Shown here piece after piece: positions 1 through 64,000 of a stretch of 64,000 nt of DNA. Position 1 is the stretch's first letter. Each line of letters opens with the position of its first letter. This DNA comes from an uncultured virus (IMG/VR IMGVR_UViG_3300020207_000018). Lineage: Duplodnaviria; Heunggongvirae; Uroviricota; Caudoviricetes. The notes below the pieces were generated by a model. It saw nothing but the letters and a program-made list of their open reading frames with translations, ran no database searches and was not told where the DNA came from. The translations under genes were made by a program, and so were the position numbers. Location of the stretch: the IMG/VR virus record IMGVR_UViG_3300020207_000018, positions 1-64,000 of that record, one strand, 5' to 3'.

Positions 1-639
1 ATTGTTTGTTGTGAGTGAAAGATAATGGTCACCTTGTCTTTGATGTGTATAGATGTCATTGTAATCACTATAAAGATTTACGTATGCTTGTATAGTATCA
101 CCTGAGTCATCATTTCTTTGTGTTCCAATATATGTGTTATAGTCACCATGTATATCTAATCTCATATACATTCCACCATATTCATCATTGTCGATATAAA
201 AATCACCTGTATCCGTGACTCTAAATCCTTGTCCAAATTTTACTGTATTATAATTACCTTGAATATGAAATCCAAAATAGTTATTTGTTGGATTGTTTCC
301 TGTTGAAGTGTTTTGTTTAATAGTTAGAACATTATCAGTTCCATCTAAATCACCACCCCAACTATAACCTGAACCCCATGTATCAGTCCACTTGACTGTA
401 TTGTTTGCACCTGTTTGAAGTATGTCTATGGTGTTGTCTGCACCACCGATTGAAAAGTAAACCTCTTGGTCAAAACCTCTCTGTTCAATTGTAAGGTTTA
501 AATCATCAGATGCAGTTGGTGTTTGAATATTGATTTCATTGTCGTCTGCAAAAGCAAGAGATCCCCAAACTAATAAAATACACCACCCTATCCATAAGAG
601 TGGTGTATCTTTTGTTTCTTTATTATCTAAATTATCCAC
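1..639 (-). CDS. Secreted curlin-like beta-repeat protein, runs off the window edge (not in the ORF track)
   Basis: Manual translation from GTG at 639: hydrophobic signal ending AFA, then DDNEINIQ...IEQRGFDQ...ILQTGANN...IQGNYN...IHGDYN, with curlin-like Q/H-G-x-x-N periodicity. Open to position 1. N-terminus resembles 1893..2627 (DDNEIKITQ). Confidence 0.7.
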   Translation of the reverse strand, partial: MDNLDNKETKDTPLLWIGWCILLVWGSLAFADDNEINIQTPTASDDLNLTIEQRGFDQEVYFSIGGADNTIDILQTGANNTVKWTDTWGSGYSWGGDLDGTDNVLTIKQNTSTGNNPTNNYFGFHIQGNYNTVKFGQGFRVTDTGDFYIDNDEYGGMYMRLDIHGDYNTYIGTQRNDDSGDTIQAYVNLYSDYNDIYTHQRQGDHYLSLTTNN

Positions 640-773
640 ATTAATAATAATCCTATAACCAGTCCTTCGAAGAATGCAAACCACATTACTCCGTAGTGAC
701 TCATGTCGAATTGGTTCATCCACCATTCAACATTTTTTTCATGCCACTTAAAGAATTTTTTAAGTATATCCAT
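627..773 (-). CDS. Small membrane protein (48 aa, MDILKKFFKW...GLLLMWII)
   Basis: Manual translation; GGAGG RBS upstream, C-terminal hydrophobic helix, fills the gap between FecR-like and curlin-like genes. Confidence 0.6.
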   Translation of the reverse strand: MDILKKFFKWHEKNVEWWMNQFDMSHYGVMWFAFFEGLVIGLLLMWII

Positions 774-793
774 AAGTTGCCTCCTGCTTATAT

Positions 794-1945
794 TTAGTTA
801 GATTGATTAATGTAAATCTCAATGGTTGGGTCACCATTACCAAATTCTATGACTCCTTGATAACCTTCAACATTTGTATCAATAAATCCAGAGTTGTCTC
901 CAGCAATTATGATTTCAATAACTCCGTTTACATTTCTGTATAGATATAGATCACCGTCTTGTATAAAGATATTGTATTGTGAATCTTTGTTGAAACCTAA
1001 TTGAGCACCCTTAAGTGTTACTGTACTTGACCCAGCGCCTTTTTGTACATCACTCAATGATACTGTAGTCTTTGTTAGATCATCAATAACATCTAAGAGA
1101 TCGGTAAGAAAATCTACGTCTAATAAGTCTATGTCTAATTCTGAAAACTCTAAATCGCCCTTAGTATCCTCTAATGCATCTTGTTCTAATTCGTTAAATT
1201 CTAAGAAGTCAACGTCTAATATTCCTTGATCTTGGTTCTGATCGTCTCTAGCGCCTTCTTCTATTTGTTGTCTGATTTCTGTAGGTGGATTAACAATGAA
1301 CATATTGTCAATCATGTTTGGTGTTATGTTTGCTAAAGTTAGTGGTGTCGCTGGTGTTTGATCAAATGATACGACCATAGTTGCCTGATATGCCTGGTCC
1401 AGCGTGACGCTACCGCCGTCATTAAAAACTTCTATAATTCCAGATGGATTTCCATCCTGATCAGGAAGCAAAATTACTAATGTTCTTCCGATCTCATCTA
1501 TGGTTGTGGTAAAATCTGTACCTTTAATTGATATTTGAGCAGCAGGTGTTGATACGTCTACGTTTGCTTTTTTAATTTTCTTTCCTGCGCCTGAGGTGAA
1601 TCTTGCTGTGCCTCTGACCATGCGAATTGCCATTTCAGATTTGTTTGGGTCAGGATCATAATATGCTTTATCGATATAAGCATAGGTGTGTTCTGTCATA
1701 TCCAGAACTTCATCATCTAAGAAGACGATCTTCATTCGACCGTTACCAGTCTTTGCTTCGTCTTTGAGTAGTATGTCTAAACCTACATCATTGCCAATAC
1801 TCTCTGTATTACGAGTGATATTACCAATGCCTGTGGATTCACGGATATCACCAATGGGATTGCCAAAAGCAACCCCACTGAGTAATAAAAAATTAAGAAT
1901 CGGAGTTCGAATCTTTTTGTGTAAGTTGAATGATTGCATTATCAC
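794..1945 (-). CDS. FecR-domain exported protein with acidic C-terminal region
   Basis: Signal-like N-terminus; KTGNGRMKIVFLD, MVRGTARFTSG, TPAAQISIKGTDF match the FecR domain pattern. Confidence 0.75.
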   Translation of the reverse strand: MIMQSFNLHKKIRTPILNFLLLSGVAFGNPIGDIRESTGIGNITRNTESIGNDVGLDILLKDEAKTGNGRMKIVFLDDEVLDMTEHTYAYIDKAYYDPDPNKSEMAIRMVRGTARFTSGAGKKIKKANVDVSTPAAQISIKGTDFTTTIDEIGRTLVILLPDQDGNPSGIIEVFNDGGSVTLDQAYQATMVVSFDQTPATPLTLANITPNMIDNMFIVNPPTEIRQQIEEGARDDQNQDQGILDVDFLEFNELEQDALEDTKGDLEFSELDIDLLDVDFLTDLLDVIDDLTKTTVSLSDVQKGAGSSTVTLKGAQLGFNKDSQYNIFIQDGDLYLYRNVNGVIEIIIAGDNSGFIDTNVEGYQGVIEFGNGDPTIEIYINQSN

Positions 1946-2627
1946 TAGTTACATCTAAAACAATGACACCATTAGGTGTTGAACAAGATGCATTAGATGG
2001 TGAACAAGTACCAGATATCTGAGTGATATCTACATCAGCACTGTCTCCGTCTAAAACAAAATCTATACTACCTGCACCGTCATTCTGTAGTGTATTGATA
2101 TTACTAGAACCGCCTGTAATGTCAAAATTCCAAACTAGGTCATCTGCTTCCCAATCAATGTCAAAAACATTTGAACTACCAATAATTATGAGATCGGCAT
2201 CAAGTCTTTCAGCACTGTAAACATAACCTTGATCTAAGTCAAAAGTATTGCTACTTCCTGTTACATCAAAATTAATATCTGAACTGTCAGCACTACCGAT
2301 GTATCCGATATTCCAGTCGATCTCGTTTGAATCACCTGTAAAGTTTAGCGTATAGTAAGAACTATCTGCAACTACAGGACCAAATAAAATGTTTGAATTA
2401 CCAGTAAAATCTAAATCGAACTCAAGTGTAGTACCAGTTATACTCATAGAAGATAAACTTCCTGAACTTGCATCGTCTCCACCAATTTTGTTTCCAAAAC
2501 CGATTTGGTCGATATAAAGTTTCAAAGTATCACCAGTTTGAGTGATCTTAATTTCGTTATCATCAGTGGCTTGTGCGAAAACGAATGATGTCGACATAAG
2601 TAAAAATAAACTAATTAGTTTTTTCAT
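1893..2627 (-). CDS. Curlin-like secreted beta-repeat protein (CsgA/CsgB-like)
   Basis: Signal peptide; repeats such as IDQIGFGNKI, FTGNSNI, FTGDSNEI, VTGSSNTF, IIGSSNVF, ITGGSSNI; adjacent to csgG. Confidence 0.7.
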   Translation of the reverse strand: MKKLISLFLLMSTSFVFAQATDDNEIKITQTGDTLKLYIDQIGFGNKIGGDDASSGSLSSMSITGTTLEFDLDFTGNSNILFGPVVADSSYYTLNFTGDSNEIDWNIGYIGSADSSDINFDVTGSSNTFDLDQGYVYSAERLDADLIIIGSSNVFDIDWEADDLVWNFDITGGSSNINTLQNDGAGSIDFVLDGDSADVDITQISGTCSPSNASCSTPNGVIVLDVTSDNAIIQLTQKDSNSDS

Positions 2628-3549
2628 TTTCGTTATACCCCTCTATTTCCCAAAAACCTCTTCTGTGTCCTTGGTAGATTAATTCCAACACTGCAGCTTC
2701 AATAGCTGTTCGTGTTGCGTAAGTCACCGATTCATTATTACCAACTCCGTCTTCATACTCCACTAGTCTAGTGCCTTGTTCGATGAATCTAAACACATCG
2801 CCTGTAGCACCATAACTCAGTATAGTTTTCCGAGTTTGTACATTAAGTAAAACTTCTCCAGTAAGAACTGAAACAGCTCTCATGGAAACTGTGACAACAT
2901 CTTGTCGATATTGTCTCGCACTACCAATCCCTAGATACCTTGCGCCTCGGCCTCCAGTTAAAATATTGGTATCATAACCAATTACACCACCTTCTATTAT
3001 CATTCCTGCAAATAGAAGTGGTTGTACTCCTTGTAGTTCTTCGCCTGTAGAGTCTGCGTATTCTTGTCTTGCAGTTCTAATGATTTGTCTTTCTCTTACA
3101 AGATGATCTAAACCATTTCTCTCTACGACTCTGAACCATGTTCCGTTACCAGCAGTTTTAAGAGCATCAATAACTAACTCTGGTCCGCCTTGAGTTACTG
3201 CTGTACTAAATGATGCAATGTTGTCTACACTTTTTCTTTGTCCTGTTTTATCTAAGAAATTATAGACAGTGACAATTGGTCTTTCTTTTGCTGGTGGTAA
3301 TTGTAGCAACTCGATATAAGAAGGTAATTTAACAACTTCTGGTTCTTCAACACAAATGTAAGGCATTGCCCGTTCAAACGTTCTGCCAGCTGCCTTTGCC
3401 AGATTCCATACATCGTTTGGATAATCTACGCCTTCTTCCCATGTTGCTGGGTTACAGTCTTGAGGATTATCAGACCATCTTGGTACAGATGCACATCCAC
3501 TTATTAGAAGTGTAAGTGCTAGTAGATATCTAACCACCATTTCCACCAT
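2611..3549 (-). CDS. csgG: Curli secretion channel CsgG lipoprotein
   Basis: Lipobox LISGC; VYNFLDKTGQRK, FSTAVTQGG, WFRVVERNGLDHLVRERQIIR, LLFAGMIIEGGVIGYD motifs. Confidence 0.92.
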   Translation of the reverse strand: MVEMVVRYLLALTLLISGCASVPRWSDNPQDCNPATWEEGVDYPNDVWNLAKAAGRTFERAMPYICVEEPEVVKLPSYIELLQLPPAKERPIVTVYNFLDKTGQRKSVDNIASFSTAVTQGGPELVIDALKTAGNGTWFRVVERNGLDHLVRERQIIRTARQEYADSTGEELQGVQPLLFAGMIIEGGVIGYDTNILTGGRGARYLGIGSARQYRQDVVTVSMRAVSVLTGEVLLNVQTRKTILSYGATGDVFRFIEQGTRLVEYEDGVGNNESVTYATRTAIEAAVLELIYQGHRRGFWEIEGYNENEKTN

Positions 3550-4015
3550 CAGGATCTTGTGCGAAGTTTCCTGTTCCTACTGGTATGGTGATCTCTGTGG
3601 TTGTACCATCTTCTGCTACAACAATCAGTCTGATAAACTCAGCACCTGTTTCATCTGTGATAACTTCCCATGTAATGGTGTTACCTTCTAATACAAATGA
3701 ACCGAAACCTGCTGGGTTATCATTTGCGAACATAGACTCTACTAATTGCTTAGCAAATTGAGCGTAGATTCTACTTTCTAAGTTACGTATAAATTTTGCT
3801 AGGGTTGAATTTTCTGCCTCTCTTTCAGCTGCCTTTCTGGCCGATTCAAGTGCATCTTCAATTGCCTTTTTTCTTGAGAACTCTTGGTTTTCAATGGTCA
3901 GATAGTGTGCGCCTGTGCCGACACCACTAAAGGATGGATTTTTAAATCCAAATTTAATCTCGTCTGCTAAAACTGGTAGTGATAGTAGACTAAGAACTAG
4001 AACTCTTTTTATCAT
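3530..4015 (-). CDS. csgF: Curli assembly protein CsgF
   Basis: Signal peptide, FKNPSFSG motif, FIRNLESRIYAQ, GTTTEITIP; directly upstream of csgG. Confidence 0.85.
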   Translation of the reverse strand: MIKRVLVLSLLSLPVLADEIKFGFKNPSFSGVGTGAHYLTIENQEFSRKKAIEDALESARKAAEREAENSTLAKFIRNLESRIYAQFAKQLVESMFANDNPAGFGSFVLEGNTITWEVITDETGAEFIRLIVVAEDGTTTEITIPVGTGNFAQDPDGGNGG

Positions 4016-4280
4016 TGGTTTTTACCTTGCCCTTTTTCTTCTCGTTTTCTCTATACTCTAAAACTACATCAACCTTTTGTTGTAGTCGTATAAGGTCTTG
4101 GTCTAACATTCTAGTTTGGTCTATTACTCTTATCAATGCAAAATGCATCTTTTCAATTTCGGGCTCTATGTGTTCACCAATGAACCACCACACATAGTAA
4201 ATAAAGTAACCTAGACCAATTGCTAGTATAATAGGAAATCCGTACTCTTGGACTTTTGAGATAATGTCAAATTCTTCCAT
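3990..4280 (-). CDS. Small membrane protein with coiled-coil tail
   Basis: GFPIILAIGLGYFIYYVWW transmembrane helix; resembles its upstream neighbour. Confidence 0.7.
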   Translation of the reverse strand: MEEFDIISKVQEYGFPIILAIGLGYFIYYVWWFIGEHIEPEIEKMHFALIRVIDQTRMLDQDLIRLQQKVDVVLEYRENEKKKGKVKTNDKKSSSS

Positions 4281-4573
4281 TAATCTCTTCTCACATCCAA
4301 TTTACCGTCTTCGATAAAGTTCTCTGCACGAGCAACTCTCTCAATATCAGGTCGAAGTTCCAATGCTGACGATACTAACATGTCTATCTTAATCATTTCA
4401 TTAGACATGGTTCTTGCACGATTCTCTAGTGACTTACAGAACATAGTAAGCGTCTGAATGTCATCAACTATACCTTGAAGTATTTGTTTAATGATAATGA
4501 ATATAAAACTTCCCATAACTAAGGCGATAGCTACAGGGAAGCCCAACTCAGTTATCATTTCGAATACATCCAT
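4280..4573 (-). CDS. Small membrane protein with coiled-coil tail (probable start MDVFEM at 4573)
   Basis: GFPVAIALVMGSFIFIII transmembrane helix; a late promoter at 4582-4589 favours the 4573 start over 4609. Confidence 0.7.
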   Translation of the reverse strand: MDVFEMITELGFPVAIALVMGSFIFIIIKQILQGIVDDIQTLTMFCKSLENRARTMSNEMIKIDMLVSSALELRPDIERVARAENFIEDGKLDVRRD

Positions 4574-4581
4574 TATACTCT

Positions 4582-4595
4582 TATTTATATAAATA
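4582..4595. promoter_or_regulatory. Overlapping divergent T4 late (gp55) promoters, palindrome TATTTATATAAATA
   Basis: TATAAATA on minus (4582-4589, toward the curli cassette) and on plus (4588-4595, toward the riboswitch and peptide). Confidence 0.75.
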
Positions 4596-4600
4596 AAGGT

Positions 4601-4707
4601 ATCGTTCAACCCTTTTTCTAGGGTCGGAAGTAGTCATAAGACGAAGGAACGCATTGTTACGTTCATCTATTTTTAGACGGAAGTAGGCAATGGTGCTGAA
4701 GGAACGC
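4601..4707 (+). ncRNA. Tandem glnA-type glutamine riboswitch aptamers
   Basis: Two copies of CGTTCA-stem-CGGAAGTAG-stem-GAAGGAACGC (4603-4652, 4660-4707). P1 is CGTTC/GAACG; the inner stems differ in sequence but both pair (ACCCT/AGGGT and TCTA/TAGA; GTC/GAC and GGCA/TGCT). Confidence 0.8.
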
Positions 4708-4726
4708 AATCTTTTCGGAGATTGAC

Positions 4727-4879
4727 ATGACTAAATATCAAGCAATGCTCTTTCAAAGAGCAGTCAAAAAATCTCTTAGGGAAAAACATCTAAGCTCTAG
4801 GGCTAAGAATTATAAAATTGAAAAGAAGGAATCTGTAGAATTACCAAAGTATATTACAGATAACCCTTTTTATCCTTAA
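4727..4879 (+). CDS. Small basic peptide (50 aa, MTKYQAMLFQRAVKK...ITDNPFYP) downstream of the riboswitch
   Basis: Manual translation; GGAG RBS at 4717-4720, followed by a terminator. Confidence 0.65.
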   Translation: MTKYQAMLFQRAVKKSLREKHLSSRAKNYKIEKKESVELPKYITDNPFYP

Positions 4880-4882
4880 GAT

Positions 4883-4912
4883 AAAAAAAAGGGGACGTTA
4901 TGTCCCCTTTGT
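4883..4912. terminator. Bidirectional intrinsic terminator
   Basis: AAAAAAAAGGGGAC-gttat-GTCCCCTTT between convergent genes. Confidence 0.8.
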
Positions 4913-4928
4913 TATTTTTAACTAAAAA

Positions 4929-5210
4929 TTACTTTAGTTGAGAATGGATCTCATTGATTACTTCAGCTTTTGTTCCTGATCTCTTAACTTTGAGATTCTT
5001 CTTCTCTGCCATATCAAGTAGTTGAACTTTCGTTAACTTCTTTAGCTCGAATTTAGAAACAGCACCGTCAGCATTTCTATCTACAGAGACACCTGGTCTT
5101 GTAGAAGGAACTGGAGATGGTGTGACAGTGGTAGAAGTATTACTTTTACCTCTGTTTACTATGAAGTAACCGATCACAAATACTGCAACTGCAATCAAAA
5201 AATATTCCAT
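4929..5210 (-). CDS. Membrane-anchored protein with C-terminal HeH/SAP/Rho-N-like helical domain
   Basis: N-terminal transmembrane helix; LKKLTKVQLLDMAEKKNLKVKRSGTKAEVINEI. Confidence 0.6.
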   Translation of the reverse strand: MEYFLIAVAVFVIGYFIVNRGKSNTSTTVTPSPVPSTRPGVSVDRNADGAVSKFELKKLTKVQLLDMAEKKNLKVKRSGTKAEVINEIHSQLK

Positions 5211-5253
5211 AATGTACTCCTAATTAGGTTTTAGTTACCATCCTATCAGATCG

Positions 5254-5460
5254 TTACTTATCTAACAAGGGGTTTTTATCTTTTGCTTTACCAATTGCTA
5301 GGGCAAGTACTTCTAACCATTTGTAGACTTTTGCCCATAATTTGTCATCTGCTGGTGTTGGTGTCATAGCGACAATAACACTACAAATTGAGATAACAAC
5401 TGGAACTATCATAAGTAGATTCCAGATTCCCATTATAAAATCAATTATGCCTGAAAACAT
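5254..5460 (-). CDS. Small membrane protein (possibly holin-like)
   Basis: Hydrophobic, MTPTPADD motif, GGAGG RBS. Confidence 0.55.
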   Translation of the reverse strand: MFSGIIDFIMGIWNLLMIVPVVISICSVIVAMTPTPADDKLWAKVYKWLEVLALAIGKAKDKNPLLDK

Positions 5461-5485
5461 ATTGACCTCCTATTTTTTATGGTAT

Positions 5486-5905
5486 TTAGTTGTTTATATT
5501 ACCAATTGAATACTTAGTTGTAAGTTTCCAATCTGATTTTTCTTTATATGATACTACCTTTATTTGAGATAAAGGCGACTTAGGTTCTGATATTTTAGAT
5601 GGATCATTAACCTTCAATAAGTTCCATTGTTGTAAAAGATCAATGATTGTGTTTCTTCTACCAATGTCTGACTCATCAATATTGGTTTGTTTACCGTCTA
5701 GTAAAAATAGTTCTTTAAAGTGTACGATATAATACTTGCCTTTTTTATGAAGAATGTGACATGATTGAAATAACTCTTTGTCTTTCCTCGAAGCTACGCC
5801 TATACGTGATAAGGTTTCTCTTATCTTTAAAAAATCGTCTTTTTCGGGGAATGTTATTTCGATTAAGTCTTTTACTATATCGTGTTCATCCATTATTCTT
5901 ACCAC
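5486..5905 (-). CDS. regA: Translational repressor RegA
   Basis: DDFLKIRETLSRIGVAS, LFQSCHILHKKGKYYIVHFKELF. Confidence 0.95.
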   Translation of the reverse strand: MVRIMDEHDIVKDLIEITFPEKDDFLKIRETLSRIGVASRKDKELFQSCHILHKKGKYYIVHFKELFLLDGKQTNIDESDIGRRNTIIDLLQQWNLLKVNDPSKISEPKSPLSQIKVVSYKEKSDWKLTTKYSIGNINN

Positions 5906-6278
5906 CAGTTTTCATACTCTCTTTCAAGTCACGGTATTGTTTATCGTCTAATAACTCTAAATACTCTTTCGCTATTTTAGTTGATACACCATAAGATTCT
6001 CTTACAGTGTCTATTTTTTTAGATTCATATGGCTTCTGCCACTTGCTGAACCTTTTTCTTTTTCTAAGAGTATTTATTAAAAAAGAGTATTGAAGACGAC
6101 TGTCCAGACTGTGCCGGACATTCATTTCGTTGACGAAAAAGAGCGAATCTTGGTGATAAGATAATGCTCGATTTACTAGGAATGGTTGATAAGACTTCTC
6201 TTCTACCTCATCAACCATGATATCGACTTTGTCAAAACTGACATTTTTAACATAGTCGAATGGATTTCTTTTGGACAT
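5886..6278 (-). CDS. gp62: Clamp loader small subunit gp62
   Basis: YQPFLVNRALS, LQYSFLINTLRKRKRFSKW; synteny with gp44 and regA. Confidence 0.9.
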   Translation of the reverse strand: MSKRNPFDYVKNVSFDKVDIMVDEVEEKSYQPFLVNRALSYHQDSLFFVNEMNVRHSLDSRLQYSFLINTLRKRKRFSKWQKPYESKKIDTVRESYGVSTKIAKEYLELLDDKQYRDLKESMKTGGKNNG

Positions 6279-6577
6279 TAAGCAAGTGCTTGTTGTGTGA
6301 CAGAAGGCAATACTTTTCTTTGATATTCATTAATCAGTTCATCGCCTTTAAGTTCTTTACCAAAGTATACGATAGAACCATCATCAAGTGTTCTTTCAAT
6401 AAGTCCACTATTGAAACTTCTATCAACGACACCTTTACCATCTTGAGTATCTTGTGGTCTAGTGTCGTACCACATACTACTCAAACTATGAGCATGAATG
6501 CCTGAAACACCTTTTGCCCATTCTTCTGCTTCTAAGAGAACTCTTTGTCTCTCTACTTTATTTTTAAACTCCGTCAT
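6278..6577 (-). CDS. Hypothetical protein
   Basis: Tightly packed ORF with RBS. Confidence 0.65.
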   Translation of the reverse strand: MTEFKNKVERQRVLLEAEEWAKGVSGIHAHSLSSMWYDTRPQDTQDGKGVVDRSFNSGLIERTLDDGSIVYFGKELKGDELINEYQRKVLPSVTQQALA

Positions 6578-6699
6578 GTATTGTCTCCATCATTATATTT
6601 AACCCTTGACTTGTCAAACTGTCGATTTGCTGTTCTTTGAAAAGACTTTTCAATCTGTCTGTCAAACCACCTTCTAAACCATTGTCTAAGTTTACCCAT
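6574..6699 (-). CDS. Small hypothetical protein (41 aa, MGKLRQWFRRWFDRQ...)
   Basis: Manual translation; start and stop overlap both neighbours. Confidence 0.55.
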   Translation of the reverse strand: MGKLRQWFRRWFDRQIEKSFQRTANRQFDKSRVKYNDGDNT

Positions 6700-6875
6700 T
6701 ATGACCAACCTCCGTCTATCTCTTGTAAGACTTCGTTAGTTGCACCTAGGATATCGGTAAGAGGTTCGTCAAAGATTGCGATATCTTCATGACCCTCTTC
6801 TATTAATGCTTTAACTATTTCACCAGCATCAACAATGATTTGTAGCTGGTATTTCATTTCTTCTGATATACTCAT
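6699..6875 (-). CDS. Small acidic hypothetical protein (58 aa, MSISEEMKYQ...)
   Basis: Manual translation; ATGA overlap with the gp44 stop. Confidence 0.55.
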   Translation of the reverse strand: MSISEEMKYQLQIIVDAGEIVKALIEEGHEDIAIFDEPLTDILGATNEVLQEIDGGWS

Positions 6876-7822
6876 TTGAATTTACACTCCGACATAATTT
6901 CTGTTAAACATGCAACGAAATTGATTTCTGAATCCATTGCAAAGGCAGACTTATGTTGATAGTCTGCTATTAATAAAACTGAAGCAGGTATACTAGATGG
7001 TTGTAATTTCTTTTCTAAAGCATTGAACAACTTCCTATATAGAGTGTTGAAGTCCTGATCAGAATTCTGACCGACCCACTTTCTCATACCAGCCCAATCT
7101 TTGTCCTTTAACATGTCAAGTAATGGTGTTAGTTTCTCTTCTGATAAAGTTGCAAGAAGGCCTGAGTCAATCTCACCACTTGCACCATATCTTTGCACTT
7201 CATTTAGACATCTTCTAAAGTCAGGAAAGAATTTGAGAATAAGTTCTACTAGTACTTGTGTATCATATTTGATGCCTTCACTATCACAAATCTCCATGAG
7301 ACGTGAGAGAAATACACTTGCTAGTCTTTGTTTCTCTTCTGGTGTGATACTGAAATCTATAACAGTACAACGAGAATGAAGAGCAGGAATAATCCTGTTC
7401 TTATAGTTACACGTGAATATGAATCTACAGTTAGAAGAGAACTCTTCAATAAAGTTTCTCAATGCAGGTTGAACTGAGTCAGCAGATATGTAATCTGCCT
7501 CATCTAAGATAACAACTTTAGGACCACCTGCAAGTGATACTGTAGATGCAAAGTTTTTGATCTTTGTTCGTAGGGTGTCAATCAAACGGCCCTCGTCTGA
7601 GCCGTTAATGACAATAAAGTCTGCACCCAATTCATTACATAATGCTTTTGCAACTGTAGTCTTACCAACCCCAGCAGAACCACTTAGTAATAGATTTGGT
7701 ATTTCACCATTCTTTACGAACTCAAAGAATGATTTTTTGATAGATGCAGGAAGTATCGTGTCCTCAATTGTTTGAGGACGATACTTTTCAACGTAAAGAA
7801 ATTCCTTACTCATGGAGACCAA
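6872..7822 (-). CDS. gp44: Clamp loader large subunit gp44
   Basis: VEKYRP, GSAGVGKTT Walker A, ILDEAD, SRC motif. Confidence 0.95.
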   Translation of the reverse strand: MVSMSKEFLYVEKYRPQTIEDTILPASIKKSFFEFVKNGEIPNLLLSGSAGVGKTTVAKALCNELGADFIVINGSDEGRLIDTLRTKIKNFASTVSLAGGPKVVILDEADYISADSVQPALRNFIEEFSSNCRFIFTCNYKNRIIPALHSRCTVIDFSITPEEKQRLASVFLSRLMEICDSEGIKYDTQVLVELILKFFPDFRRCLNEVQRYGASGEIDSGLLATLSEEKLTPLLDMLKDKDWAGMRKWVGQNSDQDFNTLYRKLFNALEKKLQPSSIPASVLLIADYQHKSAFAMDSEINFVACLTEIMSECKFK

Positions 7823-7929
7823 ACCCCTCCGAATGGTCGTGTAGAATACCCAAGATTGATGATGAGATCACTCTACTCCCATGATTGAAGCGGAGACTGG
7901 CACTTCTATCACACTTATTAATATATATG

Positions 7930-8595
7930 CTAAACATTATATTTTGAATCAGGTTCTAGTGCAATAAAGTACTCTAAGTCCACATCTTTGTTTTTGAAGT
8001 TTGATATACCTTTAGAAGATACAAACACTTCATAATTACCTTGTAAGATTTTTAAATTTTCAATTTTGAAGTTCATAGAGAATGAAACACCATTGCCTTC
8101 ACCTACAATTCTACTGAATGTATTAGATGTTGCATTCTTCTTATCAGTAACTACAAACTCAATCTTGGTACCATCTGATTTAAGAATTAAATCATTTACA
8201 CCTAGAACACTTGCAGCTTTCTGTAGTTCATCTAGTAGTGTTGATGATAAATCAATCTTGACCTCTGCATCTGGCATTGTGATCATCTTTTCAGGTGAAG
8301 TCACCATACCCTCACTTGCATAGAAGTAAGTCATAGCAGAATCATTGTCTGAGATAGATGCTGAACTTTCATTGAAATTGAATTCAGGATTATCCAATAA
8401 CGAAGTTGCACCTAAGAACTCTGCAAGATTGTAGATACTAAACTCTTGGCTGAATGTTTCAGGCACCGTTGCCACTGCCAAGATATTTTTCATATTCGAG
8501 ATTGTCTTAAGTTGATTACCTGAATCGACTTTGATTCCCGAATTTATAGTTGCGAAGTTTTTTAATATACTTCTAGTTTCATTACTTATTTTCAC
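7930..8595 (-). CDS. gp45: Sliding clamp gp45 (GTG start at 8595)
   Basis: ILKNFATINSGI, FSIYNLAEFL, YFIALEPDS; GGAGG before the GTG. Confidence 0.93.
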   Translation of the reverse strand: MKISNETRSILKNFATINSGIKVDSGNQLKTISNMKNILAVATVPETFSQEFSIYNLAEFLGATSLLDNPEFNFNESSASISDNDSAMTYFYASEGMVTSPEKMITMPDAEVKIDLSSTLLDELQKAASVLGVNDLILKSDGTKIEFVVTDKKNATSNTFSRIVGEGNGVSFSMNFKIENLKILQGNYEVFVSSKGISNFKNKDVDLEYFIALEPDSKYNV

Positions 8596-8890
8596 TGTTA
8601 GCCTCCTTGTCGTGAACGTGTAACATGAACATGGCATAATGAATTACTTTAAGTAAGTCTGCCCTATTCTTCCCATTTTTCTTTCCGTATCTTTGTGCAT
8701 ATTTCATTATGTTTCCGATACAGAAACCTTCACCATGTCCACTGTCAATAATAAATTCAGTGGATTGGTATTTGTTCAGTGAGTAATGTTGATCATACGT
8801 CTTATCAATATAAGAGGACAACTCCTTCAGGAGTTTGTCCTCGTTATACTTGTAGTCAATCTTTCTCTTAAACATACTCATCGGTATCAT
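8582..8890 (-). CDS. DUF3310-like conserved phage protein
   Basis: GFCIGNIMKYAQRYGKKNG...DLLKVIHY. Confidence 0.75.
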   Translation of the reverse strand: MIPMSMFKRKIDYKYNEDKLLKELSSYIDKTYDQHYSLNKYQSTEFIIDSGHGEGFCIGNIMKYAQRYGKKNGKNRADLLKVIHYAMFMLHVHDKEANSENK

Positions 8891-10082
8891 TATACTCTGA
8901 AGTCTCTGATTCGTCTAGAGGATTTTCATCATTAAGTGAAACACCCTCATCGACTTTAGTGTAGAGGTCAAGAACAGCAGCTCTTGTCTCTTCATCGAAC
9001 CTTGAGATACACATTTCGATTGACTTGAGTTTGTCGTCAAACATTCTGAAAGCGTTGACGATGTGAACAAGTCTTCTTGTTGTGATAACATCATCGATTG
9101 CACCCTCGTAGTATGTCTTTCTGATTATGTCAGCCCAATCTACTAACTTGGTTGTGAACTCAGTGTCGACTTCACCAGTCAATGCCATTTCTTTCTCAAG
9201 AATTTTTCTCTCAGTTGTCACTGGAGGATATTCTTGTTGCATAGTGATCGCAAACCTTTCAAGCATCGCTTCGTTCATGATCTGAGTTCCGATGAACTTG
9301 CCATCTTCTGAACCTTGACCTTTAGTGTTTGCAGTCGCAAGAATAGTGAAACCCTCTTTAGGTGTCACCCACTCACCAGTTTTCTTGATCAAGTAACCTT
9401 TACCTTCAAGAACTGATTGTAAACACATAAGTTTGTTAGAACCAAGATCGACTTCGTCTAAGAGAAGAACAGCGCCTTTTCTCATTGCCTTGATAACAGG
9501 GCCTTCTCTGAACTCAATGTTACCATTGACTAGAGTGTGACCACCCATTAGATCATCTTCATCGGTCTCAATAGTGATATTGACTCTGTAGAGTTCTCTC
9601 TTCAGTTGAGCACAAACCTGTTCGATCATCAAAGTCTTACCGTTACCAGAAAGACCTGTGACAAAAACAGGGAAGAAAATCTTCGACTTGATTATGTTCT
9701 TGACATCTTTGAAATGTCCGAAAGGAACATAATTAGTCATTTTCTCAGGAACAATTTTGACATTGTCTTCTAAGATGTTAATCGATTCTGTCTGAGCAGC
9801 AACAGGCATGTTGCTTTGAACTTTAGCAGGAATCGCCCTTGTTGTCATAGGAACAACATTACTATTGATCAAAGGTGTTAGATCAAAAGTAGTTTTAGTA
9901 TCATTCGTAAATGGATACTTTTTAGATTTTACCCAATAGGGTACATAATCCAGAGTGTCTAAATCCTCTTTCGAGAAAACAGACTGATCTGGAAAATTAG
10001 TTTTTAGAGTGTTTATAAACTCTACTTTATCTGGTGATAACCTAAAATTCTTATCACCTAGATTGATAACTTCACTTCTCAT
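8868..10082 (-). CDS. MoxR/CobS-like AAA+ ATPase
   Basis: GLSGNGKT, LLLDEVD, TANTKGQG, AMLERF. Confidence 0.9.
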   Translation of the reverse strand: MRSEVINLGDKNFRLSPDKVEFINTLKTNFPDQSVFSKEDLDTLDYVPYWVKSKKYPFTNDTKTTFDLTPLINSNVVPMTTRAIPAKVQSNMPVAAQTESINILEDNVKIVPEKMTNYVPFGHFKDVKNIIKSKIFFPVFVTGLSGNGKTLMIEQVCAQLKRELYRVNITIETDEDDLMGGHTLVNGNIEFREGPVIKAMRKGAVLLLDEVDLGSNKLMCLQSVLEGKGYLIKKTGEWVTPKEGFTILATANTKGQGSEDGKFIGTQIMNEAMLERFAITMQQEYPPVTTERKILEKEMALTGEVDTEFTTKLVDWADIIRKTYYEGAIDDVITTRRLVHIVNAFRMFDDKLKSIEMCISRFDEETRAAVLDLYTKVDEGVSLNDENPLDESETSEYNDTDEYV

Positions 10083-10123
10083 ATAGTCTCCTTAAAAATA
10101 TCAGTTAATCTCATCATGATTCC

Positions 10124-10153
10124 ATCCTACTAAAAAACAGCACCCATTGTCAA
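10124..10153 (-). promoter_or_regulatory. Sigma70-type early promoter TTGACA-N18-TAGGAT
   Basis: Same layout as at 12768-12797 and 13061-13090. Confidence 0.75.
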
Positions 10154-10158
10154 CCATG

Positions 10159-10428
10159 TTATTCGATTGGTTTCAATAGTCTGCCTAGATCAACATCAAT
10201 AGATGTCTTCTTCTTTTTTCTCATAGTGAAATAAGAATCGTTGTTGACCCAATATCTGAATGCCTTACATTCTACTTTTTCTAAGGCACATTCTTCTTGC
10301 CTCTTACAGTCAAACTTTACACATGGGCCTTTACCCACCTGAATCATCGCTTCTGCAAGTTTATTTGTATTAAATCCTGGATCTCTAGGACTTTCATACT
10401 CGGTTATATCAATTGCTAAATTTCTCAT
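10159..10428 (-). CDS. Hypothetical Cys-containing protein
   Basis: Coupled to the upstream stop; four Cys. Confidence 0.6.
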   Translation of the reverse strand: MRNLAIDITEYESPRDPGFNTNKLAEAMIQVGKGPCVKFDCKRQEECALEKVECKAFRYWVNNDSYFTMRKKKKTSIDVDLGRLLKPIE

Positions 10429-12761
10429 TATGCGATCTCCTTTATGAACTCGTTTGTTAAAAATCTAGAAGTAGTTTTAGATTTCTGATTTCTTTTGAAA
10501 GCAGAAAGTACTTTAGACTTCTTAGCACCCACTAAGTCTGTGTCTAACTCATCATCACCTGAAGCAAGTAGGTTGTTTGATGTAGTTAAGAATAGTTTGT
10601 TGTAGCCTTTTGAGTTAACTACTAAACCTGTTTTTTTCATTTGTCTCCAAGAAGAAGCTTCTTCTGACCATGAAATCTCTTTGAGATAGTAAACTAGGTT
10701 TGAGAAGTCTCTCTTTTTACTGAAGATAAAGTAACCTGTGATAGTGACACCAGTTGTATCTGATATCCATTCTAATAAATTGCAAGTTCTATTCCATGCA
10801 TCAATGTAATTACCATCGAACAGATAAGACGCCTTTGTGTACGGATCTTTTAGATATCTGTGAGACGTGCCTCTCCATGAATCTTCTGTTTCTTGTGATC
10901 TCTGATCAGCATACTCTTCATCTGTTTTCTTTAACATTTGAGATTCGTGGGAAAAACCGTCAGTAACAACTGTTAAGATTGATTTTTCAATACCATATCT
11001 TTTGTTAAATGCAGGTACTAACTTTCTCATAGCAATGATACTGTGATCAAGTGGAGTACCACTGAAATTGTATTTGTTAGGAACAATATTCCAAGTTAAT
11101 GATCCTGAGTCTTGTGTAAGGTCATAACCAGTTGCTTCAAAGAATGCTTCTGTCTTCTCATTAGTTTGCCAGTAGTTAATGTTTCTTGCCCATGACCCAA
11201 TGTAAAGTTGAGATATAGCATTCAAAGCTTTTTTATGTTCTCTACCTGTCATTTCATTTGAAAGAATCTCAATTAATCTTCCGTCATGGTCATACCAAGA
11301 ACTGTCTGGTGAATAACAATCTGAGAACAAATAAACTCTGTAAGGTAGTTGAACTTTTCTACAGAACTCAGCAAGAATAATTGCTTGTTCTAAGATATCT
11401 TTTGCTTCGTTAGCAATCGAACCAGACCAGTCAAGTAAGACTTGCACACCGTGATTCTTACCTTTAGGAAGATATGTCATTTGTTTGAACACATCATCAA
11501 TAATCTGATACTTAGCAAGTTTGTTCATGTCAAGTTTACCAGACTTAGCAACTCTAGCTCTCACTGCAAGTTTAGCTGTTTGTCTCATATCAAATTCTTT
11601 TGCCATATGCATGACAACTTTTTTACTTTTGTCGCTTAAGTATTTTGTAACCTTCTCTGACATTTCAATCCATCTAGGATATTCTTTATTGTGCCATTCA
11701 CTTCTATATTCTTCAGCAGGTTTAGGTCCATTGTGAGCATCAAAGTCTTTGAAAACATCTTTGTAACCTACGATTATCTTGTCGACAACACCGTCTTTTG
11801 CGAAGAATGTGTCGAGGTTACAATAAGTTTTGATACTTGCATTTTCATCAATAAAATCGTTCTCGTTACTGTGAGCATTGTGTTCTGTGATTGACTCTCT
11901 AGCACCATCTTCTGAATCGAACTCACCACCCATTTTACCAGAAGTATCTTTACTTAAGTCTCTTTCTTCTTCTGATTCTTCTTCGGTGTTTTGTTCAGAA
12001 GAATCATCGCCTTTAGACGCTTGTTCTTCATCTTCTCCGTCTTCTCCAAAAGTATCTTCGTCTTCATTGTCTTCGTATTCATCGTCTGTGTCCTCCCATT
12101 GATCACCAAAAGTTGGTTCTTCATCTTCTTCATCAAGGTCGATATCGAAGTCGTCACCTAGGAGTGTCTTAACAAGTTGACTATCATCTTCATTTCTTGA
12201 CTCGTTTTCTTTTGACCATTCATAGATTGCATTTGCAACTTGAACAACATCTTCCCATGTCTCACACTTGTAAGAGGCATCTAAGAATGCTTGTTCTACA
12301 TCATTAAGTTTGATGTTAACTCTTGAACCTACTTTTGTAATTAAGTTAATTTTATCAATCAAAGATAGAGATTGAAGGTCTCTATTTTTGATACCAAAGA
12401 AATCTTTTTGCATTAGTTCATCATATGCTTTGAAGAAAGACTTTCTTAGACCTGCAAATTTGTCTCTGATCTTTCTCTCAATTCTAACGTCTTCTATCAC
12501 ATTGAGATAACCTTTCAATGTTCTATTGTTTTTGATAGTAGAGTGTAGACCCTCATAAGGAGTATACAAAGCATGACCTACTTCGTGACCCATAAACAGA
12601 TCATAAAGTTCGGATGAAATATCATCTTTGAATGTAGGACAGGCAAGAACCCTGTTCTTAACATCAAAGTATGCAGTTGGAATTGCTTTGTGAACAACAG
12701 TAATATTCTCTGTTGCCATTAGTTTTGCAAGCGTGTCTTTTTGTTGTCTTATCTCAGTCAT
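10428..12761 (-). CDS. CobT-like protein: HExxH metallopeptidase-like domain, acidic linker, vWA domain
   Basis: HEVGH, NVIEDVRIE, D/E-rich linker, LLDWSGS MIDAS, VVTDG; likely partner of the MoxR ATPase. Confidence 0.85.
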   Translation of the reverse strand: MTEIRQQKDTLAKLMATENITVVHKAIPTAYFDVKNRVLACPTFKDDISSELYDLFMGHEVGHALYTPYEGLHSTIKNNRTLKGYLNVIEDVRIERKIRDKFAGLRKSFFKAYDELMQKDFFGIKNRDLQSLSLIDKINLITKVGSRVNIKLNDVEQAFLDASYKCETWEDVVQVANAIYEWSKENESRNEDDSQLVKTLLGDDFDIDLDEEDEEPTFGDQWEDTDDEYEDNEDEDTFGEDGEDEEQASKGDDSSEQNTEEESEEERDLSKDTSGKMGGEFDSEDGARESITEHNAHSNENDFIDENASIKTYCNLDTFFAKDGVVDKIIVGYKDVFKDFDAHNGPKPAEEYRSEWHNKEYPRWIEMSEKVTKYLSDKSKKVVMHMAKEFDMRQTAKLAVRARVAKSGKLDMNKLAKYQIIDDVFKQMTYLPKGKNHGVQVLLDWSGSIANEAKDILEQAIILAEFCRKVQLPYRVYLFSDCYSPDSSWYDHDGRLIEILSNEMTGREHKKALNAISQLYIGSWARNINYWQTNEKTEAFFEATGYDLTQDSGSLTWNIVPNKYNFSGTPLDHSIIAMRKLVPAFNKRYGIEKSILTVVTDGFSHESQMLKKTDEEYADQRSQETEDSWRGTSHRYLKDPYTKASYLFDGNYIDAWNRTCNLLEWISDTTGVTITGYFIFSKKRDFSNLVYYLKEISWSEEASSWRQMKKTGLVVNSKGYNKLFLTTSNNLLASGDDELDTDLVGAKKSKVLSAFKRNQKSKTTSRFLTNEFIKEIA

Positions 12762-12767
12762 GTGTAT

Positions 12768-12797
12768 ATCCTACAATTTTTTGGTGGTCATTGTCAA
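12768..12797 (-). promoter_or_regulatory. Sigma70-type early promoter TTGACA-N18-TAGGAT
   Basis: -10 element ends 6 nt before the ATG at 12761. Confidence 0.75.
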
Positions 12798-12804
12798 GCG
12801 TCTC

Positions 12805-13032
12805 CTAACCCATTGGGCCAGGGGCTTCCATCGCTTCTTCAAAAAATTGTTCAGAGATTCTATTGATTAGAAACTCTCTTGCTTCATCTAAGTCTAGCTT
12901 CCACATTGGTATATTGATACCAAAATTTAGATGTAGAACCTGTTTTACTTTGATATTTGACATTGCATCGACTACATCGATTGCATCTGAAATTGCTTTA
13001 TCAGCAATTAGATCGTTTGAAAAATGTGACAT
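12805..13032 (-). CDS. Hypothetical early protein
   Basis: GGAG RBS, own promoter. Confidence 0.65.
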   Translation of the reverse strand: MSHFSNDLIADKAISDAIDVVDAMSNIKVKQVLHLNFGINIPMWKLDLDEAREFLINRISEQFFEEAMEAPGPMG

Positions 13033-13060
13033 AATTTACTCCTTTTTTTATTTGATGGTA

Positions 13061-13090
13061 ATGGTACCAAAAAATGGAGGTCATTGTCAA
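13061..13090 (-). promoter_or_regulatory. Sigma70-type early promoter TTGACA-N18-TACCAT
   Basis: Shares TTGACAATGACC with the 12797 promoter. Confidence 0.7.
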
Positions 13091-13093
13091 GCT

Positions 13094-13675
13094 TTACAAG
13101 CGTACTGAGTCTTCGTCTAGGTCTAAGTTGTGAATAGGGTGTTGTATCATTTGTTTGTCTGGATCTGTAGAGAACCAAAATGATATTGTGTGACGTGAGT
13201 TTCTTCTCACTTTTGAGACACCATGAGGAATGTAGATGCCTTGAAACAATAGTCCTGTACCTGCTTCTGGTTCAAATGTTTCACCATCTGGAATGTATGT
13301 TCTACCACCTTTGAAGTCATCGTTCAAATATAGTATACATGTCCATTCTCTGGCAGGTACTATTGTATCTTTTCTTTTTATTTTTGTTTCTTGGTTTGAA
13401 TATGTATCTAAGTGTGGGTCTTGTATACCACCGATTGGCCATTCGTTTAGAGATATCATTTCAGGCCAAACAGTTTGACGTGAAGTAAGTTTAATTTCTC
13501 CAACTAAATCGTAGATGCAACGAAATATAAGGTCTCTGACCCATTGAGTTTTAATGTGTAGAAATCTGATACCTACGTAATCAGAACCGTCTCCAACAGT
13601 CTCTAAGTTTCTATGCGCTTTGTGAAATAGTATCAGATTCTTCGCTTCTTCCTTCGTCAACAGATGTTGAATCAT
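13094..13675 (-). CDS. 2OG-Fe(II) oxygenase, prolyl-4-hydroxylase-like (start uncertain, 13675 or 13753)
   Basis: HLD, WTCILYLN, HGV, RHTISFW. Confidence 0.85.
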   Translation of the reverse strand: MIQHLLTKEEAKNLILFHKAHRNLETVGDGSDYVGIRFLHIKTQWVRDLIFRCIYDLVGEIKLTSRQTVWPEMISLNEWPIGGIQDPHLDTYSNQETKIKRKDTIVPAREWTCILYLNDDFKGGRTYIPDGETFEPEAGTGLLFQGIYIPHGVSKVRRNSRHTISFWFSTDPDKQMIQHPIHNLDLDEDSVRL

Positions 13676-14255
13676 CTGAGGTTGAAACGGACTCTGACTC
13701 TGCGAGTTCTTGTTGTTGTTGGATGAATCTTGCGATTGCCATTCGTTTTTCATATTCTAATCGTTTTCTTTCTTCCTTTGGTCGTGCTTTCAATGCTCTT
13801 TCGAGTTTTAATCTTGAGGCACGTTGTAAGAAGATTACACCATTTAAGTGATCTATCTCGTGTTGTACACATCGAGCTGCTAGACCATCTAGCACTAACG
13901 TATGTTTTTCACCATCACTATCTTGGTATTCAAACTCTATTGTCTTTGATCTTTTGATCATTAGATAGATGTCTGGAAAAGAAAGACAACCCTCTTTCAT
14001 AAGATCGGTATCTTGTGATGCTTTAGTTAACTTAGGGTTAAAGAAACCTACTGTACCTTTATCAGCAGTTTTCATAACAAACATTTTGTATGGTAGACCA
14101 ACCTGATTTGCTGATAGGCCAATACCACCGAATTTATCCATCGCCTCTGCCATATTCTTTTCGATTTCCTTAGGGTCTTCCTTAGGGTTCTCAAAGTCAA
14201 ACTCGGGTGGTGGAGTTCTGAGTACTTTACTTGCTTCTTCTATAAGTTCATACAT
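13611..14255 (-). CDS. def: Peptide deformylase
   Basis: GIGLSANQ, EGCLS, QHEIDHLNG motifs. Confidence 0.95.
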   Translation of the reverse strand: MYELIEEASKVLRTPPPEFDFENPKEDPKEIEKNMAEAMDKFGGIGLSANQVGLPYKMFVMKTADKGTVGFFNPKLTKASQDTDLMKEGCLSFPDIYLMIKRSKTIEFEYQDSDGEKHTLVLDGLAARCVQHEIDHLNGVIFLQRASRLKLERALKARPKEERKRLEYEKRMAIARFIQQQQELAESESVSTSDDSTSVDEGRSEESDTISQSA

Positions 14256-14263
14256 AGTTTTAT

Positions 14264-15982
14264 TTATTGCACTGAAATTCTTGAGAAGTTCTTATACTTC
14301 TCAAATCTAATGACCTCTTCAAACTTATCGTAGAGTTGGTCGCCTTTGTGTGATATGATGAAAGCATTTGTCTTCTCTGATAGAGTATTTAACAATCTTA
14401 AGAAGTCATCGGTACCTTGAGCATCTAATGAAGAATCAAAAACCTCATCTAATATTAATAGGTTAGTGTTCACCGAATTCTTCATTCTTGCAACTGCTCT
14501 CCATGTAAAGAGAAGCGCAAGGTCAATTCTCATCTTTTCACCTTGTGAGAAGTTATCATATTTGAAAACGTCTCTAAATCTGGACTTGATAGTCTCTTCG
14601 AAACCTTCATCAAGTTCAAACCCAACATAAAACTCCAATGATGATAGATACTTGTTGATTAACTTGTTCATCACTGGAACATATTGTTTAATAATTTTTT
14701 GTTTGACACCCTCGTCTCTTAAGAGTAAGGCTGCTATCTCATAGTAATGACTCTTTTCTGTTAGAGATTTCTTTTTACTCTCTAGTTTATCTAGGTCGTC
14801 TTCACTTGAGGTTAGTCTGTCCTGTACACCACCGTCACTCTGGATGCTATTTCTAAGTTCTTCTATCTGAGAGGTTATCTTCTGTATGTACTTTTGATTA
14901 GACAACACTTCGGTCTGTAGAAGTCCTATTTCTCTTTGGACTTCTGTGATTTCTGATTGTATTCCTGTGATTCGATCAACTTCGTCATTGAGTTCTTTAA
15001 GTTGGTCGTCAAGAGTAGACATCGCCGTCTTGATCTCAGAGATTTTATCAGATTTTTCCTGAATGTGTTTCTTCTTGTGTTCATGATCTAAACCTTGTTT
15101 ACAGGTTGGGCAGTTGTCATTGTTTTCGTAGAATTCAATATCTGCAAGTGCTTTCTTTCTAGCTGCTTCGAGTTGTTTCTCCACATCAATAACTTGTTTA
15201 AGTTTATTTTCTGTAGAATCTTTACTCTTGATGGCGGATTCTTTCTCCACCACATTTTCCGTCTTTTCATTGATTTTCCCCATTAAAGATTGAATATTAG
15301 TTTCAGTTTCTTTCACGGTTTTTTCATACTTATCAATTTGTTCATCACGTGTTTGTTGAAGTGCATTCATCTGATCAGTCAAGCCAGCAATTCTTTCTTC
15401 CATAATCTCGACTTGATGTTCAGTGTCTTTCAGTTCAATTCTATGATCTGCAAATTTCTTCCTTAGTATGTCTTTCATAGTAGAGAAGATAGAAATATCT
15501 AATAGGTCTTCAACTAGTTTACGTCTATCACGAGCTCTTAGCTGCATGAATGGAGTAAAGTTAGCTGAACCTAAAATTGCCACTTGAGTGAAGGAACGAT
15601 AACTCATTTTGAGTATGTTCTTTTCTAAGTGATCTTGGTAGTCTCTCATTGTTGCATCTTGGTTGATCAGGACATCACTAAGATAGAGTTCGAATTTATT
15701 TGGTTTTGCACCACGAATTACTTTGTAGTTTTTCTTACCTACAGAAAATTCGATCTCAACAATGAGTTCTTTTTCATTTATTGAATTGATTAATAGTTCT
15801 TTCTTAAGGTTTCTAAAACCTTTACCATATAAACCAAAACAAAGGGCATCAAGTAAAGTAGATTTACCTGCACCATTTTCACCAAGAATTAGTGTTGTTT
15901 GTGAACGATCTAATTCGATGGTGGTAAACTTATTACCAGATGAAAGTAGATTCTTCCATCTAATCTTTTTAAAATGTATCAT
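14264..15982 (-). CDS. gp46: Recombination endonuclease ATPase subunit gp46 (Rad50-like)
   Basis: GENGAGKST, CPTC hook, FSQGE, LILDEVFD. Confidence 0.95.
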   Translation of the reverse strand: MIHFKKIRWKNLLSSGNKFTTIELDRSQTTLILGENGAGKSTLLDALCFGLYGKGFRNLKKELLINSINEKELIVEIEFSVGKKNYKVIRGAKPNKFELYLSDVLINQDATMRDYQDHLEKNILKMSYRSFTQVAILGSANFTPFMQLRARDRRKLVEDLLDISIFSTMKDILRKKFADHRIELKDTEHQVEIMEERIAGLTDQMNALQQTRDEQIDKYEKTVKETETNIQSLMGKINEKTENVVEKESAIKSKDSTENKLKQVIDVEKQLEAARKKALADIEFYENNDNCPTCKQGLDHEHKKKHIQEKSDKISEIKTAMSTLDDQLKELNDEVDRITGIQSEITEVQREIGLLQTEVLSNQKYIQKITSQIEELRNSIQSDGGVQDRLTSSEDDLDKLESKKKSLTEKSHYYEIAALLLRDEGVKQKIIKQYVPVMNKLINKYLSSLEFYVGFELDEGFEETIKSRFRDVFKYDNFSQGEKMRIDLALLFTWRAVARMKNSVNTNLLILDEVFDSSLDAQGTDDFLRLLNTLSEKTNAFIISHKGDQLYDKFEEVIRFEKYKNFSRISVQ

Positions 15983-17046
15983 AGATAAGCGTGTTCATCC
16001 AATGCTTCATTATACAACGAAGTTATCATTTCTGACAATTGGGTTTTGTCACCTTGTATCTCCAGAGAGTCAATATATTTACTGAGTATTGTTAATGTAT
16101 CTTCCACGCCTTCGAGTTCTTCATCTGATAGTAAGTCCATGTGTTTATGGTCATCTACTACAGTCATGTGTAAAGGATTAACTGCATGTAACTTATCTAT
16201 CATACTGTCAAATAGATATGGATTTTCTTTGTTGACTACGACCACCTTAACAAATTTGTTTGAGTACTTGTCGTAATCTTTATTCATAATGGTCTCAAAG
16301 GTTTCTTTTTCATCATCATAGAATACCTTTTCAAACATTGTTAAAGGGTTTAAAACTGGTGTTAACTCTTGTGTTTCTGTATCAAAGATATGGAAATATT
16401 TTGGGTCTCCATAATCTGACCATGTAAATTGCATTTGACTTCCTAGATATCTACAGTTCTTCACTTCAGATTTACTATGAAAGTGGCCACTGTAAACTTT
16501 ATCGAATCTTTTTAAGTAACTGATATCTAAACCGTGAGAACACACGGCACCAGGCATCATCAATGCACCTTCGATTTCAAAGTGACCCATACAAACACTA
16601 GCATTTGCTGATAACAGAAAGTCTACTGAGTCTGCATAGTTTTCATTATTAATCCATGGTACAAGTGCAATATTAAAACCATCGTATTCTTTTACTGAAG
16701 GTTCTGTGATCACATTGATTGAATCATCACCAAATAGTAATAACTCTGGTGCATTCACATCGTTTGTTGATTTATAATAGACATCATGGTTACCTATAAT
16801 AAGGTCCATAGATATGCCTTGTTCAAGCATAGGTTTAATAAAGTGTTCTCTATTTGCCTTAAGACTTGCAAAGTTTACATACTTACGTCTATCAAAGTAA
16901 TCACCCAAATGAATGATGTGTTTGATGTCATGTTCAGCTAGGTATGGAAAGAAGACTTCATTGTAGAAACGACCTTGATATTCGGCCATTGCAACCATGT
17001 CACCTCTGACACCTGCATGAGTATCATTTAATAGAGCTATTTTCAT
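15979..17046 (-). CDS. gp47: Recombination endonuclease subunit gp47 (Mre11-like)
   Basis: DTHAG, GDYFD, GNHD, SGHFH. Confidence 0.95.
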   Translation of the reverse strand: MKIALLNDTHAGVRGDMVAMAEYQGRFYNEVFFPYLAEHDIKHIIHLGDYFDRRKYVNFASLKANREHFIKPMLEQGISMDLIIGNHDVYYKSTNDVNAPELLLFGDDSINVITEPSVKEYDGFNIALVPWINNENYADSVDFLLSANASVCMGHFEIEGALMMPGAVCSHGLDISYLKRFDKVYSGHFHSKSEVKNCRYLGSQMQFTWSDYGDPKYFHIFDTETQELTPVLNPLTMFEKVFYDDEKETFETIMNKDYDKYSNKFVKVVVVNKENPYLFDSMIDKLHAVNPLHMTVVDDHKHMDLLSDEELEGVEDTLTILSKYIDSLEIQGDKTQLSEMITSLYNEALDEHAYL

Positions 17047-17594
17047 TCAGTAAAGTTATCTAAGTTTTTTTTCGTTGTTGCTTTCTTTGTTCTTTTTGAT
17101 TTTCTTGGTTCGTACTCGACTGGATTCATATTCTCTTGCATCCACTCAACGTTTGTATTTGACAAACTAGGGTCATATACTCCATCTATTGTATCGAATC
17201 CTACCTCTGTTAAGCCTGTTTCATTGATAAGTTTTTGCTTTACGAATACTTGTTTTTTCTCCTTTTGTATTCTTCTTAAAAATGCATAGTAACAAATCTG
17301 TGTTACGTAGGCAAAGGCATTGTCTGATTTTTCTCTGTTGAAATTGTTGATATATTGTATGCAGTTTTCAATTGCATCACAAATCATTTCATCCCTATAA
17401 GTATAGTTGATGAAGTTTGGTCTAGTAGATAGTCGTGTAGCGATCTTATAGATGCATTCGCCTATGTAGTTTGACATTTGGGGAGGTGTTTTCCCCTTTG
17501 ACTCGGCAAGTTTAACTGACTCATTAAACTCGGCGACAGCTGCTGTGAACTCTTTGTTGTTTACATAGTGTTCATTTTGTTTTTTCGTAGTCAT
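17043..17594 (-). CDS. gp55: Late sigma factor gp55
   Basis: HYVNNKEF, PNFINYTYRDEMICDAIENC, AFAYVTQICYYAFLRRIQKEKKQ. Confidence 0.95.
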   Translation of the reverse strand: MTTKKQNEHYVNNKEFTAAVAEFNESVKLAESKGKTPPQMSNYIGECIYKIATRLSTRPNFINYTYRDEMICDAIENCIQYINNFNREKSDNAFAYVTQICYYAFLRRIQKEKKQVFVKQKLINETGLTEVGFDTIDGVYDPSLSNTNVEWMQENMNPVEYEPRKSKRTKKATTKKNLDNFTE

Positions 17595-17726
17595 AAAGGG
17601 ATATTACACTAAAAACGTTGATCCTGTAAGGGGTTTTTAGGTATTTATTAAATCTAATTTTTTTTGGAAAAGGGGGTGTTTGGATTTCAAATCATATGAT
17701 ATGATTATTATGTTCGCTGAGAAGCC

Positions 17727-17951
17727 TTATCCTATTAGGTAGCCACTCAACATCATTACTGCCCCCATTGCAAAGACACAACTTAATTGAATGATTGTTG
17801 GTATTACTACAAACAAAAGAAGTGGATCGAAATCACCCTTTGAAAAGAAGTCTTCTTCTCTCCACTTCTCAAACTCTTCAGGCGTAGCGTCTGTAGTTTT
17901 ATTTAGTTGTAGTTGTAACTGTTGCGGATATCTCATCTTTATGTTTTGCAT
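17727..17951 (-). CDS. Hypothetical membrane protein
   Basis: C-terminal hydrophobic segment. Confidence 0.5.
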   Translation of the reverse strand: MQNIKMRYPQQLQLQLNKTTDATPEEFEKWREEDFFSKGDFDPLLLFVVIPTIIQLSCVFAMGAVMMLSGYLIG

Positions 17952-18059
17952 TACTGCTGTTTTGTTGATATAAAATATATTCGATCTCGCTCATAGGAGC
18001 GTGCTTCAAATACGCAACACTTATTACAATACTTGTGAATAAAATAAGTAAAACTTCCA

Positions 18060-18311
18060 TTATGCCCTAGGACATCTTCTACGAATGATGTAGTCAGATG
18101 CTTTTCGTAGTTCTTTTTTCGATAATACGCCATCGCCGTTTTTATCGGCAGCTTTAAATAGGCCAACACGTACCGTACAACCTGAATCTCTCAATTCTTG
18201 TTGAGTAACGAAACCGTTACTATCTAGGTCAAATTTTCTCATTCTCCAATCATCGGCGAAAGCCTCACTTGTGATCAAGAGCATTGTAGTTAAAGCAAAT
18301 AATTTTTTCAT
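18060..18311 (-). CDS. Secreted EF-hand protein
   Basis: Signal peptide ending AFA; DLDSNGFVTQQE and DKNGDGVLSKKE loops; GGAG RBS. Confidence 0.8.
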   Translation of the reverse strand: MKKLFALTTMLLITSEAFADDWRMRKFDLDSNGFVTQQELRDSGCTVRVGLFKAADKNGDGVLSKKELRKASDYIIRRRCPRA

Positions 18312-18320
18312 GTTTTCTCC

Positions 18321-18455
18321 TTAGACTATTGGCGCAATCGCTACTGTGCATGAAATGAATACAAAACATAGAACAATAAGTTCTAAGGCATCTACTAAGT
18401 TAGATTCATCCAACTCAGAAATTTCATCTTTTAATTTTTTAACTAGCTCAGTCAT
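18321..18455 (-). CDS. Small membrane protein (44 aa, MTELVKKLKD...)
   Basis: Manual translation; GGAG RBS; hydrophobic C-terminus. Confidence 0.5.
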   Translation of the reverse strand: MTELVKKLKDEISELDESNLVDALELIVLCFVFISCTVAIAPIV

Positions 18456-18548
18456 GATTCTCCATTAATAAGTAAATTATATAATATAATATAATTCTTG
18501 GTTATAAACGCAATTATTTAGTAAGTTAATGAACCTAACAAATAGGTT

Positions 18549-19061
18549 TTAGTGAATTTTTTTAGGGTCTTTTGGAACTTCTGCGAATTCAAAATCATCG
18601 TACTCAGACATTACTTCTTCAAACTCATCTAGTTCTAGGTCAGTTGCATTTTCAATGAGTTCATCCATAGCTTTTCTAATCTTGCTATCGAGTTTATTCA
18701 TAAAACTACCTTTGACTGGTATCGGTCTACCATCATCTAAAGGTATACTGCCCTCTTCAATCATCTTAAACCATTTTGATGAAGCACTATCATAAAATGG
18801 AATGAATTGATCATTCATAATACTTCTATGCACCACATGATCTTTTGGTATTGTAATCTTTTCATCTGAGGTCAAAGGCGCATATGGGTAGAATGTTGCC
18901 TGAGTTTTTGGTGTGCCTGGTATTATAGACAAATGGCAGATCATTGGCAATGTGATTTCTAAAGATGTGTCGGTTTCTCTGGTCATACCTACAACTTCAG
19001 TGCCAGTTTTAAGTTTAATTACTTCATATCTTGTTGGTAATAAATCTTTTGGTGATGCCAT
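18549..19061 (-). CDS. Conserved T4-like hypothetical protein downstream of uvsW
   Basis: VIKLKTGTEVVG N-terminal motif, acidic tail. Confidence 0.7.
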   Translation of the reverse strand: MASPKDLLPTRYEVIKLKTGTEVVGMTRETDTSLEITLPMICHLSIIPGTPKTQATFYPYAPLTSDEKITIPKDHVVHRSIMNDQFIPFYDSASSKWFKMIEEGSIPLDDGRPIPVKGSFMNKLDSKIRKAMDELIENATDLELDEFEEVMSEYDDFEFAEVPKDPKKIH

Positions 19062-20467
19062 TAGTCTAAGTCAAATTGTTTGATTTCGTATGGAAATTGT
19101 TCTCCATTATAGATATTTATCCTTTCTTTCAGGTGTTCAAGGGTATAATTATCACATTGGAGATCATCGGCAATATCGAACAATCTCATAGCATCTTTGC
19201 CTTCTGTCTTACGTAGACCTCTACCAATAGACTGTAGATTACGAATACGTGATTTAGAAGGACTTGCAAAAACAATATTATCAATCTTTTTAATATTGAC
19301 ACCTGTAGAGAAAGTTCCGTATGACGCTAGTATGACACTGTCATTAGATTGCTCAACAAGTTCTCTGACTTTCTCTCGGTCTTCGGTGTCTGTACCACCA
19401 TAGACATAGTGTAAACTGTTCACTCTCTTCTCAATCATTGGGTACAATACTTCACCGTGTTTTTCTACGTATTGGAACAACACTAGGGTATTGCCTTTGA
19501 GAGAGGCAACTAAATTAGTTATGAATGCATTACGTTTCTCATTAGAAACTAGATAATCCATTTCTTCTTGGTATGACATTTTATGACACTTTTGATGTTT
19601 AAGTATAATACAATCAATGTTAATATTTGCAATTGTGCCTTCTTCAATTAACTGAGCAGAAGATATAACTTTCTTTACAGGCCCAAAAAGACCCTCAAGT
19701 TGTAATCGGTGTACTTCACTACCGTCTAACGTACCTGTTGTACCAAATCGTACAGCAGTCTTCTTCATTTTCTCTAAAATGCCTTTTAAAGTTGTTGCTT
19801 TAAATAGATGTGCTTCATCTCCTATTACTACGTCAAATCCTTCCAAGATTTCTTTAGGTGCTTTACTAAAACTCTGCCATGTCGATATCGTAATGTCAGC
19901 AGAAAATACAGGTTGACCACTATAAATTTTACAAATGTCTTTATCATATCCATAATCTTCGAAGTCCTTTGCCATCTGTTCTACCAATGATGTAGTAGGT
20001 ACAATGACAATTGTTTTTTTGTTGTAATATCTTGCAAGTAGATATATGATTAATGATTTACCACTTGCAGTTGGTGAGAGTAGAAGTTGTCTGCCATATT
20101 GAATAGCAGTATTGAATGCATCTATCTGATATTCTCTAGGTTCAAAGGGAAGGTTTAAATCTGCCAACCATGATTGACTACACTTGTCTCTTTGTTTTGT
20201 TCCAAGTACTTCTTCAACACCTTCAAATTCATATCCTCTTTCTCTACAAAACTCATCGACATATGGTAATAATCCAATATAGATTCTTTTTGTTTTAATT
20301 GAAAATAATCTTACTTTACCATCCCAATATCTGTTCTTAACAGAAGGCATAAACTTTGCATTTGGTACTGTAAAAGAAAAGAAGTCATATAAATCACGTG
20401 CAAGACCATCATCACAATTGACCTGCATGAAAACTTCGTTGACTTTAGAAACTGTTACTTTAGACAT
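19061..20467 (-). CDS. uvsW: UvsW helicase
   Basis: PREYQ, SPTASGKS, DEAH, QSIGRGLR. Confidence 0.95.
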   Translation of the reverse strand: MSKVTVSKVNEVFMQVNCDDGLARDLYDFFSFTVPNAKFMPSVKNRYWDGKVRLFSIKTKRIYIGLLPYVDEFCRERGYEFEGVEEVLGTKQRDKCSQSWLADLNLPFEPREYQIDAFNTAIQYGRQLLLSPTASGKSLIIYLLARYYNKKTIVIVPTTSLVEQMAKDFEDYGYDKDICKIYSGQPVFSADITISTWQSFSKAPKEILEGFDVVIGDEAHLFKATTLKGILEKMKKTAVRFGTTGTLDGSEVHRLQLEGLFGPVKKVISSAQLIEEGTIANINIDCIILKHQKCHKMSYQEEMDYLVSNEKRNAFITNLVASLKGNTLVLFQYVEKHGEVLYPMIEKRVNSLHYVYGGTDTEDREKVRELVEQSNDSVILASYGTFSTGVNIKKIDNIVFASPSKSRIRNLQSIGRGLRKTEGKDAMRLFDIADDLQCDNYTLEHLKERINIYNGEQFPYEIKQFDLD

Positions 20468-21131
20468 AGGGTTTGCCGTGAAACCAACTCACTAAAGATA
20501 TTCTAGTACCCTTAGTTACAGGTGTCACTTGGTGATATACAAAAGAAGGAAACACAATTAAAGTACCAATCGACTTGGCTGAAAATGGAACTGTGTTTAT
20601 ATAATTGCCTGCATCTATATTTGTATTGCGCCCTAATTTATCAAATACTCCTTGATAATTGATATATTGAAAATGACCACCTTCGTAGTCATCTGGATGT
20701 GATAGTTGAACTGTAGAACTTAGTTTTCTGATACCATGATCACTCTGATTCATATCAGATGAATCTGTATGCCATGTGTAATGATCTCCTGTTACAGGAG
20801 AATCTGGTCTATGATTATACACTGTATATTGATGTGGTTCAGGCCAAGTCCATTCATGATGCCAACCTGCCTCTGCATTTGCCATATCAATACCTGCATG
20901 AAGTTTTTCTGTAAGTTCTTCAGGTAAAAAGTCTTGTTCAAACCATTTTACATCTGATTGTCTGATATGAGAGTCTTCTGTACCACCCTCTGTTTCACCA
21001 TCTGGATCTTCTGCCTTGTTACCAACTTTACCAATTTGGAAAGGCACTTTTTCACTCATAGCATTGATCGTTTTGACCTCTTCTTCAGTGAAATAGCTTT
21101 CGTAAATCCAAATATAGTTTCTTAAATTCAT
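20460..21131 (-). CDS. 2OG-Fe(II) oxygenase (PKHD/P4H-like)
   Basis: WHTD, RKLSSTVQLS, YEGG, FPSFVYHQVTPVTKGTRISLVSW. Confidence 0.9.
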   Translation of the reverse strand: MNLRNYIWIYESYFTEEEVKTINAMSEKVPFQIGKVGNKAEDPDGETEGGTEDSHIRQSDVKWFEQDFLPEELTEKLHAGIDMANAEAGWHHEWTWPEPHQYTVYNHRPDSPVTGDHYTWHTDSSDMNQSDHGIRKLSSTVQLSHPDDYEGGHFQYINYQGVFDKLGRNTNIDAGNYINTVPFSAKSIGTLIVFPSFVYHQVTPVTKGTRISLVSWFHGKPYV

Positions 21132-21574
21132 TATGCACCTGACATAAATTTACGCCACTCTATTGTGTTCTTAATAGTTTGGTGACGCCATGTTATGTTG
21201 TCCATTGCCCTTTTTAGAAAGTCGATTACTTCTTTAAAGTATTCTATTTGTGCTCTTGCTTTCTGTAGATCGGGATCAGCGTCAAAGAAAACAGGCATAT
21301 CATTTTTCATAATTTTTAGACCATCAAAAGGGTCATCTTCCCAGCCAAGTTCTTTGATTTTTGTTTGGTCCATTTTACCATGAAACCATAACCACTTATC
21401 TTTTAAAAGTAGTTGGTATTTTAAGTTGGCATTTTTGAGTTGAATTGATGCATCGGTCAATAACTCTGAGTACTTAGCATGTAGTTTTGGTACTTCTAAA
21501 CTAGACGTATCTAATTCGATATCATCTACCTTACAATCTTCTTTCCACATTGCTTTTAATTCATCTAAGTTCAT
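21131..21574 (-). CDS. uvsY: Recombination mediator UvsY
   Basis: PKLHAKY, IKNTIEWRKF; synteny. Confidence 0.9.
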   Translation of the reverse strand: MNLDELKAMWKEDCKVDDIELDTSSLEVPKLHAKYSELLTDASIQLKNANLKYQLLLKDKWLWFHGKMDQTKIKELGWEDDPFDGLKIMKNDMPVFFDADPDLQKARAQIEYFKEVIDFLKRAMDNITWRHQTIKNTIEWRKFMSGA

Positions 21575-21620
21575 AAAATATCCTATAATATACCCTATAG
21601 TATATCATATTTATTACGAT

Positions 21621-22160
21621 TTAAGAAGTTGTTTTTATCTCGTAGTAGGTAAATCTAAAAGATACAGTACAGATAACTGCTTCTGCATCGGCACCAGACT
21701 CTAATTCAATAGAACCTAATGATATAGGGAAACAGTCATGGAATCTAAAATATCTATTTGGTATATTTTTATTTGTATTTGTTACCAATGTGATATCTGA
21801 ATACTGATTGAGGTCGTTTTCTACGGCACTTAACGTACCTGTTTGTGTTTTGATTGTACGTGTATAGTTTTCATACAGTCTAGGGTCAGCAACAGGAACA
21901 ATAGAATCCATCCAATCATATATTTCTTTGAAGTTTTCTAAGTCTTCATCTACTAAAAAGGATACATCTAGTGTATCATAAGATACCTTGTCGCCTGGAA
22001 AATAAGCATCGATACCAACACCAGCAGCTTGAACTGTTTCACCAAATGTAAGTCCTGGTATGTTGACCGTTCTTACATAGTATTCAACTGCTGGTACTTT
22101 ATCAATAAGAAGTCTGAAATTATTCTTATTGAGAATCGATTTATTAATACTAGTTTCCAA
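21621..22160 (-). CDS. gp3: Tail completion/tube terminator gp3
   Basis: NFRLLI, VNIPG, FLVDEDLENFKEIYDW, FPISL. Confidence 0.85.
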   Translation of the reverse strand: METSINKSILNKNNFRLLIDKVPAVEYYVRTVNIPGLTFGETVQAAGVGIDAYFPGDKVSYDTLDVSFLVDEDLENFKEIYDWMDSIVPVADPRLYENYTRTIKTQTGTLSAVENDLNQYSDITLVTNTNKNIPNRYFRFHDCFPISLGSIELESGADAEAVICTVSFRFTYYEIKTTS

Positions 22161-22368
22161 GTTTTATAATCCTTTTATTAGTAGTTGTATCATGGTAGTC
22201 ATCGCCTTTGTAAACTCTTGTTACAGTCTCTTCACATAGAAAACCATCTTCTACGTATTGAGTTGTGATTGTACGATTCAATACATTTGTTGTTTCTTTG
22301 CCTTTAGGAAAAGCACTTCTTTCCCACGGTCCTTCTAACACTGTTACACTTTTTGCATACTCTGACAT
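22150..22368 (-). CDS. Hypothetical protein
   Basis: GGAG RBS; late promoter TATAAATA at 22388-22395. Confidence 0.65.
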   Translation of the reverse strand: MSEYAKSVTVLEGPWERSAFPKGKETTNVLNRTITTQYVEDGFLCEETVTRVYKGDDYHDTTTNKRIIKLGN

Positions 22369-22397
22369 AATTTTCTCCGTATAGTACTATTTATATA

Positions 22398-22418
22398 GGT
22401 GGGGCATTGCGCCCCACT
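22398..22418 (-). terminator. GC-rich hairpin with GCAA loop
   Basis: GTGGGGC-GCAAT-GCCCCAC on the minus strand after the 22421 stop. Confidence 0.6.
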
Positions 22419-22420
22419 TT

Positions 22421-22639
22421 TTATTTCTCGTTTACAAAATCATTGAACTGTTTTGCAGTTTCAATAACATCTTGAGCAGTATAAGTCCTCAAAGGAATTT
22501 CCTTTTTAGACTCAGCATGATTGTCATTCCATGAATATATGGTCTGCCTCTCATTCTCAATATTATTGATAATAAGACTTTCTGCTAGATTAAGTAAGTT
22601 GGCACGAATCTCGTACCCAGATTTTTGTGAATTAGTCAT
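22421..22639 (-). CDS. Hypothetical conserved phage protein
   Basis: GYEIRANLL...AKQFNDFV; GGAGG RBS. Confidence 0.65.
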   Translation of the reverse strand: MTNSQKSGYEIRANLLNLAESLIINNIENERQTIYSWNDNHAESKKEIPLRTYTAQDVIETAKQFNDFVNEK

Positions 22640-22671
22640 AATTTCCTCCTGTGTGTGTTTGTGTGTGTATG

Positions 22672-22688
22672 ACTAAATAGTATTTAGT
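22672..22688. promoter_or_regulatory. Palindromic divergent late-type promoter ACTAAATA-G-TATTTAGT
   Basis: Lies between the divergent genes ending at 22639 (-) and starting at 22687 (+). Confidence 0.55.
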
Positions 22689-23526
22689 GAATATTTTTAT
22701 ATCAATTGCCTCGTTTATGGACCCACAACTTGAAGATACCATATCTTCATGTTTGGATAATGCTGACTCTAATAGAATTCATATTGCAGTATGTGATCAA
22801 TCAGAACAGTACAACGAAAACGTTGCAAAAATGGTCAAGTACTATAACTTCATGGACTGGCGTAGTGCTAGAGGTCCATGTTTCGCTAGACATCTAATTC
22901 AGAATCTTATAGAAGATGAACAGTGGTATCTACAGATAGATTCTCATACTAAATTTGAAGTAGGTTGGGATACTATTTTACTCGGTCAAATGAGTAATCT
23001 TCCACCTAATTCTATAATAACTGGTTATCCTAGAGATGTAAAAGACCTAGGTGTTAAAAGTAGTCACACACACGTTCTTAGAGTCGATAAGAACAATCTA
23101 TGGCAGTATGACACACATTTCAATACTCAAATCTCTGTTTCAGATACTCCAAACATTCATCAAGGTTATCTGTTATCAGCAGGCAATCTGTTCAGTAGTA
23201 CAGACTTCTGTAGAGATGTGCCATATGACCCTCACTTTTACTTTGAAGGAGAAGAACCCTCGTTAGCTCTCCGTGCATATTGTATGGGTTATGACATATA
23301 TCATGTACCTAATAACCCAATATTTCATGATTATAGAAAAAACATTAGACCACTACATTGGGAGAAACACCAAGATTGGGGTAGAATGAGAGATAGATCA
23401 ATGCAAAGATACAGTGATATCATTCACGGAAAGATCAAAGGAGTCTATGGGATAGGGTGGAAAAGATCGCTCAATGATTATAAGAACTTCTCTGGTATAG
23501 ATTACATCAATAAAACAATCGTATAA
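22687..23526 (+). CDS. GT60-like (Skp1 hydroxyproline) N-acetylglucosaminyltransferase
   Basis: IFISIASFMD, ARGPCFARH, YLQIDSHTKF, ITGYP, VPYDP, FEGEE, GYDIY motifs of the Gnt1/GlcNAc family. Confidence 0.8.
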   Translation: MNIFISIASFMDPQLEDTISSCLDNADSNRIHIAVCDQSEQYNENVAKMVKYYNFMDWRSARGPCFARHLIQNLIEDEQWYLQIDSHTKFEVGWDTILLGQMSNLPPNSIITGYPRDVKDLGVKSSHTHVLRVDKNNLWQYDTHFNTQISVSDTPNIHQGYLLSAGNLFSSTDFCRDVPYDPHFYFEGEEPSLALRAYCMGYDIYHVPNNPIFHDYRKNIRPLHWEKHQDWGRMRDRSMQRYSDIIHGKIKGVYGIGWKRSLNDYKNFSGIDYINKTIV

Positions 23527-23552
23527 AAAAAGGGGTCTAAAAAGACCCCTTT
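23525..23552. terminator. Bidirectional intrinsic terminator after gp23 and the GT gene
   Basis: AAAAAAAGGGGTCT-aaaa-AGACCCCTTT. Confidence 0.8.
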
Positions 23553-23571
23553 AAAATTCAAAAAAGAATTA

Positions 23572-24876
23572 TTACAGAATGTTAGAAACTGCCATCTTTC
23601 TGAAGTACTGGTTGTTACCTCTACCACCTGAAACTGAACTCAATGGAGTTGAAGTTACGAATGGGTTAGGGATCATTCCATATCTGGTTTTGAAACCGAT
23701 TTTTGGTTGGAATGTATTCTCGCCAACTGCACGAACCATTTGTAAAGGTACGTATGGGCAATAGAATAGACCAGCGTCATAAGGATTTGAACCTCTGTAA
23801 CCAACTGTCATATAATCTGAACCAGCATATGGATCGATATAGACTTTAACTCTACCGTTAAGAAGACCAGCAAATGTGTTGCCTGTGTCGTCTACGTTTA
23901 AGTTTGTTGATAATGCAGGTGCGTAATCTAATACGCCTGCCATTGAAAGAGCAGATGCTACGTCTGAAGAACAAAGGATAAAGTTACCTTTTCCTCTTCT
24001 TGTGTCTTTAGCGATAACATTTGATTCTCTTTCGATTTGGAACAATAACCCTTTGAATTTCTCAACTGACCAACGACCATTTGCATCAACGTCTAAGTTG
24101 AATGTGCCTGGTGAAGCTGTTGCGGAAGCACCTGTTTTTGCTTGTAGGTTTACTTCTCTTACAACTTCTCTGTTGATTTCAGCAAGAATTTCAGCTGAAA
24201 GGATGTTTGCAAGTTCTGATTCTGCATCAAGACCGTGGATTGCTTTTAAGTCTTGTGCAAGTTCGAGTGTGTACTCGGCTTTAAGTGCTCTGGATACTGC
24301 TGTAACAGTTGCCTTTTCAATTGTGAAAGACATTTCGTTGAAAGCATTTGAGGCTGAATCGCCTAATGCTTCAGCAGAAGCTGTGCTCATACCTGAAGAT
24401 GTATCAGTTGCATATGCACCAGCGAAAGGATCGCCAGATGGATCTGAATCAACACCAGCAGAACTGTTAGGCCCAGCAGTTGCTGAGTTTGAAGTTCTTG
24501 CTTCGTTGAATAATGCTTCTGATTGACTTTCTCTTCCTGCGGAAGGATAGTCGGCATATCTTGCTTTCATAGCAAAGATAAGACCTGTTGGTCCTGTCAT
24601 TGGTTGAACACCGCAAATGTCGTATGCAACGAGATTTGGCATAGCTCTTCTTACTAGAGAAATTAGGATTGGGTCCCAATTTGAAATAGCTGAAGAACCA
24701 GTAGCATTTAAAGGTGCAACCTCGTCAAGTTGTGATCTTTCTTCTGAAAGAGCTTTCTCTTGGTTTTCGAGGATAACTGCTGTAACGGCTTTCTTGTAGT
24801 TGTCACCGATCTCTGGAAGATCGTTGTGTTCTAGAATAGGCTGCCACTTTTCTACTAAATTTTCTGATAAAAACAT
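23572..24876 (-). CDS. gp23: Major capsid protein gp23
   Basis: LVRRAMPNL, GVQPMTGPTGLIFAM, ELAQDLKAIHGLDAE, FQPKIGFKTRYG. Confidence 0.98.
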   Translation of the reverse strand: MFLSENLVEKWQPILEHNDLPEIGDNYKKAVTAVILENQEKALSEERSQLDEVAPLNATGSSAISNWDPILISLVRRAMPNLVAYDICGVQPMTGPTGLIFAMKARYADYPSAGRESQSEALFNEARTSNSATAGPNSSAGVDSDPSGDPFAGAYATDTSSGMSTASAEALGDSASNAFNEMSFTIEKATVTAVSRALKAEYTLELAQDLKAIHGLDAESELANILSAEILAEINREVVREVNLQAKTGASATASPGTFNLDVDANGRWSVEKFKGLLFQIERESNVIAKDTRRGKGNFILCSSDVASALSMAGVLDYAPALSTNLNVDDTGNTFAGLLNGRVKVYIDPYAGSDYMTVGYRGSNPYDAGLFYCPYVPLQMVRAVGENTFQPKIGFKTRYGMIPNPFVTSTPLSSVSGGRGNNQYFRKMAVSNIL

Positions 24877-24899
24877 TTTAGTTTCCTGTTTCCTTTAAA

Positions 24900-26270
24900 T
24901 TAACCTAATGGTTTTAGTTTTGATATTGCAGTAGAATATCTGTTCATTGAAGGATCAAGAACTTTCTCTTCGCTAGTTGCGAATTCGCCAGTTCCTTCTT
25001 CAACTACAGTTTCTTCTGCGATAGTTCCGCCCTCTGAAGGAAAGTATGCTTCTTTTAACTCAGAAACTTTCTCTGCGAAATCTTCTGAATCTGTGAAGTC
25101 TACACCTTTTGAAAGTGAAACTAATTTCTCTTGCTGTGACTCAGACAAGTCTTTACAGGCTTCTCTGATCACTCCGTCTCTTTTAAGACTTTCGTTTTCC
25201 TCAACGATTTCCATATTTTTAGATACTTCAGCGTCAAGTTTATCTTCCATCTCATCGAGACGATTTGCGAGTTCATCAATAACGTTGTACTTATCTTCTG
25301 GTACTTCTACATAATGTTCAACGAACAATGTTTTAAGTCCTTCAATGAAGTTCTCGGTCATTTCTGATCTCAAACCTCTTTCAATTGCGAGTTCGTTTTC
25401 TTTTGTCCACTCTTCTGCACAATATGATAGATACTTATCAACTGCTTCTGCGAGGTCGCCTTTGACTTTTTCTACTGAGGTTTTTAATTCTTCTGAGTAC
25501 TGAGACTCAAGTTGTTCTTTAACTTCTTCAACTTTTGAAGATACAGCTGCTTTGAAGATTGTTCTAGCTTTCTCTTGATTCTCTTCTGATAGTTCAAGAG
25601 CTTCTGAGATTTTCTCTAGGTCGTCTTCTACTTCGATCTCAACTAATGAAGCTTCAAGTGCTGATGTTGACTCTTTGACTTCTTCTTCGTCTTCGTCTTC
25701 ATCTTTATTCTCTTCAACTTCTTTTTCGTCTTCGTCTTCTTTATCTTCTTCTTCTGTGAAGAATGCGTTGTAAGTTTCGTCTACTTCTTCCTCATCTTTT
25801 TTCTTCATGAGTTCAACGATTGATCTTGCGATCTCTGCTTTAGTCAAGGATTCATCAACGTCATCTTTTTCATCAGACATTTTACCGTACATTGCCTGAA
25901 GTTTTTCTTTATCCATATCTTTCATAGCGTTGACCATAGCCTTGATCATTTCCATTTTTGAAGGTTTCTCATCTTCTGAGTCTTCTTCTTCTGAAACTTT
26001 TTTCAACTTAGGTTGTGCATCAGGCTTTGATTCACCTTTTTGTTGTGCATCACCAGAAACTTCTTTAGTTCCTTTTTCTGCACTTTTAATGCTAGCAACT
26101 GCTTTGTCAACAGGATTTTCTTCAGGTTTGACGACTTCACCTTTGCCGCTTTCAATTTTTTCAGCATCGGATGAACCTTGCTTAACAGGTTTTTTGTCAC
26201 CGTCTACAGCTTTAGCGTTGGGCTGTTGACCCTCTTCAACTGTTTCTAGGTTATTTTCTAACTCTGCCAT
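24900..26270 (-). CDS. gp22: Prohead core scaffold gp22
   Basis: Acidic; IFKAAV, YLSYCAEEW, FIEGLKTLF; synteny. Confidence 0.9.
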   Translation of the reverse strand: MAELENNLETVEEGQQPNAKAVDGDKKPVKQGSSDAEKIESGKGEVVKPEENPVDKAVASIKSAEKGTKEVSGDAQQKGESKPDAQPKLKKVSEEEDSEDEKPSKMEMIKAMVNAMKDMDKEKLQAMYGKMSDEKDDVDESLTKAEIARSIVELMKKKDEEEVDETYNAFFTEEEDKEDEDEKEVEENKDEDEDEEEVKESTSALEASLVEIEVEDDLEKISEALELSEENQEKARTIFKAAVSSKVEEVKEQLESQYSEELKTSVEKVKGDLAEAVDKYLSYCAEEWTKENELAIERGLRSEMTENFIEGLKTLFVEHYVEVPEDKYNVIDELANRLDEMEDKLDAEVSKNMEIVEENESLKRDGVIREACKDLSESQQEKLVSLSKGVDFTDSEDFAEKVSELKEAYFPSEGGTIAEETVVEEGTGEFATSEEKVLDPSMNRYSTAISKLKPLG

Positions 26271-26299
26271 TTTTTTCTCCTGTTTGAGTAATACTCTTT

Positions 26300-26307
26300 T
26301 ATTTATA
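26300..26307 (-). promoter_or_regulatory. T4 late promoter TATAAATA (gp22-gp23)
   Basis: Exact consensus upstream of gp22. Confidence 0.8.
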
Positions 26308-26309
26308 TA

Positions 26310-26963
26310 TTATAGGTTCTCAATGAACTTTTTCCATAGATTTAATTTGGTTTCCTCAAGTTTATTGCGCTTAGCAGTTCTGAGAGTATCTCTCATTTTG
26401 CCTGCATCCACTGCTTTAAGGATACCTGATTCATATATCCACTCTACTCCTTCCATGATGCCCTCTACGAAAGCCTCTGGAGCAGACGGATCTGCAACGA
26501 TATCAGCGGCTGTTGCCAACTGAAAATCATTCTTAACAACTTGTGCGCCACCTTTTTGTTCTAGTGAACCTAGACCTCTAGAGGATACTCCAAGTTTTGC
26601 ACCATCGTCAATCAAATTTCTCACAATCTGACCATTTGGTGTTGATAAAATTTTTGCTCGTCCCACATAATTATCACCGTCTGATTCTAATTTGGTGATA
26701 AGGTGAGATACTTTGTCTAAATTAATTGTTGGTCCATCTGGATGACCAAGTTCGCCGAATGCTCTGTCCTTTTCAACGAATTCTTTAACGTAACGATTTA
26801 CTTCTTTATCCATTACGTCTTTAGGATATATTCTACCGTTTCTGTTTTTAATCGCAGCTTGCATGAATATTCCCTCGATGAAGTAATCTTTTTTACCTTG
26901 CTCGTTCTCTTCAACGATAATTGGTGATACTCCGTAATCTACAAATTCAGATATTAGTTTCAT
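26310..26963 (-). CDS. gp21: Prohead protease gp21
   Basis: NRNGRIY, GELGHP, GVSSRGLGS, DIVADPSAPEA. Confidence 0.95.
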   Translation of the reverse strand: MKLISEFVDYGVSPIIVEENEQGKKDYFIEGIFMQAAIKNRNGRIYPKDVMDKEVNRYVKEFVEKDRAFGELGHPDGPTINLDKVSHLITKLESDGDNYVGRAKILSTPNGQIVRNLIDDGAKLGVSSRGLGSLEQKGGAQVVKNDFQLATAADIVADPSAPEAFVEGIMEGVEWIYESGILKAVDAGKMRDTLRTAKRNKLEETKLNLWKKFIENL

Positions 26964-27249
26964 TTATAACTCCTAAAATTTCTTCTAATGAGATGTTTTC
27001 TTCACCCATTTGTAACATTACATTCTTAATATTCTTCATCTCTTTTTCGGCCTCTTTTACATTTTTATATGTGCCGATTTCTATATCATCCATATAAACA
27101 TGGATTTTTTTTCTTCTGTCTTCAGCGTATACGATGTTGACAGTTTTGCCTGAAACTTTTTGTGTTTCACGCTTAACTTCCTTTTGATCTTTAGGAAGTG
27201 TAAACTTCGCTTCGTTTAACTCAGCTGTTATCTGTGTCCAAGTTTTCAC
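26947..27249 (-). CDS. Hypothetical head-region protein
   Basis: Located between gp20 and gp21. Confidence 0.6.
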   Translation of the reverse strand: MKTWTQITAELNEAKFTLPKDQKEVKRETQKVSGKTVNIVYAEDRRKKIHVYMDDIEIGTYKNVKEAEKEMKNIKNVMLQMGEENISLEEILGVINETNI

Positions 27250-27400
27250 TTTTGTTTACCCAATCGACCTGCATTTCGACACGTTTCATGTCTACTACGT
27301 CAGCAGCTTTTGCTTTAATACCATCAAAAATACTATCTTTAGCATCTTGTAGTTTACCTGCTTCAATTTGGTCTACTATTTTGTTTGCTATATCACTCAT
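27221..27400 (-). CDS. Small prohead core-like protein (59 aa, MSDIANKIVDQIEAGK...)
   Basis: Manual translation; occupies the T4 gp67 position just after the portal gene. Confidence 0.55.
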   Translation of the reverse strand: MSDIANKIVDQIEAGKLQDAKDSIFDGIKAKAADVVDMKRVEMQVDWVNKSENLDTDNS

Positions 27401-27403
27401 TTA

Positions 27404-28930
27404 TTAAAACCCCATGTCATCGTCTTCTCCGTCACCGTCAGCATCAATCTGTTGTTGCATGTTTTCGATGTCTTCATCTGACTGTTTTAAGAAGAACTTT
27501 TTAACATACTCTTTAGAGAAATATGAACCTACATATGACTCTGCTTGTGAGAGTAAGTCTAATCTTTCTTTAAATAACTCTTGCTCTTTTAACTCTGTAA
27601 AGTAGTTATCAGTAGCAAAGTCATAACGTATAAAATCTTTGACTTCGTCAAATTCATCGCTAGATACAATATTCTTAAGAATCAATTGTGTTCTTAATAG
27701 ATCAGTGAAGCATCTAGCAAACTTCACCTGAAGTCTATGTGTGAACTTGTTAAACTTAAGTTCATCTCTACTGATCTCTGAAGAACGGCCCATATTGAAG
27801 CCGTTATCTGATTCCATTCTGGAAACAGGTACATTCAGTGATCGATATAGTTTCTTTTTAAAGTATTCTATATCATCAATCTCTGAAAGATTCTGTCCAC
27901 CTGGTAATGTAGAGATTTCTGTACCTCTACCACCTTCTCTACGTGGTAACCAAAAGTCTTCCATCATCGACATGTGGCGTCTATCATCTTTGATTTCGCC
28001 TGTATCTGCATTATAAACAAGTTTGTTTCTGTACTTGTTCATAACATCGGCAAGATACTGTTCTGCCTTTGCCTTTGGAAGGTTACCTACATCGATGTAG
28101 AATATTCTTCTTTCAGGTGCTCTTGCAATTCTGTAAATTACTAGAGCGTCTTCTAACATTGCTAACTGATTAGCAGTTTTCAATGCCTTATGAAGATGTC
28201 CGATTACGATGTTCTGTGTGTAATCTAACATACCAGAAGTTGTATAACTTACTGCTTCTGGTGCAATTTTAAGAGTATTGCCTTCTGTTGCACTACCCTT
28301 GTCAAAACCTTTATCGTTGAAGACGTAAAACTCTTCAACCTTTTTAATGACCTCTACTTGGGTCTTTTTGTCTTTATCTTTTTCGACATTTCTGATCTTC
28401 TTAATTTTTAGAGGATCAACGTTTCTAATGTCGACCATGCCCGCTTGAGGACGTGAAGAATCTACTACTTTATGAAAGTAGATTCTACCATCGATGTACC
28501 ATTTTCTGAATAATTCATGAGAGTTCACATTGAACTTCATTAAAGATAAGATATGTTTAAACTCTAGTTGCATCTTCTTCTTGATGCTATCACTGAGCTC
28601 AACATCTTTGAGATCGAGAGACACTATCCTATCTTCAGTATCAGAAACAACACATTCGTTGACTATGTCTTCGATAGCTGCATCACATTCAGGTACTAGA
28701 GAAGTCTCTCTGTATCTGCGAATAAGAGCAACTTCATTCTTGATGCCGCCTTCCATATCAACGTAGGTGCCATATGCACCACCTGATATGAAGCCTGATT
28801 GCGAAGTTTGAATGACAGGTGTGCCGTCATCTTCCACTGGCGCAACGAAAGAAGGAGCTGACTTCTTCTCTACGTCTACTTCTCGTAACTCGTCTTTTTT
28901 ACGAGTTATTTCAAACCCAAATATTTCCAT
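27404..28930 (-). CDS. gp20: Portal protein gp20
   Basis: WYIDGRIY, LEDALVIYRIARAPERRIFYIDVGN, EDFWLPRREGGRGTEI. Confidence 0.97.
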   Translation of the reverse strand: MEIFGFEITRKKDELREVDVEKKSAPSFVAPVEDDGTPVIQTSQSGFISGGAYGTYVDMEGGIKNEVALIRRYRETSLVPECDAAIEDIVNECVVSDTEDRIVSLDLKDVELSDSIKKKMQLEFKHILSLMKFNVNSHELFRKWYIDGRIYFHKVVDSSRPQAGMVDIRNVDPLKIKKIRNVEKDKDKKTQVEVIKKVEEFYVFNDKGFDKGSATEGNTLKIAPEAVSYTTSGMLDYTQNIVIGHLHKALKTANQLAMLEDALVIYRIARAPERRIFYIDVGNLPKAKAEQYLADVMNKYRNKLVYNADTGEIKDDRRHMSMMEDFWLPRREGGRGTEISTLPGGQNLSEIDDIEYFKKKLYRSLNVPVSRMESDNGFNMGRSSEISRDELKFNKFTHRLQVKFARCFTDLLRTQLILKNIVSSDEFDEVKDFIRYDFATDNYFTELKEQELFKERLDLLSQAESYVGSYFSKEYVKKFFLKQSDEDIENMQQQIDADGDGEDDDMGF

Positions 28931-28936
28931 AATATG

Positions 28937-28944
28937 TATTTATA
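28937..28944 (-). promoter_or_regulatory. T4 late promoter TATAAATA, 6 nt before the gp20 ATG
   Basis: Exact consensus; adjacent hairpin ATATCGCCCT-aaaa-AGGGCGATAT at 28942-28965. Confidence 0.8.
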
Positions 28945-28973
28945 TCGCCCTAAAAAGGGCGATATTCAAAAAA

Positions 28974-29471
28974 TTAAACGACTCTTTCCCAGTGTGAGTA
29001 TTGGAATTCAACATCAAATGTCTCCAATGCATCGACTGTTTCGTAAGATAGGTCAATCGCACCAATATTGGTTGGGAACATGTTGAAGAATTCGTATCTT
29101 GCTAACACTGAATCGTCTTTGTTAAGTTGTTCGACAAATGCTCTGTCTACGAGGTAATCTAATGATGTGATACCTTCACCAGAATCTAAAGCTTGAATGT
29201 CTTGTTGCCAATTTTCAATAGCTGTTCTTGATGAAAACTCAATATCATTAATAATTGTAACAGTCCAAGGTTCGAATGTTCTATCTCCTGCGAGTTTAAG
29301 AACATGTCCTCTGAACTGTTGTTCAACTACACCTACTGTAGCAGCTGGGATTTGTGCAGCCTGACATAAGAATTCAATCTTATTGCCAGATCGTGGTATA
29401 AAAACTCTGAATCGGTTAGCTCTTGGCCCACCGCCGAGTAATTGTGCTTTAAATTGATCTATAGTTGCCAT
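28974..29471 (-). CDS. gp19: Tail tube protein gp19
   Basis: GGGPRANRF, AGDRTFEPWTVTIIND, FPTNIGAIDL. Confidence 0.95.
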   Translation of the reverse strand: MATIDQFKAQLLGGGPRANRFRVFIPRSGNKIEFLCQAAQIPAATVGVVEQQFRGHVLKLAGDRTFEPWTVTIINDIEFSSRTAIENWQQDIQALDSGEGITSLDYLVDRAFVEQLNKDDSVLARYEFFNMFPTNIGAIDLSYETVDALETFDVEFQYSHWERVV

Positions 29472-29482
29472 TCTTTACTCCC

Positions 29483-31486
29483 TTAAACTGCTCCGTATAT
29501 TTCTTCGAACTCTACGCCACTTCTTGCAGCTACAAAGTTCAAGGTTATATAGTTGATTGACTTAGCAGGTTTCACAAAGATTGAACAAACAAATTCGTTT
29601 CTATCAATCACTGTGTCTGTGTTATTTGTTTCGTCACAAAGAACTGAGAAGTCTACTAAACCTCTTCTATTTTTAACGTCTCTTAAGAAAGGTTCTACCG
29701 CAGCTCTAAATTGTGCTCTTGTGAATGCATCGTTGAATTCAAAGAGTTGTGCTTTAGCAGCTGTTGCTATTGCTTTCTCTAATACTATGAACAATCTTCT
29801 AACGTTAATTCTGTCAAAGGCGCTTGGTACTGATAGTGCTGTTTTGTCACCGAATAGTACTGTACCTTGTCCAGCAAATGTTACGATTGGGTTGATTCTG
29901 TTTCTATACAGATCGTCTCTTGAGGATTGTGAAGGATTGAAAGCAAGTTTTGAAATACCAAGATACTGACCTCTATTAAATCCTGCTGGTGAGAACCATG
30001 GATCTTGTAGTAAATCTGATCTTGACATAACTCCTGCTGTGTGTCCACAACCTGGTACCCATACGTACTTGTCGTTAAATCTGTCATATTGATATACCCA
30101 TCCTGAGTCTATAACTGCATATGATGATGAAGTAATGCCTGCAAAGTCAGCAATAACGTTTGTTGCTTGAGTTGACTCTGAAGATACTCCAACTACAGAT
30201 GCTCTATCTGGTGAACAAACTACTAAACAATCTTTTCTTAATTCAGCAATGTTGATCGCTTCGTTAATTAAAGAATTTGAATGTACTTGAGCTGCCCCAC
30301 CGTCAATGTGCATAGCTGCGCTTTCATATACTCTGTTTGAACCTACGATTAGGAAAGAGATATCTACTGTTTCTGCATCAGCAAAGTGTGTGTTCCATGC
30401 TGAGGTTTTTTCTGCTACTGAGTTGTAATTACCGTCTGCACCACCTGATAGTGATGAATTCTCTGGTAATGCTGGTCTTAAGAAAGCAGTACCTACTGCT
30501 GTTGCAAGTGTTCTGTGTTCACTAGCTGTTGTCAACATTGCTGTTGAGTGACCTGACCAGTATATGTAATTTGAGTCTCTTGCTATTACGTCTCTGTAAT
30601 AGTTTGATGAACCTTGTGAATCTTTAGCGTCTGAGGCTAACGATACAAATCCAAAGGTTTCTAAAACTTCGTTTTTAGTTCCAGATATTACGCCATCTTC
30701 GTCTACGACTACTACGTGAATTTCATCGTTAGATGCACCTACTAGAGCAGCTGATGCTGAACTTCCTGGTGCTTTGTCGAATAGGTTATAAAATTCCCAA
30801 TATCTGTCAATATTTGTGTTGTCCAAAACGTCTTCTACCAAACCTGTACCTGATGGTTTGTTTATTGCTTCGATTGAAAGATCATTAATCGCAATAGCTG
30901 TCACTCTGTATAATTGTGAATGACTTGCAAATTTAATGATATCTCTAACTAAGAACGCTGAACCATCGTCAACTGCGATTGTTGAATCGCCTTTTGAATA
31001 GTTCAATGCGTTGTCTACAGCTGAGACTGCATCATTAAAATAAGCATTGCTAGATGCACATACTGAAACTTTAATTGAGTTTCCTAATGCACCTGCGTAT
31101 TTTGAGATCCATTTTCCGACTGTTGCTGATGATGAGCCGCTTTCAAATGAACCTTCATAATCACTTTCGTTCTTTAGAAGTGTTGCTGAGTTTCCTGCTT
31201 GGTTTGCACTAAAGAGACCAGAATTATTAATTCTAACCACTCTAAGAGCAGAACCGTATCGCAAAAATGAGTCTGCTGAGTAAAAATCTTCAGCCCCAGC
31301 GTCTGAGTCTGCTGGTTTGTAGAACTCATCAACTAACTGTTGTCCGCTTGAAACTGTCTTTACCTCATCAACAGGGCCCCATTGAAAAACACCAGCGAAT
31401 GCACCTACTGTAGAAGATACTGCTGGAACAACATTCGAAAGGTCAACTTCTCTGACCTGTACGCCTGGTGATACTTGAAATGCCAT
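29483..31486 (-). CDS. gp18: Tail sheath protein gp18
   Basis: SPGVQVREVD, WFSPAGFNRG, FDRINVRRLF, FEFNDAFTR. Confidence 0.97.
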   Translation of the reverse strand: MAFQVSPGVQVREVDLSNVVPAVSSTVGAFAGVFQWGPVDEVKTVSSGQQLVDEFYKPADSDAGAEDFYSADSFLRYGSALRVVRINNSGLFSANQAGNSATLLKNESDYEGSFESGSSSATVGKWISKYAGALGNSIKVSVCASSNAYFNDAVSAVDNALNYSKGDSTIAVDDGSAFLVRDIIKFASHSQLYRVTAIAINDLSIEAINKPSGTGLVEDVLDNTNIDRYWEFYNLFDKAPGSSASAALVGASNDEIHVVVVDEDGVISGTKNEVLETFGFVSLASDAKDSQGSSNYYRDVIARDSNYIYWSGHSTAMLTTASEHRTLATAVGTAFLRPALPENSSLSGGADGNYNSVAEKTSAWNTHFADAETVDISFLIVGSNRVYESAAMHIDGGAAQVHSNSLINEAINIAELRKDCLVVCSPDRASVVGVSSESTQATNVIADFAGITSSSYAVIDSGWVYQYDRFNDKYVWVPGCGHTAGVMSRSDLLQDPWFSPAGFNRGQYLGISKLAFNPSQSSRDDLYRNRINPIVTFAGQGTVLFGDKTALSVPSAFDRINVRRLFIVLEKAIATAAKAQLFEFNDAFTRAQFRAAVEPFLRDVKNRRGLVDFSVLCDETNNTDTVIDRNEFVCSIFVKPAKSINYITLNFVAARSGVEFEEIYGAV

Positions 31487-31524
31487 ACTTTTCTCCTGTT
31501 AATGTAAAAAGTTGTTTACACTTT

Positions 31525-31532
31525 TATTTATA
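31525..31532 (-). promoter_or_regulatory. T4 late promoter TATAAATA (gp18)
   Basis: Exact consensus. Confidence 0.8.
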
Positions 31533-31544
31533 TTATTATGTACT

Positions 31545-33125
31545 CTAAGACTGCTCTAAAAACCATCTATCGCCATTTGAGTCAACAAAAGTATCATTTT
31601 CTTCTTGACCAAATACGCCTGGTGGCAAGATATCATCTTCAATTAACTTCTGCTGTTCAGCATACAGTAAGTTTTTTACCGCATGATCAGTTAAATGGAA
31701 GAAGTAGTCGGTTGTAATAAACCAACTAAAAAGAACTAAATTCATGACCATGTCGTCATGATATCCTCTATCTGCTTCGAATGATGAACCCTTGTTAACA
31801 AAGGTCATTAACTCCGTGATTGTAGCACGGTCTACGAGTAATAGTTTATTTTCCTCTAATAATTCTTTCATGGTAGAACAACCAACCCTTTTGATTCTTC
31901 TACTCATTGTTATCCCTATGTCATCTGCTTTAGTCTGTCCTTGAACAAATACGTTTGGGTATTCTATATCATAATGTAACTGTTTTGCTACCATGCCACC
32001 TTCGGCATTGTTCTCAATAATAACTAATGCATCATTATAGGGTCTGCAATACTTATTTATAAAATCTGGGTAGAGCATAGGACTTATAGTATTATCTCTA
32101 TAAGTACACACTTGTTTAAATGGTTTAGATGTAACATCGAAGATACTAAATGTAGAGAAGTCAATACCTCTTCCTTGAGATACATCAACGGTACAAACAT
32201 ATACGTGGTCCTTAATAGGTTTTTCGTAGACGTTAACACCATCTCTATTCCAATCTGGATCAACTGCTCTCATACCTAATAAAGTATTACTATTGATCAG
32301 TGTGTTACCTGTACCTAAGAAACTATTACCATACTCTTGTTCAAACTGTGCTTCTGAGGTGTTTGCAATGGTTTCTTTCTTCCATTCTTCATCTCTGCCA
32401 GGCACATCATACCAGTTGATTGTGAATGGTTTATACTCAGATTGTTCATGTATTGCAGATTCGTATATCTTATGGAACATATTACCCACACCATTTGCAG
32501 TTGATGTAATGATAACTTTAGAGTCTTTACCTGAGGTAACTACAGGATATGTAGCAGTATAGAATGTCTCTGCATCTTCTACGAATGCAAACTCATCGAG
32601 GTATAACATGTTAATTGACATACCACGAATAGATGATGAAGATGTTGCAGCTGCCACGATCTTGGAATCGTTACCAAATTCTATATTACCCTTGTTAAGT
32701 ATCTTTACACCTGGTTGGAGAAAGAATGGAACAGTCTCCAACATGGTTACGATACGTGCTATCATCTCCCTTGCAATTGCACCTTTGTTCGCTAGGATCG
32801 CAACCGTGACTTCGGGAGTGAACAGTAGATACCATAGTAGATATGCACAAGAAGTAATAGATTTACCTGACTGTCTAGCAGCTAGAACTACACTAAAACG
32901 ACTATCTTTGAAATGATTAATTAACTTTTCTTGGTAACCACGAAGATTAAATGGTACAAGACCTTCATCTAGTGATATAATTTGTGTATAGTTTTGAATA
33001 AAATGACAAGGGTCAGTAGAACACTTCATGTATTCTTTCAACTCTTCTTCGGTATATTGGTGTTCTACTCCTGCACGTTTGACAAGATTATTACCAAGAT
33101 AACCTTCGTTTTTTGCCTTAACCAT
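31545..33125 (-). CDS. gp17: Terminase large subunit gp17
   Basis: ARQSGKS, YLDEFAFV, ITSTANG, HDDMVM. Confidence 0.97.
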   Translation of the reverse strand: MVKAKNEGYLGNNLVKRAGVEHQYTEEELKEYMKCSTDPCHFIQNYTQIISLDEGLVPFNLRGYQEKLINHFKDSRFSVVLAARQSGKSITSCAYLLWYLLFTPEVTVAILANKGAIAREMIARIVTMLETVPFFLQPGVKILNKGNIEFGNDSKIVAAATSSSSIRGMSINMLYLDEFAFVEDAETFYTATYPVVTSGKDSKVIITSTANGVGNMFHKIYESAIHEQSEYKPFTINWYDVPGRDEEWKKETIANTSEAQFEQEYGNSFLGTGNTLINSNTLLGMRAVDPDWNRDGVNVYEKPIKDHVYVCTVDVSQGRGIDFSTFSIFDVTSKPFKQVCTYRDNTISPMLYPDFINKYCRPYNDALVIIENNAEGGMVAKQLHYDIEYPNVFVQGQTKADDIGITMSRRIKRVGCSTMKELLEENKLLLVDRATITELMTFVNKGSSFEADRGYHDDMVMNLVLFSWFITTDYFFHLTDHAVKNLLYAEQQKLIEDDILPPGVFGQEENDTFVDSNGDRWFLEQS

Positions 33126-33523
33126 TAATCTTTATTCTTTTTTAAAAACTTTTGCAACTCAGACGTTGACCCAACATACAAGTGATTGTGTTGTGTTCCT
33201 ATCTTTTGTGTTTCTTCGTCTTCTAGTTTCTTTAACTTGCTTTGTAGGTCTATAAGTTTTTCTGCTGTTTCACCCACTGTTTTAATAAGTTGACCTGCAA
33301 CTTCATAGGCCCGTGGATGTTCTGTCTCTTTGGATAGTTCTAAGATGCCATCGATTGCATCTTGTCCTCGTTCTACGAGATTATAGAGATTCTCTCTAGC
33401 GTATCGGTAGTCTGTTTCAATGTTGTCTGTTCTATCAGGCAACTTCTTAACAACTTCAGCTGTTTGAGTTTTAATTTCTGATTCGATATCCAAGATATCG
33501 TTTAATTTTTCGTCTGTGTTCAT
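33125..33523 (-). CDS. gp16: Terminase small subunit gp16
   Basis: DYRYARENL, HPRAYEVAGQL, VGSTSELQK. Confidence 0.92.
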   Translation of the reverse strand: MNTDEKLNDILDIESEIKTQTAEVVKKLPDRTDNIETDYRYARENLYNLVERGQDAIDGILELSKETEHPRAYEVAGQLIKTVGETAEKLIDLQSKLKKLEDEETQKIGTQHNHLYVGSTSELQKFLKKNKD

Positions 33524-33537
33524 ACTATATTTGACTA

Positions 33538-34584
33538 TTATGTAGAGTCTGTTGTAACTGTATCGGCATAATCGATGTTTGTACCATCGTCATAGAACGT
33601 TACAGTTTCAGCAACTACAAAGGTGTCACCTGGTTCTACAGAACCTACAAACATAATAGTTTTAGGTTCATCTAAAGTTATTGCAGCTGATAAAACTATT
33701 GATAATCTATCTTCTGCAATACTACTAATCGTTGGATTAGGTGTGTTACCTGTATAAAAAACTTCGTCTTCTACATTTATCTTACTATTTATTGCAGTAT
33801 CAAAAGTCACTGTTGTAGAATTAGATACGACATTTGCAACAGCTGAAAATGCAGGTTCATAGTGTTTGACTTCTTTAACTAGACCAGAACTATTGATTTG
33901 AGATGTTGTAAACTGTCCAGATCCGTCTGATATAAAGTCTCTTTCGATAACATTAGTAATGATATCACCTGTGTAAACTGGTCCAAAGAAGTATAACTTC
34001 ATTGTAAACCCTAATGTATATTCTATAACTCTTCTACTTTCAAAGTCTGCCTCGTAATCGTCTGTCATAGACACACTGTTTAAAACAATAGGCACGTCTC
34101 TGACCTCAGACATATCATCTATCATCTTCATTGTTACTGTATATTCAGGTTGAAAATATGGTAATATTTGTTCTACAATCTGCAATGCATCGTTTTGATT
34201 TTTAGCTAGTACTGATAACTCAAACTCTATATCATATGGTGCTGGTGAATACTGAAATTTTCTATCGGTGTTGTTTGTCTCTATTGTTGCTTTCTTTGTT
34301 CTTATTAACTTGTTCTGTTGTCTATTTGCATCGTAGTTAAATGCTGAAATTTGGAATGCCATTCTTGGCAAACTAATAGCACTTCTATTGTTATCTGTTA
34401 GATCAGGCTCTTCTGCTAGTCTGTTTATAAATTTTTGAGCAGGACCATATGAGATTGGCACTAATGTTCGAGATAGTACTGTACCATCTGATTTTGTTTT
34501 TTTGATATAGATATTATTGAACAAGGTACCAAATATTGATACCGATCTCTTAATAGTTTCGTTATAAAAATAAGTACCGAACAT
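33538..34584 (-). CDS. gp15: Tail sheath stabilizer gp15 with C-terminal extension
   Basis: YFYNETIKR, FGTLFN, VPISYGP, LPRM, QIVEQILPYFQP. Confidence 0.92.
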   Translation of the reverse strand: MFGTYFYNETIKRSVSIFGTLFNNIYIKKTKSDGTVLSRTLVPISYGPAQKFINRLAEEPDLTDNNRSAISLPRMAFQISAFNYDANRQQNKLIRTKKATIETNNTDRKFQYSPAPYDIEFELSVLAKNQNDALQIVEQILPYFQPEYTVTMKMIDDMSEVRDVPIVLNSVSMTDDYEADFESRRVIEYTLGFTMKLYFFGPVYTGDIITNVIERDFISDGSGQFTTSQINSSGLVKEVKHYEPAFSAVANVVSNSTTVTFDTAINSKINVEDEVFYTGNTPNPTISSIAEDRLSIVLSAAITLDEPKTIMFVGSVEPGDTFVVAETVTFYDDGTNIDYADTVTTDST

Positions 34585-35438
34585 TATGGTTCACCAAATG
34601 GATTAGTTTCACTGAAGTCTAAGTATGAAGACTCAGCATCTTCAAATTCTTTATTGTCTGCCTGAGGATCGTTAGACATAGTCATAACGTCATCAACCGA
34701 TGAGACTGTAAATGAGGCTGATGAAACAGCACCTAGTAATACATCACCAGTCTCTAGTGTTGTTGTATTATCTTTAAGTCTGAGTAATCTTGTATCTGCT
34801 CTCCATAGAACAACTTCACCCACAACTGTACCATTTAGTGTGACATCTTCATTGACTGCAAACGTTCCTGTACCACCAGCATCCATTGTTAGATCAATGC
34901 TGTATGCTTGTTCGTCTTCTATCTGATCTATGCCTGAGATATCTGTATCAAAATCTTCACCACTATATTCAAACAATTCACATCTAAGTTTAAATACAAA
35001 TAGTTTACCAACTTGATAGAAAGGGTCTTCGTGTTCTACAAATTTGATTTCAAACATTGAACCTGATAAAGGAAAATATATCAGATCGCCTTCGTTAGGT
35101 CTTAGTGATGTTGCAAGGTTTGTATCTAAAGAAATGAATCTTTCCCATGACCTCAGAGAAATGACAAAGGTCGCTTGATCTCTAACTTGAATACCAAACT
35201 TAGACATGAGATCGCCTTCGCCTTCAAAACCATCAGTGTTTTCGATATACATCTCAACACTGTATGCATCACCAAAAGTGGACTGAACATCTTCATTAAA
35301 GATTGTGTCTTCTTCTACAATTTCTCTTGGTAAATAAAATGTTTCATGACCATACATACGTAGAGCTTCGACAACGATATCTTCATAAAGATGTTGCTCA
35401 GTGTTAACTGCATGATTAAAAAACACATTTGTTGGCAT
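34584..35438 (-). CDS. gp14: Neck protein gp14
   Basis: YLPRE, SKFG, RPNEGDLIYFP, FEIKFVEHEDPFYQ. Confidence 0.92.
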   Translation of the reverse strand: MPTNVFFNHAVNTEQHLYEDIVVEALRMYGHETFYLPREIVEEDTIFNEDVQSTFGDAYSVEMYIENTDGFEGEGDLMSKFGIQVRDQATFVISLRSWERFISLDTNLATSLRPNEGDLIYFPLSGSMFEIKFVEHEDPFYQVGKLFVFKLRCELFEYSGEDFDTDISGIDQIEDEQAYSIDLTMDAGGTGTFAVNEDVTLNGTVVGEVVLWRADTRLLRLKDNTTTLETGDVLLGAVSSASFTVSSVDDVMTMSNDPQADNKEFEDAESSYLDFSETNPFGEP

Positions 35439-35440
35439 AA

Positions 35441-36256
35441 TTAACCTATCATATCAAGTACTGGCATTTCGTGGTTCAGTCTTGATTCTTCTTCTAATCT
35501 TCGAATTTCTTCCTGTGCTTCTGATTTCATTTGAGAAGCATCTAATTGTACACCACCTGGCAATGCAATACCTGTAAACTTGGATAAATTTTCACCCCAT
35601 TGATACTTGACTAATGCTGTGGCATATTTCTTTAACCACATATCATCGTATACATCTGTAAATGTAGTTGGGTCTAACTTTCTATAACACTCAATGATAA
35701 TGTATTCATTGGCGCTAATACTATCGACATCCATATCTAGGTACAATCTGTTCATATGTTGATTGTATCTAATTGGTTGTCTGCCAACTAACACTCTATC
35801 TAACAACTGAATGTGTTGTTGTACTTGTGTGTAGTATAAGATATTTGTTGAAGTTAAATCCCAAAGATCATTCAATCTTAATTGATATCTAAGATCAAAC
35901 ATATTGAGGTTGTTTTTGTCGTGGAATGGAAAGATGTTCATTACTGCTGTAACAAACTCAGGCAATACGATATAGTTTTGTTGAAGTTCAAATGCTTCAT
36001 CATCGTATGCATGTGTACCAGCTGCACTCTCAGTTAAAGACTCATTCGTCTTCATAGTAGTTTTTTTGGCACTGGTTATCTTGTGCTTTAGATACACCTT
36101 CATCGAGCCATCGTAATGGTACTGATAAAAGTACTGTAGCGCTTCGTCTACTCTATCATCTAATTGATCTTCATCAACGTTGATTTCAAGAACAGGCGCA
36201 CCAAGTTTTCTTTTGATGTATTCTTTTAATTCGTCTTTGGTTGTTGGTTTTGCCAT
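35441..36256 (-). CDS. gp13: Neck protein gp13
   Basis: LGAPVLEINV, WLKKYATALVKYQWGENLSKF, LPGGV. Confidence 0.93.
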   Translation of the reverse strand: MAKPTTKDELKEYIKRKLGAPVLEINVDEDQLDDRVDEALQYFYQYHYDGSMKVYLKHKITSAKKTTMKTNESLTESAAGTHAYDDEAFELQQNYIVLPEFVTAVMNIFPFHDKNNLNMFDLRYQLRLNDLWDLTSTNILYYTQVQQHIQLLDRVLVGRQPIRYNQHMNRLYLDMDVDSISANEYIIIECYRKLDPTTFTDVYDDMWLKKYATALVKYQWGENLSKFTGIALPGGVQLDASQMKSEAQEEIRRLEEESRLNHEMPVLDMIG

Positions 36257-36295
36257 AAGTAGTATTCCTGTCTGCTACTACTATTTATGCAAATT

Positions 36296-36556
36296 CTAAT
36301 CTTGGAAATATGTTTTAGTTTGGAGTCTATCAAGTTTTTCGTCAATTCTCTCCATAGTTTCGATGATACGACCTAAATCTTTGTCTAGTTCAGTTCTGGT
36401 GACATATTCTTTTGCTACTTCTTCACGTGTCTTATTGATTAAAATATCTAATCTTTTTTGTTCGGACAATATGTTACGTACTAGCAAACCTATCGGTGCT
36501 AATATAAACGTAAGAAGTACATTCCATATGATGTGAGCGTCTATAACTATTTCCAT
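36296..36556 (-). CDS. Small membrane/coiled-coil protein
   Basis: Transmembrane helix then EYVTRTEL; late promoter at 36563-36570. Confidence 0.65.
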   Translation of the reverse strand: MEIVIDAHIIWNVLLTFILAPIGLLVRNILSEQKRLDILINKTREEVAKEYVTRTELDKDLGRIIETMERIDEKLDRLQTKTYFQD

Positions 36557-36565
36557 ATAATCTAT

Positions 36566-37261
36566 TTATAGGATCAAGTTGCCGCTTTCGTCTATATCAT
36601 ACTCAAAATTTGAATCATTCCAACCAATTCGTGAATTTTTATCATCCATGCAATTGACATCTAAATTAAAAGATATACTGTATCGATCTTTGTTTGTTAG
36701 ATTGGGTTCGACCATATGCATTAACCCACTAGGAAAAATGTATAAGTGACCTGTCTTAGGTTGTATCTGATAAGATTCAATCATTCTATTGTTGCCAGGA
36801 AATGCTCCTGCAACTTTATGATTTGTATCTATGAAAGTTAAATCGCCTTCGTCACCATCAGCATGTATATAAAATACACCTGAATAGAAACAACCATTGT
36901 GTAAGTGAGGTCTGTTCCATGCACCATTGTCATTAATGTTAGCCCATGAGTTATGCATATCAACACGGTGTGCATCTTTGTTTAATCCCATGAAAGGTAA
37001 TAACTCGTCTCTGACTAAACGTTTAATTGATCTTATACATTTAATAAAAGTTGGATGTTGATCGCAACCATCATTTGATTGCCAACCTGTATATGCATTT
37101 GATATCTTTCGACCAACAGGATCTTTCTTTCGCATACCATCAATCTCTCTTTTTAAGAGATCAAAGTATTCTGCATTCATCAATGTAGGTTCTTTATCTG
37201 CATCTTTGCCTAAAAAATCTCTATGAAAAACAAATGCAGGAAATAATAATTTTACACTCAT
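36566..37261 (-). CDS. Putative 2OG-Fe(II) oxygenase (TIGR02466-like)
   Basis: SWANIN, PHLH, SGVFY, FPSGLMHMVEPN, RYSISFN. Confidence 0.85.
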   Translation of the reverse strand: MSVKLLFPAFVFHRDFLGKDADKEPTLMNAEYFDLLKREIDGMRKKDPVGRKISNAYTGWQSNDGCDQHPTFIKCIRSIKRLVRDELLPFMGLNKDAHRVDMHNSWANINDNGAWNRPHLHNGCFYSGVFYIHADGDEGDLTFIDTNHKVAGAFPGNNRMIESYQIQPKTGHLYIFPSGLMHMVEPNLTNKDRYSISFNLDVNCMDDKNSRIGWNDSNFEYDIDESGNLIL

Positions 37262-38106
37262 TCTTCTACCTCATTATGAAAAGGACATTCAGGTGGTGGT
37301 TCATCTTCTTTGAAGTATTTACCTTTTTCTTGCCAATAACCTTCGTTTCTATATGGCCCAAGTTTAGTTCCCCTTAGTCTTGATTCATCGGAGTATTCTC
37401 TTCTACCTTGTTCATCCATAGACATCATTTCTGCATGTGAAGTTACTGAACTTCTGTTGTCCTGAAATTCTCTAGGACTACGTAATGTATACGTAGAATT
37501 CCATTCTTCTCTTTTAAAAGGAATAACCTGACACAATGGTGTGCCTTTTTTTATAGTAAATGAATGATTAACTCTAGGATAAAAAATTATTTGTGAATTA
37601 TCTTGGCTCACATTGAACTTATCTGTATCGATAATTCCTTGCCATGTAGCAAAGTATCTATTTTGAAATAAGAAAGGGTCTAAGTAAAGACATGAATAAC
37701 CCTCTGGTGTTATAATGTTCCATGGGTTTCTCATTTTAAATGCATCTTTGACAGGACCATCATCGCCAAAATAATCGAAAGCATTTTCAAATTGTTCTTT
37801 GGGGTGTGTAGGTGAAGCGTAATGTTCTCCTGAAGGATCGAAAGTTCTAACGTCTGTTGTACTTACACCGTCTTTTGCATTGTTACCTACGATAACTTCC
37901 ATGTCTCTGTTTGCAAGTAGGTACCAACCACTCTTTAACCAATCATCCATAGCAGGACATGCTCTGATAGTTTGAGTATTAACACCACGTACTACTGCAT
38001 TTACTTTAATTCTTTTCCACCAATCTGGATGCCATTTCTTTGCAAGAACTGGTTTAAAGTCTCTGAGAGTCTTCTCGTTATATGTAATAAAGTCTATCGT
38101 TGGCAT
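37258..38106 (-). CDS. Conserved hypothetical protein (DUF6065-like), often near phage oxygenases
   Basis: TIRACPAMDD, NPWNIITPEGYSCLY, GIIDTD, IKKGTPLCQVIPFKR. Confidence 0.6.
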   Translation of the reverse strand: MPTIDFITYNEKTLRDFKPVLAKKWHPDWWKRIKVNAVVRGVNTQTIRACPAMDDWLKSGWYLLANRDMEVIVGNNAKDGVSTTDVRTFDPSGEHYASPTHPKEQFENAFDYFGDDGPVKDAFKMRNPWNIITPEGYSCLYLDPFLFQNRYFATWQGIIDTDKFNVSQDNSQIIFYPRVNHSFTIKKGTPLCQVIPFKREEWNSTYTLRSPREFQDNRSSVTSHAEMMSMDEQGRREYSDESRLRGTKLGPYRNEGYWQEKGKYFKEDEPPPECPFHNEVEE

Positions 38107-38815
38107 TATAAAACTCTTCGCTAACTCCTATCTCTACTTCATCGCCTCTTAAAACAATTGATCTTCTATCCATGTATCTAGCAGTTTCATTTGGTGCATC
38201 TGCACCGTGTGGTATTCTGCCGTCAAACATTACTAATCTATTTGGTACAAACTCCACTTCAGCGATTTGGTGGTTTTTAATATGTTCGTTTCTACCTTCT
38301 AAACCCTGTTGAGGTTCATCATATAATCTTAATGTGCCACCCCATTCGGGATTCCAATATGTATTGTAATAGTATAAGAAAGATAAATTCCATGAATCAT
38401 TAGTATCACAATCTGCATGAGTTGTTCCATGACAACCCATTGTCTGTGAGTTTAAACCCATGTACTGAAATCTTTTCCATTTGAAACCGAAATCTGTACA
38501 TATTCTTCTATTTAGATAGTGAGCAGGATAAGAATCTTTCTTATCAATATCTCCTTCAACATTGTGAAATCCGAAATCTTTATTGTCCCGATCAGCCTTG
38601 AAGAAACTTGCACCCCAAAAACTATGGTGAGGTAATCCTGTTGGGCTTTCGCTACCCACTTGATTTGTTTTAGACCAAATATTACTGCTTGTAAATCTTT
38701 GATTAATCCAATGCCATATAGAAGTCTCTAAGTAATTATCAATTATGTAGACTTTATCTAAAGGTAATGATTGAATATGAAAAGGAGAATCAACCTTTTC
38801 TACAAGCAGGCTCAT
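38078..38815 (-). CDS. 2OG-Fe(II) oxygenase (P4H-like)
   Basis: HAD, FLYY, WNPEWGG, PNRLVMFDGRIPH, RRSI. Confidence 0.85.
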   Translation of the reverse strand: MSLLVEKVDSPFHIQSLPLDKVYIIDNYLETSIWHWINQRFTSSNIWSKTNQVGSESPTGLPHHSFWGASFFKADRDNKDFGFHNVEGDIDKKDSYPAHYLNRRICTDFGFKWKRFQYMGLNSQTMGCHGTTHADCDTNDSWNLSFLYYYNTYWNPEWGGTLRLYDEPQQGLEGRNEHIKNHQIAEVEFVPNRLVMFDGRIPHGADAPNETARYMDRRSIVLRGDEVEIGVSEEFYNANDRLYYI

Positions 38816-38816
38816 T

Positions 38817-39368
38817 TTATGCTATTAATGACTTTTGAGGTGATGGAAAATTATTTGAATAATACTCAAAGTCTTGTAGTGTGTCTTCTCTTGTTTCGCC
38901 TATTTCATTACATACATTAACGTATACATTCCATATAACGTCTGAATATTCCATAACTCTTCTTGCATCTGATCTTAAAGGGTGATTTGAGCCCTCTCTT
39001 CCTGCTATAGTTACTTCTAGTAAATCACGGAAACCATATGCTTGTACTTGATCATCGATATAGTTTTGAGCCATATCAGATAGTTTGTTTGCATACTGAT
39101 TGTTTAATGAAACACCAGCAGGTGGTTCAGACTGATTGATATATTCTTCGATAGCATCTATTTCATCTGAGTTTAGATTTATTTTGACCTGATCGTTAAA
39201 ACATTTATCTTCTTCCCATTTCTCAATTTTAACTTCGATGTCATCGTACACCAATACATCATATTCAAAACCAAGATTTGGTCTATCTGTGTTTTCGAAA
39301 GAGTATTCTAATCCATTTGGTTTTCTAATGATTAGATTACTGTTTTCATCATAAATTAACATATTCAT
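38817..39368 (-). CDS. Hypothetical protein (possible fibre assembly factor); likely start MNMLIY at 39368
   Basis: GAGG RBS; promoter at 39378-39406. Confidence 0.55.
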   Translation of the reverse strand: MNMLIYDENSNLIIRKPNGLEYSFENTDRPNLGFEYDVLVYDDIEVKIEKWEEDKCFNDQVKINLNSDEIDAIEEYINQSEPPAGVSLNNQYANKLSDMAQNYIDDQVQAYGFRDLLEVTIAGREGSNHPLRSDARRVMEYSDVIWNVYVNVCNEIGETREDTLQDFEYYSNNFPSPQKSLIA

Positions 39369-39377
39369 AATTACCTC

Positions 39378-39406
39378 ATTATACACTTGTGTGTGTTAAA
39401 TTTCAA
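39378..39406 (-). promoter_or_regulatory. Sigma70-type promoter TTGAAA-N17-TATAAT
   Basis: Near-consensus elements with 17-nt spacing. Confidence 0.65.
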
Positions 39407-41007
39407 GAGACTTTATTCGCTCTCGCATACGCTCTTTCATATACGTCTAACATATTTATATCACTGGTATCCATGTCTTTTATCCATGGGCCACCACGTG
39501 TCCAGTGAATTGCTAAAGCATGTGGTTTGTCTAAATGTGTTTCATATCCTTCAGTTATAATATGTCTAGGTGGTATTCTACTGATCTTGTCTGTCCATTC
39601 AAATTGATGTAAATACTTTCCTGACTCTGTATTCACTACTTCTGGTGTTAACTTCTTACAGTCTTCGTGTGCATTATTGAATACCATAAGACTAGACCAC
39701 AATTTCTTAGGATAAGAAACATTCTTTTCGCCATCAAATTTAGTATCACTATGATTTTCGAAATCGTATTGTACACAAGCAATAGCATCTTTTGGGTCTA
39801 AGAAATAGAATAGTGGTAGTATAGACTTACTAAACAATATGTCATCATCTAAGAAGATACTGAAACCTTCATAATTTTCTAGGTAAGGTATTAAGAATCT
39901 ACTATATGTAAACTCTGTTGATTGATTAGCATACTCTCTAGTGTATTCAGGTATCTTTGATACATCTAGTATCTTAATATTAGGTTGCCAGTCTTTTATA
40001 AATTCATACATGTCACCTTTACCAAAACCATATTCAATTCCTTTTTGAAGCAACTTAACATTTGTTTCAGCAAGATCACCATGACGACTATCGTAACCCA
40101 CATAGATTGATATAGGTTTGCCTTTTGCCATTTTCATAATGTTTTTATTGAAGTCTGTAACTGTACTTCTAAAACCGATATCAGCAAAAGCACTATGCAT
40201 TTCTATAAAACCCTCTGTATATGTAAATGAAAGATGTGTTGGTTTATCTTTCTTTTCAACAAAGGCTTTCCATAATTCAATTACTTGTTCAGCTGATAGA
40301 ACTTCTGAATCAAATAAATCAAACTTATCCCATACAAACATTTCCATATCTGGATCATCTATCATTTCAAATACTGCTGATCTTACAGAACCTGGATGTA
40401 TTCTAAGAGTGTATCGTTCTTCTTCTGAAGAAGGTTTGTTCACTACACCTTGGATTGGATTCCAAAGGCCTTCATGTTTGATACTATCAATTAACCAGTG
40501 TGCTTTAGCACTGTGATAATAAGTTGAATTATTGATTTCTAATTGTCTTTCAGTTGGGCCTTCTGCACCAAAAACATATTTTGTATAGTCTGTTATCTTT
40601 TGATATTCATCATTTCGGTTTTTGAAATCAAAGCCAGAATGACCAGGTATTGGTGTTTCAGGTTTTTCAGTATAACCGTACTGCAAATAATATTGATAGA
40701 CATATGCTTGATGTTGTAATTGATTAAACGGTTGTAATTTTGTTGTATCAGAATAATCGTATAATCTTTCGTCTATCAATTTAGAAGCTTCTTTCCATTT
40801 AACATGCTTTAGTTTTGGTAATTTATTCTTCATCAACCAATCTAAAGACTTATATGCTTCAGTTTCCTTGTAGTCTTTGGATAGTTCGATACTACCAATA
40901 TGACAATGATCCATGAAAATGACTTCATCGCCACTATCTGGCCCAAATGGTGATCTTCTATTTTGAAATGCTTCTTGTACGGCTTCTAAGGTTTCTAATT
41001 TTCTCAT
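39403..41007 (-). CDS. Two-domain protein: unknown N-terminal domain plus GT-A (GT8-like) glycosyltransferase
   Basis: IYVGYDSR, STEFTYSRFLIPYL, FLDDD, WSSLMVFN, LHQFEW, IHWTRGGPW. Confidence 0.8.
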   Translation of the reverse strand: MRKLETLEAVQEAFQNRRSPFGPDSGDEVIFMDHCHIGSIELSKDYKETEAYKSLDWLMKNKLPKLKHVKWKEASKLIDERLYDYSDTTKLQPFNQLQHQAYVYQYYLQYGYTEKPETPIPGHSGFDFKNRNDEYQKITDYTKYVFGAEGPTERQLEINNSTYYHSAKAHWLIDSIKHEGLWNPIQGVVNKPSSEEERYTLRIHPGSVRSAVFEMIDDPDMEMFVWDKFDLFDSEVLSAEQVIELWKAFVEKKDKPTHLSFTYTEGFIEMHSAFADIGFRSTVTDFNKNIMKMAKGKPISIYVGYDSRHGDLAETNVKLLQKGIEYGFGKGDMYEFIKDWQPNIKILDVSKIPEYTREYANQSTEFTYSRFLIPYLENYEGFSIFLDDDILFSKSILPLFYFLDPKDAIACVQYDFENHSDTKFDGEKNVSYPKKLWSSLMVFNNAHEDCKKLTPEVVNTESGKYLHQFEWTDKISRIPPRHIITEGYETHLDKPHALAIHWTRGGPWIKDMDTSDINMLDVYERAYARANKVS

Positions 41008-41036
41008 AATATAAAATATAGTTTATTTAACTATAT

Positions 41037-42167
41037 TTATGACGTAATTGGAGATGCTGGCCACTGTTGTGACAATACACCGTCCCAACGATTCACTGGT
41101 GTTCTACCTTGTGTAGCGTAAGTACTTGGTGATCTATGTTGATAGGTAAACGGAGTTCTACCTTGTCTAGAATATGTACTTGGTGATCTATGTTGATAGG
41201 TAAACGGAGTTTGACCTTGTCTTGCATATGTCACAGGTTGCCTATGTTGATATGTACTTGGCGATTGTGTTATTCTAGGATCTCTGTAAGTACTTGGTGA
41301 TCTGTGTTGATATGTGCTAGGTACACGATATGCTCTAGGATCTCTGTAAGTACTTGGTGATCTATGGTTATACGTGCTAGGTACTCTATAACTTCTTGGA
41401 TCACGATATGTAGATGGTGATCTGTGTTGATATGTGCTAGGTACACGATATGATCTTGGGTCTTGATATGTAGACGGCGATCTATGTTGATATGTGCTAG
41501 GTACACGATATGATCTAGGATCACGGTATGTAAATGGCGATCTATGGTTATATGTAAACGGTGACCTATGTTGATACGTAAACGGTGATCTATGTTGATA
41601 AGTCGAAGGTTGTCTAGCGCCTCTAATATTAGGTTCTTGTGCTGATACAGGGTGTCTGTAACCTGCTGGTTGTTGTGCTGATCTAATATTAGGTTCTTGT
41701 GCTGATACAGGGTGTCTATAACCTGCTGGTTGTCTAGCATTACCAATTACTGGTTGTTGTGCTGATACAGGTGCTCTATATGCTGCTGGTTGTCTAGCAT
41801 TTCTAATATTAGGTTCTTGTGCTGATCTGATATTAGGTTCTTGACCGCTTCTAATATTAGGTTCTTGTGCTGATCTAATATTAGGTTGTTGACCATTCGC
41901 AATATAAGGCGACTGGAAAGTAAACGGTTGCCTTGCGTTATTAGGTTGTTGAGCATTTGCAATATAAGGCGACTGGAAAGTAAACGGTTGCCTTGCGTTA
42001 TTAGGTTGTCTAGCATTTGCAATATAAGGTGACTGATATGTAAATGGATTCTGGAATGTAAATGGATTCTGGAATGTAAATGGATTCTGGAAAGTAAAAG
42101 GTGTCTGCACAGGAACAGAAGCCTGTGTAATACCTTGAGCATTTGCTGGATAAAAACCTGTTGCCAT
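41037..42167 (-). CDS. Pro-delimited repeat protein B (39 units, 334 of 376 aa); antiparallel complement of 42179..43954
   Basis: Units PFTFQN, PNNARQ, PYIANAQQ, PNIRSAQE, PAGYRHPVSAQE, PSTYQHRS, PSTYRDPRSYRV, PSTYSRQGRT. Confidence 0.85.
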   Translation of the reverse strand: MATGFYPANAQGITQASVPVQTPFTFQNPFTFQNPFTFQNPFTYQSPYIANARQPNNARQPFTFQSPYIANAQQPNNARQPFTFQSPYIANGQQPNIRSAQEPNIRSGQEPNIRSAQEPNIRNARQPAAYRAPVSAQQPVIGNARQPAGYRHPVSAQEPNIRSAQQPAGYRHPVSAQEPNIRGARQPSTYQHRSPFTYQHRSPFTYNHRSPFTYRDPRSYRVPSTYQHRSPSTYQDPRSYRVPSTYQHRSPSTYRDPRSYRVPSTYNHRSPSTYRDPRAYRVPSTYQHRSPSTYRDPRITQSPSTYQHRQPVTYARQGQTPFTYQHRSPSTYSRQGRTPFTYQHRSPSTYATQGRTPVNRWDGVLSQQWPASPITS

Positions 42168-42178
42168 TTTACTTTAGA

Positions 42179-43954
42179 TTACTTAGGTGATGGTTTAAAG
42201 AAGAAGAAGTTGTGAGCTAATACACCATTTGCAAAGAAATTGTGATTGTCGCCAACGTTCTTCAAGTTATACACCTGTTGTGAATCTTTCTCCTCTATTT
42301 TAATTATTTCTAGTCCTATTTCTGTACCTAGTACAGCATCTGTCATGGTCATCAAATGATCACCGACTGCGATTTCTGAATTTACAAATTCATCTCCACC
42401 TTCTTCTTTGTGGAATTCTTTAAATTTCTCTAAGTTGATAACACCCCATTCACCATTCATTGTTCTAAATGGATGTTCTGAAGTTGTTTCAAGTATTCTA
42501 CCGTCTGATAAATGTATCTCATGTATTGATACTTCTCTTGGTTGCATCAACTCTTCGACTACACCGATCTCTAATTTATTTGTCTCTTCGTTCCAAGTCA
42601 TTACGTCTTGACCAACTTCTACTGTTTCAATTGGTACATGACTGCCATCGCCCAACCATATCATTGTGCCGGCAACAAAACATCCTTTGCCACCTCCAGG
42701 AATGTTACCAGGTATTGGACCAAACGGTTGATAGAAGTACACTGCTGGGAAGATAAATGGATATCTTGCTGTTTGTTGTGTAGTACTTGGTTGCCTTGCG
42801 TTATTTGGTTGCCTTGCGTTGTTTGGTTGCCTTGCGTTATTAGGTTGTCTAGCAGCAACTGGTTGTCTTGCCTGATACGTAAACGGCGCACGGAATGTAA
42901 ATGGAGTCCTTGCGTTATTAGGTTGTCTTGCCTGATACGTAAACGGCGCACGGAATGTAAATGGAGTCCTTGCGTTATTAGGTTGTCTTGCCTGATACGT
43001 AAACGGCGATCTATGGTTATACGTAAACGGTGATCTGTGGTTATATGTAAACGGTGATCTGTGGTTATACGTATACGGTGATCTATGTTGATACGTAAAT
43101 GGCACCCTATATGATCTTGGATCACGGTATGTAAATGGTGATCTGTACGCATACGTAAACGGTATCTGATATGATCTTGGATCACGGTATGTAAATGGTG
43201 ATCTATGTTGATACGTAAATGGCACCCTATATGATCTTGGGTCTCTATATGTAAATGGTGACCTATGTTGATACGTAAACGGTGTTTGTGCGTTTCTGAT
43301 ATTTGGTTCTTGTGCAGACCTAATATTTGGTTCTTGACCGCTTCTAATATTAGGCTCTTGAGCAGCAACTGGATGTTGATAAGATGCTGGTGTTTGTCTA
43401 TTTCTTATAAACGGAGTCTGAGCACTTACAGGGTGATTATACCCAGCTGGTGTTTGTGCGTTTCTGATAAACGGATTCTGTGCATTAACAGGATGTTGAT
43501 AAGAAGCAGGTTGTTGTGCGTTTCTGATAAACGGATTCTGTGCATTTACTGGATGTCTATAGAATGCTGGTGTTTGTCTATTTCTTATAAACGGATTCTG
43601 TGCATTAACAGGATGTCTATATGATACAGAGTTTTGTGCATTCGCAATATAAGGCGATTGAGCATTCGCAATATAAGGATACGGCTGTTGTGCATCTCTT
43701 ATAAATGGATTCTGTCTATTAGCAATATAAGGATACGGCTGTTGTGCATCTCTTATAAATGGATTCTGTCTATTAGCAATATAAGGATATGGCTGTTGTG
43801 TAGGTTGTTGACCTGATGCGTTATTCCACCCACTAGGAGTTTTAATGTAAATTTGATCTACATCTTTCCAAGTGTTTGAAGCAGTTTTAACCCATGCACC
43901 TTGGGTTGAATTCCAACCTGAGGGGGTTTTTACTTTCTGTGAGCCTGTCGCCAT
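42179..43954 (-). CDS. Pro-delimited repeat protein A (39 units) with C-terminal Hint domain; putative fibre subunit
   Basis: W-rich N-terminal cap, repeat residues 55-388, then CFVAGT...TSEHPF...HNFFANGVLAHN. Confidence 0.85.
   Translation of the reverse strand: MATGSQKVKTPSGWNSTQGAWVKTASNTWKDVDQIYIKTPSGWNNASGQQPTQQPYPYIANRQNPFIRDAQQPYPYIANRQNPFIRDAQQPYPYIANAQSPYIANAQNSVSYRHPVNAQNPFIRNRQTPAFYRHPVNAQNPFIRNAQQPASYQHPVNAQNPFIRNAQTPAGYNHPVSAQTPFIRNRQTPASYQHPVAAQEPNIRSGQEPNIRSAQEPNIRNAQTPFTYQHRSPFTYRDPRSYRVPFTYQHRSPFTYRDPRSYQIPFTYAYRSPFTYRDPRSYRVPFTYQHRSPYTYNHRSPFTYNHRSPFTYNHRSPFTYQARQPNNARTPFTFRAPFTYQARQPNNARTPFTFRAPFTYQARQPVAARQPNNARQPNNARQPNNARQPSTTQQTARYPFIFPAVYFYQPFGPIPGNIPGGGKGCFVAGTMIWLGDGSHVPIETVEVGQDVMTWNEETNKLEIGVVEELMQPREVSIHEIHLSDGRILETTSEHPFRTMNGEWGVINLEKFKEFHKEEGGDEFVNSEIAVGDHLMTMTDAVLGTEIGLEIIKIEEKDSQQVYNLKNVGDNHNFFANGVLAHNFFFFKPSPK
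42209..42682 (-). other. Hint / intein-like autoprocessing domain
   Basis: Cys1 (CFVAGT), block B TSEHPF, VYNL, terminal His-Asn. Confidence 0.85.
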
Positions 43955-43987
43955 TTAATCCTTTCTCGCTTTTTATCTATTTATCAA

Positions 43988-46285
43988 TTATGAATAAAGA
44001 ATCCATAGATCACCAACTGCTCCGTCACCTGAAGTAGGTGCAGAAGTTGATTGATATATGTTTCTCGCAACACCACCACTATTTGAAGCGTATGATGTTG
44101 AAATTTGTGATGCTCTAAAGTTTGCGTCTGTTAATGTTAACGAACCTGTAGAAGCACCAGTTGCAGTTGTTGTAGCAACTACAAACTCATCAGCACTTTC
44201 GTCCCAACCCATAAATGCGTTGTCGCCAGTTGAACCTCTTTCTAACACAAGACCAAGGTCATTTGAGTTAGCACCTGTGTTACCAGACCCTAATTCAATC
44301 AATGCATCACTGATTGTTGTATTTGTAGAATCTACAGTTGATGTAGTACCATTAACTGTTAGGTTACCAGATAATGTTAAGTTACCAAATTGTACGTTAC
44401 TTGTTGTAGCAACTGCCTGACCAATACTTATTTCACCTGAACTAATTGAGACACCAGTTCCTGCACTAATATGACTTCTAACTTCTGAAGCGCTTGGGCC
44501 AGTATATGTGATTACACCAGTAGATGAATTGTATGCTAAACTTCCATCACCACCTGAATCAGTAACAGAGATTGAACCTCTTGCATCTGAATCAGCATAT
44601 TGTGTAATTGTTGTTGCAAGTGTTAAGGTACCATTTACATCATCGTATGTTGATGTGATGCCTGTACCTGCTGTTACTAAAGCATTTACTCTGTCATCAA
44701 CTCTTTCCTCTGTGAAGTATAAGTTTGATGAACCTTCTGTTAACGAATCTGTATCTGGTAATAATGCATTAACTCTAGCATCTGCTCTAGCGTTTGTAAA
44801 GTAAAGGTTTGAACCTTCTGAAATATGAGCAGTTGTTGAAGGTATTGTAATAGCACCTGTACTTGAATCATATGCACCTGCACCAGAGTTTGTACTTAGA
44901 GATGCTCTTGCTCTAGCATCTGTATAGAATAAGTTTGTTGAACCTTCTGTAATGTCATCTGAATCACCACTTAGTTCACTTAATGCATCTGCTGTATCTA
45001 CTTGTGCATCAACATAAGTTTTGACTGCTAACTGAGAAGGTACTAAAGTATCTGAAGCACTACCAAAATTAACATCTGTATCGATTGCATTTTGAACTCT
45101 AGCGTCTGCTCTTGCATTTGTAAAGTATAAGTTTGTAGAGCCTTCTGTTATTTCATCTGTATTGTCTTTACTTGCGACTTGTGAATCTACATATGCTTTA
45201 ACTGATTGTTGAGAAGGTATTCTTGTTTCACTATTAGACACCATATTATCTTCATCGATAAGAGCTGCTGTGATTCTAGCATCTGCTCTAGCGTCAGTGA
45301 AATATAAGTTTGAACCTTCTGCTAAATCACCAGTGTCATGGTTAGCAATACTAGTAACTGTACCAGTTACGTTACCAGTTAAGTTTCCTTCGAATGTTCC
45401 TGCAACAAAAGTTTCTGAACCGACTGTCCATTTATCGTTGGTCTCATCCCATAAGAATGTTTTTGCAGTTGAACTACCTCTAGTTACACTCAAACCAGCA
45501 TCTTCTGTTGGTGAACCTGAAGTAAAGTTACTGTTTAATGCGATTGTGTTGTCTGCAAGGTTAATTGTCTCTGAGTTTACAGTTGTTGTTGTACCTGAAA
45601 CTGTTAGTGAACCTGAGATTGTAACATCATCGTTAAGTGAAATAACACCATTTCCGTTACCACTCAATACTAAGTTAGTATCAGCTGATCTGGACACGAT
45701 TTGATCAACTGCAATATTGTTACTAAATGTGATGTTGTTTCCTGCACTGTTGGTAATATTGTTACCGTCTTCGATTTGAACTGGACCTTTAAGTGCAATA
45801 ACACCTGATCCTGTTGCATCTAACTCTAAATCACCAGAACCACTTGTCTGTATAGACATGTTTTGGTTAGAGTCAGCACTAAAGACGATTGTACCTGAGT
45901 CATCTGAAATAACCTGTTGTCCGTTAACATATAAAGAACCAGGTCCAACGTATACGTCTTTCCATGTTCTACTTGATGAACCTAAGTCGTATGTGTTATC
46001 TGCGCTTGGTATGATGTTACCTGCAAATGTACCACCACCTAAGTATGATAATACATCTGAGTCGCCGTATTGGGCTGCACCTGCGATTGTTAGTGTGTTA
46101 GCAGCATCATCGTATGTTAATGTGATGCCTGTACCTGCTGTTAAAAGTTGAGCGACTCTATCGTCTACTGACTCATCTAATGCTGATGCTGAAATTGAAC
46201 CAACGTATGATCCAGAAGAGCTAATAACCTCTGTTCCACCGATTGACAGGCCGTTTTTAATATTAAAATTCTTTTCCCCTGCCAT
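43988..46285 (-). CDS. Tail-fibre-like structural protein with EGSxNLYFTxARA repeats
   Basis: About six TEG(S/T)xNL(Y/F)(F/Y)T repeats, GNLTVNGTT motifs, C-terminal GDGAVGDLWILY. Confidence 0.8.
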   Translation of the reverse strand: MAGEKNFNIKNGLSIGGTEVISSSGSYVGSISASALDESVDDRVAQLLTAGTGITLTYDDAANTLTIAGAAQYGDSDVLSYLGGGTFAGNIIPSADNTYDLGSSSRTWKDVYVGPGSLYVNGQQVISDDSGTIVFSADSNQNMSIQTSGSGDLELDATGSGVIALKGPVQIEDGNNITNSAGNNITFSNNIAVDQIVSRSADTNLVLSGNGNGVISLNDDVTISGSLTVSGTTTTVNSETINLADNTIALNSNFTSGSPTEDAGLSVTRGSSTAKTFLWDETNDKWTVGSETFVAGTFEGNLTGNVTGTVTSIANHDTGDLAEGSNLYFTDARADARITAALIDEDNMVSNSETRIPSQQSVKAYVDSQVASKDNTDEITEGSTNLYFTNARADARVQNAIDTDVNFGSASDTLVPSQLAVKTYVDAQVDTADALSELSGDSDDITEGSTNLFYTDARARASLSTNSGAGAYDSSTGAITIPSTTAHISEGSNLYFTNARADARVNALLPDTDSLTEGSSNLYFTEERVDDRVNALVTAGTGITSTYDDVNGTLTLATTITQYADSDARGSISVTDSGGDGSLAYNSSTGVITYTGPSASEVRSHISAGTGVSISSGEISIGQAVATTSNVQFGNLTLSGNLTVNGTTSTVDSTNTTISDALIELGSGNTGANSNDLGLVLERGSTGDNAFMGWDESADEFVVATTTATGASTGSLTLTDANFRASQISTSYASNSGGVARNIYQSTSAPTSGDGAVGDLWILYS

Positions 46286-46545
46286 TAGATAGTACCTCCG
46301 TCAACTTGCGGTAATGAAAACTCACCCGTTGATGAGTTATAAGATAAATTCGTTTCTCCAGATGCTAATGAAATAGCACCTCTTGCTTTTGCGTTAGTAA
46401 AATATTGATTCGTTGCACCTTCTGTGATGTCATCTGAGTCTAGTGCGGATACTGATCCAGCGGTAATTTTACCAGCACTAGTTATGACCTCTGTAGAACC
46501 GATGTTTAATCCGTATTCTATAACAAAATTATTTTGTGTTGCCAT
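46285..46545 (-). CDS. Small fibre-associated protein
   Basis: One EGATNQYFT repeat, ends DGGTI; N-terminus resembles that of 43988..46285. Confidence 0.65.
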   Translation of the reverse strand: MATQNNFVIEYGLNIGSTEVITSAGKITAGSVSALDSDDITEGATNQYFTNAKARGAISLASGETNLSYNSSTGEFSLPQVDGGTI

Positions 46546-46633
46546 GGTTAGTGTGTCCTAATTGAGTGTATACAGTATTATTTAGTAGAGATTACTCTTC
46601 AAAAAGGTGGTTTAAACAAAATTTAAACAAAAA

Positions 46634-47374
46634 TCATACTTTAATTAATTGACGTGACCATTTGAATACAGTCGAGTTTGCAGAAGCAGGTGTAATCTTT
46701 AAAACTACATTACCACTTTCAACTGCAACTGATACTGAATACAACGAACTATTTGTAACTATCTCAGCGTATTGTGTAAAGTAAGCAGTTGAACCGTCAT
46801 GAATTACAACAACTTCAGATGTGTGATAGTTTGTACCCTCTGTTGCTTGTAAAATATACTTAGCACTTCGATAATTTGATAAAGAAAACGAATCTAAGTC
46901 TGTTTCCGATGTTGTAGTGGTTGTTGTACCTGTATTACTATCAACAACCAAACTATCGATTGTTAATGTGTCTGAAGCAGTGATAGTAGTGCATGTTAAA
47001 TCACCAACTTCTAAAGCTGCTTTAGCGTAACCTGTGCCTGAAGTGTTAACTGTTGTAGTAGGTTCTACTTCTAAACCGTCAAATAATTTCCATGTAGAAT
47101 CACTAGCATCTCTAAAAAGACCTGTGAACTCATTGCCGCTGTCTGATAAACCATCATCGTAGTTACCATATAACCCTATGTCAACTGTATCTGAACTCGT
47201 GTTTGAGTTCGCAAGTTCGATCATTGAGTCTATAACAGACGTGGTTGTACTGTTAACGGTAGTTTGTGTACCATTAACTGTTAAATTGCCTGTGATTGTC
47301 GCATCGCCATCGACCAACAGGTCTTGACCTGTTTCTAGTCCTATGTCTGCATAAAATTTTGATTTTGTTGCCAT
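46634..47374 (-). CDS. Virion structural/fibre protein
   Basis: [12 protein letters not shown]-terminal YRSAKY...HDGS...ITPASANST domain shared with the next two genes. Confidence 0.7.
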   Translation of the reverse strand: MATKSKFYADIGLETGQDLLVDGDATITGNLTVNGTQTTVNSTTTSVIDSMIELANSNTSSDTVDIGLYGNYDDGLSDSGNEFTGLFRDASDSTWKLFDGLEVEPTTTVNTSGTGYAKAALEVGDLTCTTITASDTLTIDSLVVDSNTGTTTTTTSETDLDSFSLSNYRSAKYILQATEGTNYHTSEVVVIHDGSTAYFTQYAEIVTNSSLYSVSVAVESGNVVLKITPASANSTVFKWSRQLIKV

Positions 47375-47430
47375 AATAATCTCAAAAATATATTCTCAGT
47401 ACTATTTATGACTTTTTGGAAGTAAAAGAA

Positions 47431-47450
47431 AGGGGATCATGTGATCCCCT
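47431..47450 (-). terminator. Intrinsic terminator
   Basis: AGGGGATCA-tg-TGATCCCCT hairpin with a U-rich tail on the minus strand. Confidence 0.65.
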
Positions 47451-47470
47451 CTCAAGAAAGTTGCTTAGTT

Positions 47471-47881
47471 CTAAGCGCCTACTAAAGTCCTGTGGAATTT
47501 AATAGTTGTACTGTTTGCTGAGGCAGGTGTAATTCTGAGTCTCAAGTCGGAACCATTAATGTCAGCATCGAATGATGCAACACTAGTGTTTTTCAATGTA
47601 CCGTATTGAGTCATGGTTACTGCGCTTCCGTCATGTACTAATACTATCTCAGTTGAATGATAGTTAGAACCTTCTGACATTGCAATAACATATCTAGCAG
47701 CTCTAAAGTCAGCATGGGCAAAAGTGTCCAAGTCGACTTGAGATGTAGATGTTGTTGTTAATGCTGTAGACGTTCTATGTTTAGTATCCAACTCTTTAGA
47801 AGTAGTGATGACATCATTAGATGAATCGTAAGACAATACTCTAATTAACTCAGCGACTTTAAATGCATTTGTTTTAGCCAT
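47471..47881 (-). CDS. Virion structural protein (shared C-terminal domain)
   Basis: FRAARYVI...HSTEIVLVHDGS...ITPASANST. Confidence 0.7.
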   Translation of the reverse strand: MAKTNAFKVAELIRVLSYDSSNDVITTSKELDTKHRTSTALTTTSTSQVDLDTFAHADFRAARYVIAMSEGSNYHSTEIVLVHDGSAVTMTQYGTLKNTSVASFDADINGSDLRLRITPASANSTTIKFHRTLVGA

Positions 47882-47891
47882 TGTCTACTCC

Positions 47892-48719
47892 TTATGATAA
47901 CCTAATTTGGAAGGTTTTGAATGTTGTATTAGTATTTGCAGGAGTCACAAGCAATCTCATGTTTCCTGAATTTACATCTGAACTTAACGTGAATAATGAA
48001 GACGCTGAATATACATCGCCATATTGAACGAAGTAAGAATTCGAGCCATCATTAATCAATAATACTTCTGCTGAATGTGTGCCAGCTGATGCATGTGATG
48101 CCATGATCACATACTTAACTGCCTTGTTGGCAATTGCGTTTGCTGATAACACCTGATCTGCTGTAGTAGCAGTAGCTGATAATGTAGTGAAGTAACCTTG
48201 AACAAGGTTAGCTGCACTAGTAATAGCGACTACTTCAACAACATCACCATTTAAAGCATTTTCCGTTAATGTGATAGTTGATGAGCTGGTAGCAGTATAG
48301 TCTGCACCACCACCTACTAACTTAACACCGTTAATGTACACTTGTTCATAACCTGAGGTATATGAAAGTGAATTACCATTATCATCGTTACCTGTAATTG
48401 AAGTACCAGTTGATGATATAGTGTAAGTGAATGTTTGTACACCCGAAGATGGTTGGTCTGACCAACTCAAAGTTCCTGAACCATCAGTTTTTAAAATCTG
48501 ATTTGAGGAACCATCACTTGTAGGAAAAGAGAAAGCATCATTAACAGTTAAAGAAGCTGGATTCGATCCAACTTCTACAACAGCAGCTGAGCCGTCATTC
48601 TTCTCGGTATAAAATCTACCATGATAAGTATTGACAGCTAATTCACCTAGTGATAGATCACCTATACCAGGCAAAGCGCTTTGTGTAGAACTCCTTTTAA
48701 ATTGTATTAATGTTGCCAT
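47892..48719 (-). CDS. Tail-fibre-like protein (Mtd-N-like start)
   Basis: IQFKRSS...GELAVN, PTSDGSSNQILKTDGSG, VYINGVKL, shared C-terminal domain. Confidence 0.7.
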   Translation of the reverse strand: MATLIQFKRSSTQSALPGIGDLSLGELAVNTYHGRFYTEKNDGSAAVVEVGSNPASLTVNDAFSFPTSDGSSNQILKTDGSGTLSWSDQPSSGVQTFTYTISSTGTSITGNDDNGNSLSYTSGYEQVYINGVKLVGGGADYTATSSSTITLTENALNGDVVEVVAITSAANLVQGYFTTLSATATTADQVLSANAIANKAVKYVIMASHASAGTHSAEVLLINDGSNSYFVQYGDVYSASSLFTLSSDVNSGNMRLLVTPANTNTTFKTFQIRLS

Positions 48720-48747
48720 TGTTCTCTCCTATAGATTAGATGTTAAA

Positions 48748-50316
48748 TTAGAATGTACCACCGTCTATAGCAGTAACAGATACAGCACCTGAAGAGACTG
48801 TAAAGTTACTTGAGTCGAATGAAGCAATACCTTTAGCAGATGTTGTAGCATCATCGATTGCAACATCACCAGATGTTACAGTAAAGTATGAAGCTGAGAA
48901 AGATGCGATACCTTTATTAGCGTCTGTTGCATCTTCACCTGCTATTGTTATACTACCGTCAGCGTTTGTTACATCGATACCTTCGCCAGCTGAAAGAGCA
49001 GCAAGTTCCATATCTCCGTTAGAACCATTACCAATTAGTAATTGTCCTGCTGTAGGAGCTGCACCGTCTATAGAAGTAATTGAACCTGAAAGTGCAAGTC
49101 CTGAAACTTCTAAGTTACCGAATACTGCGTTACCTACTGAACCAGAGAATACTGAAGATGTGTCTGTAGCGTCTTGGATAAATTTAAATTTACCGTCAGA
49201 ATCATCCATACCAAAGAAACCAATTTTAGCAGTAGAACCATTGTGCCACTTAAATTTGATACCTCTGTCTAGGTTGTCATCTGAAGCGTCATCACCGATT
49301 TCAAACACTGGATCTGCAACTGAAGTAGTTGTAGAGTTTACAGTAGTTGTAGTACCGTTAACAGTCAAGTTACCTGAAACTGTTAAGTTACCTGAAGCGG
49401 CAATATTTGTTGATGTAATGTCATCTGAAGTTAGTGTACCATCTACTTGTACGTTGTTAAACTGTACGTTTGATGATGTGCCAACATCCTGACCGATTGC
49501 TAATGTTACGCCGTTGCCTGAAGCAGTTGATGAAACACCAGTACCACCTAAAACAGAAAGTACTTCTGAGTCAAGGTCGATAGCAATAGATGTAGTACCA
49601 TCTGAGATGTCTAAATCTTGTGCTGTTACTTGTGAATCAACATATGCTTTAACAGATTGCTGTGTAGGAACTTTAACGTCTGAATCAGAAGCCATGTTGT
49701 CTTCGTCAACTAAGAAGTCAATGTTTCCTACTTGAACTGCGTTAGCTTGAATTGCAGTAACACCTGAAGCGTTAACTGTTATGTCACCTGAAAGTGAAAC
49801 GTTATCAAATGAATCTGTACCATCATAGATCAAAATTTGACCTGATGAAGGAGCAGAAATATCTGAGTCTGATGCACCAGCAAGTGTTGAAGTTGTAGAT
49901 ACGAAAGAAAGGTTTCCTGAAGCATCTGTTGCAAGAACCTGGTTAGCAGAACCATCAGCTGATGGTAATGTAAAGGTTACTGAACTTGCAACTGAATCAG
50001 GAGCTTTCAGACCAACGAAGTTTGAACCGTTGTCTGAATCTTCTCTAAGTTGTAATGAAGCACCAGAAGTTGCACCGTTACCAACAATAAAGTTTGAAGG
50101 CGTTGGAGCATCACCGTCTACGATATCGGTATAATATTTACCGCCGATTTCGTGAATAACAGCTGATGAGCCTGAGTCTACTGACTCGATATACAATTTA
50201 GCAGAAGCACCGTCATTCGATCTATCCTGTACATACGCTAATTCGCCTTCGCTCAAGTCTGAGACTGTTGGCGCACTCGCTCCTGTACTTCTTTTAATTT
50301 GAATAACTGTTGCCAT
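48748..50316 (-). CDS. Tail-fibre-like protein
   Basis: IQIKRSTG...[28 protein letters not shown] repeats, ends DGGTF. Confidence 0.75.
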
Positions 50317-50455
50317 TTTTTTCTCCTAAAAAATGAATTGGGTTTAATATAAAATTTGCAAATTTCTAGTTCACATATCCCTAGAAGATCATTATCTATC
50401 TCGTCCTCTCACAATGAGGGTCGTGTCTCACTGAATGACACCTTGATTGTAATAG

Positions 50456-50463
50456 TATTTATA
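50456..50463 (-). promoter_or_regulatory. T4 late promoter TATAAATA
   Basis: Exact consensus, 140 nt upstream of the 50316 start. Confidence 0.75.
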
Positions 50464-50466
50464 AGA

Positions 50467-50709
50467 CTAAAATGTTCCGCCGTCTATAACAGTGGTAGTA
50501 ACCCACTTATCAGACGATGCGTTATATGCCAATAGGCCGTTATCTGTTTCACTAGCATCTACATCTGATAGTTCTTGTATAGATTTAGCTGATAGATTGA
50601 CATTAGTAGATGAGTTACCAATTGCAACTTGTTTTACTCTAAAGTTACCTTGACCTTGCACCTTTCCTGAGATGCCTGCTACTCTTCCTACTACACCTTT
50701 AATTGCCAT
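50467..50709 (-). CDS. Small virion protein ending DGGTF
   Basis: ELSDVD...LLAYNASSDKW motif. Confidence 0.65.
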   Translation of the reverse strand: MAIKGVVGRVAGISGKVQGQGNFRVKQVAIGNSSTNVNLSAKSIQELSDVDASETDNGLLAYNASSDKWVTTTVIDGGTF

Positions 50710-50711
50710 AC

Positions 50712-51047
50712 TTAACTCCTAGTTACACCTGGCGTTATAATAGCTTGTCCTTCGACAACTCTACTAGTTTGACCACCAGAACTTGTTATGTTTAAGTCAT
50801 ACAGATATCTGCCTGGATTTAGAGCAGTTGTTTGTGTATCTGTTAAAGACAAAGTGACCTGACCTGAAGCCTCTGAAATAGATGTAGAAAATGTTGCACT
50901 TACTGAAGAAGACGTATATGTTTTTCTCATTTGTGCAGCTGCTGAATAACCTGATAGGTCTAAAACTGAACCATCAGAGTTTGTTACATCTACTGTAATG
51001 CTGAAGTCTGAACCTTGATCTATGTAAAGATTTGCTATAATTGCCAT
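50712..51047 (-). CDS. Conserved virion structural protein (BppU-N-like fold suspected)
   Basis: NLYIDQGSDF, DLSGYSAAAQMRK, GRYLYDL, RVVEG, TPGVT; late promoter at 51053-51060. Confidence 0.7.
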   Translation of the reverse strand: MAIIANLYIDQGSDFSITVDVTNSDGSVLDLSGYSAAAQMRKTYTSSSVSATFSTSISEASGQVTLSLTDTQTTALNPGRYLYDLNITSSGGQTSRVVEGQAIITPGVTRS

Positions 51048-51064
51048 ATTACTATTTATACGGA

Positions 51065-51994
51065 CTAATTATTTAATTGGGAATATGGGACTTTTGTATG
51101 TATTTTTTCTACTGTAGTTGGATCAGTTTTTACGTATGCTTCTTCTAATTGTTTTACAGTACCGTCTGCATCTTTAACATAAACTTGTTTAACTTCTGCT
51201 ACAGGACCTATAGGTCTTCTGCTAGAATATGTTATCTGATATGTAAATGGTGATCTATGTTGATATGTAGTTTGTACAACAATGTTACCACTTCTTGTAT
51301 TCTGAGCATTTGCAATATATGGTGAAGGTTGAGAAGCAGAAACCCTATATGTATCTGGCGATCTATGTTGATACGTAAATGGTATTCTATGTTGATAGAA
51401 CGATGGTGATCTATGTTGATACGTAAATGGTGTTCTACCTGTTGTAGGATATGTTATAGGTTGCCTATGTTGATATGTTGTTGGTGTTCGCCCTGTTGCC
51501 TGATATGTTGAAGGCTGTCTTGCATCTCTAATAAATGGATTCTGTCTATCAACAGGATGTCTGTAAGTTGTAGGTGAAGGTTTATTTCTTATAAACGGAT
51601 TCTGTTTATTTACAGGATGTCTGTAATTAGCTGATATACGATAGCTACCAATTATCGGATTCTGTCTGTTAACAGGATGTTGATAAGCTGCTGGTTGACG
51701 TTGATTTGCAACATAAGGTGATGGTCTATTTCTAATAAACGGATTCTGTTGTTGTGCAATGTATGGTGATTGAAATGGACTTCTTGCGATAGCAGCTGTC
51801 TGTGCGTTTGCTATGTAAGGAATAGGCACTCTAGTATTAGCAACTGTCTGAGCGTTTGCTGATGCACGGGCATTAGCAATGTACGGCACAGGCGTAGTAC
51901 CGTTAGTAGAATTTTGTCTATTAGCAATATAAGGATACGGCTGTTGTCCTGGCGTTGCGTTTGAATTGCTATATGTTACTTGTACGGTTGGCAT
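51065..51994 (-). CDS. Pro-delimited repeat protein D; antiparallel complement of 51996..53660
   Basis: Residues 19-260 use the same unit alphabet as A and B; C-terminal VKQVYVK...EEAYVK cap. Confidence 0.85.
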   Translation of the reverse strand: MPTVQVTYSNSNATPGQQPYPYIANRQNSTNGTTPVPYIANARASANAQTVANTRVPIPYIANAQTAAIARSPFQSPYIAQQQNPFIRNRPSPYVANQRQPAAYQHPVNRQNPIIGSYRISANYRHPVNKQNPFIRNKPSPTTYRHPVDRQNPFIRDARQPSTYQATGRTPTTYQHRQPITYPTTGRTPFTYQHRSPSFYQHRIPFTYQHRSPDTYRVSASQPSPYIANAQNTRSGNIVVQTTYQHRSPFTYQITYSSRRPIGPVAEVKQVYVKDADGTVKQLEEAYVKTDPTTVEKIHTKVPYSQLNN

Positions 51995-51995
51995 T

Positions 51996-53660
51996 TTATA
52001 CTATTATTGGCCCCCCACTACCTGCATTATATGCTGCTCTTAAACTTATGGGGCTTGATGACCAAGAACCGTTGAAGTATGAAGCTATATGAAAATATGT
52101 ATAATAAGTGTCTGTGCCTTTTGTTGCTTTTATTCCAAAATAAACATCATTTGATGTTAATTGTACTGGATTACCTGTGCTGTCGTATACACCCCACTTA
52201 AAAAATCTAGCAGTGCGAGTACCATTAAATCCACCCCTTGAAGTTGAACCAGACCAGAAATTATAATATTGGCCTCTGGTTTTTCCACAAACATGTGGAT
52301 AAAATCCATAACTGTTTCCACCTCCTCCGTAACAATTTGTTTGAGCTTGAGTACCTGATACCGATTCACCACTTGCATAATATGCTACATCAAAATTCCA
52401 AGTATCGTCAATTATACCATTAGCATTCAAATCGGTAATAGGCATATAAAATCTATAATAAAAACTCCAACCACTATTACTAAAAGAGTTATAATGACCA
52501 TACGATATTCTAAAAGCCCCTAAAGGATTTGTCTGAACAGTATTATTGTTAGCTGCAAAATCAAATTGCATATAACAACCACATTCGGTATGATTAAAAC
52601 CAGGATTACCAGTTGCTAATTGAAGAGTATTCCAACTTGGTACACTAAACATAGAAGCAGTTCCTGAAGGTGGGTCAGAATTTATATAATTCGTACTACC
52701 ACCAAAAGGATATACATCCCAAACAGGATTACTTATACCTGAGCCCCAAGGTTGAGGGTTCGGTTGATTAGCTAAAGTTGCACTTGTTGCTGTTGAACTT
52801 CCAGACAGTGCTGATTCGCCTACAATACCTTCATATGATGTTGGTACCTGAGCAGTCGATGGTGACTGATATATGTAAGGCGTTTGGCCTTGTGCTGAAT
52901 AAGTCGAAGGCGATTGATAAATGTAAGGCGATGGTCTTTGCGCCTGATACGTAAACGGATTTTGATAAATCGATGGCACCCTATATGTTTGAGGACTTCT
53001 TTGTTGTGCTTGATAAGTTGAAGGCACTCTATAAGGTACAGGTTGTTGATTTGACTCCTGTGCGTTTATATTTGCTGGTGACTGGTGTTGATACGTAGTA
53101 GGTTGTTGTGCCTGATATGTTACAGGATTTCTGTAACTTCTTGGGTCACGATATGTACTAGGTGATCTATAAGCATAACTTACAGGATTTCTGTAACTTC
53201 TTGGGTCACGATATGTACTAGGTGATTGATGTTGATACGCAACTATAACCTGTGCATTTCTTGGGTCTCTATAAGTTGAAGGACTTTGATGTTGATACGT
53301 AAACGGTGTTTGTGCGTTTGCAGGATACGGATACGGATTCTGTCTATTAGCAATATAAGGTGATTGTGCATCGGCCTGATAAGTATACGTTTGTTGTGCG
53401 TTTCTTATAAAAGGATTTTGTCTCGATCTTATGTTAGGTTGCTGTGCGTTTCTTATAAAAGGATTTTGCCTATTAACAGGATTTCGATAAATTATTGGTT
53501 GTTGATTCTGATAAGTCGAAGGAGACTGAAACGTATAAGGAACAATCGATGGTTGTTGTCTTATATTTGGTGCTTGAATGTTAGCAGGTTGCCTTGCTAT
53601 GTAAGGTTGCTGAAAACTACCGCCATTTAAATTGTGTTTAATGTAAATTTTATCTGCCAT
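51996..53660 (-). CDS. Pro-delimited repeat protein C with C-terminal globular (receptor-binding-like) domain
   Basis: Residues 19 to about 272 are repeats, followed by about 280 aa of G/S/N/aromatic-rich sequence. Confidence 0.8.
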   Translation of the reverse strand: MADKIYIKHNLNGGSFQQPYIARQPANIQAPNIRQQPSIVPYTFQSPSTYQNQQPIIYRNPVNRQNPFIRNAQQPNIRSRQNPFIRNAQQTYTYQADAQSPYIANRQNPYPYPANAQTPFTYQHQSPSTYRDPRNAQVIVAYQHQSPSTYRDPRSYRNPVSYAYRSPSTYRDPRSYRNPVTYQAQQPTTYQHQSPANINAQESNQQPVPYRVPSTYQAQQRSPQTYRVPSIYQNPFTYQAQRPSPYIYQSPSTYSAQGQTPYIYQSPSTAQVPTSYEGIVGESALSGSSTATSATLANQPNPQPWGSGISNPVWDVYPFGGSTNYINSDPPSGTASMFSVPSWNTLQLATGNPGFNHTECGCYMQFDFAANNNTVQTNPLGAFRISYGHYNSFSNSGWSFYYRFYMPITDLNANGIIDDTWNFDVAYYASGESVSGTQAQTNCYGGGGNSYGFYPHVCGKTRGQYYNFWSGSTSRGGFNGTRTARFFKWGVYDSTGNPVQLTSNDVYFGIKATKGTDTYYTYFHIASYFNGSWSSSPISLRAAYNAGSGGPIIV

Positions 53661-53661
53661 A

Positions 53662-55569
53662 TCATATCACAAACCATAAATGTCCAACTTCTTTACCTGT
53701 ACCACTTGGTGTACCAGATAGTGAAGAAGCACTAACAACTTCATAATCTAACTCAACATCATCGCCGTCTAATTTAACACCGTTTGATGTGTTCACTGAT
53801 AAAGTAGCAACACCATCTAATGAATCACCTGAAGAACCTGCGTTATAAGATTTCGCAAGACCTGAACCAGCAGATATGACACTATTTACTCTATCATCTG
53901 TAAAGTATTTATTAGTTTGTTCTGATATAGAATCGGTACCTGTTGAGTTATCTGCAACTTGTAAATCACCATTAGAATCAAATACTAGTATTTGACCAGC
54001 AGATGCACTAGATGTACTACCTACATCTGTTAAATCAGATATAGCAGAGTTCATTGTTGTGTTTATTGATACATTGCCTTTAGCAGTCTGTGTGACTGAA
54101 CCTGTAACTGCACCAGTCAATGAAAAGTCTGAATTATCTAAAACTAAATCTAAAGTATTATCTGAGTCATCATAGGTAACTGAAAGACCTGATTCAGTGT
54201 TTGAACTAATCATTGTACCGACTGTGTCAGCAATTCTTTCTACAATGTCATCAACTACAAAACTAGAACCGTTGTACTTAAGAACACTATTAGTATTTGC
54301 GCCACTTGTATTTACATCTGAAAGATCATCGATACTAGCAGCTGCGATTCTAGCGTCTGCTCTACCGTCTGTATAATAAAGATTAGAACTTCCTTCTGTT
54401 AAATCATCAGTGTCATGGTTTGATAAACTTGAAACTGTACCTGTAAGATGTCCTGTTGATACATTTAAAACTGTTGTTGAACCGTCTGCTGTAATTGTAG
54501 ATAATCTTGCAGTAGCATCGGTACCATTTGTACCGTTATCGATGATTGTTTGACCACCACTTGATAGAACATCACCTTTTAGATTACCATTAAAAGTAGT
54601 TGCAGTCATGTCTGTTGCATGAATGTTCTGCCATTTTAGTATACTACTTCCAAGTTCGTGTGTGTTGTTAGCACTTGGTAAAACATCTGAGTCTATTGAA
54701 CCTGTGAATGATATTGTATCACTAGATGCGTTACCTAAATCGATGTTACCATTCAGTGATGATAATCCATTAACTGTTAAAGCGCCAGTAGTTGTAACTG
54801 TTGAGGCATTTAAATCACCGCCTGTAAGTGTTGCAGTTCCATCACTCAATGTACCCACGTTGACTGTTGCGCTAAAGTTTGCATTTACACCACCAGTAAT
54901 ACTACCTGAGTTGATACTCATGGTGCTATCAGTAATTGTAGGCGCAGTCATTACACCGCCTGTTGTGATTGTTATATCATCTTCTGCAAATGTTTTACCT
55001 GCAAGTTGAATGTTGAAACCAGTCTCTAATTCTGTTGTGTTATTTGTGTTTGAAGCATTAAGAATAACACCATTTGAGTTGTTGTTAAAGATTGAGTTTG
55101 TATCTGATAACTGCCAGTATGAAGCACCTGTACTTGCTAATGCAGTACCTAAGTATGAACCTGTGTAAGAATATAGAACGAATCTATCGCCATTTGATAA
55201 ACCAGAACCGTATGTAGCACCTTGTAAGTTAATTCTTCCATAACTACCATCTGAATTTTGGCTAGTGATCTGATAGTCTATACCTTCTATTAAGTGAGAA
55301 CCGTTGACAAAGACCTGAATTCGGTCTTGTACAAATTTCATCACATTGTTAAACTGATCAGCGCCTTCGAAATGCGTTTCACCACCAGTTGCAATATACA
55401 CATACTCTTGGAAGTAAAATGCTTTATCTTCTACACTATTAACAGCGTCAACTAAAGTTGCTTGAGCAGTAGTTCTAAGACCACTAATATCACCCACGTC
55501 ATTAGCCAACACATTATATTGTTGTCTAAAATTTTCTATAGTACTGAAACTGTCTACTGTTTTAGCCAT
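53662..55569 (-). CDS. Tail-fibre-like structural protein
   Basis: TIENFRQQYN N-terminus, VFVNG domain, EGSSNLYYT repeat, ends GKEVGHLWFVI. Confidence 0.75.
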   Translation of the reverse strand: MAKTVDSFSTIENFRQQYNVLANDVGDISGLRTTAQATLVDAVNSVEDKAFYFQEYVYIATGGETHFEGADQFNNVMKFVQDRIQVFVNGSHLIEGIDYQITSQNSDGSYGRINLQGATYGSGLSNGDRFVLYSYTGSYLGTALASTGASYWQLSDTNSIFNNNSNGVILNASNTNNTTELETGFNIQLAGKTFAEDDITITTGGVMTAPTITDSTMSINSGSITGGVNANFSATVNVGTLSDGTATLTGGDLNASTVTTTGALTVNGLSSLNGNIDLGNASSDTISFTGSIDSDVLPSANNTHELGSSILKWQNIHATDMTATTFNGNLKGDVLSSGGQTIIDNGTNGTDATARLSTITADGSTTVLNVSTGHLTGTVSSLSNHDTDDLTEGSSNLYYTDGRADARIAAASIDDLSDVNTSGANTNSVLKYNGSSFVVDDIVERIADTVGTMISSNTESGLSVTYDDSDNTLDLVLDNSDFSLTGAVTGSVTQTAKGNVSINTTMNSAISDLTDVGSTSSASAGQILVFDSNGDLQVADNSTGTDSISEQTNKYFTDDRVNSVISAGSGLAKSYNAGSSGDSLDGVATLSVNTSNGVKLDGDDVELDYEVVSASSLSGTPSGTGKEVGHLWFVI

Positions 55570-55780
55570 TTATTTTCTCTTCTATCTTTCTAAGAAGTTC
55601 CTTAACTTCGGTTACTTCTTGTCTTAAACTATTTATTTCCTTTTTCTGAGAAGCAATGATTTGTCTTCTTCTCATTACCAATTTAAACTGTTCAACATCT
55701 GTATTGATAATTGCTTGTGAACGTTCTTCTCTAATTAGATTTGAATGTCCTTCAACCTTTATCATGCTAATGCTATACAT
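55562..55780 (-). CDS. Small conserved coiled-coil protein
   Basis: [10 protein letters not shown]...AIIN, typical next to the large baseplate protein. Confidence 0.65.
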
Positions 55781-58700
55781 CTAAGACCAGAAATTATTGG
55801 TACTTGAGATGTGTTTGTAGCCTGTCCTACAATCTTAATTACAAAACCTGTAAATTCAGGTAAGTTGTCTGCTGTGTATTCGTATTCTTTAAAGTTTCTA
55901 GCGTCTTGATCAATAGCTGTGTCAGGACCACCAGTTGAGTTAAAGAATTCAAATCCTAAATCATCTACTGGTGTATCTTCATCGTTTTTGATGAGTTTGT
56001 ATAAAACTTTAATGTCTGAGTTAGGTGGTCTAAAGTTATCTGATAAAACTTTCAATGATGTAGCAGGATTCTTTAAACTTACCAATCTTGTTGTGTATAC
56101 CATTGCGTTGTTATCGCCATCTGGTTCTGTTGATGGTACGTAAACTTCACCATCTGATAGATCGGCAGCAGAATCAATATCATTAATTCTGTTCATAATA
56201 CCTAGACAACCAATTGTACCTGTATCAATGTAAGGTGATACGTTTGGATTTGATGATCTCATTTGTAGTAATAATCTAAATGATCTCTGGTTACCCATTC
56301 TCTCTAATTCGTTGAGGGGTGATGCAACAACACTTGGTCTACTGAAGTAAACGTTATCGTTTAATTTAATAAAGTCATTTGCAGTTCTTCTTACATATTC
56401 AGTATCTAAGTTTGAATCTTCTGGTGAACCCATACCTGTTCTATTAATACTTGAGAATATTTGAGTATTATTAAATGTTATAGAAGGTATCATTGTATGA
56501 ATTGCATCATAATAGATGTTTCTTGTACTTCTAACTTGACTACCACCGCCATCTACACTTTGAGTTGCAACAAAACTTGTGCCGCCTTCTAAGTCATAAG
56601 ATGACATTACAGATGTTCTAGGTAGAACATTAAATGAGTCTATACTATAATCTTGTAGACTCTCGTGTGTACCGTTAATAGCTGCAACTGGAATACCACC
56701 CAATGTGTTTTCAACATTGGTGACACTTACTGTAAATGTTTGACTGTCGATTGTGACTGTAATAGTGTCGTTCACTGCGTAGTCACTACCTGGATCAGTA
56801 ATCTTAATTGAGTTTACTGCATCTAAATCTCCAGCGTCTACAACTACTTTGACTTTAAGACCTGTACCTGTACCACCTGTTACAACAGCATCATTACTTC
56901 CACCAGTCTCGTATGTCTGTGCTGTTACGGCAGCACTAATAGCACTTGGTGTGCCAATCTCTACTACGCCATCTTCTTTATCGCCTTTCACGCCTGCTAT
57001 TGTTACGTGTGAAGTTGTTTCGTACATACCGTGTGAGTAGTTTAATATCTTAACATAACTTTGACCAGCAAATGTTTGAACTGGATTCTCTTGTAGTTTT
57101 ACATCTCCGATAAAATCGTTTTCAAACACAACTTCTGCAACTTTTGAGGTATCGAATTGTGCAATCTTAAGATTGAACTTGAGATCGTCTGTTTGTTCTG
57201 CTGTCCATGTTGATGCGTTTTGTGATAAGAACAATGAACCAGCATATGGTTGTCCTGAAATTGTTTCACCAGTAATTAAATCGTTTTCGCCCATTCTGGA
57301 TATGAAACATTCGTATTCGTTTGAGTTTGATAAAACTACGAAACAGTATTCTTTACCTTTCTCTAGGTATACAGGCGAATCAAATGTAAATGTTGTAGCA
57401 CTTGAACCGTCTTCTGAAATATTAACTTCGTTTGGATTCTTAGATACTGTTGAGAATGGTAATACTAACTGACCTGGATAACCATTCACCATGTTTCTAA
57501 CTTGTACTGACACTGGTAGTGCATCGTCTTTAGTTCTAAAGAATAGATCAACTGAAGACAACATCATGCCACCATCCATATCTACTAAGAATGATTCTGC
57601 TAATGGATCGACCCACTCTGTCTCACGCAATTCTCTCTCATCGAATATTCTAGGAATTCTAGGATCAACGTCCCAAAAATCTCTAGGGTCATCAATAGGC
57701 GGTGGTGACGGTATCGGCGTACTTGTTGGTGTCGGCGTTGGTGTCGGTGTCGGTGTAGGCGACGGTGTAGGCGCAGGAGTTGTTGTCGGCGCTGGCGTCG
57801 GCGTAGGTGTCGGTGTAGGACTTGGTGTAGGCTCTGGAGTCGGTGTTGGACTCGGTATAGGTGCCTCAGTAGGTTCTGGTGTAGGTGTAGGTGCTGGAGT
57901 TGCAGGTGGTTCTGGACTTGGCTCAGGTGGTGTACCTGTACCAGGTGTTACGTTTAATAACTCACCTCTTCTTACTATTTGTCTCTCAGCAGATAGCCTT
58001 TCAATAACTACTCTACCATTCCTTGTTGATACAATTTCAGTTTGTGAAGCTTGTAATAAACCTTGTGCTTGATAGATTGCATTACCTCGTGATGCTGGGT
58101 TAGAAAGGTTATTTGAACTTGATGTAATAACCATTTCTCTAGCACCAGTTGGGAATCTCTGGAATCTATCGTTAGGTAAACTGAATGTTGCTCTTAATCT
58201 ACCGTTACCATCTGTTTTTACTATTTGATCGTATGATGTACCACCATCTTTACTGTACAGTGTACTGAATGGTTTTACATATGAGTTTACATCGATACCA
58301 TCAAAGAATACGTAATGGTTTGTGTTTGGTTTTAAGTTAACTGCATCTATTTCAATGTCTCTTGGTCTACAGAATGGTACAATTGTGACACTAACAATTC
58401 TATCGTTACGTGTTTCAACTAACTCTTCTACAACCGATGTTCTAACACCTGTTCTGATCTGAGACTCAGGTGTTTCTGTTACATTTCTTGTAACAGTAGT
58501 ATTAGGTGTATATTCACCACCTTGTGAAGGATCACCGTTCCAAGCTGCTGGAACACTTGATAATGTCTCTGTCTCTACAACTGTAGGTTCACCTACCCAT
58601 GTAGTCTGCCATGCGTTCCAAACAGTGCCTAATGCGTTTTCGTTCTCTGCTAATACTGCATCGAAGTTGCCTTCTCTGTTAACTCTTACTTCTGGTAATT

Positions 58701-61700
58701 GTTCTGTGTCTTGCCAGATGTCTGTCTCTGGACTTAGTTTAACGTGACCAATAAATGCAAACACAGCGTATGGGTTAACATTTAATGACCTAGATGCCTT
58801 ATTTTGATTAACAAATGATCTTTCTGTATATGGTAATGTGATAATATCACCAGACTTCTTATAGTTACGTGACAATGCTGAGTTAGCAATGATATCAAAG
58901 AACTGAGTATGGTGTTTAGGTCTTAATTGACCTAGTTTTGTATCGATAGCACATTCATAGTCTGGATGTGAAACATCACCAATCTTATGACCTCTAAAGT
59001 TATCTACTAAGAAGCCTGATTTATATCTGTCAAATCCGTCTGCATCTAAAATTTGTTTTGATTGTGTATCTTTTTCTAATAAAGATAGTGCTGTAATTCT
59101 TTCAATGTTTGTAAGTCTTTGGTTTATTCTACCAATATCTTTCATCGTATATCTACGATGATCAAATTGTTTTAAATTGATTTCTTTTAAGTTTGATGTG
59201 TAAGCAGGTATGAACAATTCGAACATTTCAATTGCATCATCTAACTGATTTGGTTTTTGAGGACTAATATCAGGATAACCAATAGAAACTTCAAACTTAC
59301 CATTTCTAGTTAAGAATACTTTATCAATTCTAGGTACATAGAAATCTATATCTGCTGTCACTGAAGATGTAGGCATTGGACATGAAATTGTTCCATTGTC
59401 GACATCGTTAAACACCCTTGATGTGTATACAAATGGTGCAGCTGTTACTTTTGTATTATCTGATAAGTTTAATGGATCGTTCTGATCATAAGCATTTGTA
59501 TCATCATCTTGGAAATTAGTGCCAGGTAAAAAGTCTGTTGATGGTCTAAAGTCTACTGCATCTGATAATTCGAACTTACCGTCTGGTTCAAAACCACCTA
59601 AGTCTACTTTATTTGGTGAGTAATTTGGTATATCTTTGTACTCAACATCAGCACTGTTATAAGAATTTACTGAGTAGTAATCTCCTGTACCACCTCTACT
59701 AAACATGTCAAAGATAACAGTCACAGGATTGTTAGGTGCTGATCTACCTTGTTTTAAAACTAGTTTTGAGAAGTCATAATAACCATCTCTTTGGCCATTG
59801 TCTAAGAAATAGTTGTTCTTAATGTTTGGTGAACCTGCACTTAAGTTTGATAGTACAGCGATACCTGAACTTGTTTGGCCAACAATTGTCTCACCGTCAA
59901 TGAAAGGTATATCATTTAAGTATACAAAGTATGATGTGTTTGTATCACCACCCCAATTGATCAATAATGCTCTTGCTGTTGATGATTGACCTACAATCTC
60001 TTCTTTTAATGCAAAAGAACCTGAACTTATTGTTACAGTTGCGTTTGGTGGTGTTGCCTGACTATTTGAACCTGAAGTTGTGCCTGGAACTGCCTCTAAA
60101 ACTGCATGTATTTTATAGACATCTGGTACACATAGATTCAATTCTTTGTGATCGTATGCAAGACCATAGAAAGGTTTATCACTATTAGATGATCTAAATG
60201 AAACTGATCTGAATTTTTCTAAAGCTTTTGACTTTACAGCAGGTGCTGTTCTCTTAACAGTATAAGTTGCTAATATTTGAGCACCTGATCCTGAATCACT
60301 GAATGTAACATCTAATGAAGTACCTGGTGTACCAAAAGTTACATCGTCTGCGACTAACACGTCACCTAATGCTACGACATCACCAGTTCCGTTTAGTGAT
60401 AATTTAGTAAATTGATATTTGTCATCACCAAAGTCTGAGAATGTTTCGTCTGACTCTTTTGTCAAAGTGATTGTACCATTTGACATTGAGAACAGTCCTT
60501 GTTTTCTGACTTCTACTGTTCCTGTTGGTGTTACATCTGAAACGTAATCTCTAGGCCATGCAAATATATTTGATGTCTGATCTTGGTCTGCAAGTTTTGC
60601 TCTTTTTCTGATAACTGCTACTTGTGTTGCCGCTGAAGGTGTCACTGCACCACCAGCTGTTGTAACTACATTTAACGATGTATCGTTAGTAACAACTGAA
60701 ACTCTATGTTCTGTACCATTAACAACGATATGATCACCAACTTTTACTTCTTTAGTAAACTGTGAACCAACACCTTGTAATTCATTTGTTGAGCCATTAA
60801 ATGTACCTAAACCAGATATTACTGATATATCATCTAATACTACATCGGCACTAAAGTCTAGTCCTACGCTAGCAGGTGAAACTTGACCGACTGAGTGAGA
60901 TTGACTTACATTAAAGACCTGAACACTAGTTGATGCTACTGCTGATGCAGTTCCCTTACCTCTAACTGATACATTATTACCTGATACAAATTGTCCTACT
61001 ACATCATGTAGATAAATGTTATTACTATCGACATATGCAACAATACCTGTTGCGCCTGTAATATCGTCTGTTAGTTTATCACCGTTAGCATATAATGTTG
61101 AGGTTGCTGTTGTAACTCCAACTTTAGTAAACATTTTAATATCAAATAGATATAATTGATATTCATCTGTAGCTGACTCATCAAAATGTCTAACTCTTGC
61201 AAAACCAATATTCTCTGCACTACCACTTAATGCTGATGCAGAAGATTTAGGTAGACTGTAAAGTTTGATTGGTTCGAAAGCATTTGTTGAAGCTGAATCA
61301 CCAATTTCTGGCATTCCATAAATGTTGTTGATTTTTAATTTATTACCTATTCTAACTGGTGTTGATGCGTTAGATAGTTCTGCTGTTGTTCTTGCTTTAT
61401 TAATTGTTAGGTTTGATGTACCTGCTTTTTCAATTTCGTATCCTCTAACATAAGCTTTACCAGCAGATATCTGCATGATAAACTTCTCTTCTTGTCCGCC
61501 TTCTGCTATTGGATAAAACCCTTTGTTATCTGAAGTTTTTAAATGTTCTCTGAAATTACTAGTAAATGGTCTTACAACAAAATCGCCATTGGCATCAAAG
61601 GTTCTTCGTGCCATAGTATTTTCTATTTCAGAATAGATTGGTCTATTGATTGATAGTTCAATGATACCATTGTTAACTCTTGCTAATTCAATGAAGTTAA

Positions 61701-62529
61701 CACTTGTAGTATCTGTTAGTGCTACTTTAGATAATGTAAGATCAAATTTTAATCTATCGGCACCAGGCGCATTATCGTTTGATGAGCCTTGTGCATTGTC
61801 TAAGAGACTATTATCTTCTGTTGATGATATGATAGTTTCATTGATAGAAAGACCAACTCTATATGAAGGATTACCTGCATATTTTTCTAATACGATAAGT
61901 TGTTTGTCTACCTTTACAAAGAAACCTCTTGTAAAAACTACACCTTCTGAAATTTCTGCAATTGAAGCACGACCAGTTGGTGTTGATGATTGTGATAATG
62001 TTTTAAAGTAGTTGTTGTTTGTTGCTACAGCAGAAGTTGATCCAAAACCGTCAGCTGAGAATTCTACTTCTCTTATTTCTTCTGAACCTTTGAATATAAA
62101 AGAACCATCGCTGTCTGTACCTTGTGATAATGCTTTTACAAATAGTGTTATAGAATCATCTTCAGTTTCAGCAGTTGATGAAATAACTTTTGCTACTACA
62201 CCTGTTGTTAAACCTTGAATGAGTTTGCCGTGAAAACTAGTTCTATAAGATTCTACGTTTAGATCGCCGTTTGCATTTGGATTTGAATTTTGTACTTTGA
62301 CAAAATAGATGTCCATGTCAATGTTTGACTGAGCACCTGAAACAATAGAACCTTCTTTAAAGAAATGATCACCAAATTTCTCTACCTGATCTTGTAGAAT
62401 AGATTGAGTTTGAGTTAACTCTCTCGCTTGAATTGGTCGACCAGCACGATACAGAACTTTATGAAATTTCTTGTCTGCATCGTAATCATCGTAATATGGT
62501 GTAATATTTAGATCCGTTTTCTCTGACAT
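55762..62529 (-). CDS. Very large baseplate/virion structural protein (DUF4815-like)
   Basis: [47 protein letters not shown]; internal PT-rich linker. Confidence 0.85.
57698..57943 (-). repeat. Pro/Thr (PT)n low-complexity linker
   Basis: [22 protein letters not shown]...[19 protein letters not shown]. Confidence 0.9.
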
Positions 62530-62567
62530 AGTTTTAAATTTTATTTAATGTTGTTTAAAACAACTAA

Positions 62568-64000
62568 TTACATTTCAATGATCAGTTTGATATCTTCAAT
62601 CTGATCGGCTGCCCTTGACACAGGACCTCTATTCTCAACATAGAGAATATCACCAGTAAATCTTCTCATCTCTGGATGATCTGCATCTACACCAGCGGCA
62701 TTCACTGAAGTTACAATTGAACCAGAAGCATTGATGTAAATATCATCATTGTTTTGGAACAATATAAACTCACCACCGCCATTTGCTATCGGTTGATAAC
62801 TTATAATATTACCTGACTTAGATACAACTCTACCAACTGCTGTTGATGCGTTGTTTGTTGTACTATCTGTTATAATATCATCTACTGATATACCTGAAGC
62901 ACTACCAACTGTAATTCTATTTGTTACAGTCATTGTTGATAGTGTTGAAATAGCACCGTCTGAGTCTTGTAAAGGATTTTTAATTAGACCAATTTGTCTA
63001 AAATCGTTGTCTGTTGGGAAATCACCTGAGCCTTCGCCAAACTCTAATCTTGAGTTTACTACTACGAAGTTACCGCCTAGTTCGTCAACTGGATTTGCAC
63101 CATGACCACCAATTGGTGACATTACAACGTGAACTTCTGCACCTGAACCTGATGCTATAGGTGTAGCAGCTGAGTCATCTACGATGTTTGCATCGATAGT
63201 ATCTAATGATGCACGTCTGTAACCTGAACCGTATGATGATGAATCTTTAAAATATGCATCTACTAATTCACCTGAGTCAAATGATAATGTTACAACAGCA
63301 CCTGAACCGTCACCTTGGACTGGAATGTCACATGTGAATGTACTTGAACCTCCACTTGTCGCAGTATAACCTGAACCAGCAGATTTAACAATATATCTAA
63401 ACACTGCACCGTCAACCGCATCGTTTTCTACATCCCATTGAGCAGAACCGTCATCGGTTGCTGATGAACCGAATCCACCGTTTGTACCGATACCAGCAAT
63501 TCCTGATTTAGCACCGAGAGTCTTTACAGGAATAAAATCGTTAGTTACAAATTTAATAACATCTGAGGCAGTAATTTGATACATAAATTTCCACATATAT
63601 CCGTCTGAGGTAGTTTCAGGATCAGTGGTACTAACTGAAGTTGGTTGGTCTGTTGAATTAACGGGATTTACACCGCTATAAGGTGTTTTTAAACACTTAT
63701 AGACTTTATATTCGTCTGTAATTATATAACCCTTACCATCAAACCAGTTCACTATTGAACCGTCTGAACTTGAAGGTACTGCTGTACCTACACCGTAATC
63801 GTCTCTATACTCGTCATATACTGTACCTGATGTCCAGTCATATCTTACAAGTCCGTGTGATACATCACCTGAAGAAACTTGTTTAAGAGCAATCATATTT
63901 GATTGTGCTCCTAATATTTCCTCTACTGAATTGTTTGGACTTGGTGGGTTATTATCGTCAATTGATGAATCATCAGCATCTACCCATGCGTGTGATCTAC
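62568..64000 (-). CDS. gp8: Baseplate wedge subunit gp8-like, 5' end beyond the window
   Basis: RYDWTSG, YKVYKCL, DGYMWKFMY, DFRQIGLIKNP, GDILYVENR; the frame stays open upstream of 63896 to the window end. Confidence 0.85.
   Translation of the reverse strand, partial: RSHAWVDADDSSIDDNNPPSPNNSVEEILGAQSNMIALKQVSSGDVSHGLVRYDWTSGTVYDEYRDDYGVGTAVPSSSDGSIVNWFDGKGYIITDEYKVYKCLKTPYSGVNPVNSTDQPTSVSTTDPETTSDGYMWKFMYQITASDVIKFVTNDFIPVKTLGAKSGIAGIGTNGGFGSSATDDGSAQWDVENDAVDGAVFRYIVKSAGSGYTATSGGSSTFTCDIPVQGDGSGAVVTLSFDSGELVDAYFKDSSSYGSGYRRASLDTIDANIVDDSAATPIASGSGAEVHVVMSPIGGHGANPVDELGGNFVVVNSRLEFGEGSGDFPTDNDFRQIGLIKNPLQDSDGAISTLSTMTVTNRITVGSASGISVDDIITDSTTNNASTAVGRVVSKSGNIISYQPIANGGGEFILFQNNDDIYINASGSIVTSVNAAGVDADHPEMRRFTGDILYVENRGPVSRAADQIEDIKLIIEM

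What the first reader, a model, noticed from the sequence alone, without database searches (positions are those of the whole stretch)
4588..4912. Late-promoter-driven tandem glutamine riboswitch controlling a 50-aa basic peptide
This is a self-contained plus-strand unit: TATAAATA (4588-4595), two glnA-type aptamers, a hairpin CAATCTT-TTCG-GAGATTG (4707-4724) that buries the GGAG RBS, a 50-codon ORF, then a terminator. ATTG in the inter-aptamer linker could extend P1 of aptamer 2 by pairing with CAAT (4707-4710), which would open the RBS hairpin, so it may be a translational ON switch. glnA-motif RNAs are known to bind glutamine and often occur in tandem. A phage that senses host nitrogen status late in infection through an unannotated peptide is notable. 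Basic glutamine-synthetase inactivating factors are one analogy; control of lysis timing is another possibility.
Basis: partly seen in the sequence, partly recalled or inferred. Interest (0 to 1): 0.7.

Follow-up and report, generated by a model that had tools for sequence, protein, structure and literature searches.

The report
Phage glutamine switch gating a mini-protein
A marine T4-like phage carries a self-contained late gene in which two genuine glutamine-sensing RNA switches sit in front of a conserved 50-residue basic protein of unknown job, a unit also found on the chromosomes of small marine bacteria.

Summary
Rfam's glutamine riboswitch model (RF01739, cut-off 35 bits) hits 4601-4655 (66.3 bits) and 4658-4710 (56.8 bits).

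- **The ORF is a real gene.** pN/pS is 0.12. It belongs to an undescribed family of 38-69 aa proteins (MTKYQ...RAVKK...LPxYITDNPFYP) with no Pfam match.
- **The RNA and the peptide go together.** In 32 of 32 related viral loci with upstream DNA, aptamers directly precede the ORF: 28 in tandem, 4 single.
- **The flanking signals are conserved.** [T/G]ATAAATA precedes aptamer 1 in 33 of 33 sequences. The anti-RBS hairpin covaries.
- **Mechanism.** Glutamine-ON translation is the most likely reading, by analogy with the Synechocystis gifB leader.
- **My own hypothesis.** The tail of aptamer 1 may mask P2 of aptamer 2, wiring the two sensors in series. Support is moderate.
- **Host.** The phage resembles pelagimyophages and the OM43 phage Melnitz rather than cyanophages.
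- **Cellular copies.** Small marine Gammaproteobacteria carry the same unit. In that order the riboswitch also precedes glutamine synthetase genes, and GlnE was not found.

The peptide's function is unknown. This scan reported the same unit before on other DNA (e1-6081739, e1-6085990, e1-6026991).

The parts
4588..4595 (+). T4-type late promoter motif TATAAATA. The inferred transcript start is about 4601, the first position of the aptamer 1 model.
   Evidence: 9 further copies lie on the minus (coding) strand, several just upstream of structural genes such as portal, sheath and scaffold (ORFs, Pfam). [T/G]ATAAATA lies 12-30 nt upstream of aptamer 1 in 33 of 33 sequences (11 TATAAATA, 22 GATAAATA). 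The start site is inferred from recalled T4 spacing, not mapped.
4582..4589 (-). Divergent TATAAATA on the minus strand. It overlaps the plus-strand motif and faces the phrog_18771 gene (4280-4573).
   Evidence: This is context only, not part of the switch.
4601..4655 (+). Glutamine aptamer 1 (RF01739).
   Evidence: 66.3 bits, model positions 1-53 of 53; the structure holds on 72 viral aptamers, with 96.7% of cells paired.
4652..4658 (+). Tail of aptamer 1 (CAUUGUU). It begins at the conserved C after P1. It is the proposed mask of aptamer 2.
   Evidence: 7 contiguous pairs with 4686-4692. A helix of 5 or more pairs in this same register is seen in 11 of 18 distinct tandem variants; the minimum-energy fold pairs these regions. 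This is a hypothesis.
4658..4710 (+). Glutamine aptamer 2 (RF01739).
   Evidence: 56.8 bits, model positions 1-53 of 53.
4686..4692 (+). 5' strand and loop of P2 in aptamer 2 (GGCAAUG). It is the proposed partner of the aptamer 1 tail.
   Evidence: L130 carries a compensating pair (CAUUACU with GGUAAUG).
4707..4724 (+). Anti-RBS hairpin. The 5' arm (4707-4713) starts at the conserved C after P1 of aptamer 2. The 3' arm (4718-4724) holds most of the Shine-Dalgarno GGAG (4717-4720).
   Evidence: fold. (17 distinct platforms): 91.6% of cells paired, 4 of 7 pairs changed on both sides, slid registers 32-67%.
4727..4879 (+). Gene for a 50-aa basic peptide (12 K/R against 5 D/E by my count on the translation), stop codon included. 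Family motif MTKYQ...RAVKK...LPxYITDNPFYP.
   Evidence: family; pN/pS 0.12 over 208 pairs. AlphaFold2 gives a helix over residues 3-35, mean pLDDT 78.9.
4888..4910 (.). Intrinsic terminator that works in both directions, shared with the convergent minus-strand gene 4929-5210.
   Evidence: -14.8 kcal/mol, z -4.0; terminator-like on both strands.

Best explanation
This is an autonomous late transcription unit of a marine T4-like myovirus of the pelagimyophage/Melnitz kind.

1. A T4-type late promoter (TATAAATA) starts an RNA whose 5' end is the first of two complete type-1 glutamine (glnA-class) aptamers.
2. Directly after P1 of aptamer 2, a 7-bp hairpin pairs the conserved C and the bases that follow it with the Shine-Dalgarno sequence of a 50-codon gene.
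3. When glutamine is scarce, the hairpin blocks translation initiation.
4. When glutamine binds, that C is drawn into the aptamer's long-range G-C pair, the hairpin is weakened, and the peptide is translated. The switch is therefore glutamine-ON at the level of translation.
5. The product is a real small protein of an undescribed family: a long basic helix followed by an invariant C-terminal motif.
6. Small marine Gammaproteobacteria carry the same unit on their chromosomes, and their glutamine synthetase genes carry the same riboswitch class. The peptide most likely acts on nitrogen assimilation.

Shown: the aptamers, the conserved linkage to the ORF, the hairpin covariation, the promoter motif, and purifying selection on the ORF.

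Inferred: ligand binding, the ON sign, the late timing, and any target of the peptide.
For: **Aptamers.** Two RF01739 hits well above the cut-off. On 72 viral aptamers, 96.7% of cells are paired, and all 7 pairs of P1a and P2 show changes on both sides.

**Linkage to the ORF.** Of 33 viral loci that encode the peptide, 32 have upstream DNA. All 32 have an aptamer match ending just upstream of the ORF: 28 tandem and 4 single.

**Promoter.** [T/G]ATAAATA lies 12-30 nt upstream of aptamer 1 in 33 of 33 sequences. The same motif precedes structural genes in the window.

**Anti-RBS hairpin.** It folds in each of the 5 platform variants tested. It covaries: 91.6% of cells paired against 32-67% in slid registers.

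**Design match.** The anti-RBS stretch starts at the conserved C after P1, as in the experimentally ON gifB leader (PMC6212724, passages of sections 17 and 20).

**The ORF is coding.** pN/pS is 0.12 at pS 0.64. Invariant residues are written with varied codons. The family has 29 representative clusters, 28 of them 38-69 aa long.

**No other target.** A terminator follows the ORF and the next gene is convergent, so nothing else on the + strand is regulated.

**Bacterial copies.**
- 7 strong matches among 266 genomes of one order.
- Tandem aptamers upstream in 7 loci (6 of the strong matches plus L170).
- Housekeeping genes as neighbours.
- In that order RF01739 is over the cut-off in 64 of 151 genomes.
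- The riboswitch also precedes a 468-aa GS-I, a 323-aa GS-like protein and a Gcw_chp protein.
- GlnE was found in 0 of 266 genomes, while the control rang in 3 reference genomes.
Against: - No experiment on this RNA exists. Ligand binding and the sign of regulation rest on analogy.
- The hairpin abuts P1 with no spacer. Losing only its closing C-G pair may not melt it, so an OFF or neutral outcome is not excluded.
- The minimum-energy fold of 4601-4745 is not better than shuffles (z -1.23).
- The TATAAATA count in the window is only modestly above chance.
- gp33 was not found in this record, which is 43% complete. gp55 was not searched.
- The peptide has no detectable relation to DUF4278/IF17.
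- A full-length GS was found in only 4 of the 7 peptide-bearing genomes searched. These assemblies may be incomplete.
- For the OM43 host of Melnitz, which carries another peptide family, the authors report no glnA (PMC9004378 passage).
- RNA-library contigs that cover 4640-4800 come from a close variant, not from this phage. They cannot exclude carried-over DNA.
Confidence: 0.7

Rival explanations
1. Series wiring of the two aptamers. This refines the best explanation and is my own hypothesis. The 3' tail of aptamer 1 (4652-4658) pairs with the P2 strand of aptamer 2 (4686-4692) and keeps aptamer 2 unfolded. Glutamine bound to aptamer 1 withdraws the tail's first C. Aptamer 2 can then fold, bind glutamine and free the RBS. 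Two ligands are needed in sequence, which gives a steep threshold.
For: - The window has 7 contiguous pairs that start exactly at the conserved C.
- The same register, with 5 or more pairs, is seen in 11 of 18 distinct tandem variants, bacterial ones included.
- L130 shows compensating changes (CAUUACU:GGUAAUG against CAUUGUU:GGCAAUG).
- The observed mean best helix is 5.06 against 4.63 +/- 0.17 for shuffled tails; 14 of 1000 shuffles reach it.
- The minimum-energy fold forms this helix.
- The geometry mirrors the pairing of tail 2 with the RBS.
Against: - 7 of the 18 variants, all those with a long aptamer 2, show no such helix.
- The sequences are related, so the shuffle test overstates support.
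- The register differs between subgroups, so no single column-wise covariation test was possible.
- 23 of the tandem sources were analysed. Identical duplicates and the minus-strand loci were left out.
Confidence: 0.35
2. Translational OFF switch. Glutamine stabilises P1 of aptamer 2, which stacks on and stabilises the adjacent RBS hairpin, so the peptide is made only when glutamine is low.
For: - P1 and the hairpin are contiguous (4706|4707), so coaxial stacking is possible.
- In bacteria of the same order the same aptamer class precedes GS genes, where repression by glutamine would be the intuitive logic.
Against: - The first hairpin base is the conserved C that forms the ligand-dependent long-range pair in this class.
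- A leader of this design, gifB, is ON in vivo (PMC6212724 passages).
- The GS leaders have a different, much longer platform, 74-84 nt to the first ATG.
Confidence: 0.15
3. The peptide is a functional analogue of the cyanobacterial GS inactivating factors IF7 and IF17. It would be a glutamine-induced basic mini-protein that inhibits glutamine synthetase in hosts that lack GlnE. The phage would use it late in infection to stop ATP-costly nitrogen assimilation.
For: - It has the same riboswitch class and ON design as gifB.
- It is basic and helical.
- GlnE is absent from 266 of 266 genomes of the bacterial order that holds the unit.
- GS genes in that order carry the same riboswitch.
Against: - No sequence or profile similarity to DUF4278 or to the YRG peptides.
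- A full GS was found in only 4 of 7 peptide-bearing genomes.
- PII is present in 5 of 5 genomes searched and is an equally plausible target.
- There is no binding evidence of any kind.
Confidence: 0.2
4. Linker ATTG (4653-4656) pairs with CAAT (4707-4710), extends P1 of aptamer 2 and thereby opens the RBS hairpin.
For: The four bases are complementary in the window and in L129 and L034.
Against: - L136, L137, L140 and L138 keep the same linker and the same P2, but their tails (CAUCUC.., CAUUUUCC..) lack CAAU.
- L130 and the CAUCUU group likewise have no complement in tail 2.
- The helix would leave a 3-nt bulge next to P1.
Confidence: 0.05
5. Passenger cassette. The unit was recently captured from a bacterial chromosome and does nothing for the phage. 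Alternatively, it serves lysis timing together with the neighbouring curli-type genes.
For: - A bacterial unit is 91% identical over 184 nt to viral locus L114.
- The cassette sits at different places in different phages.
- The Melnitz authors speculated about a link between the riboswitch and lysis (PMC9004378 passage).
Against: - 33 viral loci keep the ORF under strong purifying selection.
- All of them have a phage late-promoter motif in place of the bacterial upstream sequence.
- The curli neighbourhood is shared by only 2 of 39 loci.
Confidence: 0.1

Closest known systems
Type-1 glutamine riboswitch of the Synechocystis gifB (IF17) leader (Klahn et al. 2018, PMC6212724; passages read)
   Same: - The aptamer family is the same (RF01739).
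- The anti-RBS stretch begins at the conserved C after P1.
- The product is a small basic protein.
- The expected logic is glutamine-ON.
   Different: - There are two aptamers in tandem.
- A phage late promoter replaces the NtcA-controlled one.
- The product is not DUF4278/IF17.
- The hosts are heterotrophs and their phage, not cyanobacteria.
Glutamine riboswitches of the OM43 phage Melnitz, Pelagibacter phage Mosig and pelagimyophage MAVGs (Buchholz et al. 2022, PMC9004378; passages read)
   Same: - The phage group is the same: curli CsgG/CsgF genes and T4-like core genes.
- The aptamer class is the same.
   Different: - Those phages have single aptamers.
- The paper reads the Melnitz switch as controlling the upstream tmRNA.
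- I find a short ORF directly behind the aptamer in both. In Mosig it is the annotated 51-aa Mosig_00116. In Melnitz it is an unannotated 32-codon ORF starting MTLYQ.
- Those peptides are of other families (for the Mosig type).
Downstream-peptide / glutamine-II motif (RF01704) before short ORFs in marine picocyanobacteria (Weinberg et al. 2010, PMC2864571, section passage; Klahn 2018)
   Same: A glutamine-sensing leader stands in front of very short conserved ORFs, often in many copies.
   Different: - The aptamer class differs: RF01704 does not match here.
- Those ORFs are DUF4278-like.
- They are restricted to cyanobacteria.
Tandem glnA RNAs noted by Weinberg et al. 2010, and tandem riboswitches such as the glycine riboswitch (recalled, not checked here)
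   Same: Two like aptamers in series precede one gene, an arrangement linked to a sharper response.
   Different: Here a specific aptamer-to-aptamer masking helix is proposed. I did not see this described for glutamine riboswitches in the papers and passages I read.

Membership tests
Type-1 glutamine riboswitch (glnA RNA, Rfam RF01739) | Covariance-model score at or above the curated gathering score (35 bits). | tested here: met
   66.3 and 56.8 bits, both matching the full length of the model. Found again in the parent record.
Type-1 glutamine riboswitch (glnA RNA, Rfam RF01739) | Three helices (P1, P1a, P2) around invariant junction sequences, supported by covariation. | tested here: met
   72 viral aptamers, including both from the window: 96.7% of cells paired; all 7 P1a and P2 pairs changed on both sides; slid registers 30-51%. 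P1 never varies, so it says nothing either way.
Type-1 glutamine riboswitch (glnA RNA, Rfam RF01739) | Selective binding of L-glutamine. | not testable with these tools
   Needs in-line probing or ITC.
Type-1 glutamine riboswitch (glnA RNA, Rfam RF01739) | Expression platform in which the conserved C after P1 and the following bases pair with the ribosome binding site (gifB-type ON design). | tested here: met
   Hairpin 4707-4724. Covariation on 17 platforms. Published model read.
GS inactivating factors IF17/IF7 (DUF4278, PF14105) | Match to PF14105, or a profile relation to DUF4278-type YRG peptides. | tested here: not met
   - No match for the window peptide.
- 1 of 20 family members at E 0.08 only.
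- 0 of 4 YRG-bearing family members at E<=1.
- hhalign probability 0.4% against the viral YRG peptides. Of the 6 YRG peptides scanned, 3 do pass PF14105's cut-off.
GS inactivating factors IF17/IF7 (DUF4278, PF14105) | Binds and inactivates glutamine synthetase. | not testable with these tools
   Needs enzyme assays or pull-downs.
T4-type late transcription unit | TATAAATA-type -10 element a few bases upstream of the transcript start, with no -35 element. | tested here: met
   Motif at 4588-4595. [T/G]ATAAATA in 33 of 33 related sequences.
T4-type late transcription unit | The phage encodes the late machinery (gp55 sigma factor, gp33 co-activator, gp45 clamp). | tested here: inconclusive
   gp45 and the clamp loader gp44/gp62 are in the window. 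gp33 of Melnitz found nothing in this 43%-complete record. gp55 was not searched.
Tandem riboswitch | Two complete aptamers of one class, adjacent, before a single gene, with the arrangement conserved. | tested here: met
   The two aptamers are 2 nt apart. The arrangement is tandem in 28 of 32 viral loci and in 7 bacterial loci.
Intrinsic terminator | GC-rich stem-loop followed by a U run directly after the gene. | tested here: met

The most novel reading that the evidence does not exclude
The two aptamers form a ligand relay: the tail of sensor 1 masks sensor 2, and the tail of sensor 2 masks the ribosome binding site. This gives a steep glutamine threshold. The peptide it releases founds a new class of glutamine-induced regulators of nitrogen assimilation, acting on GS, PII or a transporter. 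Such a regulator would stand in for the missing GlnE adenylylation system in streamlined marine Gammaproteobacteria. Their phages have put it under late-promoter control to reset host nitrogen flow at the end of infection.
Probability: 0.15. Interest if true: 0.75.

Novelty: new variant of a known kind. Interest (0 to 1): 0.5.

Why it matters
- **Reach of the riboswitch class.** The glutamine riboswitch is usually described as cyanobacterial. Here a standard copy, in tandem, runs a stand-alone late gene in a phage of the pelagimyophage/Melnitz group.
- **Cellular counterpart.** The same unit lies in chromosomes of small marine Gammaproteobacteria. In that order I found the riboswitch over the cut-off in 64 of 151 genomes, and GlnE in none of 266.
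- **A possible regulatory circuit.** This points to an undescribed glutamine-controlled mini-protein circuit in abundant streamlined heterotrophs, borrowed by their viruses.
- **A published reading to revisit.** The Melnitz riboswitch was read as controlling a tmRNA. A short ORF sits directly behind it.
- **Testable systems exist.** Melnitz and Mosig are in culture.

Tried and rejected
- **Phage DNA search.** The region found nothing. A tblastn with the peptide gave only chance-level Salmonella phage hits at E>=1.
- **Family searches for the peptide.** Pfam and PHROGs gave nothing. The ESM Atlas gave no usable hit.
- **Profile comparisons.** Against the DUF4278-type YRG peptides and against the Mosig-type peptides there was no relation: 0.4% and 0.1% probability.
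- **Fused forms.** The only longer hit (102 aa, P0021) is a gene call that reads through the riboswitch leader in frame.
- **Complex prediction.** Two copies of GS from genome G212 with that genome's peptide gave 'no answer' (score 0.03). This counts neither for nor against binding.
- **RF01704.** No match in the parent record, and the control rang nowhere.
- **gp33.** No match in the parent record, which is an incomplete fragment.
- **Genome G001.** It shows no RF01739 hit because its peptide gene lies at a contig end.
- **RNA-library contigs.** They cover the flanking genes, and 4640-4741 or 4640-4800 of a close variant. 4812-4868 had no cover in any of the four runs. None of this shows a start, an end, a strand or an expression level.
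- **Linker analysis.** The analysis was then done from stored loci by coordinates.
- **Papers.** No paper search was made for the peptide motif itself.
Full report
**1. The observation**

- Rfam's Glutamine model RF01739 matches 4601-4655 (66.3 bits, E 1.7e-12) and 4658-4710 (56.8 bits, E 7.4e-10). Both matches cover the full length of the model, against a gathering score of 35. They are the only Rfam hits over threshold in the 64-kb window.
- TATAAATA is at 4588-4595.
- The hairpin pairs 4707-4713 with 4718-4724 and folds at -5.8 kcal/mol (z -2.1). It encloses GGAG (4717-4720), 6 nt before the ATG at 4727.
- The ORF 4727-4879 encodes 50 residues.
- A terminator follows at 4888-4910 (-14.8 kcal/mol, z -4.0, 0 of 200 shuffles as good). 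It also reads as a terminator for the convergent gene 4929-5210.

**2. Where it lies**

The window is the first 64 kb of a 78-kb IMG/VR virus record that CheckV rates 43% complete.
- Pfam on 50 large ORFs shows a T4-like myovirus: gp23, gp20, gp18, gp19, terminase, gp44/62/45, regA, uvsW, uvsY. No photosynthesis gene is in this part.
- Almost all genes are on the minus strand. The unit is a rare plus-strand island.
- The clamp loader is about equally close to Pelagibacter phage Mosig (61.9%), HTVC008M (60.1%) and cyanomyoviruses (about 60%).
- The CsgG/CsgF/FecR cluster at 794-4015 has relatives among sequenced phages only in HTVC008M, the four Melnitz isolates and one 1.5-kb Salmonella phage fragment: 7 records in all.
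- I therefore place the phage in the pelagimyophage/Melnitz group, not among cyanophages. The host remains unknown.
- Near-identical DNA is held by salt-marsh and marine metagenome runs.

**3. The ORF is a gene**

- A word-indexed search found 19 relatives of 40-62 aa.
- A full HMMER scan of 1.84 billion cluster representatives with a 38-row profile found 29 clusters at E<=0.001. All are 38-69 aa long except one 1246-aa protein that matches over 13 residues only.
- The alignment has an invariant M1, T2, P40, Y42 and N46-P50. Y4, R11, V13, L17, T44 and D45 are nearly invariant.
- Over the gap-free first 5 and last 12 codons of 21 loci (208 non-identical pairs), pS is 0.64 and pN is 0.077, so pN/pS is 0.12. 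The invariant residues are written with two to four different codons each, except the last tyrosine, always TAT.
- AlphaFold2 on the alignment gives one helix over residues 3-35. The mean pLDDT is 94 over the first 20 residues and 78.9 overall. The C-terminal motif is mostly unstructured.
- By my count on the translation the peptide has 12 K/R against 5 D/E.
- No Pfam or PHROG family matches.

**4. RNA and peptide belong together**

*Viral loci that encode the peptide.*
- Back-translated search of IMG/VR found 33 such loci.
- My own covariance model, built from 72 viral aptamers, finds 60 aptamers in them. All are on the coding strand, just upstream of the ORF.
- 28 loci have two aptamers and 4 have one (L144, L149, L151, L152). 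L131 has only 45 nt of upstream DNA and shows none.
- Some loci are near-identical copies of each other.
- Of 6 further family loci from the pattern scan, 5 are tandem by Rfam.

*Promoter motif.*
- [T/G]ATAAATA lies 12-30 nt upstream of aptamer 1 in 33 of 33 sequences: 11 TATAAATA and 22 GATAAATA.
- Where the motif lies 27-30 nt upstream, a small hairpin fills the gap.
- In the window, 9 other TATAAATA copies are on the minus strand. Several lie 6-70 nt before structural genes.

*Mobility of the cassette.*
- Gene order around the unit is shared by only 2 of 39 loci: L129, which is identical, and L034.
- In 5 of 17 loci examined the cassette follows gp23. In one it follows gp32.
- It is therefore a mobile promoter-to-terminator cassette.

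**5. How the switch most likely works**

*The anti-RBS hairpin.*
- The 5' arm of the hairpin begins at the C that directly follows P1 of aptamer 2.
- On 17 distinct platforms the 7-pair helix has 91.6% of cells paired. Slid registers give 32-67%. Four pairs have changes on both sides, and 0 of 500 shuffles reach the observed covariation score.
- The rows are related, so these figures overstate independence.

*Analogy with gifB.*
- Klahn et al. state that in the gifB leader the corresponding C and the bases after it can pair with the RBS.
- Following the structures of Ren et al., they postulate that glutamine binding captures this C in a long-range G-C pair and melts the inhibitory helix.
- Their reporter rises on an ammonium upshift. 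It loses this with an aptamer mutation and regains it with the compensating one (PMC6212724, passages of sections 17 and 20).
- The window's platform has the same design, so I read it as glutamine-ON. My odds are about 0.7.

- The proposed pairing of ATTG with CAAT at 4707-4710 is not conserved.
- L136, L137, L140 and L138 keep the linker and P2 but have tails without CAAU.

*A possible relay between the aptamers.*
- The tail of aptamer 1, again starting at its conserved C, can pair with the P2 strand of aptamer 2.
- In the window this is CAUUGUU with GGCAAUG. In L130 it is CAUUACU with GGUAAUG. In a third group, bacterial loci included, it is CAUCU with AGGUG.
- That covers 11 of 18 distinct variants among 23 sources. 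The 7 variants with a long aptamer 2 do not fit.
- Shuffled tails average 4.63 +/- 0.17 against the observed 5.06, and 14 of 1000 shuffles reach the observed value.
- The minimum-energy fold of 4601-4745 forms this helix together with the RBS hairpin, but it is not better than shuffles overall (z -1.23).
- I offer the relay (sensor 1 unmasks sensor 2, sensor 2 unmasks the RBS) as a hypothesis at about 0.35.

**6. The cellular counterpart and what it suggests**

I tested this.

*The unit in bacterial chromosomes.*
- A scan of species-representative genomes found one hit at the end of a contig of a Gammaproteobacteria MAG, beside pssA-like, ilvC and acetolactate synthase genes.
- In that genome's order, 9 of 266 genomes match the peptide profile. 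Seven matches are strong, in genomes of 1.1-1.6 Mb.
- Tandem aptamers lie directly upstream in 7 loci: six of the strong matches, plus L170, where the peptide match is cut off at a contig end. The seventh strong match, in G001, is itself cut off at a contig end.
- The neighbours are ordinary chromosomal genes.
- One bacterial unit is 91% identical over 184 nt to viral locus L114, and 74% over 163 nt to the window.

*The riboswitch and nitrogen genes in that order.*
- RF01739 is over the cut-off in 64 of 151 sampled genomes, often in tandem and at several loci per genome.
- In the 12 top loci the first long ORF behind it is a 468-aa GS-I (2 loci), a 323-326-aa GS-like protein (7, plus one cut-off call), a Gcw_chp protein (1) or a 17-codon ORF (1).
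- GlnE was found in 0 of 266 genomes, while the control rang in 3 reference genomes.
- PII was present in 5 of 5 genomes searched.
- A full-length GS was found in 4 of the 7 peptide-bearing genomes searched.

The peptide thus belongs to a glutamine-riboswitch regulon in bacteria that lack the usual GS adenylylation enzyme. This makes a role in nitrogen assimilation likely. An IF7/IF17-like action on GS is conceivable, at about 0.2. No binding evidence exists.

**7. Against what is known**

- The aptamer class and its tandem occurrence were described in 2010 (PMC2864571, section passage).
- Its ON function before gifB was shown in 2018 (PMC6212724).
- Its presence in T4-like cyanophages is stated in two genome papers (introduction passages of PMC9602691 and PMC9964418).
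- Buchholz et al. reported it in Melnitz, Mosig and ten pelagimyophage MAVGs, and read it as controlling the upstream tmRNA (PMC9004378 passages).
- RF01739 in SAR86 and Pelagibacter MAGs is mentioned in PMC12379486 (passages).

In the passages I read, no small ORF behind the phage switches is discussed.
- In Mosig the aptamer (92197-92250, minus strand) is followed by the annotated 51-aa Mosig_00116.
- In Melnitz the aptamer (46398-46446) is followed, after GGGGAGAG, by an unannotated 32-codon ORF starting MTLYQ. The record instead annotates a 33-aa ORF on the other strand.

The pattern is more general.
- Of 120 viral loci with the aptamer core pattern, 111 have a complete ATG ORF of at least 15 codons that starts within 80 nt. 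Three more run off the locus, and 6 have none.
- The ORFs fall into several unrelated families.
- One of them is a YRG group, of which 3 of 6 tested pass PF14105's cut-off.

I did not search for the peptide motif, and I saw no supplementary files.

**8. Verdict**

- The RNA is an ordinary member of a known class. The gene it controls is an undescribed mini-protein family.
- The setting departs from the cyanobacterial paradigm: a heterotroph-type phage, a late promoter, a shared bacterial unit, and possible series wiring of the two sensors.
- I rate it a new variant of a known kind, interest 0.5.
- The scan reported the same unit before on other DNA (e1-6081739, e1-6085990, e1-6026991). My tests agree with those notes independently.

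**9. Limits**

- Nothing here shows ligand binding, the sign of regulation, the transcript start or the peptide's target.
- Contigs from four RNA libraries cover the flanking genes with identical sequence. They also cover 4640-4741 or 4640-4800 of a close variant whose 5' part differs from the window. They cannot show transcription of this unit.

Noticed in passing
window 794-4015 (-): A curli-type cluster: FecR-domain protein, a 244-aa ORF, CsgG (PF03783, E 1.5e-50) and CsgF. Among sequenced phages it is shared only with HTVC008M, the Melnitz isolates and one short Salmonella phage fragment.
   Followed up: partly
window 3990-4280 and 4280-4573 (-): Two adjacent paralogues of phrog_18771 (unknown function, E about 3e-25 each). 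The second is served by a minus-strand TATAAATA (4582-4589) that overlaps the plus-strand one, forming a divergent late-promoter pair.
   Followed up: partly
L128 1573-1670 (Melnitz MZ577097.1, about 46470-46567, +): An unannotated 32-codon ORF (MTLYQQWCY...) with a GGGGAGAG RBS lies directly behind the Melnitz glutamine aptamer. The aptamer itself follows the two-piece tmRNA. The record annotates a 33-aa ORF on the opposite strand instead.
   Followed up: partly
L003-L122 (viral contigs): At least seven different short-peptide families follow glutamine aptamers in viral contigs. My crude motif classes give: Melnitz-type 24, NGxGTSGY 19, YRG 19, Mosig-type 11, AKLAMAM 7, RPFxWK 6, the present family 6, other 19; 111 ORFs in all.
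   Followed up: partly
L132-L161, about 27-30 nt upstream of aptamer 1: Where the ATAAATA motif lies further upstream, a small hairpin (GUAAC-loop-GUUAC type) fills the gap. The transcript would then begin with a 5' stem-loop.
   Followed up: no
L175-L186 (genomes of the order of G001): In small marine Gammaproteobacteria, RF01739 precedes a GS-I gene, a 323-326-aa GS-like gene and a Gcw_chp gene, 69-84 nt before the first ATG. The platform is different and longer (L181 1380-1660). The riboswitch was over the cut-off in 64 of 151 genomes. GlnE was found in 0 of 266.
   Followed up: partly
P0021, P0002 (public gene calls): Some public gene calls extend the peptide N-terminally (...PKERIFVKGDD-MTKYQ) by reading the aptamer and RBS hairpin in frame. 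These are likely mis-called starts.
   Followed up: yes
L015, L019, L054: freshwater-2 RNA (RF02980) and, in L019, manA RNA (RF01745) lie a few hundred bases from other phage glutamine-riboswitch units.
   Followed up: no
window 42179-43954 (-) and 55762-62529 (-): The 591-aa ORF has a C-terminal intein-splicing-like match below Pfam's cut-off (33.3 against 35.8 bits). The other is a 2255-aa protein with DUF4815.
   Followed up: no

Follow-up and report, generated by a model that had tools for sequence, protein, structure and literature searches.

Two adjacent genes of an uncultured T4-like phage, A and B (Table 1), encode proteins whose Pro-rich repeat arrays give one and the same series of unit lengths when A is read forwards and B backwards, which raises the question of whether the two chains pair and, if so, in what form. 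The window, i.e. the whole stretch of DNA analysed, is the 64,000 nt at positions 1 to 64,000 of IMG/VR record IMGVR_UViG_3300020207_000018. It is proposed, on sequence evidence, that A and B pair through antiparallel, in-register beta structure and make up the stalk of a fibre encoded in this marine phage's host-recognition gene cluster, a reading that we regard as likely. A and B are flanked on one side by fibre-like genes and on the other by the neck genes of a T4-like structural module; according to PMC7029224, the corresponding region of pelagimyophages and cyanomyophages is a hypervariable host-recognition cluster.

Table 1. Features of the mirrored repeat genes, in window coordinates.
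Feature	Position	Strand	Description	Basis
Gene A	42179..43954	-	591 aa; N-terminal domain, repeat array, aromatic/poly-Gly linker, C-terminal Hint domain	ORF + translation
A residues 1-54	43793..43954	-	conserved non-repeat N-terminal domain; two KTPxGW / (I/V)(Y/W)(I/V)KT motifs	
A array	42791..43792	-	residues 55-388; 39 units of 6/8/10/12 aa	
A post-array linker	42683..42790	-	residues 389-424; aromatic-rich (YPFIFPAVYFY); GGGKG end directly before Hint Cys	
Hint / intein-like domain	42209..42682	-	A residues 425-582; Cys425, TSEH 491-494, His-Asn 581-582, then Phe583	Pfam, motifs
Gene B	41037..42167	-	376 aa; start 11 nt downstream of A stop codon, same strand	
B array	41100..42101	-	residues 23-356; A's 39 unit lengths reversed, complementary class throughout	
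B C-terminal tail	41040..41099	-	residues 357-376, conserved, PVNRWDGVLSQQWPASPITS	
Gene C	51996..53660	-	554 aa; N-terminus MADKIYIKH, array about 20-290, C-terminal globular domain	
Gene D	51065..51994	-	309 aa; partner of C; array + conserved C-terminal tail	

The ORF list bears out the coordinates that an earlier note, made from the sequence alone, had given for A and B, and splitting A55-388 and B23-356 reproduces its 39-number series, A from N to C being identical to B from C to N. Each array comprises 334 residues built of Pro-delimited units. The units had been described as Pro-initiated, which is true of nearly all of them, but one (SVSYRHPVNAQN) begins with Ser, and the 10- and 12-residue "units" hold an internal Pro, dividing as 2+8 and 6+6. 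The mirror is equally evident from the raw Pro positions: at a single ungapped shift, at which A residue i stands opposite B residue 412-i, 47 of the 52 B prolines coincide with A prolines, compared with 33 at the next best shift and with 29, 31 and 30 in the controls (A against B forward, A against reversed A, and B against reversed B, respectively). None of 1000 shuffles of the B units reached 47 (mean 19.1, maximum 29), so that the permutation test on unit order suggested earlier comes out in favour of the mirror. Compared with reversed B, A scores 506 bits over A43-391/B21-369, against 18 with B forward. When the window pair is excluded from its training, a facing-residue matrix still gives the A-B register 500 bits, or 384 with Pro zeroed, where the next best shift has a whole-overlap score of 57.5; this matrix was trained on the A/B family itself, whose homologous pairs are related by descent, and its scores on relatives are therefore not independent.

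The mirror extends from unit length to unit class. The N-terminal half of the A array (170 aa) is of the PYIAN/PxIR/PAxYxHPVxAQ class, and the C-terminal half (164 aa) is mostly of the PxTY/PFTF class, with PNNAR units interleaved near its end. Bulky units of the TY class (PxTYQHRS, PxTYRD, PFTFxx, PxTYxxQGRT) stand opposite AQ-class units of equal length, which are small or polar (PxIRxAQx, PVxAQx, PNNARx, PYPYIANxQx). The statement that opposed units never belong to the same class is confirmed, there being no same-class case among the 42 facing single-Pro segments of the window pair and a forward identity of <=0.43 in all of them; family-wide, 1.3% of 1401 facing segments are of the same class, against 29.9% of 28,779 random same-length pairs. 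At the level of residues, Pro faces Pro, and the recurrent facing pairs are Tyr-Ala/Gly, Phe-Glu/Gln, His-Arg, Arg-Ile, Thr-Gln and Asn-Ser, with enrichments that are symmetric in both directions. For Phe-Glu, His-Arg and Arg-Ile a favourable contact is not obvious, and the true A-B register could be shifted by a constant.

The A N-terminal domain shows 70-91% identity between loci and many invariant alignment columns; a search among 1.84 billion sequences returned 17 cluster representatives with this domain at E<=1e-10, and through it A homologues were found at 65 of 73 loci. In 36 of 40 homologous pairs, residue 55 of A is the first of the array. In the B tail, R360, W361, D362, W369, P370 and P373 are invariant in the alignment of B homologues. 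Pro accounts for 14-15% of both arrays and Gly for 0.6% (A) and 2.7% (B), and both arrays are net basic.

That homologous pairs should mirror each other had been set beforehand as the test on which the idea would stand or fall. Two scans of viral contigs supplied 64 distinct pairs of A/B homologues, with arrays of about 206 to 538 residues, and the mirror match exceeds the forward match in all 64; with 200 unit shuffles per pair, the observed mirror match was reached in none. At least 85% of the B prolines are matched in 47 pairs and at least 75% in 57, and array extents obtained without alignment correlate between A and B (r = 0.954, n = 40). Unit order differs between clades, and each order is mirrored in its own partner. 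On a 34-row tree built from the neighbouring glycosyltransferase, 24 different array lengths occur, and sister rows differ. Within a clade, the part of B that lies outside the matched array keeps one total length (28, 24 or 42 residues), and in one clade the copy number of a 44-aa super-repeat changes jointly in A and B. The mirror is also kept where the gene order is B-A (two distinct pairs in three loci). Among 38 distinct A proteins, the cognate B ranks first for 26 and, tied with near-identical B proteins, second or third for 11 more, which makes it best or tied-best for 37 of 38.

In the seven remaining pairs (L152, 0.49; L052, 0.63; L106; L136; L063; L129; L144), less than 75% of the B prolines are matched in one ungapped register. 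A one-sided super-repeat difference is seen in four first-scan pairs, L017, L015, L052 and L063. These differences may be assembly errors, since short-read contigs fragment inside arrays and since in three of the four the neighbour gene is identical to that of a matched sibling (L017 with L021; L015 and L052 with L026); L063 has the same neighbour gene as L069, whose B is identical to the one found in L058/L064, the matched siblings of L063. Equally well, the differences may be genuine mismatches that are tolerated.

A second, looser mirrored pair, C/D, is present in the window, with C65-264 opposite D16-215. Reversed D scores 129 bits with C, every cross combination involving A or B staying at 58-88, and 9 of 10 distinct pairs of C/D homologues score above their own shuffled controls. 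Each of A, B, C and D thus scores best with its own partner, which strengthens the notion that unit order acts as a barcode. Single-chain relatives mirror themselves: the self-mirror score is 166 bits for P0005 (shuffled maximum 81 with 20 shuffles or 67 with 5), 152 versus 50 for P0083 and 122 versus 50 for P0156 (5 shuffles each). By this pattern, these relatives are of the hairpin type, and P0083 resembles a fusion of C and D that carries a 137-aa domain at the tip of the hairpin. Classes are exchanged in a compensatory manner between the homologues P0083 and P0112, which at the same position have PNIRNKQS:PVIYDHRS and PVIYDHRS:PNSRSKQS, respectively. A and B are themselves partly self-complementary, A with arms 137-215 and 219-297 and B with arms 116-192 and 218-294, at about 100 bits each, which would allow stretches of about 70-80 residues to pair as hairpins or as antiparallel homodimers. 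The earlier claim that folding A back on itself breaks register at once is overstated: it holds for a fold at A18/A19, but with a fold one unit earlier, at A17/A18, the two A arms just named stay in register and complementary in class over 7 units.

A strict period of two runs through the arrays. Pro-Pro spacings in the homologue arrays are even in 1870 of 1873 cases for A and 1699 of 1702 for B, 8 and 6 being dominant and 10 and 2 also present; a spacing of 1 occurs once in the 1873 and never in the 1702. Tyr, Phe and His have the opposite parity to Pro in 4282 of 4285 cases, and the split by residue is near-absolute (Y 2396/2397, F 1235/1237, H 651/651, P 3647/3651, I 1192/1235). One face would carry Pro, Ile and most Thr/Gln, and the other Tyr, Phe, His, Val, Glu and most Ala/Gly. 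Since the aromatic residues share one parity and Pro/Ile the opposite one, each array resembles an uninterrupted beta strand with two faces, and the beta inference of the earlier note gains support from the even spacings and the parity split. Two features of a two-stranded antiparallel beta structure are found here, a period-2 alternation of two faces and covariation of facing positions.

The database searches place the arrays outside the curated families. B has no match among Pfam and PHROG families and none at E<=1 in a phmmer search of the PDB; the sole PHROG match of A, phrog_21587 (unknown function), falls on the Hint region, as do all its Pfam matches except a sub-threshold one to Cementoin (array residues 135-161). 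Known tail-fibre and tailspike families gave no match to either array, and 50,697 phage records contain no A or B homologue besides two low-complexity matches. Within the 78-kb record, repeats of this kind occur only in A, B, C and D. No description of a mirrored repeat pair of the A/B type was found in the literature, including the accessible parts of PMC7029224 and PMC5259590.

The Hint domain is an optional element of the family, being present on A at 24 of 73 loci; A homologues that lack it end in a similar aromatic and poly-Gly tail. Like Hint, intein and BIL autoprocessing domains, the A C-terminus has a Cys1 nucleophile after Gly (G|CF), here Cys425 preceded by GGGKG, together with a TxxH motif and a C-terminal His-Asn. 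It differs from them in its +1 residue and its sub-threshold Pfam scores: the Intein_splicing model PF14890 gives E 5e-8 and 33.3 bits, below the gathering cut-off of 35.8, and four other Hint models give 16-22 bits, each below its own cut-off. The Cys, Ser or Thr required at +1 for protein splicing is absent, Phe583 being found instead, so canonical splicing is not expected, and a cleavage-only, BIL/Hog-like behaviour is suggested. Self-cleaving intramolecular chaperone domains with a Ser-Lys dyad occur at the C-termini of tailspikes and fibres; the A Hint domain could likewise act as a removable C-terminal module on a fibre protein, although it is unlike them in fold and chemistry (Cys thioester versus Ser-Lys dyad).

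In the proposed model, A and B would be structural proteins from the tail-fibre cluster with their arrays paired over the whole length. Each array would form one long two-faced beta strand with a Pro every 2-12 residues; because TY-class units stand opposite AQ-class units of equal length, the order of unit lengths and classes would fix partner, orientation, register and length. The A N-terminal domain and the B C-terminal tail would lie together at one end, which we infer to be virion-proximal, and the variable A C-terminus (here the Hint domain) and the short B N-terminus at the opposite, distal end. Through direct contact, A and B would probably form a beta-ribbon of about 100-110 nm, which may oligomerise further; we know of no precedent for a lone two-stranded ribbon of 334 residues. 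The idea that the two chains zip together is supported by the mirror in 64/64 pairs, by the cognate B being best or tied-best in 37/38 and by the 1.3% of same-class facing segments. We are evenly divided over a broader proposal, a modular pairing code in marine T4-like phages in which beta units of two classes, with lengths of 6, 8, 10 and 12, would each pair, antiparallel, only with a unit of opposite class and the same length. Such a linear "barcode" of units would set partner, register and length, would build both two-chain duplexes (A/B, C/D) and tip-domain hairpins (P0005, P0083), and would evolve as units are gained, lost or switched in class in one strand with compensation in the other.

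Both the mirror and the complementary classes would be seen equally if A and B ran antiparallel as beta-meanders, with one strand per unit, Pro at the turns and the sheets stacked face to face, A unit i lying over B unit 40-i. Matching unit lengths would then give an equal sandwich width at each level, and the rod would measure about 19 nm (39 x 0.48 nm) instead of about 110 nm. Pro at unit starts could mark turns and even unit lengths fit regular hairpins; however, the period-2 faces are unbroken across unit boundaries, as expected of one continuous strand, the boundaries lack Gly or Asn-Gly turn signals in these Gly-poor arrays, and the internal prolines fit Pro-Pro pairing better than one turn per unit. 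This evidence is not decisive, and we consider the meander arrangement unlikely. Alternatively, A and B might never touch, each forming its own homo-oligomeric fibre or self-hairpin, and the mirror would come from a shared outside constraint, for example a third component along which the two chains run in opposite senses. The phage fibres known so far are mostly parallel homotrimers, A and B are partly self-complementary, and units of this kind can pair within one chain in the single-chain relatives, all of which speak for such an arrangement. It is nonetheless quite improbable, because self-pairing accounts for about 70-80 of the 334 residues and the A-B match for all of them, because full-length covariation in 64 pairs and near-total class complementarity would be needless in chains that never meet, and because the 78-kb record yielded no further gene whose pattern matches.

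We also considered whether the arrays are extended, largely disordered Pro-rich spacers like extensin- or mucin-type stalks, without defined pairing, which the adjoining 2OG-Fe(II) oxygenases and glycosyltransferase may hydroxylate and glycosylate. In its favour, neither B alone nor the single-chain relative P0083 acquires a fold in AF2 monomer models, the ESM Atlas proteins of similar structure are extended and Pro-rich (such as extensin and proteoglycan 4), and the oxygenase/glycosyltransferase block is kept beside B in 70-73 of 73 loci, a synteny that may merely reflect the conserved gene order of related phages. Disordered spacers would leave the mirror, the class complementarity, the period of two and the compensatory swaps unexplained, and Pro runs are absent, which makes this reading very unlikely. 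An origin of the mirror in the DNA, whether by inverted duplication on the opposite strand or by low-complexity periodicity, is hardly credible: an inversion would reverse the unit order and several alternative frames are open across the arrays, but the repeat search found 0 inverted repeat pairs, the A-array DNA is at most 33.6% identical to the reverse complement of the B array, and in 36 pairs compared at every offset from -24 to +24 nt, identity to the reverse complement averages 0.19-0.34, no more than background. Moreover, the antisense translations are unlike the partner protein, shuffles that keep composition and periodicity never match the observed score, and the clade-specific unit orders are each mirrored in their own partner.

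Among established folds, a collagen-like triple helix was rejected for lack of Gly (0.6%/2.7%) and of a period of 3, an extensin-like or polyproline-II structure for lack of Pro runs and for the strict period of 2, and an antiparallel coiled-coil of the spectrin or SMC type for the Pro content and its spacing. Coiled-coil arms, as in the intramolecular arms of SMC/Rad50-type proteins and the antiparallel alpha/beta heterodimer of spectrin, resemble A/B in having long antiparallel segments with matched lengths and interruptions, and in occurring as a hairpin with a tip domain (compare P0005 and P0083) or as two chains (compare A/B and C/D). They differ in their alpha-helical heptads, whereas the Pro every 2-12 residues and strict period of 2 in A/B point to beta structure, and A/B are complementary by unit class and unit length. 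Repeat-built fibre shafts, such as the beta-helices of T4 gp5/gp12 with their octapeptide repeats and the adenovirus triple beta-spiral, are parallel homotrimers of one gene product; they share with A/B short tandem repeats, a beta-rich character, location in a tail-fibre gene cluster and variable repeat number, but to our knowledge none has a partner gene with a reversed, complementary repeat order. In logic only, the nearest likeness is to nucleic-acid duplexes and hairpins, which are antiparallel, have a complementarity alphabet and compensatory swaps, and exist in two-strand and hairpin forms; the A/B units differ in being peptide modules of 6-12 residues in two broad classes, with length as a second variable. 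Compensatory covariation is routine evidence for RNA helices; we know of no protein pair with whole-unit covariation between two molecules.

If the proposed A-B pairing is correct, it would represent a new fibre construction, in which an antiparallel heteromer or a hairpin takes the place of the parallel homotrimer, and its natural alphabet could be used by protein designers for orthogonal beta-strand pairing. The broader pairing code, if it exists, would be a tunable, orthogonal beta-zipper of natural origin that sets fibre length, and a template for designing heterospecific beta-pairing modules. The A-B pairing would account for how the right partner and register are found among several similar repeat proteins in one infected cell, and would provide a directly testable rule leading from sequence to length and partner for the host-recognition region, the most variable part of these abundant uncultured marine phages.

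It is proposed that the Pro-delimited repeat arrays of the adjacent proteins A (residues 55-388) and B (residues 23-356) face each other in antiparallel register, with A residue i opposite B residue 412-i. Splitting both arrays reproduced the same 39 unit lengths when A is read from N to C and B from C to N, as the earlier note had described; the lengths stand, with two qualifications to the units: those of 10 and 12 residues hold internal prolines, and one begins with Ser instead of Pro. Proline positions alone reproduce the mirror, and the result is therefore independent of unit parsing. At one ungapped shift 47 of 52 B prolines coincide with A prolines, against 33 at the next best shift and 29-31 in forward and self-reverse controls; over 1000 shuffles of the B unit order, matches averaged 19 and peaked at 29. 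Ungapped cross-correlation of prolines was used in place of local alignment of proline-spacing strings, which is confounded by local palindromes such as (6,6,8)n and by lost prolines, and circular unit shifts are uninformative as a control because a one-unit shift hardly alters the pattern.

Positions of the paired genes and associated features in the window
Feature	Position	Strand	Description
Gene A	42179..43954	-	591 aa
Hint/intein-like domain and tail of A	42179-42682	-	junction between G and CF, TSEH, His-Asn, then Phe
Gene B	41037..42167	-	376 aa; gap to A of 11 nt
Block 3' of B	36566-41007	-	534-aa protein (GT8-like C-terminal half), 189-aa ORF, 2OG-Fe(II) oxygenase (PF13640), 282-aa ORF, second 2OG-Fe(II) oxygenase
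Gene C	51996..53660	-	554 aa, C-terminal globular domain
Gene D	51065..51994	-	309 aa

Bulky TY-class units stand opposite small or polar AQ-class units of equal length, and none of 42 facing single-Pro segments are of the same class, in agreement with the earlier claim that opposed units never share one. The accompanying claim that folding back breaks register at once is true of a fold exactly at the switch (A18/A19) but overstated: with the fold one unit earlier, A can stay in register over seven units (arms 137-215 and 219-297), and B has a similar partial self-match. Each self-match reaches about 100 bits, versus 506 bits for A against reversed B under a facing-residue log-odds matrix built from the A/B family; A against forward B scores 18. 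With the matrix trained without the window pair, A against reversed B gives 500 bits, or 384 with Pro zeroed; in the latter setting the whole-overlap score is 370 at the A/B shift versus 57.5 at the next best.

The first scan of viral contigs, with B as query, gave 73 loci, 68 of them with two adjacent same-strand repeat ORFs representing 43 distinct pairs, and 40 pairs were kept after leaving out L002, L022 and L036, in which A is cut by the contig end. In 40/40 the observed mirror match was reached by none of 1000 unit shuffles. A second scan with protein D, excluding L080 (A truncated), C/D-type pairs and ORFs below 200 aa, added 24 distinct A/B pairs. Homologous pairs with uncorrelated unit orders, named in the earlier note as contrary evidence, did not appear: the mirror exceeded the forward match in all 64 pairs, and none was reached by 200 shuffles each. 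Without gaps, at least 85% of B prolines are matched in 47 of the 64 and at least 75% in 57, the lowest value being 0.49 (L152).

These arrays span about 206 to 538 residues, and their extents in A and B, determined free of alignment, are correlated with r = 0.954 (n = 40); of these 40 pairs, 36 have A residue 55 as the first of the array and 34 have a shift of exactly 35. On a maximum-likelihood tree of the adjoining glycosyltransferase (34 rows; six of the 40 pairs, lacking a long enough match, were left out) array length takes 24 different values and sister rows differ. Within a clade, B exceeds its matched array by a fixed number of residues (28, 24 or 42), and class patterns differ strongly among clades, each mirrored by its own partner. 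In the L004/L008/L026 clade the copy number of a 44-aa super-repeat varies jointly in A and B. The mirror is also kept where the gene order is B-A (L146, L148 and L150, two distinct pairs from the second scan), with 27 of 29 B prolines matched in both pairs. Owing to shared ancestry and to a scoring matrix drawn from the same family, the pair counts are not independent events; the glycosyltransferase tree and the shuffle controls are fairer measures. Of 38 distinct A proteins, 26 match their cognate B best in the mirror comparison, and for 11 more the cognate comes second or third, tied with near-identical B proteins; only L052 departs from this, its A matching the B of L016 more closely than its cognate. 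Among 1401 facing segment pairs 1.3% share a class, versus 29.9% of 28,779 random same-length pairs.

A DNA-level cause of the mirror, whether inverted repeat or antisense origin, was rejected: no inverted repeat was found, and reverse-complement identity is at background, at most 33.6% between the A and B arrays of the window and 0.19-0.34 on average in 36 homologous pairs, whichever offset between -24 and +24 nt is taken. Long open frames lie in other frames over the arrays (41270-41746, 41747-42142 and 42661-43368 on the minus strand; 42608-43033 and 43265-43624 on the plus strand). They have the look of side effects of repeats poor in stop codons, and when translated they are unlike the partner arrays. 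One-sided copy-number differences occur in four first-scan pairs, namely L017 (B longer by 44 aa), L015 (B shorter by 44), L052 (A shorter by 88) and L063 (A shorter by 18). L017, L015 and L052 each share an identical neighbour gene with a matched sibling (L021; L026); that of L063 is identical to the one in L069, whose B equals the B of L063's matched siblings L058 and L064. Short-read contigs fragment within the arrays, and many joints there look like repeat artefacts; this fragmentation and the identical neighbour genes make assembly error a plausible source of the mismatches, which could alternatively be tolerated natural variants or real intermediates of coordinated change. The mirror is only partial in L152, L106, L136, L129 and L144 as well.

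The window holds a second, looser mirrored pair, proteins C and D. C65-264 against reversed D16-215 gives 129 bits with 20 Pro-Pro matches and 16 unpaired prolines, and all cross combinations with A and B give 58-88; nine of ten distinct homologous C/D pairs lie above unit-shuffled controls, L113 being the exception. A short strand-like motif, (I/V)(Y/W)(I/V)K(T), is seen on the minus strand in the N-terminal domain of A (43793-43954; AWVKT, IYIKT), at the N-terminus of C (53630-53660; KIYIKH) and in the C-terminal tail of D (51065-51200; QVYVKD, AYVKT). The motif-bearing ends of A, C and D would be the ends placed together in each pair.

Among database relatives there are also self-mirroring, hairpin-like single chains (P0005, P0014, P0083, P0061, P0070, P0104, P0112 and P0156). 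The arms of P0005 (2-99 and 167-264) score 166 bits, with shuffled maxima of 81 (20 shuffles) and 67 (5 shuffles); with 5 shuffles each, the self-mirror scores are 152 versus 50 for P0083, 122 versus 50 for P0156 and 111 versus 60 for P0014. In P0083, a C-like N-terminus and a D-like C-terminus enclose two arrays, with a 137-residue middle domain between them; by this layout it looks like C and D fused as a hairpin whose tip is the middle domain. In the homologues P0083 and P0112 the classes are swapped at the same facing position, a protein analogue of a base pair changing from G-C to C-G. The longer relatives included no simple A-B read-through fusion.

The window belongs to a viral contig of 78,374 nt, 43% complete according to CheckV, and the source phage is a marine T4-like myovirus. 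PHROG scans recognised portal, major head protein, sheath, terminase, neck proteins and a baseplate wedge subunit. By capsid protein the closest isolates are Methylophilales phage Melnitz and the Pelagibacter phages HTVC008M and Mosig, with 63-66% identity. Two metatranscriptome libraries (X11 and X16), of a kind that can also hold DNA, and several DNA runs from salt marsh and sea contain contigs identical to parts of A and B. Genes A and B are flanked on one side by fibre-like genes and on the other by a block with a glycosyltransferase and two 2OG-Fe(II) oxygenases, beyond which lie the neck genes. Repeated NLYFT(D/N)ARAD-type motifs occur in several fibre-like proteins upstream of A (43988-50316, minus strand), which match the structural/tail-fibre families phrog_697 and phrog_892. 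Beside the baseplate wedge gene, a 2255-aa protein (55762-62529, minus strand) matches phrog_358/phrog_877. PMC7029224 describes the VrlC-gp14 interval of pelagimyophages and cyanomyophages as a hypervariable "host recognition cluster" with tail fibres and GT8 glycosyltransferases, and the 2255-aa protein is probably the VrlC-type protein marking its start. The gene order of the block 3' of B is conserved in 70-73 of 73 loci, and its oxygenases and glycosyltransferase could hydroxylate or glycosylate the Pro/Asn/Thr-rich arrays, although the synteny may merely mirror relatedness of the phages. A PDB sequence search with the two oxygenases and the 282-aa ORF returned two uncharacterised proteins or no match, and the Mosig glycosyltransferase lies in a different gene context.

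Comparison of 7 kb with the phage record collection by megablast gave no match, and tblastn with A and B gave low-complexity matches only (a Ruminococcus phage and a Vibrio phage), with none in Melnitz, HTVC008M or Mosig. PDB sequence comparison with B found nothing similar at E<=1, Pfam gave only noise on weak multi-stretch matches to the N-terminal domain of A, and neither B nor the arrays fall in a curated family. Every homologue is an unnamed protein from metagenomes; the NCBI-sourced cluster names are all hypothetical, from marine metagenomes. Literature searches yielded no account of proteins of this sort or of repeat pairs in mirror image. We regard the mirrored pattern as a novel type of feature; the structural interpretation is well supported but unproven.

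The structural reading draws on the regularity of the arrays. Nearly all Pro-Pro spacings are even (1870 of 1873 in A, 1699 of 1702 in B); Pro (3647/3651) and Ile (1192/1235) share the parity of Pro, and Tyr (2396/2397), Phe (1235/1237), His (651/651), Val (456/469) and Glu (500/524) take the opposite one. An exact period of two that keeps its phase through every unit boundary for hundreds of residues would be expected of a continuous two-faced extended strand; period-3 structures (collagen, polyproline II) and helices do not fit it. With Pro opposite Pro, the enriched facing pairs are symmetric in both directions: Tyr-Ala/Gly, Phe-Glu/Gln, His-Arg, Arg-Ile, Thr-Gln and Asn-Ser. Aromatics opposite Gly or Ala are favourable cross-strand neighbours, and Pro is tolerated at the non-hydrogen-bonded positions of a two-stranded ribbon. 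AF2 monomer models have a pLDDT of 39.0 for B (36-sequence alignment), without secondary structure, and of 29.9 for the single-chain relative P0083 (15-sequence alignment), too low for either model to be used; the ESM Atlas, queried with B, returned only extended Pro-rich look-alikes and B's own viral clusters. If fully extended, strands of 334 residues would be roughly 100-110 nm long; a face-to-face meander sandwich instead of an extended ribbon would measure about 19 nm.

The conserved ends are residues 1-54 of A and the B tail RWDG..W-P..P-I-T-S, which an antiparallel arrangement would bring side by side; the opposite, variable end would be formed by the C-terminus of A and the short N-terminus of B. 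Among the 73 loci, A ends in a Hint domain in 24 and elsewhere in unrelated domains or a short aromatic/poly-Gly tail. In A of the window the Hint domain shows Cys425, TSEH and His-Asn; the residue at +1 is Phe, and the 9-residue tail reads FFFFKPSPK. The domain probably self-cleaves off rather than splices. From the likeness to fibres attached to the virion by a conserved end, we infer that A and B would form a stalk with the conserved end proximal and the variable tip distal.

Follow-up and report, generated by a model that had tools for sequence, protein, structure and literature searches.

In an uncultured marine phage of T4-like type, the neighbouring genes A and B encode matching repeat proteins: their Pro-started units run as mirror images of each other, the unit types on the two chains are complementary, and residues of facing units covary in a way that recurs in further pairs of the family. 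A second pair, C and D, lies in the same window (the whole stretch of DNA analysed, 64,000 nucleotides). Probably A is paired with B, and C separately with D, in a long antiparallel duplex that is in register and would form a fibre shaft. The features involved are as follows.

36566..38815, minus strand: block syntenic with the pair, made up of 2OG-Fe(II) oxygenase genes at 38078-38815 and 36566-37261 and, in between, an unknown ORF
39403..41007, minus strand: glycosyltransferase-like gene (GT8-like C-terminal half), downstream of the pair and syntenic with it
41037..42167, minus strand: gene B (376 aa, Y-type chain), whose start lies 11 nt past the stop of A
41040..41099, minus strand: conserved C-terminal tail of B (PVNRWDGVLSQQWPASPITS), facing the A head, with invariant R360, W361, D362, W369 and P370
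41100..42101, minus strand: repeat shaft of B, aa 23-356, 39 units with the lengths of A backwards and types opposite to those of A
42179..43954, minus strand: gene A, X-type chain, ORF of 591 aa made up of a conserved head, a repeat shaft, a linker rich in Gly and, at the C-terminus, a Hint domain
42209..42682, minus strand: Hint (bacterial intein-like) domain of A, aa 425-582, with Cys425, TSEH 491-494 and His581-Asn582
42683..42790, minus strand: linker of A, aa 389-424, ending in GGGKG immediately before the Hint nucleophile
42791..43792, minus strand: repeat shaft of A, aa 55-388, 39 Pro-started units of length 6, 8, 10 or 12
43793..43954, minus strand: head of A, aa 1-54, highly conserved (MATGSQKVKTP.GWN...YIKTPSGWNNASGQ), with invariant alignment columns
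51065..51994, minus strand: gene D (309 aa), the second chain of Y type, mirror partner of C
51996..53660, minus strand: gene C (554 aa), the second chain of X type, with a repeat shaft and a C-terminal domain of ~260 aa

Mirror register and partner specificity

When A and B are split at every Pro, each yields a region of 334 aa and 39 units, and the two series of unit lengths are exact mirror images, which fixes an antiparallel register where unit A(i) faces unit B(40-i). C and D align antiparallel without gaps for about 260 aa, and their boundaries coincide. We extended the comparison to related loci (the best 80 of 261 IMG/VR stretches), in which X-type orthologues lie upstream of Y. Pro boundaries coincided at one antiparallel offset in 40/40 distinct related pairs, and each time the antiparallel match exceeded both the parallel match and the maximum of 200 unit shuffles. 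Among 32 further pairs kept as a hold-out, 31 exceeded the maximum of 100 shuffles and one was tied with it. The two facing units of a cell had equal length on both chains in 1794 of 1849 cells, and the length was even in 1769 of these 1794. The conserved head of A also aligns with the conserved C-terminal tail of B, in the cells YIKT/PITS and PSGWNNASGQQPTQQ/PVNRWDGVLSQQWPAS.

The units fall into two types, T (PxTY... or PFTF...) and Q (PNIRxAQx, PYIANAxQ, PV.AQ. or PNNARQ). The shaft of A has Q-type units from A1 to A18 and T-type units from A19, alternating near the end. Cells of 8-mers paired T with Q 599 times, against 3 T:T and 4 Q:Q, with another 244 in which one or both sides were left unclassified by these simple patterns; the hold-out gave 677 T:non-T cells and 7 T:T. 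The match is also specific for the partner. Unit boundaries coincided at 47 of 52 positions between A and B and at 23 of 37 between C and D (shuffle maximum 16), whereas the non-cognate combinations A-D and C-B stayed inside the shuffle range. Over the family, 34 of 40 pairs had the cognate Y as best match, either alone or in a tie with none but Ys whose unit series were identical; the remaining 6 were not matched best by their own partner, and one of them (locus L052) is a natural mismatch. A sequence-only reading of the window had suggested that the pairing rules might serve as a programmable zipper, and what speaks for this is the match of cognate pairs and its absence in non-cognate ones.

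An origin of the mirror by sense/antisense coding or inverted duplication was rejected, the identity between A and the reverse complement of B being at most 0.336; a single inverted repeat, of 14 nt, was found. Five longer homologues (661-695 aa) included no X-Y fusion, which is weak evidence.

Each chain by itself is predicted to be unstructured. Folded alone with AF2, the A shaft was unstructured (pLDDT 30-40) and the head gave a small beta sheet (pLDDT about 60); the Atlas model of B alone had a pLDDT of 0.56, and all its look-alikes in the ESM Atlas were likewise extended proteins rich in Pro. B matched no family in Pfam or PHROG, and the sole match of a profile of 30 Y proteins among PDB sequences was an unrelated ribosomal protein (E 0.23). 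A complex prediction with alignments of A 1-423 and B 1-376, run without controls, scored 0.00 twice and is silent on binding.

In another arrangement, B (Y) would serve A (X) over its full length as a template or chaperone of assembly, keeping the extended chain in register while it folds; it would then be released and be absent from the finished fibre. Y proteins are indeed little more than repeats, the variable C-terminal domains are carried by X, and the genes for phage fibre chaperones (T4 gp38, Tfa-type) often lie directly downstream of that for the fibre. However, a one-to-one residue match over 250-560 aa looks like a permanent partnership, the conserved tail of Y faces the conserved head of X, and B is without a match to any known chaperone family. 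We regard the chaperone role as unlikely and favour the duplex of two permanent chains.

Residue covariation between facing units

The sequence-only reading had also proposed that deviant units covary across partners like compensatory base pairs. This covariation is real, and the family data reveal it far more strongly than the window could: it is strong in 40 related pairs (first set, 641 cells unique within their locus) and recurs in 32 more (hold-out, 159 new distinct cells). Six couplings, T2-Q6, T2-Q8, T6-Q4, T6-Q2, T8-Q2 and T8-Q4, carried 0.6-1.0 bit of mutual information in the first set, with z of 35-50 against within-locus shuffles, none of 1000 of which reached the observed value. 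The corresponding z was 11-17 in the hold-out and 2.1 to 6.3 in the paralogous C/D family (45 new cells). Covariation was confined to even positions near the antiparallel diagonal, in the 8-mers at T2-Q6, T2-Q8, T6-Q4 and T8-Q2 and in the 6-mers at T6-Q2 and T4-Q2. The T2-Q6 code was identical in both orientations of the cell, each state being seen in 6 to 70 loci.

Side-chain volumes were opposed in three of the couplings (r of -0.50 for T2-Q6, -0.64 for T6-Q2 and -0.74 for T8-Q4) and positively correlated in T2-Q8, T6-Q4 and T8-Q2, where i+j = L+2. A simple rule by which big faces small was thus rejected for the couplings as a whole, anticorrelation being found only at i+j = L or L+4. Many of the top direct-coupling scores for 6-, 8- and 10-mers fell at i+j = L+2 or L and some high ones off the diagonal (T2-Q2 and T8-Q5, for example), all of them noisy because Meff is about 23 at 80% identity. 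Since the coupled pairs fall at i+j = L+2 or L, we infer that the coupled residues touch directly. The register could be Pro facing Pro or shifted by two, because couplings at i+j = 8, 10 and 12 are inseparable from within-unit coupling (Q2 with Q4, T6 with T8).

Tandem-repeat ancestry can inflate covariation. A history shared by the two genes, with blocks of units co-duplicated in both and selection acting on length and type only, might be offered as the whole source of the signal: the repeats have clearly expanded by tandem duplication, neighbouring cells often hold the same variant pair, and the effective number of sequences is low. Yet the coupling survives the collapse to distinct cells, the within-locus shuffling and the hold-out, the paralogous C/D included; the T2-Q6 code is the same on either chain; the coupled positions cluster by the antiparallel diagonal, with volume compensation in 3 of the 6 pairs. 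T5 and Q5, moreover, face each other and are both variable but do not covary (z 0.6 in the hold-out), which would not be expected from history alone. Such an origin appears improbable, slightly more so than the chaperone role.

The individual facings listed in the sequence-only reading are all present under A(i)/B(40-i), at exactly the positions it gave: PFTYAYRS/PVIGNARQ, SVSYRH../..PRITQS, PAFYRH/PRAYRV, PYIANAQN/PSTYQHRQ and PVAARQ/PFTYQS in A/B, and PVSYAYRS/PIIGSYRI and PYIANRQN/PTTYQHRQ in the ungapped antiparallel alignment of C/D. Two have the standing of family rules, YIAN opposite ..HRQ (p 4e-43, hold-out 5e-9, scored as ..RQ) and PVAARQ/PFTYQS versus PNNARQ/PFTFQN (p 3e-18, hold-out 9e-5). 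YAY opposite xIG, scored as xIG opposite an aromatic at T6, held in 9 of 10 distinct first-set cells but in only 3 of 6 in the hold-out (p 0.36). The contrast drawn between PFIR facing PSTY and PNIR facing PFTY describes the window in part, with 4 of 6 PFIR units facing PSTY and the other 2 PFTY, and 8 of 9 PNIR units facing PFTY or PYTY and one PSTY; over the family the PFIR/PSTY association found no support (p 0.33, and z 1.7 for T2-Q2 in the hold-out). The more general statement that atypical units tend to face atypical units did not reach significance in the window alone (Spearman 0.17, p 0.22, 45 cells, by a crude consensus-distance test).

That the listed facings are chance coincidences chosen by eye among many variable units is very improbable: this within-window p value, two single cases (PAFYRH/PRAYRV and SVSYRH/PRITQS) and the family-wide failure of PFIR/PSTY speak for it, but YAY/xIG and YIAN/..HRQ are each seen in the two independent pairs of the window as well as family-wide, a recurrence unlikely by chance (by a hand estimate about 1/10 x 1/5 for YAY/xIG), and the covariation in the first set and hold-out largely refutes it.

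In the antiparallel duplex that we favour, register would be kept in three layers. The first would be the bar-code of unit lengths mirrored between the chains, the second the presence of one T-type and one Q-type unit per cell, and the third, at even positions, a residue code that couples T2 to both Q(L) and Q(L-2), T(L) to Q2, and T(L-2) to Q4, of which the deviant-facing-deviant pairs would be cases. Unit lengths are nearly all even and only even positions covary, so that each chain may well be one continuous beta strand, its Pro residues opposite those of the partner (i+j = L+2) and its even face devoted to specific side-chain packing. Three such duplexes could possibly surround one axis. 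As extended strand, the 334 residues would span roughly 110 nm.

The Hint domain and comparison with known systems

The C-terminal domain of A has an N-terminal Cys nucleophile, a block-B TxxH and a C-terminal His-Asn, the motifs (with Cys or Ser as nucleophile) that we take to define the Hint/intein superfamily. It matched Pfam PF14890 with E 5e-8 (33.3 bits, below the 35.8 cut-off), a family matched by 11 of 30 X proteins at E <= 0.001, and PDB 2lwy with E 2e-4. AF2 modelled residues 423-585 as a Hint fold with a pLDDT of about 90, and in VIA-align the model matched the BIL2 domain 6tmm (Z 19.6, rmsd 2.3, 150 aligned), inteins (Z 17-18; 18.3 for the gp41-1 intein) and hedgehog 1at0 (Z 15.9). 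The domain is followed by Phe583 and 8 more residues. A splicing intein was rejected: the +1 position holds this Phe instead of Cys, Ser or Thr, and A cannot splice as a standard intein because Phe583 is without a nucleophile. With BIL and other Hint domains it shares the fold, Cys1, TxxH and His-Asn, and it differs from them in its location at the end of a putative fibre shaft with 9 residues left.

Most likely the Hint domain releases itself at Gly424/Cys425 after assembly. Related loci have the Gly run followed either by a Hint domain or by a short C-terminus, and the mature chain would then have a Gly run at its end, as its Hint-less relatives do. C-terminal intramolecular chaperone domains of Peptidase_S74 type in phage tailspikes and fibres, which self-cleave after assembly, have a role like the one proposed here, with a fold and chemistry unrelated to Hint; Peptidase_S74 was absent from the Pfam hits. 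In an antiparallel arrangement the Hint thioester at the C-terminal Gly of A would adjoin the N-terminus of B (the repeats of Y start at residue 2 in most loci), and it might join A and B covalently instead of undergoing simple hydrolysis. Tentatively, and as somewhat less likely than not, we would read the pair as a protein duplex of natural origin whose pairing code (mirrored unit lengths, T:Q complementarity and side-chain compensation at even positions) can be read and can evolve. The code alone would then choose the zipping partners, and one virion could carry orthogonal A/B and C/D fibres; the thioester joining would be a bolder addition to this reading. The C-terminal domain of C (about 260 aa) matched no known family, and AF2 on the single sequence gave a pLDDT of 34. 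The Cementoin repeat PF10511 scored 24.1 bits against A (cut-off 27) and matched 11 of 30 X proteins (best E 5.9e-13), which probably reflects the compositional likeness of short Pro/Gln repeats.

Several known systems resemble the proposed duplex in part. The needle of the T4 long-tail-fibre tip protein gp37 is six-stranded and antiparallel. Its D10-D11 part (PDB 2XGF), in which the chain reaches the tip and comes back, has a domain D10 made of residues 811-881 and 1010-1026 and a large/small packing pair of G921 against F970, according to the available portion of the source (PMC6957217). As far as that portion goes, both are long thin phage fibre elements with oppositely directed strands side by side; however, gp37 is a homotrimer in which one chain folds back and iron is bound to His, whereas A and B are two gene products. 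A gp37-type needle was therefore rejected, given the two genes and 0 HxH motifs in A-D; a modular unit code also sets the present pairs apart from it.

Coiled coils such as leucine zippers and SMC/Rad50 arms are, like A/B, long pairings with specificity set by fixed repeat positions, and orthogonal pairs can coexist. They are alpha-helical heptads, whereas the units of A/B are Pro-started 6-, 8- and 10-mers whose period of two points to beta strands. The stalk of streptococcal antigen I/II also pairs two repeat types antiparallel, Ala-rich and Pro-rich, but within a single chain, as an alpha helix with a polyproline-II helix and with repeat types of unequal length, in contrast to the two chains and equal residue count per cell of A/B. 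A collagen-like fibre was rejected, with no run of at least 4 G-x-x triplets in A-D and unit lengths of 6, 8 and 10. The 'two-protein chain-like fibre' of phage A1002 consists of globular dimer beads on a rope protein in the part of the report available (PMC13730344), a build not comparable with A/B, and was rejected as an analogue on that partial description. The available parts of the literature on cyanophages, pelagimyophages, HTVC008M and antiparallel, heterodimeric or Hint-bearing tail fibres describe no such pair, and none of the five unit motifs was found in published literature.

Genomic context and meaning

The phage is best read, from its genes, as a pelagimyophage-like phage of T4 type, the nearest cultured major capsid proteins being those of Melnitz (66% identity) and HTVC008M (65%). 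Around the pairs are baseplate wedge, VrlC-like and fibre-like genes; the pairs are sited with the VrlC-like gene and baseplate wedge on one side and the neck genes on the other, within a structural/host-recognition module. The counterpart of this region in pelagimyophages is their host recognition cluster, as described in the part of PMC7029224 available. The glycosyltransferase-like gene (Pfam PF01501, E 7e-5, 23.0 bits, under the 24.3 cut-off) follows the pair in 73/73 loci, and the 2OG-Fe(II) oxygenase genes (PF13640 and PF13759, both over the cut-offs) are kept in 70-72 of the 73.

In 50,697 GenBank phage records, megablast gave no match that would indicate cultured relatives, tblastn with the A head none, and tblastn with B a single weak one (a Ruminococcus phage, 37% of B), with the qualification that the BLAST low-complexity filter may mask repeat matches in these searches. 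Marine metagenomes yielded 418 homologues of B at E <= 0.001, and IMG/VR 261 confirmed stretches with the family. The family is abundant in marine viromes, and the phages whose host-recognition region contains it are related to those infecting SAR11 and OM43.

To our knowledge, only coiled coils and collagen have partner codes readable from sequence. If the proposed reading is true, these pairs would be a hetero-duplex of beta type that extends over hundreds of residues and has such a code, for which the covariation map names concrete residue pairs, those of the third layer above. It would offer a handle on the design of orthogonal protein zippers, for which new cognate pairs could be composed freely, on how register is kept during the assembly of long fibres, and on how phages change the length of their fibres, where both genes would have to change together.

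Two pairs of proline-started repeat genes and their mirrored unit lengths

The window is the structural region of a T4-like myovirus, within a record that is a 78-kb virus fragment. All its genes are on the minus strand, and they include those for portal, sheath, major capsid protein, terminase, baseplate wedge subunit, a 2255-aa VrlC-like protein and several fibre-like proteins. The closest cultured relatives by the major capsid protein were Methylophilales phage Melnitz (66% identity) and Pelagibacter phage HTVC008M (65%). Four of the genes code for proteins composed of short units, each started by a proline:

Repeat-protein genes of the window
42179-43954, minus strand: gene A, 591 aa, adjoins B
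41037-42167, minus strand: gene B, 376 aa, adjoins A
51996-53660, minus strand: gene C, 554 aa, in a second pair of the same kind, with D
51065-51994, minus strand: gene D, 309 aa, second pair, with C

When A and B were cut at every proline to define the units, both repeat regions measured exactly 334 aa, and the series of unit lengths in A from N to C terminus (10, 8, 10, 8, 10, 8, 12, 8, ... 6, 6, 6, 6) was that of B read from C to N. This mirroring fixes an antiparallel register of the chains, A(i) facing B(40-i). The boundaries matched in 47 of 52 cases for A-B and in 23 of 37 for C-D (shuffle maximum 16), while the non-cognate combinations A-D and C-B stayed within the shuffle range. DNA comparison ruled out that the mirror is an inverted repeat or a sense/antisense relation. 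Read backwards against themselves, A and B are weakly self-complementary (31/64 and 30/52 boundaries, shuffle maximum 27), since 12-8-12-8 blocks sit in both halves.

Metagenome protein sets contained 418 homologues of B at E <= 0.001. IMG/VR had 261 confirmed stretches, and the best 80 of them (73 loci) were retrieved for analysis. Among these 80, nearly every locus with the whole region had two adjacent repeat genes on the same strand, the X type (as A and C) upstream and the Y type (as B and D) downstream. In all 40 distinct pairs the proline boundaries of X matched those of the reversed Y at a single offset (e.g., 56/60 or 61/65), a fit that neither a parallel arrangement nor any of 200 shuffles of the Y units equalled. 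The alignment used proline boundaries only and no residue identities. Of 1849 cells, i.e., two units facing each other, 1794 had equal length on both chains, an even one in 1769 of these, and 4-residue insertions in one chain were matched in the partner. The cell lists of two loci, L048 and L018, contain self-complementary cells (PFTGQN opposite PFTGQN), and a 4-residue insertion (PSRT, PGRQ) on one chain with 4 extra residues on the other.

In 34 of the 40 pairs no Y matched X better than the cognate one, and any ties were with Ys whose unit series is identical. One locus, L052 (X 4463-5956, Y 5995-7617), carries a natural mismatched pair with 63% of boundaries matching. Its Y has the length (540 aa) and unit series of the Y of L026, and its X has 497 aa, not 585, which reflects either a deletion or an artefact of assembly. 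Scanning again with D as query yielded 79 loci, and 32 pairs from them that had no protein in common with the pairs above formed a hold-out (A/B type, 19; C/D type, 11; others, 2). Here the mirror exceeded the shuffle maximum in 31 pairs and tied in one. Pairs of a different build (L153 1265.. and L155 3471.., in which the first ORF, of 217 aa, has a Y-like start and the second a Gly-rich tail) still obey the mirror rule (27/29 boundaries).

Covariation between facing units

As a general rule every cell joins one T-type unit (PxTYxHRS, PFTYR., PFTFQN, PxTYARQGQT) and one Q-type unit (PNIRxAQx, PYIANAxQ, PV.AQ., PNNARQ, PYPYIANAQx). The 8-mer cells comprised 599 T:Q against 3 T:T and 4 Q:Q, with 244 further cells in which simple patterns left one or both sides unclassified. 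Mutual information was computed for each T position against each Q position in cells of one T and one Q unit. The 295 distinct 8-mer cells of the first set gave six strong pairs: T2-Q6 (0.98 bits), T8-Q2 (0.74), T6-Q4 (0.71), T8-Q4 (0.67), T6-Q2 (0.66) and T2-Q8 (0.65). Odd positions were almost invariant and gave little signal. Against within-locus shuffles (641 cells) these pairs had z values of 35-50, and none of 1000 shuffles reached the observed values. The same six couplings reappeared in 159 new distinct 8-mer cells of the hold-out (z 11-17, again 0/1000), and the 45 new cells of the C/D family, taken separately, gave z 2.1 to 6.3. In 6-mers the top pairs were T6-Q2 (1.16 bits) and T4-Q2.

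At T2-Q6 the correspondence reads as a code: Phe goes with Ala or Gly, Leu with Gln, Asn with Tyr or Ser, Thr with Lys, Gln or Arg, and Ala with Ser or Asn, regardless of which chain the T unit is on, with each state in 6 to 70 loci. Side-chain volumes were opposed at T2-Q6 (r -0.50), T6-Q2 (r -0.64) and T8-Q4 (r -0.74), and correlated positively in pairs with i+j = 10. By direct-coupling analysis, small and noisy with an effective sample of ~23 sequences, five (8-mers), four (6-mers) and four (10-mers) of the top eight inter-chain couplings lay at i+j = L+2 or L, L being the unit length; the former corresponds to a register with proline opposite proline. T2-Q2 and T8-Q5 also scored high there. 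The hold-out had no covariation at T2-Q2 (z 1.7) or T5-Q5 (z 0.6).

The sequence-only reading had noted, from a list of facings, that deviant units tend to face deviant units, and had taken these for direct side-chain contacts. All the facings listed are present in the A(i)/B(40-i) register, except that PSTY is opposite four of six PFIR and PFTY or PYTY opposite eight of nine PNIR, not all. Distances to the class consensus in the window were not significantly correlated (Spearman 0.17, p 0.22, 45 cells), and the observation, exact in its particulars, is anecdotal on its own. Two of the facings turned out to be family rules: PYIAN.. opposite ..HRQ (p 4e-43; hold-out p 5e-9), and PVAARQ/PFTYQS versus PNNARQ/PFTFQN (p 3e-18; hold-out p 9e-5), where Phe at T4 goes with Asn at Q2 in 25 of 27 cells and Tyr with Val, Ala or Ser. 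The pairing of YAY with xIG is real but replicated only in part. Gly at Q4 faced an aromatic T6 in 9 of 10 distinct cells of the first set, as compared with 28 of the remaining 285 (p 3e-8), and in 3 of 6 in the hold-out (p 0.36). It is also one-way, Tyr at T6 being found opposite Arg at Q4 as well (21 distinct cells). The PFIR/PSTY versus PNIR/PFTY contrast was not supported across the family (p 0.33). T2 couples with Q6 and Q8 instead of Q2. PAFYRH, facing PRAYRV, occurs once in the data, and Ile at that position is opposite Ser, not Ala; PVDYRV/PAKYQN, with Asp opposite Lys in two loci, hints that these positions are able to interact. The SVSYRH/PRITQS facing is a single case. The covariation itself is real, replicated and located where contacts should be, which partly supports direct contact between covarying residues of the partner chains, a step that we infer from sequence.

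A putative two-chain ribbon

Equal residue counts per cell imply the same rise per residue in both chains. Polyproline and collagen helices have a period of three. Units of even length, and covariation at even positions only, point to a period of two, as in a beta strand. We infer a continuous antiparallel ribbon of two beta chains, in which prolines would lie opposite prolines at positions with outward NH groups and the even face would pack specifically (F2, Y4, H6, S8 against Q8, A6, R4, N2). The argument on prolines and the even face follows the established geometry of antiparallel sheets. The beta conformation, the stoichiometry and the fibre role are all putative. Taken singly, both chains are predicted to lack structure.

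Among known structures the T4 gp37 needle comes closest, where one chain runs out and back (PMC6957217). The needle is a homotrimer of a single chain and bears iron-binding His motifs; A, B, C and D have none of these motifs. Coiled-coil zippers have a similar working principle, but are helical. Excerpts of a pelagimyophage paper (PMC7029224) describe a host recognition cluster, without these genes or the words "proline" or "intein". Our literature search found no published account of such paired mirror-coded fibre chains, and as far as we could find paired chains with a residue code are undescribed.

Chain ends and neighboring genes

The conserved head of X falls opposite the conserved tail of Y in the alignment, suggesting that both chains are attached at this end; in most loci the Y repeats run from residue 2 on. 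At the opposite end, X carries a variable C-terminal domain, which takes one of three forms: a Hint domain behind a Gly run, a short tail with ..EP at its end, or an unrelated domain with ~150 aa. That of A folds as a Hint domain, with Z 19.6 against a BIL domain; Cys425, TSEH and His-Asn are present but position +1 is Phe, so that self-cleavage rather than splicing would be expected. The X proteins without Hint (loci L004, L008, L015-L017, L050, L051 and others) have a conserved ..EP terminus a few residues past the Gly run, close to the predicted Hint cut position of the Hint-bearing forms.

Upstream of A, a gene of 765 aa (43988-46285, minus strand) matches phrog_697 ("structural protein") and contains a repeated motif, ..GSxNLYFTxARADARV.., of its own. 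In 65 of 73 loci this gene stands before the pair, and its product may be the element to which the duplex attaches.

Eleven of 30 aligned X proteins matched the Pfam Cementoin repeat of transglutaminase-substrate hexapeptides (best E 5.9e-13), probably a compositional match; if real, it would suggest Gln/Lys cross-linking. On the 3' side of the A/B pair (36566-41007, minus strand) there are genes for a GT8-like glycosyltransferase, a 189-aa ORF, a 2OG-Fe(II) oxygenase, a 282-aa ORF and a second 2OG-Fe(II) oxygenase. This glycosyltransferase/oxygenase block follows the pair in 70-73 of 73 loci; these come from related phages, and synteny alone is little proof. It is conceivable that the proline-rich shaft is hydroxylated and glycosylated, like collagen or extensins.
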